Shown here: positions 1-39,613 of the stretch, piece after piece
Layout of the letters: each line of letters begins with the position of its first letter
Position numbering within the stretch: the stretch's first letter is position 1
Assembly (NCBI GenBank): GCA_964217375.1
Contig: CAXPJQ010000047.1
Span: 1-39,613 of the forward strand
Direction: 5' to 3'
Origin: Bdellovibrionales bacterium
Lineage (GTDB): Archaea > Nanobdellota > Nanobdellia > Woesearchaeales > UBA583
DNA: 39,613 nucleotides
Translations under genes and position numbers: made by a program
The notes under the pieces: model-generated
Databases searched by the model: none
Told to the model about the DNA's origin: nothing
What the model saw: only the letters and a program-made list of their open reading frames with translations

Positions 1-1169
1 TTTACTTTTGCACCTCTCCATGCAGGATATGTTCCAAAAAGCATTGCAAAAAAAGTTGTAATTAAAATAATTGCTAAAAACATATTCAAACTAAAATTAA
101 CTGGAACATTATATCCTGCAAAATTAGTAATCAGATATGATAATCCTTCAGCTAATATATATGCACCAACAAATCCAATTAATGCACCAACAAATCCCAA
201 AAATGAACTCTCAATTAGAAACATTCCTAATATGTTATTATTTGTAGCACCTAGTGCTTTCATTGCAGAGATTTCTTGAACTCTCTCCAATACTGAAGAA
301 TACATTGTATTCATTACATTAATTCCACCTACTAAAAGTGCAATTGCAGAGACAAATGAAATAATTAATGTCAAAACACCTAAGATCTGATTAAATCTCT
401 CAATTGCATCTTTTGGAGAAGAAATTGAAACTGTTTTTTCATCTCCATTTGGATTTAATCTATTCTCAATATTTTTTTCCATTAACTCTAAATCTGCTCC
501 CTCAAGAAAACTAATTCTAATTGCAGTATATGTGTCATCTCCTCTAAGATCACCAATATCCTCAAATGGTACAATGAACGCGTTATCTAGAAATAAATCT
601 CCTCTCTCTTTTAAAATCCCAATTACTCTAAATGATTCATCATTAATTTTAACTGAAGATCCAACTTTTAAATTAGTTTCATAACTTTCTACAGCTTTAG
701 CACCTAAAACTATAACTCCTTGATCTCCTGACTTTAATAACCTTCCTTCAACTAATTCAAATCCAATATCCTCACTAACTTCTTGGAAATATTCATCTGG
801 AAAACCAACTGCAACTTGAACTTGTTTCTCACGTCCATATTCCCACTGACCTTGTGAATAAAAGTTTTGAGGAGTTATATATTTATAATCTCTCACTACT
901 TGTTTGATTTTTTGTAAATCAGTTTGAGTAAGTCCACTTCCACCAGGAGGTCCATTAGAGTTTTGATTATTTGCACTCTGAACTACAAGTACATTTAACC
1001 CAAATCCACTAAATTGTTCAGATATTGCATTTGAGAGACCTTGTGACACAAAAAGAAAAAAAGTAAAAGTAAATATCCCAATTATAATTCCAGATATTGT
1101 AAGGAAAGCTCTTGACTTTTTTTCCATTAAGTTTTTATATACTAAATTAAATAAATCAATTAAATTCAT
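1..1169 (-). CDS. ABC transporter permease (MacB/FtsX/SalY family), 3'-truncated by the window edge
   Basis: Not in the ORF track. ATG at 1169-1167 overlaps the upstream stop (ATGA). Reads MNLIDLFNLVYKNLMEKKSRAFLTISGIIIG...VGGINVMNTMYSSVLERVQEISAMKALGA..., a typical FtsX-like permease motif. Confidence 0.9.
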   Translation of the reverse strand, partial: MNLIDLFNLVYKNLMEKKSRAFLTISGIIIGIFTFTFFLFVSQGLSNAISEQFSGFGLNVLVVQSANNQNSNGPPGGSGLTQTDLQKIKQVVRDYKYITPQNFYSQGQWEYGREKQVQVAVGFPDEYFQEVSEDIGFELVEGRLLKSGDQGVIVLGAKAVESYETNLKVGSSVKINDESFRVIGILKERGDLFLDNAFIVPFEDIGDLRGDDTYTAIRISFLEGADLELMEKNIENRLNPNGDEKTVSISSPKDAIERFNQILGVLTLIISFVSAIALLVGGINVMNTMYSSVLERVQEISAMKALGATNNNILGMFLIESSFLGFVGALIGFVGAYILAEGLSYLITNFAGYNVPVNFSLNMFLAIILITTFFAMLFGTYPAWRGAKV

Positions 1170-2338
1170 TTTCTAAGAGTCTCCACAATTGTTAATTTTG
1201 ATGCTTTTCTTGATGGCAGATATCCTGCAAGAATCCCAATTAGAAATCCAAATATTAGTAATGATATAATTGTTACAAAATCAATTGTAATTTTTAAAAA
1301 AGAAAATCCTGCACCTTGGGCTATTTTTTCAAATAAAATTACTCCAAAACTTCCAAGTATTATCCCAAGTATTGCTCCAAATAATCCAAAGAAACCTGCT
1401 TGAGTCATATACATAAACAATATAGTATTATTAGTTGCACCAATTGATTTCATAATTCCAATATCTTTAGTTTTTTCAGTTACAATTACATACATTGTAT
1501 TAATAATTCCAAGTGCCCCAACTATAATTGCAACAAATGCAATTCCTCCTAATGTAAATTTGACTATATCTAAAATACTTGTTAATTGATCTAGAAACTG
1601 AGCTGGAGTTGTAATTTCCACCGTATCTTTTCCTAATTTATTTTCAAGTAATGTTTCAACATTTTCTTTTGTAATTTCAATCTCTTCATTTTCATTTACA
1701 ATTACATATAAAAAAGTTAATTCTTCAGTTTCATATATTGAATGTAGATCATTAATATTGAAATAAATATTTTTGTCATCTTCTGAATTTCCAACTTCTT
1801 TAGTAATTCCAATTACTTTAAATTTATTATCTTTAATATATATATTTGAACCAACATTTAATTCTTTATCAAAAAGTTGAGTTGCTGCAAGTGGACCAAT
1901 TACAACTACATTTTCTTCATTATTTTTCGGGTATCTTCCCTCTTCAATTTCAATTGTTAAATCCTCAAATGCTTTTTGAGAGAAATCCATTCCAAATATA
2001 CTCTTTGATATAAATTCTCTTGAGTATTCAATTTGAGCTGTTTTTATGTAATATGTATAAACTTCATCTACATAAGATTTACCCTTTAATAGATTTACTT
2101 CATTATCACTAAATGTTTTAGAATTAGATCCAAACCCTGAACTCTCTGAGCTAACATATAATCTATTTGTTCCAAGTTTTGTAAATTCATCTTCAATTGA
2201 CTTTTCAAATCCAGAACCAAGTAATACTATTACAAATACACTTAGTATTCCTAAACTAATTGCAAATAGTGTTAAAAAAGAAGAAAATTTCTTTTTATTT
2301 AGTTCTTTAAAAATCAATTGAATAATATCAAGTATCAT
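1166..2338 (-). CDS. ABC transporter permease (MacB/FtsX/SalY family)
   Basis: N-terminal TM, extracellular domain (EEGRYP, VVIG), C-terminal GALGIINTMYVIVTEKTKDIGIMKSIGA and AGYLPSRKAS. Confidence 0.93.
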   Translation of the reverse strand: MILDIIQLIFKELNKKKFSSFLTLFAISLGILSVFVIVLLGSGFEKSIEDEFTKLGTNRLYVSSESSGFGSNSKTFSDNEVNLLKGKSYVDEVYTYYIKTAQIEYSREFISKSIFGMDFSQKAFEDLTIEIEEGRYPKNNEENVVVIGPLAATQLFDKELNVGSNIYIKDNKFKVIGITKEVGNSEDDKNIYFNINDLHSIYETEELTFLYVIVNENEEIEITKENVETLLENKLGKDTVEITTPAQFLDQLTSILDIVKFTLGGIAFVAIIVGALGIINTMYVIVTEKTKDIGIMKSIGATNNTILFMYMTQAGFFGLFGAILGIILGSFGVILFEKIAQGAGFSFLKITIDFVTIISLLIFGFLIGILAGYLPSRKASKLTIVETLRK

Positions 2339-2346
2339 TTATTATT

Positions 2347-3579
2347 TTATTTTTTAGTTTTTTTCCCAGATCTTTTACCAATAAAAAATCCAATTATAAT
2401 TCCTATGATAATAAAAATAATTGTCCCTAAAGAAAATCCTGAGCTTTGATTACTAGAACTCAATCCTAATTCTTTTAATTTTTCTTCATTATATAACTTT
2501 AAATCTAATTCTTTAGTTTCTACAATTTCCCTGTTATATGAATCAAGATATGATAATTCTACTTTTAATTTTGTATCAAGTGAATTAATATAAATTTCTG
2601 ATTGTAATGTTTGGAAATCATCTGGATTTAAATCCCCTACATATTGAAAATCTCCTTCAATTATTTCATATCCTTGAGAATCTAATACTCTTAACTCAAC
2701 TCCTTTAGCAGTTGTTGGGGTTGGATTTGCAATTGCAAGTGAGATTTTCCCTTTTCCCTTTGAATATATTTCTTGAGAATCAACTTCAAGACTTAATTCA
2801 GGTTTTGAATAAACTTGAATTGTTGATATAACTTCTTTTTCATATGAATTTCCAAGTGTATCTTCATACTCAATTGTAATTGGTAGTAGATATGGTTTAG
2901 ATTCAGCATCTGGAGTTGCAATTAATTGAGTATTTACTTTAACTGTTTCTTGTGCTTCAATGTTTTCAATAATTACTTGATTTGAACCTTGTTTTGTTGA
3001 AAATACAGTATCTTCAACTCCATCTAAATCAAGAGTAATTACAACATTTCTTAGATCAATATTATTTTTATTTGTAAACTCTAAATTTAACTCTTGACTT
3101 TCTCCAGCTTTGATATATTCATTTTCTACATTACTTGAAATTAATTGTATTGTAGGGTTTGCATCTTGTACAAGCAAATCAAATTCAAAGTTTAGATATG
3201 TTCCCTCAGAAACTATATTAAACTTAATTGTATTTAATCCTAGTGGTGTTTTTGGATCTACATATAATTTATATTTTGCAATTACATATGATGTTGATGT
3301 TGATGTTGATGAAAATGCAGGTATTACTCCTAAACTTTTAGATTTTTCTTCACCTGCTGCTAACTTAAAATAACTATTTTCTACAAATTCAACATTTGAA
3401 CTCTCAATTGATTTTTCTCCAGTATTTGATACTTTTAAATTCACAAATACAAAGTTCCCTGGACTTACAGGATCAGGATTTTGATTTGCTAAAACAACAT
3501 TTAAACTACTACTAGCTGCAAATGATGAACTAATTCCTAAAATTAAGATACTTAATATTAATATTATTTTTTTAATCAT
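2347..3579 (-). CDS. COG1361-like S-layer-domain/surface protein
   Basis: Signal peptide, QNPDPVSPG, repeated beta-sandwich segments (YVGDLNPDDF), C-terminal TM with basic tail; typical partner of archaeal ABC export operons. Confidence 0.75.
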   Translation of the reverse strand: MIKKIILILSILILGISSSFAASSSLNVVLANQNPDPVSPGNFVFVNLKVSNTGEKSIESSNVEFVENSYFKLAAGEEKSKSLGVIPAFSSTSTSTSYVIAKYKLYVDPKTPLGLNTIKFNIVSEGTYLNFEFDLLVQDANPTIQLISSNVENEYIKAGESQELNLEFTNKNNIDLRNVVITLDLDGVEDTVFSTKQGSNQVIIENIEAQETVKVNTQLIATPDAESKPYLLPITIEYEDTLGNSYEKEVISTIQVYSKPELSLEVDSQEIYSKGKGKISLAIANPTPTTAKGVELRVLDSQGYEIIEGDFQYVGDLNPDDFQTLQSEIYINSLDTKLKVELSYLDSYNREIVETKELDLKLYNEEKLKELGLSSSNQSSGFSLGTIIFIIIGIIIGFFIGKRSGKKTKK

Positions 3580-3586
3580 TTTTTAT

Positions 3587-4300
3587 TTATAATTTTAAAA
3601 TTTTCTCATTTTTATTATCTGAGACAATTTTTCCATCAATTAATGTGATGATTCTTTGAGCGCATTTTGATAATTTATCATCGTGTGTTACTAAAATTAT
3701 CGTTTTCCCCTCAGAATTTAGTTTTTGAAGATATTGCATTACTACAACTCCGGTTTTTGAATCTAAATTCCCAGTTGGTTCATCAGCTAAGATGATTTCG
3801 GGTTCATTAGCAAGCGCTCTAGCAATAGCCACCCGTTGTTGTTGACCTCCTGAGAGTTCAGAGGGTTTATTTACAAGTCTCTCTCCCATATCAAATTGTT
3901 CTAAGAGTTTTTGAGCTCTCTTTGATCTCTCGTCCTTTGGAATATTTTGAAAAATCATAGGCAATTCTACATTTTCTTGTGATGAGAGTGTTTTAATTAA
4001 ATTAAATTTTTGAAATACATATCCAATTCTTTTACCTCTAATTTTTGCAAGTTCACTCTCAGACAAATCATTGGTATTATCTCCTCCTAAAATGATATCT
4101 CCTTTTGAAGGACTATCAAGACACCCTATTTGATTTACAAGTGTTGTTTTACCTGATCCAGATTTTCCTACAATTGCAACAAATTCTCCTTCTTTAACAT
4201 CAAAAGAGATACCTTTTAAGACATTTATAGTATTATCTCCTAGGTGATATGTTTTCCAAATATCTTTTAGTTCTATAACTGATCTATTTTTTGTTTTCAT
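3587..4300 (-). CDS. ABC transporter ATP-binding protein (LolD/MacB-like)
   Basis: Walker A GKSGSGKT, signature LSGGQQQR, Walker B ILADEPTGNLD, H-loop VTHD. Confidence 0.96.
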   Translation of the reverse strand: MKTKNRSVIELKDIWKTYHLGDNTINVLKGISFDVKEGEFVAIVGKSGSGKTTLVNQIGCLDSPSKGDIILGGDNTNDLSESELAKIRGKRIGYVFQKFNLIKTLSSQENVELPMIFQNIPKDERSKRAQKLLEQFDMGERLVNKPSELSGGQQQRVAIARALANEPEIILADEPTGNLDSKTGVVVMQYLQKLNSEGKTIILVTHDDKLSKCAQRIITLIDGKIVSDNKNEKILKL

Positions 4301-4836
4301 TTTAAAACCTCTATATTTGCTCTAATTTTTTTATTTAATCTAATATATTCTTCTATTTCATTCTCCTCAAGTAAATTTTCCCACTTCCAGGGATTCATCT
4401 TCTCAGCAATTTGATATAACTTCTCTTCACCTTTTTTAGTTATATTTACTATTTTTTGTCTTTTATTATTTTTATTTTCAATTCTTGAAATTAAGTTTTG
4501 ATTTTCTAATTTAGATAACTGTGTAGATACATTTGCTTTTGATATAAACATTACTCTCCCTATACTCTCTTGAGTCATTGTACTTTTTTTTGCAAAATAT
4601 AATATCTTTAAAATTTCTAAATTTGCATTATTAATTCCAAAAGGTTCAAGAAGTTTCATGTGCTGCCTCTCTAGAACTTCTTGAGTGTAATATGTTGTAA
4701 AAATAATTTTAGAATTTTTTGGAACAAATGATGATTCTTCCATTTTTTGAGCTATTTCTTCTTTTGTAGGGAAATTTCCATCACAAAATGTTTCTACAAA
4801 AAATTTCTTAGCTTTAAGTAAAAGTTTTGTTTTCAT
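4297..4836 (-). CDS. MarR-family transcriptional regulator
   Basis: wHTH pattern MTQESIGRVMFISKANVSTQLSKLENQNLISRIENKNNKRQKIVNITKKG; 4-bp overlap with the ATPase gene. Confidence 0.85.
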   Translation of the reverse strand: MKTKLLLKAKKFFVETFCDGNFPTKEEIAQKMEESSFVPKNSKIIFTTYYTQEVLERQHMKLLEPFGINNANLEILKILYFAKKSTMTQESIGRVMFISKANVSTQLSKLENQNLISRIENKNNKRQKIVNITKKGEEKLYQIAEKMNPWKWENLLEENEIEEYIRLNKKIRANIEVLK

Positions 4837-4925
4837 ATGAACAATTAATTTTTATTAGTATTTAAATAAATGTTATTGTTTATAGGTGAACATTATTTTT
4901 TTTTAAATCTTTTATTTACTAGATA

Positions 4926-4933
4926 TTTATAAA
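4926..4933 (+). promoter_or_regulatory. TATA box (MFS gene)
   Basis: TTTATAAA 22 nt before ATG 4956. Confidence 0.5.
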
Positions 4934-4955
4934 TAAATAATTTTTATATATATTT

Positions 4956-6146
4956 ATGTTAGATTTCATTTATAGTTTTAATATACTAAATAAAAAAAAT
5001 GATTTGAATATTCTATATTTTATTTGTATTTTCCATGCTTTAGCTTTTTCTTTGATAAGTATTACTTTTCCATTATATATTTTAGAAGTTGGAGGTAGTG
5101 CTTTTATAGTTGGGGTTTCTTCTGCAATTTTTGCAACCATGAAATTATTTTTATCTTTTTTTGGAGGATATTTATCCGATTTTACAGGAAAAAAAAATAT
5201 TTTACAAATTTCTTTAATTTTATTTAGTTTTTCAGGTTTAATTTATTTTTTTTCATACGATTATCATTCTTTGTTAATTGGAAAATTTTTCCAAGGAATT
5301 GCAGGAGGTTTATTTTGGACTTCTATAATTTCTTTAATTGAAAGTTCATCTCTTTATAAGGCAAGGGCTATTGGGTTAGTTGAGTCCTTTAGATCAATAG
5401 TTTCATTATTAACTATTTTATTGTCAGGTTTTATAATAACTTATTTTTCATTAAGGATTACTTTATTAATTTTTTCATTTATATTTATTTTCAATTTTTT
5501 ATTTTCTTTTATAAATTTCAAAAAAAATGAAAAAGTAATTCCAAATTATTCAAATTTCTCTTTTAGAGAGTTAAAATATACTTTTAAAGATTTTTTTTCT
5601 AAAAGAGATGGGGTTTATTTATTTCCTATATTTTTTTCAATTGGTTTTTTTGCTGGTTTTGAAGATTTTCTACCCTTATTTGGTTTAGAACTAGATATGA
5701 GTTACTTAGAATTAAGCTTTTTAAAAATACTGACATTAATAGGTTTAATCTTTATTCCTTATTTATCTGGTTTTTTCTCTGATAAAATTAATCGTTATTA
5801 TCCAATAATTTTTGGAAATTTATTTTCTTTAATTACTTTAATTATTTTATTTTTTGTTTCAAGTAAAGTAACTATTTTTTTTCTTTTTTTCTTTTTATCT
5901 TTGTTCATATTTATTCCTTATCCTTCTTTAGTTGCCATTGTAAATGAAAATTTAAATGAGTATGAATCAGGTAAATTTAATGGATTGGTAATATCTATAA
6001 AAATGTTAGGTGTTATTATTTCAAGTTTACTCAATGGTTTATTATTTGAAACTTTTGGTTATAATTATGTTTTTCTTATATTAATACTTGTTTTTTTAAT
6101 ATCTTTTATTTTTTCTATATTTTTATTTTTTAAATACAAAAATTAA
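4956..6146 (+). CDS. MFS transporter
   Basis: About 12 hydrophobic segments; MFS motif A GYLSDFTGKK and its repeat GFFSDKINR. Confidence 0.9.
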   Translation: MLDFIYSFNILNKKNDLNILYFICIFHALAFSLISITFPLYILEVGGSAFIVGVSSAIFATMKLFLSFFGGYLSDFTGKKNILQISLILFSFSGLIYFFSYDYHSLLIGKFFQGIAGGLFWTSIISLIESSSLYKARAIGLVESFRSIVSLLTILLSGFIITYFSLRITLLIFSFIFIFNFLFSFINFKKNEKVIPNYSNFSFRELKYTFKDFFSKRDGVYLFPIFFSIGFFAGFEDFLPLFGLELDMSYLELSFLKILTLIGLIFIPYLSGFFSDKINRYYPIIFGNLFSLITLIILFFVSSKVTIFFLFFFLSLFIFIPYPSLVAIVNENLNEYESGKFNGLVISIKMLGVIISSLLNGLLFETFGYNYVFLILILVFLISFIFSIFLFFKYKN

Positions 6147-6260
6147 TTTATTTAATATTATTAATCATAAATATCCTCCTAAATCATTGATTTTTTCATT
6201 TTGTCCATTCTAATAAAAACAAAAAAATATATAAATGAAATTAAATAGAATATCTTATCT

Positions 6261-6527
6261 ATGGTACAAGGTAAAGAAAAAATTTTATCAAAAAAATTAC
6301 TAGACAAAGTTGTTGTTAGTAAATCCGGTAAAAAATTTGGAGAAGTTGGGGATTTAATCTTTGACACAAAAACAGGAGAAATTATTGATTTTACAATTAT
6401 TAATACTACTAAGTATGTAAAAGACGTTTCTTTAGAAAAAGATACAAATGGAGACTTCTTAGTTCCATTCCATTCAGTAATTGCAATTGGTGACTTTGTA
6501 GTTATTTCAGAAGACGACATATTATAA
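6261..6527 (+). CDS. PRC-barrel domain protein, CdpB1-like
   Basis: LLDKVVVSKSGKKFGEVGDLIFDTKTGEI...LVPFHSVIAIGDFVVI, a standalone archaeal PRC barrel. Confidence 0.85.
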   Translation: MVQGKEKILSKKLLDKVVVSKSGKKFGEVGDLIFDTKTGEIIDFTIINTTKYVKDVSLEKDTNGDFLVPFHSVIAIGDFVVISEDDIL

Positions 6528-6528
6528 A

Positions 6529-7056
6529 GTGGCTTTTAATTTATCAGAGATTGTAGAGAAATTAATAGATATTGGTTTTTACCAAATCTTTTTACCTTTC
6601 CTTTTAGTTTATGCAGTAGTATTTGCTATTTTGCAGAAATCCAAAATTTTTGAAGGAGGTTCATCTACACCTGATCAAGCAAGAAAAGTAAATGCAATTG
6701 TAGCATTTGTTTTTGGTTTATTTGTGGTAGCATCAGCTCACATTGTTTCAATATTTCAAGAGATAATTCAAAGTTTTATAGTTATAGTAATATTTATCTT
6801 ATGTGTTCTAATTGTATTAGGATTCATTTTTGGAGATTCATTTAATGATTTATTTAAAGATTCAAAGATTAAATATTCTCTAGCAAGTTTAATTTTAATT
6901 GTAAGTCTTGGAATTTTATTTAATGTACTTGGTTGGTGGGATACAATTTCAAATTTCTTTGATGATAGTTTCTGGGATAGTTTTGGAGTTGTAATTGGAA
7001 TTTTAATTTTTGGAGGTATCCTTTATTGGATTACAAGTTCAGATTCCAAAAAATAA
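6529..7056 (+). CDS. Uncharacterised polytopic membrane protein (about 5 TM)
   Basis: GTG start 1 nt after the PRC gene stop; FLPFLLVYAVVFAIL and NAIVAFVFGLF hydrophobic helices. Confidence 0.8.
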   Translation: MAFNLSEIVEKLIDIGFYQIFLPFLLVYAVVFAILQKSKIFEGGSSTPDQARKVNAIVAFVFGLFVVASAHIVSIFQEIIQSFIVIVIFILCVLIVLGFIFGDSFNDLFKDSKIKYSLASLILIVSLGILFNVLGWWDTISNFFDDSFWDSFGVVIGILIFGGILYWITSSDSKK

Positions 7057-7061
7057 TAAAG

Positions 7062-7069
7062 TTTATAAA
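7062..7069 (+). promoter_or_regulatory. TATA box (second PRC-barrel gene)
   Basis: TTTATAAA 21 nt before ATG 7091; GAGG also present at 7077-7080. Confidence 0.45.
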
Positions 7070-7090
7070 CAAAAAAGAGGATAAAAAAAT

Positions 7091-7366
7091 ATGGCAAGAT
7101 TCAAAAGAATTTCAGATGTTTACGAAATGAAGGTTTTTACAGATTCAGGATACTTCTTTGGAGAAGTAGAAGAAGCATTAATTGAAGAAAATAGAATTAA
7201 ATCATGGAAAATTAAAGCAGTTCCAGGATCTCTATTATCATCAAAAGTTAAAGATGCTAAAGGTGTTGTAATTCCTCAAAAGTTTTTCAAAGCATTTGGA
7301 GATATTATCATTATTCAAGACGTGGACTTTGGTGGAGCTTCAGAAGAAGCTGAATCTGAAGAATAA
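7091..7366 (+). CDS. PRC-barrel domain protein, CdpB2-like
   Basis: ISDVYEMKVFTDSGYFFGEVEE...GVVIPQKFFKAFGDIIII, acidic tail. Confidence 0.85.
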   Translation: MARFKRISDVYEMKVFTDSGYFFGEVEEALIEENRIKSWKIKAVPGSLLSSKVKDAKGVVIPQKFFKAFGDIIIIQDVDFGGASEEAESEE

Positions 7367-7682
7367 AATCTTTATTTCAAAATAATTTTTTTCTATTTTA
7401 TTATCATTTAAAATGAGTATTTTTAGAGAATATTTTAAATATAATAAATATTATATTTCATTTTTACAATTATTACAAAATAATAGTTTTAATAAAATAT
7501 ATTCTTTCTTGGAATCTGAGAGTGTAATTGATTTTAAATCTTATAGTACTTTAAAAATTCCAAGAAATTTCTTCTGACTCTTCAAAAAAAGTTAATTCAA
7601 TAATTAATAATTAATCATTTTCTTTGTACTTAATTCAAATACACTTAAACTTTATATAGTCATTTTTCTAAATTTAATTATA

Positions 7683-8357
7683 ATGGAATATAAGTTAATT
7701 ATTAACTCTAAAAATTATGAAGAATCTACTTTAGAAAATTTTAACCAAATTTTAAAAGCTTGTGAAAATTTAAATGATTATGCAAAAGATCTTGACGTTG
7801 AAATCATTTTATGTCCTTCAATTATTGATTTAAAGGAATCAACCAAATCAAATATTACAATTTATTCTCAACATATTGACCCTAAATATCCAGGTGCCCA
7901 AACAGGATTTATTATACCTAAATTAATTAAATCTCTTGGTGTTAAAGGTTCATTAATATCTCATTCTGAACACATTTTAAATTACGATCAAATTGAAAAA
8001 AATATCGGTTTTTGTAAAGAAAATGATTTATTTTCATGTGTTTGTGCACGTGATGAGAAATCAGCTGAAAAAATTTCTAAATTCCACCCTGATTTTATTG
8101 CAGTTGAACCTAAAGAATTAATTGGTGGTGATATTTCAATTTCAACTGCAAAACCTGAATTAATTACAAAATCTCTTGAAGTAATCTCTCAAGTAAAACC
8201 TATACCTAAACTCTTAGTTGGAGCTGGAGTTAAAAATCAAGAAGATGTTAAAAAATCAGTTGAACTTGGAGCTAAAGGGATTTTAGTAGCCTCAGGAGTT
8301 GTTAAAGCTCAAGATATTGAGGGAGCAATTAAAGATTTATTAGATGGTTTTAAATAA
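7683..8357 (+). CDS. tpiA: Triosephosphate isomerase, archaeal short type
   Basis: INSKNY (catalytic K), HSE, AVEPKELIG (catalytic E), GAGV, GILVASG; 224 aa. Confidence 0.95.
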   Translation: MEYKLIINSKNYEESTLENFNQILKACENLNDYAKDLDVEIILCPSIIDLKESTKSNITIYSQHIDPKYPGAQTGFIIPKLIKSLGVKGSLISHSEHILNYDQIEKNIGFCKENDLFSCVCARDEKSAEKISKFHPDFIAVEPKELIGGDISISTAKPELITKSLEVISQVKPIPKLLVGAGVKNQEDVKKSVELGAKGILVASGVVKAQDIEGAIKDLLDGFK

Positions 8358-8411
8358 TAACTACTTTAATTAATAAAAAAAATATATAAATAAAATTATT
8401 TAATTTTGAAT

Positions 8412-8879
8412 ATGGTTAAAAAAAAACTTCCAGCTATTAAAAAATCATTAATTGATTTTGCTACAAAAGAAGATGCTAAGGTTATGGATAAAGCATTTAC
8501 AAAAGTTGCATTAGTTGGTTCAGTTTTAATTCTAGGTACTATTTCTGAAGTTAATGCAGGATCTCACACTAATCATGCAAATGAATTAACAATCCCTGGA
8601 TATGATATTTTAAATAATGAATACCCTGATGGAAAGCAAAGTGGTGGGAGGGTTAATGATGAAGAACATGAAGCTAGAAATCAATTAAGAGAAAAACCTA
8701 ATTTATTTAATCCAACTAATGATGTAAGTAATCCTCCAGTTTATTTATCTAATTTGCCAAGTGGATATGATGGTGATAGTGGGAGTGAGGTAATTTCAGT
8801 TCCTGCAAAAACAGTTGTTGCTCACCATGCAAATCATTATAATAAAATTACTTGGGGTAGTGGTGGAGGAAATTGTTAA
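8412..8879 (+). CDS. Candidate RiPP precursor or secreted peptide with His-Xaa-Asn motifs
   Basis: ATG 8412 (track starts at TTG 8406) lies 21 nt after TATATAAA 8383-8390. Basic leader, hydrophobic stretch, then HTN-HAN ... HAN-HYN...WGSGGGNC. Confidence 0.55.
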   Translation: MVKKKLPAIKKSLIDFATKEDAKVMDKAFTKVALVGSVLILGTISEVNAGSHTNHANELTIPGYDILNNEYPDGKQSGGRVNDEEHEARNQLREKPNLFNPTNDVSNPPVYLSNLPSGYDGDSGSEVISVPAKTVVAHHANHYNKITWGSGGGNC

Positions 8880-8881
8880 TT

Positions 8882-9943
8882 TTATTTATAATATATCACG
8901 CTATTTTTAATTTCTCCATTTTCTAAATATAAAGAAAATATTTTTGCATTTATATCAAATAAATTATTTTTTTTAAGTATTTCTATTTCTTTATTTTCAA
9001 ATGTTTCTATGTAAAATTCATATTTAGTATCAATTAATTTATAATTTCTATATTTTCTAATTCTATCGCATTGTTTATTTTCTAAAATTTTTTGAAGTTC
9101 ACAGGTATTGACTTTTTTATTAAAACTATAAAATTTTTCATAAATTTTAATTTCTCTATACTTTTGATAAATATCAATTCCAAAGTTAGTTAAAATTAAA
9201 TTATTTTCAATTTTTATTTTAAAATATTTTTCAATTAAATCTGCATTTTTTTGAGAATTTTTTTTAAGAGTAAAACCAGGGTAAAATGTTTTTCTTATTA
9301 ATTTATTATTTACATAACTAAATCCAATTGCATATAAAGCAATATCTTTATATATTTCTTGCTTTTTTACAAAGTTAATTAAATCTTTTTCAAAATTAAT
9401 TTCATTTAAAAAATTAACAAATTCTTTTTTTCTATTTTCATTAAATATATAGAAATAAAAAACAAATCTTTTTTTATTTTTTTCTTTAGGAAACATGAAA
9501 TAAGTATTAGGGAATTTCAAAATAAATTTTTTTAATAATTTAAATTCATAAAATTTATCAAAGTATCTATTTTCTTCAATTAACTTTTTTTGTTTTTGTA
9601 AAAGTTCAGTATTTTCTTTTAATTCAAATTTTTTTTTATCTCCCAAAAATGCTAGATACTGAAAATCCATTAATTTTAATAATTCTTCTTCTTTAAATCC
9701 TCTAAATTTAATCTTTTGATTATATAATACTTCTAAATTTTCCAACATTGTAAGTTCTTTTTTTATTATTTTATTTGATAATATATCTAATTCTTTTTCT
9801 TTAACTAGAGTTATTTTGAAGTCATTTTGTTTTAAAAATTGAATTATATCTTTAAATTTTTTAATTACATTTAAATCTAGATATATTTGTGAATCATTTT
9901 TTATATTTTCTATTTTATTTATTGAATTAATTCTCAGAACCAT
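8882..9943 (-). CDS. Hypothetical protein (353 aa)
   Basis: Long ORF, last gene of an overlapping three-gene operon; no confidently recognised family. Confidence 0.75.
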   Translation of the reverse strand: MVLRINSINKIENIKNDSQIYLDLNVIKKFKDIIQFLKQNDFKITLVKEKELDILSNKIIKKELTMLENLEVLYNQKIKFRGFKEEELLKLMDFQYLAFLGDKKKFELKENTELLQKQKKLIEENRYFDKFYEFKLLKKFILKFPNTYFMFPKEKNKKRFVFYFYIFNENRKKEFVNFLNEINFEKDLINFVKKQEIYKDIALYAIGFSYVNNKLIRKTFYPGFTLKKNSQKNADLIEKYFKIKIENNLILTNFGIDIYQKYREIKIYEKFYSFNKKVNTCELQKILENKQCDRIRKYRNYKLIDTKYEFYIETFENKEIEILKKNNLFDINAKIFSLYLENGEIKNSVIYYK

Positions 9944-10412
9944 TTATCAACTCCAGACATTTATCTTTGTAAATATATGTCATGCTACACATTATTGGAT
10001 CTTTAATATATACTGCATATGAATATAGACAATAATATTTATCTTGAGTTAAATCACATTTTTGAATATCTCCTGTCTTTCCAACATATGAGAGTATACA
10101 TTCATTTTGATTTTCTACTTCCTCACATAAAGAAATATCATTTTTAATTATTGCATATGCTATTATACACTTTTGAGAATTCTCTTCATACTGACAAATA
10201 TTAGAATCATTTAAATATATTGCCAAGTTATAATAACAAGACGAATTATTTGATGAATACTTGCAATAAGTATAATTTTTATTCTCTTTTGCAATTTTAA
10301 TTAAACAAAAATCACTCTCACATAATTCTATTAAATCTCTTTGTGGTATAAATGCAATAAGGAGAACAATAATTAAGATTCCAATTCCAAATATTAAATC
10401 TTTTTTATTCAT
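9927..10412 (-). CDS. Membrane-anchored Cys-rich repeat protein
   Basis: N-terminal TM followed by about five 23-aa repeats C-x8-C-x13 (12 Cys). Confidence 0.8.
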   Translation of the reverse strand: MNKKDLIFGIGILIIVLLIAFIPQRDLIELCESDFCLIKIAKENKNYTYCKYSSNNSSCYYNLAIYLNDSNICQYEENSQKCIIAYAIIKNDISLCEEVENQNECILSYVGKTGDIQKCDLTQDKYYCLYSYAVYIKDPIMCSMTYIYKDKCLELINGSEN

Positions 10413-11520
10413 TTTTATCCTCCTTTATATTATTTAAAATATTTTCACTCTCTTCTCTTAAATAGAAATATTTCTGTAGTGTATAATATCCATAAACTAT
10501 TAAAAATAATCCAATTATAATTAAAATTACATTTAAAATTAAATTTTGGAGTATCTTATAGCTCTCAAAAACAACATTTAAACTATTAATTAGAATTAAA
10601 AATCCAAATGATATTGCAACCCAATTATAAAACACTCTAATATTTTTTGGATATAGAAATGAGGTTATGAAAATTCCACAAAATAATCCAATCACGTGAG
10701 CAATTTCTGCTGAATTCATAAAATTGTTTGGTACTAATAATGAAATTGCAAATAAAATTCCAAGAATTAAAATTAGAGGAACTCTAATTACTCCAAATAT
10801 CTTAGTTGTAAGCATTGGTGTTCTCATTAAAAGTGCGCCAAGTAATCCAAATATTCCTGCAGATGCACCAACAACATATGAATTTTCTAAATTAAATAAT
10901 ACTTGAGACATATTTCCAATTATTGCCGATATTAAAAATATTAAAATATATTTACTATGTCCTAGGTATTTTTCAACTAGATGTCCAAGTAATATTAAAA
11001 CTGACAAATTAAGAATTAAATGAGTTAAATTTATGTGAATAAAAATTGAAGATAATATATTTGTTATATTAAAAGTATTTATATTTAAACCATATTTAAC
11101 TAAATTTGTTGTATTTAATTCAAAACTTAATTTATATGATATTATTAAAAATATAAAAATTAAAAGAGTATTAATTATTGGGAATATTGAACTTACATGT
11201 ATTTTTTCATATAAATTTTGTGCAAAATTATTTTTTGGAAATAATTTAATTTCTTCTTTGATTTCATTCATTGCAATTGAATTCTCACCTTCATAAAGTG
11301 CAATTAATCCAAAATATGTATGCACATTTTCAACTTTTCCATCTAACTCTAAAACTTCTTTTAAGTGATGTTTTGCCTTATCCATTTCATTTTTTTCATA
11401 ATAAAATTGTGCAAGTGCTAGAGTTAATGCAATTAATTTTTCTTTATTATTTTCATTTTTTTTATATTCTAATCTAGTTTGATGGTACTCTTTAATTAAT
11501 TCATGAAAATAATCTGACAT
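10405..11520 (-). CDS. Rhomboid intramembrane serine protease with N-terminal TPR region
   Basis: HINLTHLILN (HxxxN), VGASAG (catalytic S), AHVIG (catalytic H); TPR-like LAQFYYEKNEMDKAKHHLKEVLEL. Confidence 0.9.
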   Translation of the reverse strand: MSDYFHELIKEYHQTRLEYKKNENNKEKLIALTLALAQFYYEKNEMDKAKHHLKEVLELDGKVENVHTYFGLIALYEGENSIAMNEIKEEIKLFPKNNFAQNLYEKIHVSSIFPIINTLLIFIFLIISYKLSFELNTTNLVKYGLNINTFNITNILSSIFIHINLTHLILNLSVLILLGHLVEKYLGHSKYILIFLISAIIGNMSQVLFNLENSYVVGASAGIFGLLGALLMRTPMLTTKIFGVIRVPLILILGILFAISLLVPNNFMNSAEIAHVIGLFCGIFITSFLYPKNIRVFYNWVAISFGFLILINSLNVVFESYKILQNLILNVILIIIGLFLIVYGYYTLQKYFYLREESENILNNIKEDKNE

Positions 11521-11610
11521 ATAATATTTTTTAAATAAATTTATTTTATAATAATTTGTTTTTTAAAAATTGAGAAAAAAATATATAAAATAAAAATTTC
11601 AAAATAAATT

Positions 11611-12369
11611 ATGTTTGAGAAAATATTTTTATTTTTTTTACCTTTTATTTTATTTTATTTATATATTCTAACTAAAAAACCAACCAATAAGAAAAATTGG
11701 CAAGATTGGCTTAAAGTTTTTCCTGAAATTAATATTAATGGAGAAAATATCGAAATTAAAAAAGTTAGAAATTTTTTATTTAAATCAAAAGATGTATACA
11801 TTAAAAATTATCTTGATTTTAAGTTTAAATTAAAAGATATTGATAAATTAGATTATTTAATTGAACCATTTTCTAAAATTCATGGAGTTGCACATACTTT
11901 ATTTATTTTCACTTTAAAAAATAAAAAGCAAATTGTAGTTTCAGTTGAAGTTAGAAAAGTTAAAAACCAAGATTTTAGTCTAATTTCAACTTTTTTTAGA
12001 AATTATGAATTAATTTATGTCTTTGCAACTCCAAGAGATGCAATTAATGAGAGAAAATATATTAGGAGGGATCACCTATATTTATATCCAATTAAAGCAG
12101 ATAAAAAGATATTACAAAAATTATTTCTAGATATTTTGCATAGGGCAAAACAAGTTCAAAAAAATCCAGAATTTTATCATCCATGGTTTAATTCATGTAC
12201 ATCTAATTTAATCGATCATGTAAATCATGTCCTTCCCAAAGAAGAAAGAATTAAACAATCTCTTTATACTATTTTACCTAGTTTAACAACTAAAATTTTA
12301 TTTGAACATCACTTCATTTTAAATCAAAAAGAAGGAGATGAAGATATATCTAAATATCAAATAAATTAA
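11611..12369 (+). CDS. DUF4105 (Lnb N-terminal-like) domain protein
   Basis: AHTLFIF, SVEVRK, YELIYV, FYHPWFNSCTSN motifs; N-terminal TM. Confidence 0.8.
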   Translation: MFEKIFLFFLPFILFYLYILTKKPTNKKNWQDWLKVFPEININGENIEIKKVRNFLFKSKDVYIKNYLDFKFKLKDIDKLDYLIEPFSKIHGVAHTLFIFTLKNKKQIVVSVEVRKVKNQDFSLISTFFRNYELIYVFATPRDAINERKYIRRDHLYLYPIKADKKILQKLFLDILHRAKQVQKNPEFYHPWFNSCTSNLIDHVNHVLPKEERIKQSLYTILPSLTTKILFEHHFILNQKEGDEDISKYQIN

Positions 12370-12379
12370 ACTAAGTATC

Positions 12380-12387
12380 TTTATAAA
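12380..12387 (+). promoter_or_regulatory. TATA box (aRF1)
   Basis: TTTATAAA 21 nt before ATG 12409. Confidence 0.55.
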
Positions 12388-12408
12388 TAGATAAGAATTA
12401 TTTTTAAT

Positions 12409-13509
12409 ATGGCAATTAATCTAAATCAGAGATTAAAATTAAAAAAATTAATTAAACAACTTCAATCATTTAGGGCAAGACACACCGAATTAGTTTCAGT
12501 TTATGTTCCCCCTGGTTTTGATTTAACAAAAATCATTCAAAATTTATCCCAAGAGCAAGGAACTGCAACTAATATTAAAGATAAGAATACTGGAAAATCT
12601 GTAATTAATGCACTTGAGAGAATGATTAGAACTCTTAAAACAATTGGTACTACTCCCGAGAATGGTTTAGCTATTTTTTCAGGAAATGTTTCTGAGAGAG
12701 ACAATGTTCAAGATTTTCAAGTTTTTTGGGTTGAACCTCCTGAACCAATTAATTTAAAGTTATATAGATGTGATCAAAAATTTATTACTGATGCTCTTGA
12801 AGAGATTGCATCAAATGAAACAACTTATGCTTTAATTGCAATTGATAAATCTGAGGCAACTATTGCTCTTTTAGTTGGATCTACAGTTAAAATCTTAAAA
12901 AATATGAATTCTACTGTTCCTGGGAAATTCAAAACGGGGGGACAATCTGCTCAAAGGTTTGAGAGGATTAGACGTGATGCTGCAGTGGAGTTTTATAAAA
13001 GAGTTGCAGATGTTTGTATTAATGAATTTACTTATATGAAAGAGTTAAAGGGAATTATTATTGGAGGTCCAGGAACTACAAAACAAAATTTTTTTGATGG
13101 TTCATATCTAAATCAAGAAATTAAACAAAAAGTTTTAGGTATGAAAGATATTACCTACACTAATGCATTTGGAATTAAAGAGTTACTAGATCAATCTGAG
13201 GATTTATTACAAGAAACTGAAGTTATGGAAGAAAAAAAAGTAATTAATAATTTTTTTGAAGCTCTTGCAAAGACTCCATCTTTTGGAGTTTATGGTTTTG
13301 AACAAACTAAAAAAGCTCTTGAGATGTCAGCTGTTGGGGATTTAATTGTAATTGATTCTTTATTTACAGACGATCAAATTGAAGAACTCTCAGAATTACA
13401 AGAAGCATCTGGTGCTACTTTTCATTTAGTTACAGATAAAACTCCTGAAGGAGTCCAATATAAAGGATTAACTGGAGTAGGTGGAATTTTAAGATTTCCA
13501 ATAGAATAA
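12409..13509 (+). CDS. prf1: Peptide chain release factor aRF1
   Basis: TELVSVY, NIKD, YRCDQKF, GGQSAQRFER, GGILRF. Confidence 0.97.
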   Translation: MAINLNQRLKLKKLIKQLQSFRARHTELVSVYVPPGFDLTKIIQNLSQEQGTATNIKDKNTGKSVINALERMIRTLKTIGTTPENGLAIFSGNVSERDNVQDFQVFWVEPPEPINLKLYRCDQKFITDALEEIASNETTYALIAIDKSEATIALLVGSTVKILKNMNSTVPGKFKTGGQSAQRFERIRRDAAVEFYKRVADVCINEFTYMKELKGIIIGGPGTTKQNFFDGSYLNQEIKQKVLGMKDITYTNAFGIKELLDQSEDLLQETEVMEEKKVINNFFEALAKTPSFGVYGFEQTKKALEMSAVGDLIVIDSLFTDDQIEELSELQEASGATFHLVTDKTPEGVQYKGLTGVGGILRFPIE

Positions 13510-13583
13510 TTTTTTTAAAAAAAGAAAAATATTTTTTTCTTTTAAAGAATTAGTTTTGCTGTATTTTAATGGGCGTTTTAATT

Positions 13584-13889
13584 TTATTTTGGTTGTTCTC
13601 TCATTCCATCCTCAGGTATCTGGGGAAGCATATTCTCATTTGGATTCATTGTAAAATTAATTTCACCATTTTCCCTATTCATTGAAGGTCTACTAAAATT
13701 ATTTTCCATGTCTCCAAAACTTTTATTTCCAATCATTTGAGGTTGAACTATTTCTAGATTCTCCTCATTTTGAATTTCATTAATTGTCTCATCATTTACT
13801 ATCTCTTGAGTTTCTTGATTTGAATTAGTACAAGCACTAAAGATAACTAATAATGATACACTTACCACGAATAGAAATTTCTTATTCAT
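13584..13889 (-). CDS. Small putative lipoprotein or secreted protein
   Basis: MNKK + hydrophobic core + FSAC lipobox-like motif, acidic low-complexity body. Confidence 0.6.
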   Translation of the reverse strand: MNKKFLFVVSVSLLVIFSACTNSNQETQEIVNDETINEIQNEENLEIVQPQMIGNKSFGDMENNFSRPSMNRENGEINFTMNPNENMLPQIPEDGMREQPK

Positions 13890-13936
13890 GTAATTATAAT
13901 TAGATTTATTTCCTTTATAAGCAAAATGTATTTTAA

Positions 13937-13951
13937 CAGTAGTTGAACTTT
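13937..13951 (+). repeat. IS left terminal inverted repeat
   Basis: CAGTAGTTGAACTTT. Confidence 0.85.
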
Positions 13952-14045
13952 AGAATTTAACTATCAAAACTACTCTTAGTGACAACTATTTTTAGAATTA
14001 AAAATTGTTTTCGATAGCTTTTTAAAGCCTCGAAAAAATTTTTTC

Positions 14046-15137
14046 ATGGTTTTTTCCACAAAAGTCATGAATTTACTTCCAAAGGAAGTTATTAAGATTA
14101 AGTCTCCATCTTTTAATAAGATGTTGGTTGTTTTAGCTCAAGCTAATCAAGGAATTTGCTTACAACAAGCTTGTGAACAAACGGGAGTATTTGCTCATTC
14201 CAAGCAAATATTAGATTATTTTAAGAGTTTTAAGCTCAAAGAAATTCAAGATTTCTTTTTGTTTACATCTCTTGAGATGTTGAAACAAAGTATACCTAAA
14301 CTTAATTTGAGACAAATTAAGTTAGCAGTTGACATTACTGAAGAAGATTATTATGGTAGCTTAGATAATTTGTATATCTGGAATAGAAATCCTAAAAAAG
14401 CTAAAAATGGTACAACTGGCCATTTTAAATATTTAACAATTAGTTGTACATCCAAAGGATGTAAACTAATTTTATTTAATATGTTACTAGGTCCAGGATA
14501 TCAAGTTGATGAATTAATTCCTTCAGTTTTGAAGGAAATTAAAAAAATTATCCATATCCAACAAGTTACTTTTGATCGTGGTTTTGATAACCATAAACTA
14601 GTTTATGAGTTAGAAAAAATCAAAGTAAATTACATTATTTTTTCAAAGAAAAATAAAGCAACTAAAAAGATTTTTGAGAATATTTGGATAGGTGAATCTT
14701 ATTCAAAGATTCGAACTTTAAAATTCTACAAACTTGGAGAAAAGTATACTTGTGATGCTAAATTTGTTTATATTAAAGCTTTTCAGTTCAAAGAAACTGA
14801 AGAAGCTTATGATTGGATATTTATTACAAATATGTCTTTTAAATCAGTTAGACACACGATTGGGAGCTATCGAAATCGTTGGGGAATTGAAACTACATTT
14901 AGAGTTTTGAAACAAGATTTTAGGATTAAAACATGCTCTAAACACCAGTCAGTTAGACTTATGTGTTTTACATTTTCAATGTTATTTTACAATATTTGGC
15001 AAATTGCCAAATATTTTATCTCAAGAAAAATTAAAGCTAAAAGTTTCTTTGAAACTATAAGATTTGGTTTTAAAATTAAATTTGGATTAAAATATCAGTT
15101 TGAAAAAGAGATACTTGACTTTTTTGGTTTAAGTTAA
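14046..15137 (+). CDS. DDE transposase (ISH3/IS4-like)
   Basis: AVDITEEDYYG (D1), FDRGF (D2), YRNRWGIETTFRVLK (YREK motif, E). Confidence 0.93.
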   Translation: MVFSTKVMNLLPKEVIKIKSPSFNKMLVVLAQANQGICLQQACEQTGVFAHSKQILDYFKSFKLKEIQDFFLFTSLEMLKQSIPKLNLRQIKLAVDITEEDYYGSLDNLYIWNRNPKKAKNGTTGHFKYLTISCTSKGCKLILFNMLLGPGYQVDELIPSVLKEIKKIIHIQQVTFDRGFDNHKLVYELEKIKVNYIIFSKKNKATKKIFENIWIGESYSKIRTLKFYKLGEKYTCDAKFVYIKAFQFKETEEAYDWIFITNMSFKSVRHTIGSYRNRWGIETTFRVLKQDFRIKTCSKHQSVRLMCFTFSMLFYNIWQIAKYFISRKIKAKSFFETIRFGFKIKFGLKYQFEKEILDFFGLS

Positions 15138-15331
15138 CCACTTAAACTTACAAAAATTCAGAGAATTTTGACATCGAACATACTTTTACTATTTCTGATT
15201 TTTGAGATTTCCTCAAAAATATATCTAAAAAAGAATTTTAGCTTTTAATTAAATCAAAATTCGATTGAATTTTGAATATAACCTGATATTTATATCAATA
15301 AATATTGAGAATTAATCTTTTTGAAATCAAA

Positions 15332-15346
15332 AAGGTTCATCTACTG
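15332..15346 (-). repeat. IS right terminal inverted repeat
   Basis: aaggttcatctactg, revcomp CAGTAGATGAACCTT. Confidence 0.85.
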
Positions 15347-15347
15347 A

Positions 15348-15779
15348 TTTCTAGAAAAAAATTTAAAAGTCCCTAGAAGCAATTTATTGTATGAAGAAAC
15401 ATCAAGAGATACTATTGGAAATATAATTGAAGCTCGAAGATTAACTGATACTTTAGGTTTAGAAAATCTATTAGTTTTAACTTCTGATTATCATATGCCA
15501 ATGACAAGAGAAGTTTGTGATATTGTATTTGGACTCCCAAGCTCAAACTCATACAAGATTTCATTTAAACAAACAGGAAATGGAGATTTAACTCCTCAAG
15601 CTATTAAGGAAAGATTAGATTCAGATAAGATTAAAATAGATTATAAGTTAAAAGAATGGGGTTGGAGAGATGTTAGAAGCTTTCCTGAAATGGTGAAAAG
15701 ATTACTAACTTGGCATGGTGCACATAATTTTGAAACTAGTAGTCTTAAAGATCAGCCAGTAAAAATACCTGGATATTAA
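15348..15779 (+). pseudogene. 5'-truncated YdcF/DUF218-family gene
   Basis: Frame is open from the IS end: FLEKNLKVPRSNLLYEETSRDTIGN...VLTSDYHMP; the N-terminal half of the domain is absent. Confidence 0.75.
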
Positions 15780-15854
15780 AAAGATTTTATAATTTTTATA
15801 TTCTTTTATTTCAAAAATTAATTTTTAAAATTCTAGAGAGAGTATTTTATAATT

Positions 15855-15869
15855 AAAAAAAAAAAAAAA
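15855..15869 (-). terminator. Oligo(T) terminator candidate
   Basis: A15 on + (T15 on -) immediately after the stop of the 15870 gene. Confidence 0.5.
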
Positions 15870-17111
15870 TTAATTTAATTTCTCAAGAATTTTATCAAAA
15901 GTATCTTCAATAGATGTTGTTTTAATTTTAGAAGTATATAATTCACCATGTTTATGAAAACCTTTTAATTGTCTTTTAATATCTTCAGGGTCATGCTCAG
16001 GTCTTCTTGAAGATAAAATATGAGCTTCATTATATAAAAAAAATACTTTTGAGGGTTTAGGTAAAAAATATTTATATAAAAATTTTGCAAACTTTTGAGA
16101 AGCATTTGCTGAAGTAATTACATCAATATAAGATCTATCTGCAAAAACAAAATGATTTTTTCTCCTTTTAATAAATGTTGAAAATAAATATCTTAATAAA
16201 TACTCAAAATAATAAACTAAAGGAGTTGCAAAATAAACGAAATTTGAATTATATTTAATAGTGTCAGGTTTTTCTCCCTGTTTTTTTTTAATGTTTGCAG
16301 TTCTTGAAACTAACCAATTAAGAGGTAAATATCTAAATTGGAACCTACCTCCATATTCATACTCTACATTAAGTCCTTTTTTTTTAAAATAATTAGCAAA
16401 ATTAGTAGTAGTAGTTGTTTTACCTGAACCATCAGTACCTATAAAAACTACAAAATCTGAGGCAGGAAGAGATTTGAAAATAGATTCTAGTAAATGAAAG
16501 ATATAAAAAGATTTCTTAACTAAAGGAAAGATAGGATTTTTAAATTTCAAAGAATTTCCAGCTAAATTAAACTTATTATTTTTTAAATATTTTAGAGATA
16601 ATTTTATTGAATCCTTGTAAAAGGTATTTTCTAAAGTTTTTCCTAAATCATTGTAATTAATTGAATCAAAATTACTTAAAATATGTTTTTTAGCTTTTAC
16701 AAAAGGTCTTTTTGTTTTAATTTTATATAAATAAAGTGCAACAATTTGAGAAGGAGATAAAACTGGAATACCTTTAACTTTACTTGCTTTTTTTAGAGTT
16801 TGATTTATATTTAAAAAAGAAGTAAAAGGAGTTTCATATGCATTAAAATGAATATGAAAAACAAATTGAGAATTTGTTTTTAAGTTATGACAATAAATTT
16901 TATGAGAAAATTTTTTAAAAACTCTATACCCTTTTGTATTTAATAAAGAAATGATTCTATCTTCATCTGATTTTTTACATAAAATGTCAATATCATGTGT
17001 ACTTAGTTCATCAAAATAGTTTCTAAATAAAATTAATTTTACTTTATTTTTTAAAAGAAATTGTAAATCGTTTTCAAGTATTTTAAAAATATTTTTTTCT
17101 TTTCTTTCCAT
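15870..17111 (-). CDS. Nucleotidyltransferase-like / thymidylate-kinase-like fusion protein
   Basis: Likely start MERKEK at 17111, which avoids overlap with the divergent GT; N-terminal HDIDIL; C-terminal GTDGSGKTT, FADRSYID, LPKP. Confidence 0.75.
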   Translation of the reverse strand: MERKEKNIFKILENDLQFLLKNKVKLILFRNYFDELSTHDIDILCKKSDEDRIISLLNTKGYRVFKKFSHKIYCHNLKTNSQFVFHIHFNAYETPFTSFLNINQTLKKASKVKGIPVLSPSQIVALYLYKIKTKRPFVKAKKHILSNFDSINYNDLGKTLENTFYKDSIKLSLKYLKNNKFNLAGNSLKFKNPIFPLVKKSFYIFHLLESIFKSLPASDFVVFIGTDGSGKTTTTTNFANYFKKKGLNVEYEYGGRFQFRYLPLNWLVSRTANIKKKQGEKPDTIKYNSNFVYFATPLVYYFEYLLRYLFSTFIKRRKNHFVFADRSYIDVITSANASQKFAKFLYKYFLPKPSKVFFLYNEAHILSSRRPEHDPEDIKRQLKGFHKHGELYTSKIKTTSIEDTFDKILEKLN

Positions 17112-17166
17112 TAAAAAAGTAGGAATATATAAGTTTATAAAGTTTAGGATATATATATAAAATATA

Positions 17167-18180
17167 ATGAATACTAAGATTCCATCTAATTTAAGCTTTG
17201 GAAGAACTCCCAAAAGATTTTGGATTGTTGATAAAACTGCTGAAGCAATAAATGGAGATATATTTGATATCCATGAATTTAGATCTTTTTCTGGACCAAT
17301 TTCAAATATAATTAATCTAATTATTTCTCCATATTATGCTTTAAAAATTCCTAAAAAAGAAATTTATATAGTTGGAGCTCCTGCAGTTATGCTTGCTTTA
17401 AAAATTAAAAGACATATATTTTATCAAAAGTTCAAAATGATTCATTTTGTGAAAAATGATTTTTATAATAGAAATAGACATAAAGGATTAAAAAGAAAGT
17501 TTATGGATTACCTAGCAAAAGATGTTGATGGGGCAATTGTACCTGGGGAAATGATAAAAAAAGAAATTAGAGAAAAATTTAATTTTCCAATAGAAATAAG
17601 TTATCATTTTACTAAAGATGATACTTATTTTAAGATTAAGCCTGACTTAAAAAGTAGAGATGTGATTTCAATTGGAATTCAACCTAAATTAAGAAAAGGA
17701 ACAGATATTTTTTATAAAGTAGCAAAAGAAATGAAAAATAAAAAGTTTTATTTATTAGGAGAGTTTAATATATTAGAAGAAGATTTAAAAAATAAAATAT
17801 CTAATCAAAAAAACATTACTGCTCCAGGATTTGTTCCTCCTAAAGAATATTTGGAAAAAAGTACTTTCTTTCTTTTACCTGGAAGATATGATGCAGGTCC
17901 AATAGCAATCACTGAAGCATTAGCTGCAGGATTAATTCCAATTTGTAGTAATAGTCTTGGAGCTCAAGACCTAGTTAAAAAACTTAGAGAAGATTTAGTA
18001 ATTTCTTCTGAAAACCCTCAAGACTATATAAATAAACTAGATGAATTGACAAACCTTCCTGAAAAAGAAATTGAAAAACTTTCAAATAAAGCAAAAAAGA
18101 TTGCAAATGATTTTAATTTAGAAAATGGTAAAAAAGATTATAGAAATAAATTTTTAAAACTATTAAAAAAAATCAATTAA
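17167..18180 (+). CDS. Glycosyltransferase, GT4-like
   Basis: RKGTD and YDAGPIAITEALAAGLIPI GT-B motif. Confidence 0.85.
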   Translation: MNTKIPSNLSFGRTPKRFWIVDKTAEAINGDIFDIHEFRSFSGPISNIINLIISPYYALKIPKKEIYIVGAPAVMLALKIKRHIFYQKFKMIHFVKNDFYNRNRHKGLKRKFMDYLAKDVDGAIVPGEMIKKEIREKFNFPIEISYHFTKDDTYFKIKPDLKSRDVISIGIQPKLRKGTDIFYKVAKEMKNKKFYLLGEFNILEEDLKNKISNQKNITAPGFVPPKEYLEKSTFFLLPGRYDAGPIAITEALAAGLIPICSNSLGAQDLVKKLREDLVISSENPQDYINKLDELTNLPEKEIEKLSNKAKKIANDFNLENGKKDYRNKFLKLLKKIN

Positions 18181-18184
18181 AAAT

Positions 18185-19186
18185 TTATTTTGAAATTGAT
18201 TCTATTTTTTGTGATTTTTTATTGAAGAAATCATTTTGTTTTAATTTTTTCCACCAATTTTTATTATCTTCATACCATTTTAGAGTATCTTTAAAACCCT
18301 CTTCAAAACTAATTTCTTGTTTCCACCCTAAAGACTCTAATTTATTAATATTAACACTATACCTTAAATCATTAAAAGGCCTATCTTCTACAGAATCAAT
18401 ATAACTATCATCTTTTCCAAAATAGTTTAAAATTTTTTTTGCAATTTCTAAATTTGAAAACTCATCTTTAGTACCAATATTATAAAATTCTCCAATTTCT
18501 CCTTTATGAAAAATGACATCTACGGCTCTAGCTGTATCTTCAACATGTAAATAAGTTCTAATAGGATGAGGACTATGAAGAGGAACTTTTTTATCTTCCA
18601 TTAAATCAGTTGAAAACCTAGGAATAATTTTTTCAGGGTATTGATATGGACCATAATTATTATTACCTCTAGTAATAATAATTGGCATATTAAAAGATTT
18701 AATGTAAGATTGAACAATCATCTCAGCTGCAGCCTTTGAAGCAGAGTAAGGATTATTAGGACATAATTTATCTTCTTCTTCAAAAGAACCATCTAAAATG
18801 TCACCATAAACTTCATCAGTACTTACATGAATGAACCTTTTAATGTTTGAGATTCTTGATGCTTCAAGTAAAACATGAGTTCCATATGTGTTTGATTTTG
18901 TAAACATTAATGAATTACCAATTGAATTATCAACATGACTCTCTGCAGCAAAATGAATTACAGCATCCATATCTTTTAATAATTCAACTAAAAAATTTAA
19001 ATCACAAACATCACCTTTTATAAATTTATAATTTGGAAAATCCTCTAAATCCCTTAAATTATCTAAATTACCTGCATAAGTTAAAGCATCATAATTAATA
19101 ATTTCATAATTTGGATATTTATTTAAAAAATATCTTAAAAAATTACTCCCAATAAAACCTGCTCCTCCAGTTACTAAAATTTTCAT
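18185..19186 (-). CDS. rmlB: dTDP-glucose 4,6-dehydratase
   Basis: VTGGAGFIG, LTYAGN, HFAAESHVD, STDEVYG, PYSASKA, NNYGPYQYPEK. Confidence 0.95.
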   Translation of the reverse strand: MKILVTGGAGFIGSNFLRYFLNKYPNYEIINYDALTYAGNLDNLRDLEDFPNYKFIKGDVCDLNFLVELLKDMDAVIHFAAESHVDNSIGNSLMFTKSNTYGTHVLLEASRISNIKRFIHVSTDEVYGDILDGSFEEEDKLCPNNPYSASKAAAEMIVQSYIKSFNMPIIITRGNNNYGPYQYPEKIIPRFSTDLMEDKKVPLHSPHPIRTYLHVEDTARAVDVIFHKGEIGEFYNIGTKDEFSNLEIAKKILNYFGKDDSYIDSVEDRPFNDLRYSVNINKLESLGWKQEISFEEGFKDTLKWYEDNKNWWKKLKQNDFFNKKSQKIESISK

Positions 19187-21018
19187 TCTTTCTTATCAAA
19201 ATAATCCTTAATTATATTAAGGGAACTACTAATATTAAATTCAGGTTCCCAGTTTATAAACTTTTTTAACTTGCTAATATCCATACAAAAAGATTCCAAA
19301 TCTGAATTTTTTTTAGGTTCAATTGATACTTCGATATCCTCATAATTTTCATTTATAAATTTAATAAAATCACTAACATAAGTTTTTTTACCTGAACCAA
19401 TATTAAAAGTTTCATTAATGGAACTTGGGTTTTGAATTAATAAAAATAAAGCTTTTACAAAATCATCAATATAAATAAAATCTTTAAAAGTTTCTTCAGG
19501 AATGTCAAAATAAACTTTTTTTTTATCTAATAGATTTTGGAAAAAAGTTTTTTCAAATGTTATCTTATTTGAAAAATTTCTAGATAAGCCCAAAACATTT
19601 GAATTTCTTGTAAAAATTATTGGTAAATTATGATTATTAGAGTAATCTCTATATACTTTTTCAAGTTCATTTTTAGCATCACCATAAGGATGATTTGAAA
19701 AAAGAGTAGTATCTTCTAAATAAATTAAATTTGAATTGTCATATTGCATTCTTGAACCAAGAAATATATTTAAACAAGAATTATTGTGATTTTTACAGAA
19801 ATCTAAAATCATTTTATCTAAAATAAAATTAAAATCTTTTGGAAAAGTAAAATTTAAAATTAAATCTGCTTCTTTTAAATGATCTTTTAAAATTAAAAAG
19901 TCATCATCTTCCAAATTAAAATTTACAATTTTATATTTTTTAACAAAATCTAAATATAAATTATATTTAGAGGAATTTATATTAAAATTTCTTTCAACTA
20001 AAATAATATTATTAAAATTTTGAGAATCTAAATACTTTAACATATTTTCACCAATAAAACCTAGTCCTCCAAAAATAACAATCTTTGAATTTGAATTTAT
20101 ATTAAAAATCATCTTTTTATAATACTCGATAGTTCTTTTTAAACCCTCTTTAATATCAAATTTGATATCCCAATTTAATTTTTTTTTTAATAATGAAGGA
20201 TCAAGATTAGATAAATTTAGAGAATCTACTCTTTCACCCCTAATATCAATAATTGATTTGGAATTAGTTATTTTAATTATTTCTTTAGCATAATCTTCTA
20301 AAGAGATTGTAATTTCATTACATAAATTAAATATTCCATTAGAATTTGAATCCATAGCTTTTATATAAGCTGAGAGTAAATCTTCAATATATATAAAATT
20401 AATTAAATATAGAGGATTACCATCAATTCTTAGAGGTTTGTTATTTAATGCATTTAAAATAAAATTTGTAGTTATTGCACCGTATTTTGGATTTTGTCCA
20501 GGCCCATAAATATTAGAATTTCTAAAAGCTACAAAATCTAAACCTTTTTTTGAAAAATTAGATAATAAATTTTCAATTTCTAATTTAGTTTTGCCATAAA
20601 TTGTGGTGGGATTTGGAATTGAATTTTCATTAAGTATTTTATCATTACAATTACCATATACTTTAATAGAAGAGGCATAAATAATTTTAGAATTATTATT
20701 AAGAGCAAAATCAAATAATTTTCCAGAGGCATAAATTATTTCTTGAGAGTAATCTTCTTCATTTCTAATTCCATGTGAAATTGCACCTGGCGCTAATTGA
20801 TAAATATAGTCAAAATAAGGTAGATTTTCAAGATAGGAATTAGGAATTAAAAAATCACCTTCAATAATATTTAATTTATCAAGAAGATTTTGTGAAAAAA
20901 TATCTAAATTGTTTCTATCCCTAACTAAAATAGAAATTTCTAAATCTAAATTAACTAAATATTTAACTAAATTTGAACCTATAAATCCAGTAGCTCCAAT
21001 AACTAAAACTTTCTTCAT
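19183..21018 (-). CDS. Tandem two-domain NAD-dependent epimerase/dehydratase
   Basis: Two extended SDR units: GATGFIG...YGKTK and GGLGFIG...YGDAK. Confidence 0.85.
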   Translation of the reverse strand: MKKVLVIGATGFIGSNLVKYLVNLDLEISILVRDRNNLDIFSQNLLDKLNIIEGDFLIPNSYLENLPYFDYIYQLAPGAISHGIRNEEDYSQEIIYASGKLFDFALNNNSKIIYASSIKVYGNCNDKILNENSIPNPTTIYGKTKLEIENLLSNFSKKGLDFVAFRNSNIYGPGQNPKYGAITTNFILNALNNKPLRIDGNPLYLINFIYIEDLLSAYIKAMDSNSNGIFNLCNEITISLEDYAKEIIKITNSKSIIDIRGERVDSLNLSNLDPSLLKKKLNWDIKFDIKEGLKRTIEYYKKMIFNINSNSKIVIFGGLGFIGENMLKYLDSQNFNNIILVERNFNINSSKYNLYLDFVKKYKIVNFNLEDDDFLILKDHLKEADLILNFTFPKDFNFILDKMILDFCKNHNNSCLNIFLGSRMQYDNSNLIYLEDTTLFSNHPYGDAKNELEKVYRDYSNNHNLPIIFTRNSNVLGLSRNFSNKITFEKTFFQNLLDKKKVYFDIPEETFKDFIYIDDFVKALFLLIQNPSSINETFNIGSGKKTYVSDFIKFINENYEDIEVSIEPKKNSDLESFCMDISKLKKFINWEPEFNISSSLNIIKDYFDKKE

Positions 21019-21089
21019 AATAAAATCTAAAATAAAGGATATTTTAAATTTTTACATATACTTTTAAATAGAAAGAAAGAAATATTATT

Positions 21090-21611
21090 ATGACACCTAA
21101 AAAATTAAACCTTGGTTGTGGTGGTAATTATCTTAAAAATTTTACAAATTTAGATTACAACAAAGAAAATAAAGCAGATGTATATCATAATCTAGAAAAA
21201 TTTCCTTATCCCTTTAAAGATAATGAATTTGATTATATTTTAATGGATGCAGTATTAGAACACCTAGAAAATCCAGTTAAAGTGTTAAAAGAGTTAAAAA
21301 GAATATCAAAAAAAGATAGCATTGTTAAAATAAAAGTTCCACATTTTACTTCAACTATAGCTTTTGGAGATTTAACCCATAAACATTTTTTTTCATATGA
21401 TTCTGTTAATGTGGAAGAAGAAAAAGGGATTGGATTTAATACTTATTTTAATGTAGTTAAAACAAAAATAAAATTTGGTAAAAAATTTGCAATATGGAAT
21501 TATATAATTGAACATATTGCAAATAAATTTCCAAAATTATATGAAGGAACACCTCTTAGAATATTTCCTGCATTTACAATGGAAGTTATATTAAAAAATA
21601 ATAAGAATTAA
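21090..21611 (+). CDS. Class I SAM-dependent methyltransferase
   Basis: KLNLGCG, PYPFKDNEFD, VLEHL, VPH. Confidence 0.85.
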   Translation: MTPKKLNLGCGGNYLKNFTNLDYNKENKADVYHNLEKFPYPFKDNEFDYILMDAVLEHLENPVKVLKELKRISKKDSIVKIKVPHFTSTIAFGDLTHKHFFSYDSVNVEEEKGIGFNTYFNVVKTKIKFGKKFAIWNYIIEHIANKFPKLYEGTPLRIFPAFTMEVILKNNKN

Positions 21612-22648
21612 ATTAAATCTTCATAAGTTTCTTTATATTTTTTTATCATTATTTTTTTATCAAAAAACTTTTCAACTCTAAGTCTTGCATTAAAACCATA
21701 TTTCTTTTGTTTATTATCATCAAAAATAACTAAGTTTATTTTTTTAATCATATCATTAATATTTTTTGGTTTTACATAAATTACACTATCTCTACAAAAT
21801 TCTTTGATATGAGGTAAATCTGAGGTAATTACTGTTCTCCCACATGCCATTGCTTCAATTACAACTAAAGGAGTTGCAATAGCTCCTCCTATATGCCTAT
21901 AGGGAAAAAATAAAATATCGTTATTATTATATTCTTTAATTATATCATCAACAACTCCATAAATTTCAATTGAAGGATCAATTGAATTTATATAACTTCT
22001 AAACTTTGAAGTAATATTTGTAACATAAATTCTTTTTGTAACTCTTTTACTATCTAATTTAGAAAAAACATTTACAACTTCAATTAAACCTTTTGAAGTA
22101 GATAAATGACCAAAATAGGCAATAGATTTTTTTTTAGATTTTTTTAAATTTAAATTTTTAAATTTGTCTAAATCAATACCATGATTAATAACTTTAACAT
22201 TTTTTAAATTTAACATATTTTTTAAAAATATACTTGGAACAATAATTAAATCAAACTTTCTAAAAAAGAACCTTTTTATAAAAACTGGTGTTAATAAACT
22301 AATTGATCTAAAAAAAATTTTTTTAAACCTAATAAGAAAAGGATAATAATCATCTCTAGTATCTGAAATATATTTATAGAAGTCAAACTGATCTTTTAGG
22401 TCTTCAAAAAAATTAATTCCTAAATTTGAATGTAGAGAGTATATAGAACGTACATTACTTTTTTTAAATTTAATAGCTTCTACAAACCCAGAACTATGAA
22501 TATTAATTAAATCCGGTTTTACTTTTGATTTGTTAATAGAAATATTATAAAATTTAGATAAATCTAAATTTAATTTTTTTACAATTTTAACTAAACCCTC
22601 AAAGGAGTGATCTGAAAAATCTCCTTTAAATAAAATATTTTTTTTCAT
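21608..22648 (-). CDS. Glycosyltransferase GT4
   Basis: NHGIDL, YFGHLSTSKG, PLVVIEAMACG. Confidence 0.9.
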   Translation of the reverse strand: MKKNILFKGDFSDHSFEGLVKIVKKLNLDLSKFYNISINKSKVKPDLINIHSSGFVEAIKFKKSNVRSIYSLHSNLGINFFEDLKDQFDFYKYISDTRDDYYPFLIRFKKIFFRSISLLTPVFIKRFFFRKFDLIIVPSIFLKNMLNLKNVKVINHGIDLDKFKNLNLKKSKKKSIAYFGHLSTSKGLIEVVNVFSKLDSKRVTKRIYVTNITSKFRSYINSIDPSIEIYGVVDDIIKEYNNNDILFFPYRHIGGAIATPLVVIEAMACGRTVITSDLPHIKEFCRDSVIYVKPKNINDMIKKINLVIFDDNKQKKYGFNARLRVEKFFDKKIMIKKYKETYEDLI

Positions 22649-22656
22649 TTTAGAAA

Positions 22657-23685
22657 TTAAAAGTTTAATAATACTTTTAAAATTTCATCTTTGGATAAAA
22701 TATTTTCTGAAGAAGAAGACTCAAAACTTTCTTTAGAAGATTTTGAAAAACCTTTTGAAATTAACTTATCTACTTGACTTTGAGTAGAAAATGAAGAAAC
22801 TCTAACAAACATTTTTTCATTTTCATATAAATATTCTTTTTCTCCTTTATTAAGTAATTCTTCATGAAGTTTTTCTCCTAAACGAGTTCCAATAACAATT
22901 CTTTTTGATTCAGGAATATTTTTTAGATTACAATATGAATCAAAAAAATCTTTCATTATAACTGAGGGCATTTTAAAAATAAAAGTTTCTCCAAATTCAG
23001 AGTAATATGTTGCTGAAAAAATTAGATTAACTGATTGAGGAATACTCATGAAGAATCTAGTCATATCAGGATTTGTCAAAGTTAAATTATTGTTTGATTT
23101 AATTTGATTATCCCAAATTTCAAGAACTGAACCTCTAGAATATAATACATTTCCAAATCTTACAATCCCAAACTTTGAATTCCTTCTCATATCTGAATTT
23201 GCAATAGCTGAAACTAATTTTTCTGCTAAAAGTTTTGTAGTACCCATAACATTACCTGGATTTGCAGCCTTATCGGTACTAATTAAAATCATTTTCTCAA
23301 CATTATTCCCAATTACTGCATCAATAACATTTCTAGTACCTAAAATATTTGTATTAATTGCCTCATATGGATTTTCTTCAGACATAATAACATGTTTCAT
23401 AGCGGCTGCATGAAATACAATATCTACAGATTTTAAAAGCTCATTTATTCTCCTAAAGTTTCTAACATCTCCCAATTTGAATTCTAATTTTTGATTTGAA
23501 TTATTAGTATTAAATAAAGATTTTTTGTAAAACATCTCAGTTTCCCTATTATCTATAATTATTAATTTTTTGATATTATAACCTAAAAGCATTGACACAA
23601 TTTCAGACCCAATACTACCAATACCTCCAGTTACTGCAATAGTTTTATTTGAAAATAATTTTTCAAGTTCTTCTCTTGATACCAT
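22657..23685 (-). CDS. UDP-GlcNAc 4,6-dehydratase family (CapD/PglF/PseB-like, soluble)
   Basis: VTGGIGSIG, FHAAAMKHV, STDKA, MGTTK (MxxxK type), RFGNVLYSRGSV, MTRF, GEKLHEEL. Confidence 0.9.
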   Translation of the reverse strand: MVSREELEKLFSNKTIAVTGGIGSIGSEIVSMLLGYNIKKLIIIDNRETEMFYKKSLFNTNNSNQKLEFKLGDVRNFRRINELLKSVDIVFHAAAMKHVIMSEENPYEAINTNILGTRNVIDAVIGNNVEKMILISTDKAANPGNVMGTTKLLAEKLVSAIANSDMRRNSKFGIVRFGNVLYSRGSVLEIWDNQIKSNNNLTLTNPDMTRFFMSIPQSVNLIFSATYYSEFGETFIFKMPSVIMKDFFDSYCNLKNIPESKRIVIGTRLGEKLHEELLNKGEKEYLYENEKMFVRVSSFSTQSQVDKLISKGFSKSSKESFESSSSENILSKDEILKVLLNF

Positions 23686-23725
23686 AAAATTAAATTTAAC
23701 TTTTCTAGTTATAAACTTTTAGTTT

Positions 23726-24907
23726 TTATTTAAGATAAATATTAATATAACTCTCAATGTAATTCTTTGGTTCATATTCTAGAGCTGTTTTTCTTGCTTC
23801 AATACCAAACTTTTCAATATCAATTTTACTTGCTTTTAAAATTACATTTGCTAAATCCCCTTTTTTTTTAGGATTAAATATAAAGCCAGTTTTATTTTCT
23901 TTAATTAAATCAGGTATTGCTCCCCTATTTGAACCAATTACTGGACGATAATATCCCATTGATTCTGGAATAACTAAGCCAAAAGATTCTTGAATTAGAC
24001 TTGGTAAAATTAAAAATTTATTTTTTTTATAATAATTATTTAAATTAACCCAACCTAAAAATTTAATATTTTCATTTAGACCTAACTTAGTAACTTTTAA
24101 TTTCAATTCTTTTTCTAATGAACCTGTACCCGCAATGTTTAACTTTAAGGATTTATCTTTTTTAAATGCTAAAATAAATTCATCTAAAAGAACTTTTAAT
24201 CCTTTATTTTCTTCTAATTGACCTCCATATAAAAATGAATTACCTTCAATTTTATCAAAATCATAATTAGTTTTATTTTTAAATTCAACCGGATAAGGAA
24301 CAATTTTTGTTTTTTTAAAACCTTGTTTGTTTAAATAAATAGATAGCTTTTGAGTTGCAGTTACAAAAAGGTTAATTTTTTTTTGAAGAATATTTTTTCT
24401 TTTATAAAAAAAATAAATCAAAATTAAATAAGTTAAAATATTATAGTTCCTTTTATGTTTCCAAAAACAATCTTTAAAATTAAAACCCGAACTACAAGGA
24501 CTTAAATCATTATGAACATTCCACAAAGTAGGACAAATTAAACCGTAATCATGTACTGAATAAATAACTTTAACTTTTTTAGGTAAAGCTCTTAAAATTG
24601 AAATTGTATATTTATTAATATTTTGAAGGTGAATTATGTCTGGATTTACTTTTTTAATATGGTTTGAGATTTGGAAATATTTAATTGGATTTAAAAAAAT
24701 CCTCCAAAAAAATCTAATAAATACATTTCCTGATTCTTTTAAAATTAATAAATTCTTAGCCCTTGATTTTCTAACTCCAAAAGATAGGGTGTAGATTTCA
24801 AAATTTTTATTTTTATCTAAATTATTTTTTAAAGTAAAAAAAACTTTTTCTGCCCCCCCACCATTAGGATTATAGCTATCTGAAATAAATAAAATTTTTT
24901 TCATCAT
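23726..24907 (-). CDS. Glycosyltransferase GT4
   Basis: GGGAE, HDYGLICP, ENKG, ESFGLVIPESMG. Confidence 0.9.
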   Translation of the reverse strand: MMKKILFISDSYNPNGGGAEKVFFTLKNNLDKNKNFEIYTLSFGVRKSRAKNLLILKESGNVFIRFFWRIFLNPIKYFQISNHIKKVNPDIIHLQNINKYTISILRALPKKVKVIYSVHDYGLICPTLWNVHNDLSPCSSGFNFKDCFWKHKRNYNILTYLILIYFFYKRKNILQKKINLFVTATQKLSIYLNKQGFKKTKIVPYPVEFKNKTNYDFDKIEGNSFLYGGQLEENKGLKVLLDEFILAFKKDKSLKLNIAGTGSLEKELKLKVTKLGLNENIKFLGWVNLNNYYKKNKFLILPSLIQESFGLVIPESMGYYRPVIGSNRGAIPDLIKENKTGFIFNPKKKGDLANVILKASKIDIEKFGIEARKTALEYEPKNYIESYINIYLK

Positions 24908-25269
24908 TTATACCTTCTATAAAATAAAAAAAATCCTGCAAGTATCATTAAAAATGAAACTAACCAATTAAATTTTAAAATGTTTACTTTAATTATAATA
25001 TTAATAATATAAAGTAACAAAGGTTGAACTCCATAACCTATCCCTAAACCTAAAATTAACCTTTCAGAAAAGGAAATTTTATCAATATAATAAAGTATTA
25101 AAAAATATCCTGGCAAAATAAATAAAAATAAATGTGCTAAAGTTAATTTGAAAATAAAAAATAAAGATTCGAGGTAATAATGACTTAAGAAAAATAAAAA
25201 TAAAAATAAAGATAATATTGAAATTATTTTTAATTCTTCAAAAAATAAATTTTTAATTTTTTTTTTCAT
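24904..25269 (-). CDS. Small membrane protein
   Basis: Likely ATG at 25269, just after the upstream stop; about 4 TM; FILPGY...ERLILGLGIG. Confidence 0.7.
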   Translation of the reverse strand: MKKKIKNLFFEELKIISILSLFLFLFFLSHYYLESLFFIFKLTLAHLFLFILPGYFLILYYIDKISFSERLILGLGIGYGVQPLLLYIINIIIKVNILKFNWLVSFLMILAGFFLFYRRYK

Positions 25270-25270
25270 T

Positions 25271-26986
25271 TTAATTAGTACCTCTTTTTTCAACATTTAA
25301 ACTTGTTTGAGTGAAACAACTTGAATTTAAGTTATTATTTTCTAAAATAACACTTAAACCATTATTATATAAAATATCAAAATTACTTTCATTTATTAAT
25401 TTATTTGCAATTAATATTGAGTACTTTGCAAAGTTAGGATTTCTAGTTTGAGATTCAAAATAAATATATCTATACTCACAAAGAGTTTTATTTACTTTTT
25501 GAGGAATAAATCCTGGATTAATAAACCATGAATCCTGAGACAATTCAAATTTATGATGGATTGGGAAGGAATCAACTAAAAAAGTATTTTTTAGAGTCAA
25601 AGAGTTTAAACTATCAATATAGTCTTTTTCTTGAATTAAATGGTATGGAATCCTAGCGGGAGTAAAAGATGCTTTTTGACTACAGGAATTACAATTTAAA
25701 ATTAAAAGAGTTTGATCTTCTTCAAGATTCTCACTCATCCAAACTTGAGCTTCATATACCTGAGGCATAATAATTGAATCCTGAGAAATTTCTTTGAAAT
25801 TTGAAAACAAACCAACATATAAAATTAAAAGTGAAAAAATAAATCCTGTAAATATTAACTTTAAATTCTCTTTAAGTTTAGTTATAATTACTAAAAAAAA
25901 TAAAAAAATAAAAGGCATAAATGTAATTAAATAAAAAGCTCTTGCTTGAGGCAAATTATTTCCAAAAAATTTTATAATTCCAGATAAGATTAAAAATAAA
26001 GATATAATCCCAATAATATCCATATTAATATTTTTTTTATTTTTAAAGAAAAATATAAACCAAAAAAGTAAACCAATTAAGGCTAAGTATAAAAAAATAT
26101 ATAAATCACTAAAAGTTACTTGATGGAAAAGAGGATTATAATTCCAAACAATTAAACCCTCAGATTTATCTGAGTTAGATTCTACAAAAGAAAACATTGC
26201 TTTCCACCATGGAAATATAAAAATAATCGATATGAAAACTGAATATAGAAATAATTTAGACCTAATAAAAAAATCTTCAGTTTTAAAATAAGAGAGGTAT
26301 TCTTTAAAATTAAATATTTTAAAATAAACTTTTTCTTTAAAAAAATAAAGTAAGAAAAATAAAACAATACCTAAATTAAAAGATTGAAATTCTCTTCCAT
26401 GTGAAAGAAAAGAAGCGGCATTTAAAATACCTAAAATAAAAAACATACCTTTTTCTTTAATATGAATAAATGCTAAAATTGAAATTACTACTAAAAAAAT
26501 ATTCATATTACCAATATTCCCTCCCCAGTTTATAATAAAAGTATATGGCCAAGAAAATAAAAGAAAAAACATAGGTAAAGTTAAAAGAGAAGCTAGAGTA
26601 TTTATTTTTCTTAGAATTACATACATTGATAAAATTGAAAAAAGAATAAATATAATATTAAAATGAATTACCAAATTAAAAGATTCAGTATCTAAAAAAC
26701 TCGATATTTGAGCATTAAGAATCCCACTTAAAGGAGAAAAAAAATTATAAGAATCGTTATGATTTCCACTCAAATAATTAGGAACTTTTTCTAAGTTATC
26801 ATTATATTTAGCTGCATCTGCATAAGCACTAAAGATAAACATATCATTAGCATGAATTTGATTAGGCGTATTATGATCTAATTTCCCATTATCAAAGACT
26901 GAAGAAAAATAAATCAATGAAAAAAAAAATATTAAAAGAAGAGAAATCTCAAATTTATTAGATTTTATTTTTTTAAAAATATCCAT
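25271..26986 (-). CDS. Large polytopic membrane protein, possibly GT-C-fold glycosyltransferase
   Basis: About 12 TM, Asp-containing loop after TM1 (HANDMF), soluble C-terminal domain (AQVWMSEN); located in the glycan locus. Confidence 0.55.
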   Translation of the reverse strand: MDIFKKIKSNKFEISLLLIFFFSLIYFSSVFDNGKLDHNTPNQIHANDMFIFSAYADAAKYNDNLEKVPNYLSGNHNDSYNFFSPLSGILNAQISSFLDTESFNLVIHFNIIFILFSILSMYVILRKINTLASLLTLPMFFLLFSWPYTFIINWGGNIGNMNIFLVVISILAFIHIKEKGMFFILGILNAASFLSHGREFQSFNLGIVLFFLLYFFKEKVYFKIFNFKEYLSYFKTEDFFIRSKLFLYSVFISIIFIFPWWKAMFSFVESNSDKSEGLIVWNYNPLFHQVTFSDLYIFLYLALIGLLFWFIFFFKNKKNINMDIIGIISLFLILSGIIKFFGNNLPQARAFYLITFMPFIFLFFLVIITKLKENLKLIFTGFIFSLLILYVGLFSNFKEISQDSIIMPQVYEAQVWMSENLEEDQTLLILNCNSCSQKASFTPARIPYHLIQEKDYIDSLNSLTLKNTFLVDSFPIHHKFELSQDSWFINPGFIPQKVNKTLCEYRYIYFESQTRNPNFAKYSILIANKLINESNFDILYNNGLSVILENNNLNSSCFTQTSLNVEKRGTN

Positions 26987-27130
26987 AATATTTATTTAAT
27001 ATTTGTATTTAAAAGTTTAACTAATTATTTAATCATATTTATTTAAGAAAAAATTAATTCTAATTTTTAATAAAAGAAAAAAGAAAATATCTACAAAAAC
27101 TTATAAAAGAAAAAAATTGAATTATAAATA

Positions 27131-27595
27131 ATGAATCTAAAAAAGTTTATTGAAAAAGAAAATATTAATTTTAATAACATTTTAAGTCCTAAATTTGTAT
27201 TTAACTTGCTATATAAATATAAATATATTCATTTTTTTTTAACTGGGGCATCTGGTGCTTTAGTAGCATTAATTATTATTGCATTATTGACTGAATTTAT
27301 ATTTGGTCAAGAAAAATATTTTACTGCATATCTAATTGGGTTGTTATTAAATCTAATATATAATTTCACATTACATACTAAAATTAGCTTTAAAACTAAA
27401 AAAAAACATATTAGAAGATTTACAATTTTTATTACTTATTCTCTAATTATGGCTTCAATTCAAGCAACAATTGTTAAGATATTTACTCCAATATTGGGCT
27501 TAGAATACTATCTTTTTGTAATTGCTTCAACGATATTATTGTTTTCAATAATTAATTTTTTTTCTTGTAAATTATTAATATTTTTTGAAAAATGA
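27131..27595 (+). CDS. GtrA-family protein
   Basis: FFLTGASG, NFTLH..ISFK, RF..F, INF...KLLIF; 4 TM. Confidence 0.85.
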   Translation: MNLKKFIEKENINFNNILSPKFVFNLLYKYKYIHFFLTGASGALVALIIIALLTEFIFGQEKYFTAYLIGLLLNLIYNFTLHTKISFKTKKKHIRRFTIFITYSLIMASIQATIVKIFTPILGLEYYLFVIASTILLFSIINFFSCKLLIFFEK

Positions 27596-27646
27596 ATTTT
27601 TACTACCGTTAAATTTAAAAAGAACAATTCTCTTATATTATTTATA

Positions 27647-28762
27647 ATGAAAGTACCTTTTTTAGATCTCCAAAGAATAAATAGTCCTATTAAAAAACAA
27701 TTAATGGAAGTATTTAGTGATGTAATTGATTCAAGTTCCTTTGCAGGAGGTAGATATGTTGAAAAATTTGAAACTGATTTTGCAAAATATTGTCAAACTA
27801 ATTATGCAGCAGGAGTTTCTTCTGGGACTGATGCAATTAAATTAGCATTAAGAAGTTCAAATATAAGGTCAGGCGATGAAGTTATAATTCCTGCAAATAC
27901 ATTTATTGCTACAGCTGGAGCTATTTCAAGTTTAAATGCAAAACCAGTATTAGTTGATGTGGAAAAAGACTCTCACTTAATTGATACTACAAAAATAGAA
28001 GATGTAATTACAGATAAAACAAAAGCAATTATTCCTGTTCATTTATATGGTCAAATTGCAGATATGGATCAAATAAATTATTTAGCTAAAAAATATAACT
28101 TAAAGGTAATTGAAGATGCTTGTCAAGCACATGGTGCAACTTACAATGGGAAAAAAGCAGGTTCTATTGGAGACATAGGTTGTTTTTCATTTTATCCTGG
28201 AAAAAACTTAGGAGCATTAGGAGAAGGAGGGGCATGTACAACTAATTCCGAAGAATTATTTAGAATGATTCAAATTTTAAAAAATCATGGTTCTTCTAAA
28301 AAGTATTATCATGATATTACTGGATATAATGATAGATTGCATGGGATTCAAGGAGCATTTTTAGAAATTAAATTAAAAGGATTGGATACAGAAAATGAAG
28401 GAAGACTAAAAGTTGCACAAGAATATAATGATAGATTGAATTCAATAGAGGGAATAATTCTTCCAAAATTTAAAGAGGATAGAACTTCTTCAAATCATTT
28501 ATATGTAATTCAAGTTGAAAATAGAGAAAAAGTTATGCAAAAACTAGAAAAGATGGGAGTTCAAACTGGAATTCATTATCCCATCCCAATTCATTTACAC
28601 CCTGCATATAAACATCTAGATTATAAAAAAGGAGATTTCCCAATTGCAGAACATGCTTCTCAAAGAATTCTATCGTTACCGATGTTTGGTACTCTTAGAA
28701 AAGACGAAGTTAGTTATGTTTGTGAAAGTTTAGAAAAAATAATAGGAGAAGAAAATAAATGA
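27647..28762 (+). CDS. DegT/DnrJ/EryC1/StrS sugar aminotransferase (WbpE-like)
   Basis: SSGTDA, PVHLYGQ, EDACQAHG, SFYPGKNLGALGEGG. Confidence 0.95.
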   Translation: MKVPFLDLQRINSPIKKQLMEVFSDVIDSSSFAGGRYVEKFETDFAKYCQTNYAAGVSSGTDAIKLALRSSNIRSGDEVIIPANTFIATAGAISSLNAKPVLVDVEKDSHLIDTTKIEDVITDKTKAIIPVHLYGQIADMDQINYLAKKYNLKVIEDACQAHGATYNGKKAGSIGDIGCFSFYPGKNLGALGEGGACTTNSEELFRMIQILKNHGSSKKYYHDITGYNDRLHGIQGAFLEIKLKGLDTENEGRLKVAQEYNDRLNSIEGIILPKFKEDRTSSNHLYVIQVENREKVMQKLEKMGVQTGIHYPIPIHLHPAYKHLDYKKGDFPIAEHASQRILSLPMFGTLRKDEVSYVCESLEKIIGEENK

Positions 28763-29784
28763 AAATTGGAGTAGTAGGTGCAGGATATTGGGGACCAAAT
28801 TTAGTTAGAAACTTTCAAAAAGTAGATTTAGTTGATAAAGTAGTTCTATGTGATTTGAAAGAAGAAAGATTAAAAAAAATAAAAAATACACTTCCAAGTA
28901 TTGACACTACAACAAAATTAGAAGAGTTATTAGAAGACACTGAAATAAAAGGAGTTGCTATAGCAACTCAGCCTCTCTCAACTCATTATAACCTTGGTAA
29001 AAGAGTTCTTGAAGCTGGAAAAAATTTATTTGTTGAAAAACCGATGACTTCAACATCAAAAGAAGCAAAGGATTTAATTAGAATAGCAAATGAAAAAAAT
29101 ATAATAATTAATGTTGACCATACTTTTGAATATTCTGCACCTGTACAAAAAATTAAAGAGTATATATCTTCAGGAGAATTAGGAAATATCTTAACTATTA
29201 ATATGATTAGAGCAAATCTAGGCTTAGTTCAAAATGATTTTAATGTGATTTGGGACTTATGTCCTCATGACTTTTCAATGCTGAATTTTTGGTTAGATAC
29301 TAAACCAACTTCAATTTATGCCAGTGCAAGCTCAAATGTTGAAGGAAATTTCCCAATTGAAGATGATGCACACTTATTTTTAGATTATAAAAATGGACCA
29401 ACCGCACATATCCATTCTAGTTGGTTATTTCCAGTTAAAAGAAGAGAAATTACAATTATAGGAGATAAAAAGATGTTAGTTTATGATGATGTTAAACCTG
29501 AGAATAAAATTACAATTTATGATGCAGGAATTCAAAGAGTAAACCCAAGAGAACATCACCAATCTTCACAATTTTCAGGAAATACATACCAAAATAATCA
29601 AGGTGATATATTAGTTCCAAGAATTGATTTCACAGAACCATTATTTGAAGAATGTAGAGAATTTGTAAGTGCAATTGAAAACCAAACTAAAACTAAAACA
29701 GATGGAGAATCTGGGTTGAGAGTAGTTCAAATGATTGAAAAATCAATTGAATCTCTTGAAAATGGACAAAAAATTTATTTATAA
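28759..29784 (+). CDS. Gfo/Idh/MocA oxidoreductase (WbpB-like)
   Basis: GAGYWG, VEKP, WDLCPHD; ATGA overlap with the aminotransferase. Confidence 0.93.
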   Translation: MKIGVVGAGYWGPNLVRNFQKVDLVDKVVLCDLKEERLKKIKNTLPSIDTTTKLEELLEDTEIKGVAIATQPLSTHYNLGKRVLEAGKNLFVEKPMTSTSKEAKDLIRIANEKNIIINVDHTFEYSAPVQKIKEYISSGELGNILTINMIRANLGLVQNDFNVIWDLCPHDFSMLNFWLDTKPTSIYASASSNVEGNFPIEDDAHLFLDYKNGPTAHIHSSWLFPVKRREITIIGDKKMLVYDDVKPENKITIYDAGIQRVNPREHHQSSQFSGNTYQNNQGDILVPRIDFTEPLFEECREFVSAIENQTKTKTDGESGLRVVQMIEKSIESLENGQKIYL

Positions 29785-29786
29785 AA

Positions 29787-30287
29787 ATGAACTTAGAATA
29801 TTTACAAAAAATATATTTACAAGATATACTCGAAAATAAAAACAACGAGATAGGAGACCAAGTGAAAATATTTAAGCCTAATTTAGTTAATATATATGGT
29901 GCAAAAATTGGAGATAATACTACTGTTGGACCATTTGTTGAAATACAATCTGGGGCAAGTATTGGAAAAAATGTTAAAATACAATCCCATTCATTTATTT
30001 GTGAAGGTGTTGAGATCAAAGATAATTGTTTTATTGGACATAATGTCATGTTCACAAATGATAAAAATCCTGCTTCAGTTACTAAAGAAGGAAAAATTAA
30101 AAATAGAGATGATTGGAAATTAGAAAAAACTTTAATTGAAGAAGGAGTAAATATTGGTTCAAATTCAACAATACTACCTGGGATTATTATTGGAGAATAT
30201 ACAACAATAGGAGCAGGATCAGTTGTTACCAAAAATTGTGAGCCCTACTCAACTTATGTAGGAAATCCTGCCAGAAAAATAAAATGA
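29787..30287 (+). CDS. Hexapeptide-repeat N-acyltransferase (WbpD/FdtC-like)
   Basis: GPFVEIQ, SHSFICEGV, FTND, GAGSVVTK, GNPAR. Confidence 0.93.
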   Translation: MNLEYLQKIYLQDILENKNNEIGDQVKIFKPNLVNIYGAKIGDNTTVGPFVEIQSGASIGKNVKIQSHSFICEGVEIKDNCFIGHNVMFTNDKNPASVTKEGKIKNRDDWKLEKTLIEEGVNIGSNSTILPGIIIGEYTTIGAGSVVTKNCEPYSTYVGNPARKIK

Positions 30288-31012
30288 ATGAAAAAAAAAA
30301 GATACTTTTAAGAGAAAAAATTAACAATAAATCAATTACTATTGCAATGCCGGCATATAATGAAGAAGGGAATATAGAATTAGTAGTTAATGAAGCATTT
30401 AAAGTTCTTAAATCCCTAACAAAAAATTACGAAGTACTTGTAGTTAATGATTGTAGTACAGATAAAACTAAAGAAATTTTAGAAAAATTGCAAAAAAAGT
30501 TTAAAAAATTAAAAGTAATAAATCATAAAAAAAATTTGGGAATAGGAATAGCGAATTATCATATATATAAAAATGTAAAAAGTGAAATATTATTTTGGAA
30601 TGCTTCAGATAATCAAATACATATGGATGAAATATATACTTTGCTTCCACATATATTTACAAATGATATTGTAATAGGAAATAGATTTCAAAGAGCAGAT
30701 AGTTTCAAAAGAAAATTATTTTCAGGAATATTTAATTTATCTTTTAGACTTAGATTTGGAATCAAAATTAAAGATGTTGATTCTGTTAAAATATTTAGAA
30801 CTAAAATTTTTAATAAAATAAATATAATCTCTAGATCAGCATTTATTGAAACTGAAATTTTAATTAAAGCAAAAAAATTAAAGTTAAAATTAAAAGAAGT
30901 TAATATAAAACATTATCCAAGATTAAAAGGTAAAGCACAAGGTATTAAATTAAAAATTATTATTCCTCAATTATTTGAATATTCTAAATTTTTTTTTGGA
31001 ATTAATAAGTAA
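30284..31012 (+). CDS. Glycosyltransferase GT2
   Basis: MPAYNEE, VNDCSTD, HYPR. Confidence 0.9.
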   Translation: MNEKKKILLREKINNKSITIAMPAYNEEGNIELVVNEAFKVLKSLTKNYEVLVVNDCSTDKTKEILEKLQKKFKKLKVINHKKNLGIGIANYHIYKNVKSEILFWNASDNQIHMDEIYTLLPHIFTNDIVIGNRFQRADSFKRKLFSGIFNLSFRLRFGIKIKDVDSVKIFRTKIFNKINIISRSAFIETEILIKAKKLKLKLKEVNIKHYPRLKGKAQGIKLKIIIPQLFEYSKFFFGINK

Positions 31013-31014
31013 AA

Positions 31015-32001
31015 TTAAAGATCTTCAACCTTAAGAGTATTAAAATAAGATTTATTTCTAGGTAATTTCCCATATAATTCATATTCAGGTTCATATTTAT
31101 CTTCATCTTGCCAAATAAATTTAATATTATTTCTTAATGGTGCTTTTCTTTTTGGATTTGTTGGACCAAAGATACAAGTCATAGGAGTTTTAGTACACGC
31201 ACCAAAATGCATTGGACCGCAATCTGTTGTGAAAATATAATTAGATTTTTCCATTAAATAAATAGTTTGTGGAATTGAGAAAATACCAGATAAATTTAAA
31301 ATGTTTGTATTAAAAATAAAAGAATCATAATATTTTTTATCCTCTTTACTTCCAATTAAAAAAATTTTATTATTTTTTGAAATGAATTTTAAAATTTCTT
31401 CAAATTTATTTTCTGGAATCTTTCTAATCTCAGAACACTCAACACCATTTGCACCTCCTAGATTTACAAAAATTTTAAAATCCTTCAAATTTAATTTATC
31501 TAAATATGAGTTAACAAAAACTTTATCTTCTTCATTTATATTTCCATATTCTAAAGATTTATTTTTAGTTTTAGAATTAATTAAATCTAAATAAAAATCA
31601 ACTTCATGTTTGGAATTGTCATATTTTATTTTTTTAGTTAAAAATAAATTTGAAATTTTATCTCTCAAAAAACCAATTCGATTAGGGATTCTTGTAAGAA
31701 ATGCAAAAAAAGAAAAAATCCAATGTTTATCTAATATATAAATCTCATCATAATTATATTTTTTAATTTCTCTTGAAAGAAGATAAAAACTAAACAAATT
31801 TTTTTTAATGAAGATATTATGTTCAAAAGAAATTAAATTATCTATAATTAAATTATCTTTTAGAATAAATTTACAATTGTCTCCAACTAAAAAATCAATT
31901 TGGGAATCTTTATTTTTTTTTTTTAATTCTCTTAAAAATGGAGTTGACATTAGGATATCTCCTAATGCTCCAATTTTAAAAACTAAAACTTTTTTTTTCA
32001 T
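31015..32001 (-). CDS. Glycosyltransferase GT9 (heptosyltransferase-like)
   Basis: KIGALGDILMSTP, TTDCGPMHFG, IFGPT. Confidence 0.9.
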   Translation of the reverse strand: MKKKVLVFKIGALGDILMSTPFLRELKKKNKDSQIDFLVGDNCKFILKDNLIIDNLISFEHNIFIKKNLFSFYLLSREIKKYNYDEIYILDKHWIFSFFAFLTRIPNRIGFLRDKISNLFLTKKIKYDNSKHEVDFYLDLINSKTKNKSLEYGNINEEDKVFVNSYLDKLNLKDFKIFVNLGGANGVECSEIRKIPENKFEEILKFISKNNKIFLIGSKEDKKYYDSFIFNTNILNLSGIFSIPQTIYLMEKSNYIFTTDCGPMHFGACTKTPMTCIFGPTNPKRKAPLRNNIKFIWQDEDKYEPEYELYGKLPRNKSYFNTLKVEDL

Positions 32002-33116
32002 TTTAAGATTTTTTTAACCTCATTATATACTTCATCAACTGAAATTAGATTGATAGTGGAATATTTATCTTCAGGATAAATGGAAAACTTGTTATTTATT
32101 ATTGGATTATTATTTGGATTTTTATATAATGAAATATTTTTATTTAATGGCCAAGGTCCAACTTTAAGAGGATTATTTAATCCAAACAAACCAATTGTTT
32201 TAGTTCCCATTGCAGCTGAGATATGCATAGGACCAGTATCATTTGAAATGAATACATCTAAATTAGTTAAAAGATATGCAAATTCTTCTTTTGATAATTT
32301 ATTTATCAAGTTTATACTAGAATTTAAATTTAAATTCTTTTTAATTTTGTCATAAATTTCTTTCTCAGGATTTAAACCAGTAAAAATGATTGTAACATCA
32401 GAATAGTTTTTTGATATTTTATTTGCTAAATTTTGAAAATTAATTTCAGACCACCTTCTTCCAAGAGCAGTACTTGCAGTTCCTAAATGAATACCTATTA
32501 ATTTTTTATCTTTAAATTCACTTAATTTAAAATCTAATTTTTGAGTATTAATATGTTTATATTTAAGAGGTATTAAAGATTTAGGAATTTTTTTGGAAGT
32601 AAAATCTTCACTTAACTTTGCAAAATTCTCTACAAAATGTTCAAATTCAGAATATTCTTTTTTGGAGGTATAAAAATTTGATCTGAACAAATGATTAAAA
32701 CCAACTAAATTTTTAGAATTTGAAAATATTGATAATAATGTAGAAATATTCATAAATTGTTCAGTATCTAAAATATAATCAAAATTAAATTTTCTAAGAG
32801 AATAGATTAAACTAAATATTGAAAGTGGATTTAGATAATTAAACACATAAATTTTTTTAATAAACTTTTGATTTTCAAAAATGGGAGAAACATTTTTAGT
32901 AGTTAGGACATATACATTAAATTTTTTTTCATAAACTTGTTTACATAAAGGTAAGGAATTAATTGAGTCTCCCATACCCCATAATCTAATGATTAAAATA
33001 TTTTTTGAAATTGATTTTTTTTTATTAATAAAAAAAGATTTAATTGGATATAATAAAATTAAGAAAATAACTAAAAATTTATCTAATAACCTCAAAAAAT
33101 TAACATTAACCATCAT
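31998..33116 (-). CDS. Glycosyltransferase GT9 (heptosyltransferase-like)
   Basis: RLWGMGD, RRW, SNDTGPMHISAAMG. Confidence 0.92.
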   Translation of the reverse strand: MMVNVNFLRLLDKFLVIFLILLYPIKSFFINKKKSISKNILIIRLWGMGDSINSLPLCKQVYEKKFNVYVLTTKNVSPIFENQKFIKKIYVFNYLNPLSIFSLIYSLRKFNFDYILDTEQFMNISTLLSIFSNSKNLVGFNHLFRSNFYTSKKEYSEFEHFVENFAKLSEDFTSKKIPKSLIPLKYKHINTQKLDFKLSEFKDKKLIGIHLGTASTALGRRWSEINFQNLANKISKNYSDVTIIFTGLNPEKEIYDKIKKNLNLNSSINLINKLSKEEFAYLLTNLDVFISNDTGPMHISAAMGTKTIGLFGLNNPLKVGPWPLNKNISLYKNPNNNPIINNKFSIYPEDKYSTINLISVDEVYNEVKKILK

Positions 33117-34539
33117 TATTTTTTATTTTATTTTTAATATTTGTTGTAGAATAACCATTAATAAAATTTAAAATTTTTACTTTACCTCCAAATTCTTTTA
33201 CATGTGGAGTCTCAATTAATTCAAGTTCAGAGTAATCTCCTCCTTTTACATGAATATCTGGTTTTATTTTTTTAATTAAATCAATAGGATTATCTTCATT
33301 AAATATGCAAACATAATCAACTGATTTTAAGTTACTAAGAACAAAAGCTCTTGATGCTTCATCAATTATAGGACTAGAATCACCTTTTAATTTTTTTACT
33401 GAGTTGTCTGAATTAATACCAACAATTAAAATATCCCCTAGTGTTTTAGCTTCATTTAAATATGAAACATGACCTTTATGAAGTAAGTCAAAACAACCAT
33501 TTGTAAAAACAATTTTTTTTCCATCTAACTTCAATTTTTGAGATAAGTCTGAAACTTTTTCAAATGAAATAACATTCTCAAAATCCTCAGAATATAATTC
33601 AGACTTTATCTCATTAATAGAAGGCGCATATGTTGAAAAATGAGATACAGCCACTTTTGCTGCAGCATTCATTAAATGAAGGGCTTCTTTTTTTTCAATA
33701 CCTAAATAATCTAAAAGTGAAAAAATTGAAATACAAGTATCTCCTGCTCCAGTTACATCAATTACCTCTGAAACTTGAGTTTTTGAATGATAAAAAGATT
33801 CCCCATCAAAATATGTAGCTCCCATCTCACTTCTTGTAACAAGAATTGGAGTATTTAATTTTGAAAATATAAATTCACAAATTTTTTCACAATCTAAATT
33901 AGTATTTGAAAACTTACCTTCTAAACCAAAACTCTTTGCAATACCTAGAGCTTCTGAAAAATTTGGTTTTATTAAAGAAAAATTATTGAAACTTCTAAAG
34001 GAACCAGGTTTAGTATCAATTGAAATATATTTATTAGTAGTTCCCAGATAATTAATTACTCTTTGAGATAAAAGACCTTTTTGATAATCTGAAACTATAA
34101 CAATATCAAAATCTTTAATAATTAATTCTAATTTTGAAATTACCTTTAATGAATCAATTATAAAATCTTTTTCTTCATAATCTAATCTAAGAACTTGAGA
34201 ATGTTTTGAAACGATTCTAATTTTTGAGATAGTATGCATATCTTTTTCAATTAAAGGTTTAAATGAAATATTTGAGTTATTACATATATTCTTAATTATA
34301 TCTTTATTAATATCCTCTCCACAAGCCCCAAAAAGTGTAGTACTAACTCCAAGTGATGCTAAATTTAGAGCAACATTTGCAGCTCCCCCTAATTTATTTT
34401 CTTCCTTTTTAAACCTTGCAACGGGAACTGGTGCCTCAGGAGAAATTCTCTCAACATCACAATATAAATATTTGTCAATCATTACATCTCCAATTACTAA
34501 AACTTTCAATTCTTTAAACTTTTCAAAATAATTATTCAT
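33106..34539 (-). CDS. hldE: Bifunctional heptose-7-phosphate kinase / heptose-1-phosphate adenylyltransferase
   Basis: Likely ATG 34539; GDVMIDKY, RISPEAPVP, GGAANVA, DVTGAGD; FTNGCFDLLHKGH, KGGDY, FINGYSTT. Confidence 0.95.
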   Translation of the reverse strand: MNNYFEKFKELKVLVIGDVMIDKYLYCDVERISPEAPVPVARFKKEENKLGGAANVALNLASLGVSTTLFGACGEDINKDIIKNICNNSNISFKPLIEKDMHTISKIRIVSKHSQVLRLDYEEKDFIIDSLKVISKLELIIKDFDIVIVSDYQKGLLSQRVINYLGTTNKYISIDTKPGSFRSFNNFSLIKPNFSEALGIAKSFGLEGKFSNTNLDCEKICEFIFSKLNTPILVTRSEMGATYFDGESFYHSKTQVSEVIDVTGAGDTCISIFSLLDYLGIEKKEALHLMNAAAKVAVSHFSTYAPSINEIKSELYSEDFENVISFEKVSDLSQKLKLDGKKIVFTNGCFDLLHKGHVSYLNEAKTLGDILIVGINSDNSVKKLKGDSSPIIDEASRAFVLSNLKSVDYVCIFNEDNPIDLIKKIKPDIHVKGGDYSELELIETPHVKEFGGKVKILNFINGYSTTNIKNKIKNNDG

Positions 34540-34540
34540 T

Positions 34541-35110
34541 TTATTCAAAATTAGGGTATAAATCTTTTTCAATTAAATCACACAATATATGATAAGTTAA
34601 CATATGACATTCTTGAATTCTATCAGTTTTGTCAGATTCAGGAATTAAATTTATATCACAAATTGATTTAAGTTTACCTCCATCTTTACCTAAAAACCCA
34701 ACAACAAGCATGTTTTTTTTTTTAGCTTCAAGAACAGCATTAATTACATTTGGAGAATTACCACTTGTAGAAATTGCAATTAGTACATCTCCCTCATCTC
34801 CAAAAGCTTCAACTTGTCTTCTAAAAATATCATCATAACCAAAATCATTTCCAATGCATGTGATTGTTGAGCTATCTGTTAGAGCCAAAGCTCTAATAGC
34901 GGGTCTATTTTTTTTGTATCTAGCAACTAATTCTTCTGCAAAATGCATTGCATCACAAGTACTACCTCCATTACCACAAGTTAATATTTTTTTATTCTTT
35001 CTTAGAGATTTAATAATTAAATTAAAAATTTCTAAGATATTATTATTTTCTAAAAATTTAGTTTTAACTTCAAGAGCAGATTTAATATGAGAATTAATTA
35101 TTTCTTCCAT
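34541..35110 (-). CDS. gmhA: Phosphoheptose (sedoheptulose-7-phosphate) isomerase
   Basis: CGNGGS, HFAEE, GNDFG, ISTSGNS, IQECH. Confidence 0.96.
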   Translation of the reverse strand: MEEIINSHIKSALEVKTKFLENNNILEIFNLIIKSLRKNKKILTCGNGGSTCDAMHFAEELVARYKKNRPAIRALALTDSSTITCIGNDFGYDDIFRRQVEAFGDEGDVLIAISTSGNSPNVINAVLEAKKKNMLVVGFLGKDGGKLKSICDINLIPESDKTDRIQECHMLTYHILCDLIEKDLYPNFE

Positions 35111-35168
35111 AAAAAGAAAGAAAATTTAGAATTTATAAAATTTTGTTATTATACTAGTAATAATTAAA

Positions 35169-35516
35169 TTAATTATTTTTTTTCTTCTTTTCATGTTTTA
35201 AATATGTTAATTCTTTATTTAATTTTGAAATGTGGACTCTTTGTTCTTCTGATTTTTTATATAACATAAAAACAATAGTGAAAAGTAAAAATATAGAAAA
35301 ATAAATTCCAAAATTAATTGCACTCTGAATCCCTAGAACTTCTTCTATAAATGTTAAAGTTTTAGGGAAAATAAAAATTAACAAAATTATCCCATATATC
35401 GCTAAGAAAAAAATTTCATGTAACAGGTGAGCTCTTTTTTGATTTTTAAAACTAATTAAAACATAAATAATCATTATAAATGATAATAGGATGAAAAATA
35501 TTGTTGTGAAGTCCAT
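35169..35516 (-). CDS. DUF2304-like membrane protein
   Basis: 3 TM, FP....I...LGI, C-terminal coiled ISKLNKEL; downstream of a DPM-like GT2. Confidence 0.8.
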   Translation of the reverse strand: MDFTTIFFILLSFIMIIYVLISFKNQKRAHLLHEIFFLAIYGIILLIFIFPKTLTFIEEVLGIQSAINFGIYFSIFLLFTIVFMLYKKSEEQRVHISKLNKELTYLKHEKKKKNN

Positions 35517-35519
35517 TTT

Positions 35520-36233
35520 TTATTTAAATACCATTCGTAAAAGTATTCTAATTGAATTAGACATCTTTTGGCCTTTTTGTTTTGAATACTCTGTATAATC
35601 AATAAATGTAGGTACTTCTTTATAAGTTATTCTTTTTTTAGAGATTTCATCTAAAATCTCAGATGCATGTTCAAAACCATCAAAAGAGATATCTATTAAT
35701 TTTGCGGCTTTTTTATTAAAAACTCTATAACCATTATGAGTATCAGTTAATTTAATTGTTGAGAGAAACATTGTAATAAATAATGCTCCTTTAAGTAAAA
35801 CTTTTTTTTTAAAAGGAACTTTATCTCTACTTTCTTTTTTTAAAAATCTAGAACCAATTGCAATATCACAAATACCTTTCTCAAGAGGCTCAATAAAATT
35901 CCCTAAATCTTCAATCCTATGTTGTCCATCAGAGTCAAAAGTTACAATATACTTACATTTCTTTAATTTAAGAGCGAAATCAATTCCAGTTTTTAAAGCT
36001 GCACCTTGACCTCTATTAATTACATGTTCTAAATAAAATAAATTTGGATTTTTTTTTTCAAATCCCTCAATTATTGAAGTAGTATTATCAGTTGAACCAT
36101 CATTAATAATAATTAGATTATTAAAATTATTATCTTGTAATTTTTTAATTACATTTCCAATAACACTACCTTCATTGAAAGCAGGAATCACAAAAAAAAT
36201 TTCTTTTTTTAGAGATTCGGATATTTTATACAT
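35520..36233 (-). CDS. GT2, polyprenol-phosphate glycosyltransferase (DPM1-like)
   Basis: IPAFNE, NDGSTD, NRGQGAAL, TFDSDGQH, GSRF, TDTHNGYR. Confidence 0.92.
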   Translation of the reverse strand: MYKISESLKKEIFFVIPAFNEGSVIGNVIKKLQDNNFNNLIIINDGSTDNTTSIIEGFEKKNPNLFYLEHVINRGQGAALKTGIDFALKLKKCKYIVTFDSDGQHRIEDLGNFIEPLEKGICDIAIGSRFLKKESRDKVPFKKKVLLKGALFITMFLSTIKLTDTHNGYRVFNKKAAKLIDISFDGFEHASEILDEISKKRITYKEVPTFIDYTEYSKQKGQKMSNSIRILLRMVFK

Positions 36234-36268
36234 AATAATTAAAAAATACTTTTTTAATATTTAAATCT

Positions 36269-37411
36269 TTACTTTAATAACTGTTTTATTACATTAGTTG
36301 CATAAGCTCCAGATTCCAAATCAAATTCAATAATTAATTTAAACTTATTCTCAAATAAATCATCCCTTGATTTAATTAGAACTTTTAAATTACTTGGGAA
36401 AATTTTAGTTTTTCTTAAAGATCTAATTGGTTTTAATTCAGGCATGTGATATAAATTAAATGAATCTTGAGATAGATTATCTTTTTGTAATGATTTATTA
36501 TATAAAGTTCCATAAGAACTAGATAGCTCTAACTCATAATTCATTAATTCAATTTCAGAATCTAAATTAATATTTGAATTTAAAACTTCATTAAATAGAT
36601 AAGATTGATATGCATTAATGTAGAGAGTTCTTAATTTCTTGTGAATTACTCTTAAAGCTCCAGGAAAATCATTTTTATGTTCTTTTAAGTGTTTTAGGAT
36701 AAAAGATTCAACTTTATAAAATTTAGGTGCCTCATTAATTAATTTATTTAAAACTTTTTGATTTGAACTTTTAATATCTTCCCAATTTTCTTTAATTAAC
36801 TTAACCCAATTAATCGCATCTTCTTTAGGATTATTAAGTGGAACTGAAGTTAAAATTTCTTTAACTGCAAATTCTAAATTATTTTGTAGAATATATCTAC
36901 CAATTATATGAGAATTACCTGCAAAACCAAAACGTTGCTCATCAAAATAATTTAAAACACCATTTTTTTTAGCTATATCAATATTTTTATTTATTTTATT
37001 TAGTTCTTCTTCATCTAAATCTCTAAGAGTTATAATGAAATTATTTCCTAAATTGTCTCCTAAATTTAATCTAGATTTGAATTTACCTATAAATTGTAAA
37101 TTTAAATCAGGACCAAGCTTTGAATTAAAAAACTTAAGATTATTCTCAAAAGTTGACTTTTTAATATTAGTTAGAGAAATTAATTGAGTAGTTATTCCAA
37201 ATCTATCTTTAGTTCCAGCAAAATGAATAAATTTAGGGTTTACTTTAAAAATATTTGAAACTTTTTCAATTGCTTTGAGACCAGAGTAATTAATTTTCTT
37301 TAGAATAAAGTAATAATAAATCTCTCCCCTTTCTTCATCTTTTTTACTCAATTCTTCTAAGTTATAAATCTCATTAACTTCAAAATCTTTAAGCTCAACT
37401 TTATATTTCAT
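36269..37411 (-). CDS. truD: tRNA pseudouridine(13) synthase
   Basis: FAGTKD (catalytic D), GNNF, NYFDEQRFG, AYQSYLFN, GAYAT. Confidence 0.95.
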   Translation of the reverse strand: MKYKVELKDFEVNEIYNLEELSKKDEERGEIYYYFILKKINYSGLKAIEKVSNIFKVNPKFIHFAGTKDRFGITTQLISLTNIKKSTFENNLKFFNSKLGPDLNLQFIGKFKSRLNLGDNLGNNFIITLRDLDEEELNKINKNIDIAKKNGVLNYFDEQRFGFAGNSHIIGRYILQNNLEFAVKEILTSVPLNNPKEDAINWVKLIKENWEDIKSSNQKVLNKLINEAPKFYKVESFILKHLKEHKNDFPGALRVIHKKLRTLYINAYQSYLFNEVLNSNINLDSEIELMNYELELSSSYGTLYNKSLQKDNLSQDSFNLYHMPELKPIRSLRKTKIFPSNLKVLIKSRDDLFENKFKLIIEFDLESGAYATNVIKQLLK

Positions 37412-37467
37412 TAATAAAGTTAATTTAGGGGGATTTATAAAAGGATATTAAGAAAAAATCAGTTATA

Positions 37468-37475
37468 TTTATAAA
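37468..37475 (+). promoter_or_regulatory. TATA box (rpl15e-rps8e)
   Basis: TTTATAAA about 155 nt upstream of the rpl15e ATG, implying a long 5' UTR. Confidence 0.45.
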
Positions 37476-37509
37476 GAGATTTTAGTTAGTTTTTATTATA
37501 GCAATAATA

Positions 37510-37619
37510 ATTTGGCGATGATTTAATGATAATGAGCGGAATTATGAAAATAAGCTATAATCCGAAAGGAGAGTAGAAAAAAATTCATTTAATTCTATTT
37601 CTTCTTTAAATAACCAAAT
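37510..37619 (+). ncRNA. Candidate structured cis-regulatory leader of rpl15e
   Basis: Closing stem ATTTGG/CCAAAT; hairpin CGGA(A)TTAT/ATAATCCG (37537-37564); hairpin AAAGGAGAGTAGAA/TTCTATTTCTTCTTT (37565-37607). Confidence 0.5.
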
Positions 37620-37629
37620 AAATTAAAAA

Positions 37630-38208
37630 ATGGGATATTTAAAATATGTTAAAGAAGCTTGGAAAAAACCTAGAGAAAGTTTAGGTGAAGCTTACAGATT
37701 AAGATTAGTAGAATGGAGAGCTGGTAACTCAATTGAAAGATTAGAGAACCCAACTAGACCAGATAGAGCTAGGGCTTTAGGTTATAAAGCAAAACAAGGA
37801 TTTGTAGTAGCTAGAGTTAGAGTTATTAGAGGAGGAAAAAATAACCCTCAAATCCATAAAGGAAGAGATGGAGGAGATTTATCAACAAAAATTTCACAGT
37901 CTAAAAACTACCAATGGATTGGTGAGGAGAGAGTTCAAAAAAGATTTCCAAACTTAGAAGTATTAAATTCATACTGGGTTGGACAAGATGAAAAATATTA
38001 TTACTTTGAAGTAATTTTAGTTGATGTATACCATCCTCAAATTTTAAGTGATAAACATGTATCTTGGATTGTTTCTCCAAAACATACAAAAAGAACAATG
38101 AGAGGATTAACTGCAGCTGGTAAAAAATCCAGAGGATTACAATCAAAAGGAATTGGATCTGAGAAGGCAAGACCTTCAATTAGAGCAAATAATAGGAGAT
38201 TAAGATAA
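37630..38208 (+). CDS. rpl15e: 50S ribosomal protein eL15
   Basis: PTRPDRARALGYKAKQG, LEVLNSYWVGQD, RGLT. Confidence 0.98.
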   Translation: MGYLKYVKEAWKKPRESLGEAYRLRLVEWRAGNSIERLENPTRPDRARALGYKAKQGFVVARVRVIRGGKNNPQIHKGRDGGDLSTKISQSKNYQWIGEERVQKRFPNLEVLNSYWVGQDEKYYYFEVILVDVYHPQILSDKHVSWIVSPKHTKRTMRGLTAAGKKSRGLQSKGIGSEKARPSIRANNRRLR

Positions 38209-38216
38209 TAATAAAA

Positions 38217-38588
38217 ATGGCACAATCACAATTTAGATCATTTAGAAAAGTTTCAGGAACTAAATATACAAGAGTTAGAAAAAAAAGAACTTGTGATTTA
38301 GGAGGAATTCCAGCTCATACTCAAATTGGAGATAGAAAAGAAAAATTAAAAAGAGTTAGAGGAGGAAATCAAAAAAAATCATTACTTAGAACAGATATTG
38401 TTTTAGTTAATGATGGAGCTAAAGTTTCAAAATTAACAATTCAAGGAGTTAATGAGAATCCTGCTAATATCCACTACACAAGAAGGAATGTTATTACAAA
38501 AGGAGCAGTTGTGAAAACTGAAAAAGGAGATGTAGTAATTACATCAAGACCAGGTCAAACTGGAGCATTATTTGGTAAATTATTATAA
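38217..38588 (+). CDS. rps8e: 30S ribosomal protein eS8
   Basis: RVRGGN, NPAN..YTRRNVITKGA, TSRPGQ. Confidence 0.97.
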   Translation: MAQSQFRSFRKVSGTKYTRVRKKRTCDLGGIPAHTQIGDRKEKLKRVRGGNQKKSLLRTDIVLVNDGAKVSKLTIQGVNENPANIHYTRRNVITKGAVVKTEKGDVVITSRPGQTGALFGKLL

Positions 38589-38653
38589 TTAATTTACTTA
38601 TTTTATTCTAAAAACACATTAAATTTATATATTGAGTTTCTATAAATTTTATT

Positions 38654-39328
38654 ATGAAAGATAGTATTTTTCTAAAAAATGTAATATTTGGAGATATAAC
38701 CAATATTATTAAAAAATCAACTCAAGGAAAAAAAATAAATACTGAAATGAATTCTTTTTTTAACAATCTAGAGAAATATCTTGGGCGAAATATTCCTGAT
38801 TATCAAAAGAACTTCATAAATGGATTAATACAAAAATATTTAGAAGAAAAAAAAAGTTCAAATTTAGAAGAAACTATTCAATTTTTAAAAAATTTTTATT
38901 CTATACACCAAAGAGCTCTAGACGATTTCTACAAAGGTGAAGAGAAAGAAACATTAGAATTAATACTTAATTTAATAAAAGAATATTTTGAAAAAATAAA
39001 AACTAAAAAAAATGATTCAGAAAAATATAAAAATAGTTCATATAAAGATTTTTTAGAAGAAACTGGTTTGTCTGATACAGAAATAGTTAAAGAGATATAT
39101 GTAAAAATTGATAAAATAATCTCAGATAATGAAAAAAATATTCAAAAAGAAGGAATATTATTTATTGAAAAAAATAAATCTTACTTAATAGAAAATATTA
39201 CTAAAGAAGAATTAAATAAACATCCAGTCCATACTTCTTCTGAAGAGATTGTAGAATCTCAAGATAACTATAGAACAATTTCAAACACAATACTTGAATG
39301 GTTTATAAAAAAAATAAAAGAAAATTAA
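38654..39328 (+). CDS. Hypothetical protein
   Basis: 224-aa charged ORF with an upstream TTTATATA box; no recognised motif. Confidence 0.65.
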   Translation: MKDSIFLKNVIFGDITNIIKKSTQGKKINTEMNSFFNNLEKYLGRNIPDYQKNFINGLIQKYLEEKKSSNLEETIQFLKNFYSIHQRALDDFYKGEEKETLELILNLIKEYFEKIKTKKNDSEKYKNSSYKDFLEETGLSDTEIVKEIYVKIDKIISDNEKNIQKEGILFIEKNKSYLIENITKEELNKHPVHTSSEEIVESQDNYRTISNTILEWFIKKIKEN

Positions 39329-39613
39329 TTTGATGAAGAAATAGATTTTGAAGCCTCATTTAATCTAACAACAGAATAATCTCCATCTCTGTTGTCAATT
39401 ACAACTTCATTTCCTGCTAAGACAACTCCTTCTCTTACAATGTATGCTGAACCTGTTGAATCTAGAACAACAACTTGACCATTAGCACTAAATTCACTTA
39501 CAAATTTATCTGAAATAATTACTTTATTTGATTTAACTTCTTTAGTTCCTGAACTAAGTTCAACTAATTCATTACTTGAAACTGAAACTGTATTTAAGTT
39601 TTCAGATGAAACA
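39325..39613 (-). CDS. C-terminal part of a hypothetical beta-rich protein (start outside the window)
   Basis: Open frame to the window end: ...VSSENLNTVSVSSNELVELSSGTKEVK...GQVVVLDSTGSAYIVREGVVLAGNEVVIDNRDGDYSVVRLNEASKSISSSN*. Confidence 0.7.
   Translation of the reverse strand, partial: VSSENLNTVSVSSNELVELSSGTKEVKSNKVIISDKFVSEFSANGQVVVLDSTGSAYIVREGVVLAGNEVVIDNRDGDYSVVRLNEASKSISSSN

Follow-up and report, generated by a model that had tools for sequence, protein, structure and literature searches.

A candidate HxsA-like precursor of His-Xaa-Asn type, with HxsB and HxsD encoded on other contigs, in a DPANN archaeon

Gene content and promoter of the locus

The window, that is, the whole 39,613-nt stretch of DNA analysed here, contains a 155-residue HxsA-like gene of His-Xaa-Asn (HxN) type, hereafter the precursor gene, which lies between a triosephosphate isomerase gene on the same strand and a series of genes on the opposite strand (Table 1). 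A translation check confirms that the open reading frame from 8412 to 8879 is real and ends with its stop codon at 8879. An alternative TTG at 8406 would add 'MN'; all homologues begin MKKKLP, which makes the ATG at 8412 the more likely start codon. Every protein element listed in the initial annotation is found in the translation: its leader corresponds to residues 1 to 24, the hydrophobic stretch ends in SEVNA at residue 49, H-T-N-H-A-N occupies residues 52 to 57 and H-A-N-H-Y-N residues 139 to 144, the spacer comprises 80 residues (about 30% Pro/Asn/Gly by hand count), and the tail reads ITWGSGGGNC. The gene is the sole member of its family in the assembly. Given the His and Asn frequencies of this genome, a 155-residue stretch should contain HxNHxN 1.5e-4 times by chance. 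Over the 298,920 residues of open reading frames of at least 100 aa, the expectation is 0.30 and the count is 3, of which 2 lie in the precursor, the only assembly open reading frame of at least 30 aa to carry two such tandems.

The gene was initially annotated as having its own TATA box, and the octamer TATATAAA is indeed present. A TATA-like octamer begins 28 to 31 nt upstream of the ATG in all 13 family loci examined (13/13). Since the GC content of the window is 24%, the evidence lies in this constant position, not in the single match. The element presumably acts as the gene's own promoter, which would leave the transcript with little or no 5' leader.

In two related genomes (G356 and G040, loci L033 and L036), the triosephosphate isomerase gene is directly preceded by an HxsC-like radical SAM gene; none is found at that position here. 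The Cys-rich protein has no match in Pfam, NCBIfam or PADLOC. Its identification with the Cys-rich proteins beside His-Xaa-Ser peptides (L017, L019, L044) was considered and is unsupported (BLASTP E 0.21). As for the rhomboid protease, it is pure speculation that it might remove a leader or an anchor.

Table 1. Features of the precursor locus and its surroundings
Feature	Coordinates	Strand	Basis or remark
Archaeal-type triosephosphate isomerase, immediately upstream of precursor	7683..8357	+	PF00121, E 3e-30
TATA-like promoter element TATATAAA	8384..8391	+	28 nt upstream of ATG
HxsA-like precursor/effector gene, His-Xaa-Asn type	8412..8879	+	155 aa plus stop
Leader, residues 1-30, Lys-rich	8412..8501	+	Proposed HxsB/HxsD recognition sequence
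Hydrophobic helix, residues 31-49, ending V-N-A	8502..8558	+	Signal-peptide-like h- and c-regions
Core motif 1, residues 52-59 (H-T-N-H-A-N-E-L)	8565..8588	+	Homologue conservation
Core motif 2, residues 130-144 (V-P-A-K-T-V-V-A-H-H-A-N-H-Y-N)	8799..8843	+	Homologue conservation
Convergent partner X353, 353 aa	8882..9943	-	ABBA (PT-barrel) prenyltransferase-like fold, C-terminal ~245 residues
Cys-rich protein with N-terminal membrane helix, 161 aa	9927..10412	-	Syntenic with precursor in genus
Rhomboid intramembrane protease, N-terminal TPR	10405..11520	-	PF01694, E 7e-26; syntenic with precursor in genus

Conserved architecture of the precursor family

The precursor belongs to an unnamed family of about 50 clusters in public data, and 52 representative clusters match its profile at E≤0.001. 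Its members share a conserved Lys-rich leader of 30 residues, a signal-like hydrophobic helix ending in V/A-x-A, an invariant H-x-N-x-L and a near-invariant C-terminal H-x-N-H-Y-N. Motif counts were made on a set of 55 sequences, from which an unrelated repeat protein (P0056) had been removed and to which the near-identical P0001 and the close homologues P0002, P0004 and P0006 had been added. At least one HxN occurs within residues 41 to 85 in every sequence (55/55), and a strict H.NH.N occurs after residue 60, at the C-terminal end, in 45/55. Tandem HxS is absent (0/55), and the precursor itself contains no HxS triplet.

In the alignment of 37 family members, H55, N57 and H139 never vary, and A49, N141, H142 and N144 are each conserved in at least 90%. 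Close homologues all keep H55, N57 and L59 of motif 1, and the H-x-N-x-hydrophobic motif is invariant also in archaeal peptides of the His-Xaa-Ser type. The first triplet, H52-T-N54, varies even in the closest homologues (DYTTHAN, DVISHAN). Of the HxN triplets listed in the initial annotation, H55-A-N57, H139-A-N141 and H142-Y-N144 are conserved. The lack of HxS repeats and the single constrained triplet in motif 1 are noted here as points against the maturation scheme proposed below.

Sequence identity among close homologues is distributed unevenly, at 78-91% in the leader, 75-88% in motif 2, the best-conserved portion of the mature region, and 26-39% in the linker. Because the leader and motif 2 are conserved while the linker falls to this level, the family shows a leader/core-substrate type of evolution. 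The gene had been read as a candidate precursor with a leader and HxN triplets, and its homologues keep both. Helices are predicted at residues 8 to 18, in the leader, and at residues 27 to 42, and the Kyte-Doolittle maximum falls on the window of residues 28 to 42. From these sequence features, we propose that the hydrophobic helix is an export signal, probably cleaved before G50.

Leader homology with archaeal His-Xaa-Ser peptides

The HxN family aligns with 10 archaeal His-Xaa-Ser peptides over 68 columns (hhalign, 98.6%, E 6.7e-16), and the aligned region spans the leader, the helix and H-x-N-x-L. Those peptides match the NCBIfam models HxsA3/HxsA4 at E 1e-14 to 1e-5, and the two HxsB genes scanned next to them score 452.7 and 431.3 bits (NCBIfam cutoff 370). 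The best NCBIfam match of the precursor itself is to HxsA3, at E 0.0025 and 17.6 bits against a cutoff of 65, over residues 6 to 55 only, and it does not rise above the cutoff of any of the curated HxsA models (TIGR03979, NF038309, NF038313). In a 201-genome sample searched for HxsB, all 27 genomes with a leader-family match encode HxsB (27/27), against 55/201 overall. In 16 of these 27 genomes no more than 120 bp separate the match from HxsB, and in 3 more the distance is within 2.5 kb.

Structurally, the AF2 model of the precursor has a mean pLDDT of 65.5, and its mature part shows some beta-structure, with pLDDT 78-84 in two stretches. This predicted beta-structure could also fit a small, folded, His-rich protein with no need of modification, an observation that runs against the proposal below. 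Pfam and PADLOC searches give no match, and the only ESM Atlas match is an unnamed Woesearchaeota cluster (0.84). The initial annotation had also raised the possibility of a pilin or surface protein, for which these searches give no support. The order of a charged N-terminal region and then a hydrophobic helix bears a loose resemblance to the leaders of type IV or Flp-like prepilins, but the charged region is 30 residues long and homologous to HxsA-type leaders. No pilin match is found in Pfam or NCBIfam, the PDB sequence profile search returns a single irrelevant match (E 1.1), and Foldseek gives 0 matches at E≤0.001 with the low-confidence model. A prepilin, or a subunit of another known surface structure, is thus highly improbable.

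HxsB, HxsD and HxsC in this genome and its relatives

The initial annotation held that a maturase would have to act in trans, and a search of the genome for Hxs genes recovers HxsB, a radical SAM/SPASM enzyme, and HxsD on other contigs; an HxsC-like gene is not found. HxsB is represented by fragments on contigs C49 and C40 that share 41 identical overlapping residues, so an intact protein of 473 aa is implied. It carries the motif CNLGCDYC and a C-terminal CxxCxxxxxC, and matches TIGR03978 at E 1.8e-100 and 334.9 bits (cutoff 370), the scored open reading frame being cut by the contig end. HxsD is divergently adjacent to HxsB and matches TIGR03976 at E 9.5e-13 and 48.3 bits (cutoff 50); its orthologue in the metagenomic locus L022 lies above that cutoff, at 59.4 bits. 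That the precursor, HxsB and HxsD of this genome all score below the cutoffs of their curated models is a further observation against the proposed scheme. The Pfam SPASM search of the genome gives no match. Given the SPASM-like Cys motif of HxsB and an orthologue in the complete relative G158 that passes PF13186, this null result is a sensitivity miss.

For HxsC, TIGR03977 has no match at E≤1 in the assembly, and phmmer searches with three HxsC-like proteins from relatives find none. As the genome is 82% complete, such a gene could have been missed. The E. coli system depends on each of HxsB, HxsC and HxsD (Nat Commun 2026, PMC13128918), so the system may be incomplete here, a point against the proposed scheme.

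Genomic neighborhoods of related loci connect what is separate in this genome. The precursor and HxsB/HxsD are on separate contigs, and lie about 252 kb apart in G158, a separation that speaks against the proposed scheme. L022 contains, on one contiguous stretch, an HxsC-like gene, the HxN precursor, a 392-aa gene, HxsD and HxsB. L021 and L025 join the precursor, X353 and HxsD, with HxsB too in L025. An HxsC-like gene lies near the precursor in G356, G040, L021 and L022. A maximum-likelihood tree of 22 HxsB sequences separates the 7 that come from genomes with an HxN precursor, those of this genome and of L022 among them, from the others by a branch of length 0.97 (support 100/100). Within the genus, the HxN precursor occurs in 6/8 genomes and the divergent HxsB in exactly the same 6; of the others, G282 carries just a canonical HxsB, accompanied by a His-Xaa-Ser peptide, and in G386 neither is present. 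Leader homology, the genome's own HxsB and HxsD, and the clustering in L022 within the same HxsB clade together support the earlier reading of an HxN precursor in a DPANN-like archaeon whose maturase would act in trans.

These data also bear on the view that the product is an unmodified His/Asn-rich protein, secreted or membrane-anchored and, for example, metal-binding, which shares HxsA-type ancestry only in its N-terminus, with HxsB and HxsD acting elsewhere or persisting as relics. The unlinked genes, the missing HxsC-like gene, the beta-structure predicted at moderate confidence in the mature region, and conserved His residues that could bind metal are all compatible with it. A 30-residue n-region at such high identity is nevertheless unexpected for a plain signal peptide, within the genus the divergent HxsB clade accompanies the precursor in 6/6 genomes and is missing from the 2 that lack the precursor, and the genes are physically clustered in L022, L021 and L025. 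Moreover, the assembly contains no leader-family open reading frame beside HxsB and no other candidate substrate. An unmodified protein consequently appears quite improbable.

The precursor could instead be a true triceptide RiPP, the reading of the initial annotation, in which case HxsB would form a three-residue His-C2 to Asn-C-beta cyclophane at each HxN (-2 Da each) and small cyclophane peptides would be released. His-containing Omega-X-X motifs (HTK, HAA, HNR) are proven cyclophane substrates with a His-C2 to X3-C-beta bond (PMC11499958), and the cyclophane synthase models GrrM/OscB, YhhB, XyeB and FxsB are hit by the HxsB-type enzymes analysed here, with E between 1e-11 and 1e-20. These matches nevertheless reach only 15-72 bits against cutoffs of 310-450, and are weaker both than the match to HxsB and than those to the thioether-forming PapB/SCIFF maturases. 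In addition, 80 residues separate the two motifs, the protein is 155 aa long and has a signal-like helix, and the first triplet is not conserved. The sole experimental HXS study, from E. coli (2026), reports N-terminal processing and a single +8 Da change on one motif, with a protein-sized product (PMC13128918). We consider the triceptide reading unlikely, and an exported protein of about 100 residues is the more likely product than a small peptide.

The convergent neighbor X353

X353, convergent with the precursor gene, resembles ABBA-fold prenyltransferases in predicted structure. Its AF2 model has a pLDDT of 89.5 and a pTM of 0.82. At E≤0.001 Foldseek yields 38 matches, all of those listed being prenyltransferases, although their TM scores reach just 0.25-0.43. 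VIA-align, in which Z values of 7-8 can arise without kinship, aligns the model with PatF at Z 10.1 (rmsd 5.6 A, 222 residues), KgpF at 9.7 and LimF at 9.4, and the 50 matches listed are all prenyltransferases. ESM Atlas returns ABBA-type clusters at 0.85-0.90, to be read as a lead only. X353 has no Pfam match at E≤0.01 (PF11468, PF11991 and PF19156 included), no match in NCBIfam or PADLOC, and 0 matches at E≤10 in a PDB sequence search. Its likeness to prenyltransferases is one of fold only, at Z about 10 and an rmsd of 5.6 A, and this is a point against the scheme set out below.

The alignment used for the X353 model and genome search contains 9 rows, 8 of them true homologues and one (L022:5059-6237) a member of a different family, 'Y400'. 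The 8 true rows share 25 invariant residues, among which R159, Y163, R217, Y221, K266, Y268, E309 and Y339 lie on predicted strands. A homologue search yielded 4 proteins among the 7,999 candidates that share most words with the query. Genomic neighborhood analysis ties X353 to the precursor: it adjoins the precursor in 9/13 loci, an Lnt-like acyltransferase taking its place in 2 loci, and it occurs in 5/401 genomes of the order, each time next to the precursor. A polyprenyl-diphosphate synthase is found in 4/4 related X353 genomes but was not found in this assembly, another point against the scheme. LimF prenylates histidine. On the strength of the model and the neighborhood, X353 is proposed as a tailoring or lipidating enzyme for the precursor.

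Proposed maturation and function

Taken as a whole, the precursor is most likely the substrate, and probably the final effector, of a DPANN variant of HXS maturation in which His-Xaa-Asn replaces His-Xaa-Ser. According to this proposal, the Lys-rich leader would be recognized in the cytoplasm by the trans-encoded HxsB and HxsD, and an HxsC-like radical SAM enzyme would also take part in related genomes. One or more of the His/Asn motifs (H55-x-N57; H139-x-N141-H142-Y-N144) would be modified. The helix ending in V-N-A would then serve as the export signal and be removed with the leader, which would leave a His/Asn-rich protein of about 100 residues outside the membrane. X353 would tailor this product, probably by prenylation, with the Lnt-like acyltransferase as its substitute in sister loci. 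Bacterial HXS suggests, by analogy, a role for the mature protein at the cell surface, where an antiviral barrier would be the most plausible function.

A more specific version describes a DPANN-specific, split-locus relative of HXS, in which the signal-bearing HxN protein is modified by the divergent HxsB/HxsD (plus an HxsC-like enzyme) and then lipidated by a hitherto unrecognized ABBA-fold prenyltransferase or, in sister loci, by the Lnt-like acyltransferase, to give a lipid-anchored, His-rich antiviral surface barrier. This version is offered tentatively and, on balance, is doubtful. If it holds, archaea would gain their first HXS-type system, and no protein effector before it would have carried both radical-SAM and prenyl modifications. 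In the literature found, neither archaeal HXS systems nor His-Xaa-Asn variants are described; supplementary files may list such variants.

Bacterial HXS was shown to be antiviral only in 2026 and was described as nearly restricted to Pseudomonadota (PMC13128918). In one DPANN order, systems with HxsB and HxsD are nevertheless frequent, HxsB being present in 55 of the 201 genomes sampled, and one genus holds a diverged version with an HxN motif, a long conserved leader, genes that presumably act in trans and a candidate prenyltransferase-fold partner. The leader offers a clean handle for studies of substrate recognition. The system further bears on the chemistry of HxsB at His-x-Asn or His-x-Ser, on the export of a radical-SAM-modified protein in an archaeon without peptidoglycan, and on a possible use of such proteins by ultra-small archaea, against viruses or in host contact.

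Comparison with known systems

Among the closest known relatives are the archaeal His-Xaa-Ser peptides of the same order (NF038309/NF038313-like; for example L016, L017, L019, L020), whose leader, helix and H-x-N-x-L are homologous to those of the precursor and which share its two-motif layout and a C-terminal Gly-rich / Trp / Cys tail. They range from 76 to 161 aa, terminate in HxS repeats, and are encoded directly after a canonical HxsB that scores above the curated cutoff. In contrast, the HxN family carries HxNHYN, is paired with a divergent HxsB clade, and has unlinked genes within its genus.

The bacterial HXS antiphage system consists of an effector, HxsA, with HxsB, HxsC and HxsD, and Pseudomonadota hold 99.7% of the HXS systems in that study (PMC13128918). 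HxsA resembles the precursor in being ribosomally made and in combining a signal-like N-terminal region with His-x-small-polar motifs. Both systems comprise an HxsB-family radical SAM/SPASM enzyme and a small HxsD, the second, HxsC-like enzyme being found in relatives of the precursor genome, and the N-terminal processing and export of the bacterial system are likewise expected for the precursor product. The differences from that description are substantial. The present system belongs to a DPANN archaeon instead of Pseudomonadota and uses His-Xaa-Asn, not His-Xaa-Ser; unlike HxsA, the precursor has two separated motifs rather than five repeats, a long conserved leader and no peptidoglycan-binding domain. 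Its genes are split over two loci instead of following the order D-B-C-A, with a prenyltransferase-fold partner added and the HxsC-like gene not found in the assembly.

Triceptide systems (HtkA/HtkB, HaaA/HaaB, YhhA/YhhB; PMC11499958) likewise combine an aromatic(His)-X-X site, a candidate site in the precursor, with a SPASM-type maturase. Here, the maturase groups with the HxsB family and matches the models of characterized cyclophane synthases only below their cutoffs, and the substrate is protein-sized with a predicted export signal. Finally, the cyanobactin-type ABBA prenyltransferases (PatF, PagF, KgpF, LimF) share the fold of X353 residues ~108-353 (Z 9-10) and are, like X353, encoded beside a ribosomal peptide substrate, whereas X353 has no detectable sequence similarity to them and possesses an extra N-terminal alpha/beta domain of ~107 residues.

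The probable HxN precursor and its family

Translation of the 155-residue precursor gene reproduces every element listed in the initial annotation (leader, hydrophobic stretch, two tandem His-Xaa-Asn pairs, spacer and tail), in the order and positions described. A mechanical ORF list places the start at TTG 8406; the ATG at 8412 is the likely start because MKKKLP opens every homologue. HxNHxN is expected at 1.5e-4 per protein of 155 residues, and among all assembly ORFs of at least 100 residues it was seen three times against 0.30 expected, two of the three in the precursor; two such tandems in one 155-residue protein are far from chance. The precursor is the sole family member in the assembly, where no other ORF has two tandem H-x-[SN] pairs. 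A TATA-like octamer begins 28 nt 5' of the ATG, and a similar element begins 28-31 nt upstream in 13/13 related loci. Despite a window GC of only 24 %, this constant position supports a putative promoter of the gene's own, as initially proposed, and a very short 5' leader.

A word-based search returned six homologues at 45-99 % identity, and an exhaustive profile scan over 1.84 billion representatives gave 52 proteins at E<=0.001, 12 of them at E<=1e-10; none of the family proteins found carries a name or Pfam domain. P0056, a long repeat protein (E 3.7e-4), was discarded as unrelated. The family is defined by a Lys-rich leader with a near-invariant K-x-L-P-x-x-K-K...F...E-D-A-K...K signature, a hydrophobic helix terminating in (D)-[AV]-x-A, between one and three H-x-N triplets (H-x-N-x-hydrophobic, the final one, is invariant: H55, N57), a linker that varies, the motif (V)-P-x-K-S-V-x-x-x-H-x-N-H-Y-N-H (motif 2), and a short tail rich in Gly, commonly with a terminal W or C. 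All 55 family sequences hold at least one HxN within residues 41-85, 26 of them in tandem. A strict H.NH.N lies beyond residue 60 in 45 (the ten misses include a 68-residue fragment bearing the motif earlier), a relaxed form occurs in 53, and tandem HxS in none. The leader and HxN triplets are thus kept across the family alignment; the first triplet, H52-T-N54, initially read as a repeat unit, is not kept among homologues. Close homologues share 78-91 % identity with the target in the leader and 75-88 % in motif 2, against 26-39 % in the linker, the pattern expected of a recognized leader and constrained, putative modification sites. In a phylum-wide sample, the full-length HxN type (E<=1e-15) turned up only in the window's genus (5/401 genomes; 1/280 genera).

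Some members reach 200-310 residues (one in genome G226, and P0037, P0045, P0040 and P0053), with either an additional Gly/Ala-rich hydrophobic segment and acidic tail past H-x-N-H-Y-N-H or a much longer linker; this varied architecture makes the family modular in its effector part.

The AF2 model of the precursor (37 sequences; mean pLDDT 65.5) places helices at residues 8-18 and 27-42, gives the mature part five short strands, with two stretches at pLDDT 78-84, and returned no fold matches. The precursor could accordingly be a small protein with beta structure instead of a free peptide. Signal-peptidase sites follow a -3/-1 rule, and the conserved [AV]-x-A at the helix end fits such a site, which would place cleavage before G50.

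A leader shared with His-Xaa-Ser peptides

The sole library match of the precursor, to NCBIfam HxsA3 (residues 6-55), is weak (E 0.0025) and taken alone would be negligible; the score is under the curated cutoff for HxsA membership, and HxS repeats are absent. The family profile also recovers short ORFs from further genomes of the order, alike only over the N-terminal ~60-70 residues, which finish with classic His-Xaa-Ser repeats and sit directly downstream of HxsB genes. The two adjacent HxsB genes scanned score 452.7 and 431.3 bits, over the curated cutoff of 370, and for the peptides E values against HxsA3/HxsA4 range from 1e-14 to 1e-5. Comparing the two groups profile to profile gives 98.6 % probability (E 6.7e-16), spanning leader, helix and H-x-N-x-L.

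HxsB occurs in 55/201 sampled genomes of the order, 48 above cutoff. The leader family occurs in 49/401 genomes, a tally that takes in two unpublished genomes (G208, G375) on which no other result rests. Within the HxsB-searched sample, coordinate comparison shows that 27/27 leader-family genomes carry HxsB: the peptide gene lies within 120 bp of it in 16 and within 2.5 kb in 3 more, on a separate contig of a fragmented assembly in 5, and unlinked in 3, these being of the window's genus.

Putative maturases encoded in trans

Five radical SAM genes were found in the assembly. Four are housekeeping genes (two RlmN-like copies, a MiaB-like methylthiotransferase and TYW1), and the fifth is an HxsB homologue with a CNLGCDYC motif and a C-terminal CxxCxxxxxC, interrupted by an assembly break. 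It runs off contig C40 and resumes on C49; the fragments overlap by 41 identical residues, implying an intact 473-residue HxsB, and ~113 nt shared by the facing contig ends mark the two as neighbors. An HxsD homologue is divergently transcribed from HxsB (48.3 bits vs a cutoff of 50). The search for Hxs enzymes that the initial annotation had called for thus located HxsB and HxsD homologues on other contigs and detected no HxsC-like gene in the assembly, which is 82 % complete. No leader-family ORF lies next to HxsB/HxsD of this genome. HxsD is followed by a 394-residue multi-pass membrane protein, with a paralogue 3 kb past HxsB and the same protein after HxsD in relative G356; it could be an exporter.

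Genomic neighborhoods of relatives bring the components together. Metagenomic locus L022 encodes, contiguously, an HxsC-like radical SAM protein, an HxN precursor, a 392-residue protein, HxsD (59.4 bits, above cutoff) and HxsB. L021 carries an HxsC-like gene, precursor, X353 (the convergent neighbor of the window precursor), a 370-residue gene and HxsD before the contig ends, and in L025 the precursor is joined by X353, HxsD and the 5' end of HxsB. Within the window's genus the components occupy two places, with HxsD and HxsB together and the precursor group elsewhere, ordered (HxsC-like)-TIM-precursor-X353, usually followed by a conserved 408-452-residue gene without a family assignment, a Cys-rich protein and a rhomboid protease; in the window X353 directly abuts the Cys-rich gene.

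In a maximum-likelihood tree of 22 HxsB (midpoint-rooted, bootstrap not fully settled), the seven from HxN-precursor contexts, including that of this genome and, from L022, the physically linked HxsB, lie on one side of a branch of length 0.97 with support 100/100. Precursor and divergent HxsB occur together in 6 of 8 genus genomes, which are non-independent; in G282 the sole HxsB is canonical and comes with a His-Xaa-Ser peptide, G386 has neither HxsB nor precursor, and G226 holds both a canonical HXS-type system and one of HxN type. The canonical HxsB of G226 and G282 are ~575 residues, ~100 above the usual length.

Leader homology, co-occurrence with HxsB, HxsB orthology and physical clustering in relatives together support an HxsA-like role for the precursor. 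The main proposal of the initial annotation, that the gene encodes an Hxs precursor of HxN type served by a maturase in trans, is supported.

A putative prenyltransferase beside the precursor

Sequence searches of Pfam, NCBIfam, PADLOC and the PDB gave no match for X353. Its high-confidence model (pLDDT 89.5, pTM 0.82) returned 38 Foldseek PDB matches at E<=0.001 with low TM scores (0.25-0.43), and those listed are all ABBA prenyltransferases (AmbP1, NphB/Orf2, PagF, PatF, LimF, DMATS). VIA-align, in which Z 7-8 is possible without kinship, aligned residues ~108-353 to PatF at Z 10.1 (rmsd 5.6 A, 222 residues), CymD at 9.9, KgpF at 9.7, and DciF and LimF at 9.4; 50/50 of the matches shown are prenyltransferases. 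ESM Atlas clusters with prenyltransferase Pfam families at 0.85-0.90 serve as a lead only. Of 25 residues invariant across eight homologues, R159, Y163, R217, Y221, K266, Y268, E309 and Y339 fall on predicted strands, a set resembling the residues that line the diphosphate pocket of PT barrels. The structural matches argue, with moderate strength, for an ABBA prenyltransferase at fold level.

X353 occurs in 5/401 genomes of the order, all in the window's genus and each time adjoining the precursor. Across 13 HxN loci with a visible downstream gene, that gene is X353 in nine, an Lnt-like membrane acyltransferase in two (both without X353), a member of a 370-452-residue family in one and an unassigned 340-residue ORF in one. 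The Lnt-like protein has a CN_hydrolase domain (TIGR00546, 76.7 bits, under cutoff). Because two types of lipid-transfer enzyme would alternate at one position, the arrangement suggests that the precursor's product is lipidated. No polyprenyl-diphosphate synthase turned up in this assembly; 4/4 related genomes with X353 carry one.

The 370-452-residue family is conserved inside or beside HxN-type clusters, with precursor or X353 on one side and, on the other, HxsD or the Cys-rich gene; it has no Pfam or NCBIfam match and no homologue was found in this assembly. The Cys-rich single-pass membrane protein and the TPR-rhomboid protease are syntenic with the precursor genus-wide and in L026. In His-Xaa-Ser clusters L017, L019 and L044 a Cys-rich membrane protein comes straight after the peptide gene; that of L017 has no significant similarity to the window's (BLASTP E 0.21).

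Coordinates of the precursor and associated features
Feature	Source	Position	Strand
Precursor (ATG to stop)	Window	8412-8879	+
X353	Window	8882-9943	-
Cys-rich membrane protein	Window	9927-10412	
TPR-rhomboid protease	Window	10405-11520	
PRC-barrel proteins	Window	6261-6527; 7091-7366	
DDE transposase (PF01609)	Window	14046-15137	
Glycosylation cluster	Window	17167-36233	
ADP-heptose-like genes	Window	31015-35110	
HxsB fragments	G000 (this assembly)	C40:4702-5949; C49:3-299	
394-residue membrane protein	G000	C49:743-1927	
Its paralogue	G000	C40:659-1843	
394-residue-type protein	G356	L041:8328-9518	
Lnt-like acyltransferase	G040	L036:5969-7465	
Lnt-like acyltransferase		L026:10385-11836	
370-452-residue family		L033:9836-11062; L031:5316-6575; L036:4604-5962; L026:11757-13028; L021:4306-5418; L022:5059-6237	
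Long family member	G226	L034:7363-8214	
Canonical HxsB	G226	L043:6031-7755	
Canonical HxsB	G282	L044:6586-8313	

Genomic setting

The window is a stretch of unremarkable chromosome from a small archaeon (assembly 980,645 bp in 93 contigs), whose related records are labeled Nanoarchaeota or Woesearchaeota. It encodes aRF1, ribosomal proteins L15e and S8e, TruD, a short archaeal TIM, a rhomboid protease, ABC and MFS transporters, a large glycosylation cluster and one DDE transposase, the sole obvious mobile element; no tRNA genes were found in it. Genes within the glycosylation cluster resemble an ADP-heptose pathway with heptosyltransferases, unusual for an archaeon: two GT9 glycosyltransferases, a PfkB-kinase/cytidylyltransferase fusion (HldE-like) and a SIS-domain protein (GmhA-like). 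For two small PRC-barrel proteins, identity to the counterparts in locus L008 is 98 % and 93 %, against only 38-70 % for the surrounding genes, which points to very strong constraint or recent exchange.

Comparison with known systems

Literature searches turned up no account of an HXS variant from archaea or with His-Xaa-Asn motifs, though supplements may list such variants; the accessible text of an archaeal RiPP cluster survey names DPANN radical-SAM classes only generically (PMC12144867). His-containing three-residue cyclophanes (HTK, HAA and HNR) are described in PMC11499958 as products of other radical SAM families. According to PMC13128918, HXS is an antiphage system in E. coli, where HxsB, HxsC and HxsD are each required for N-terminal processing and a +8 Da modification on one SHRSS motif, and where the matured protein works in the periplasm. 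The same study places 99.7 % of HXS systems in Pseudomonadota, with the gene order D-B-C-A in 99.6 %.
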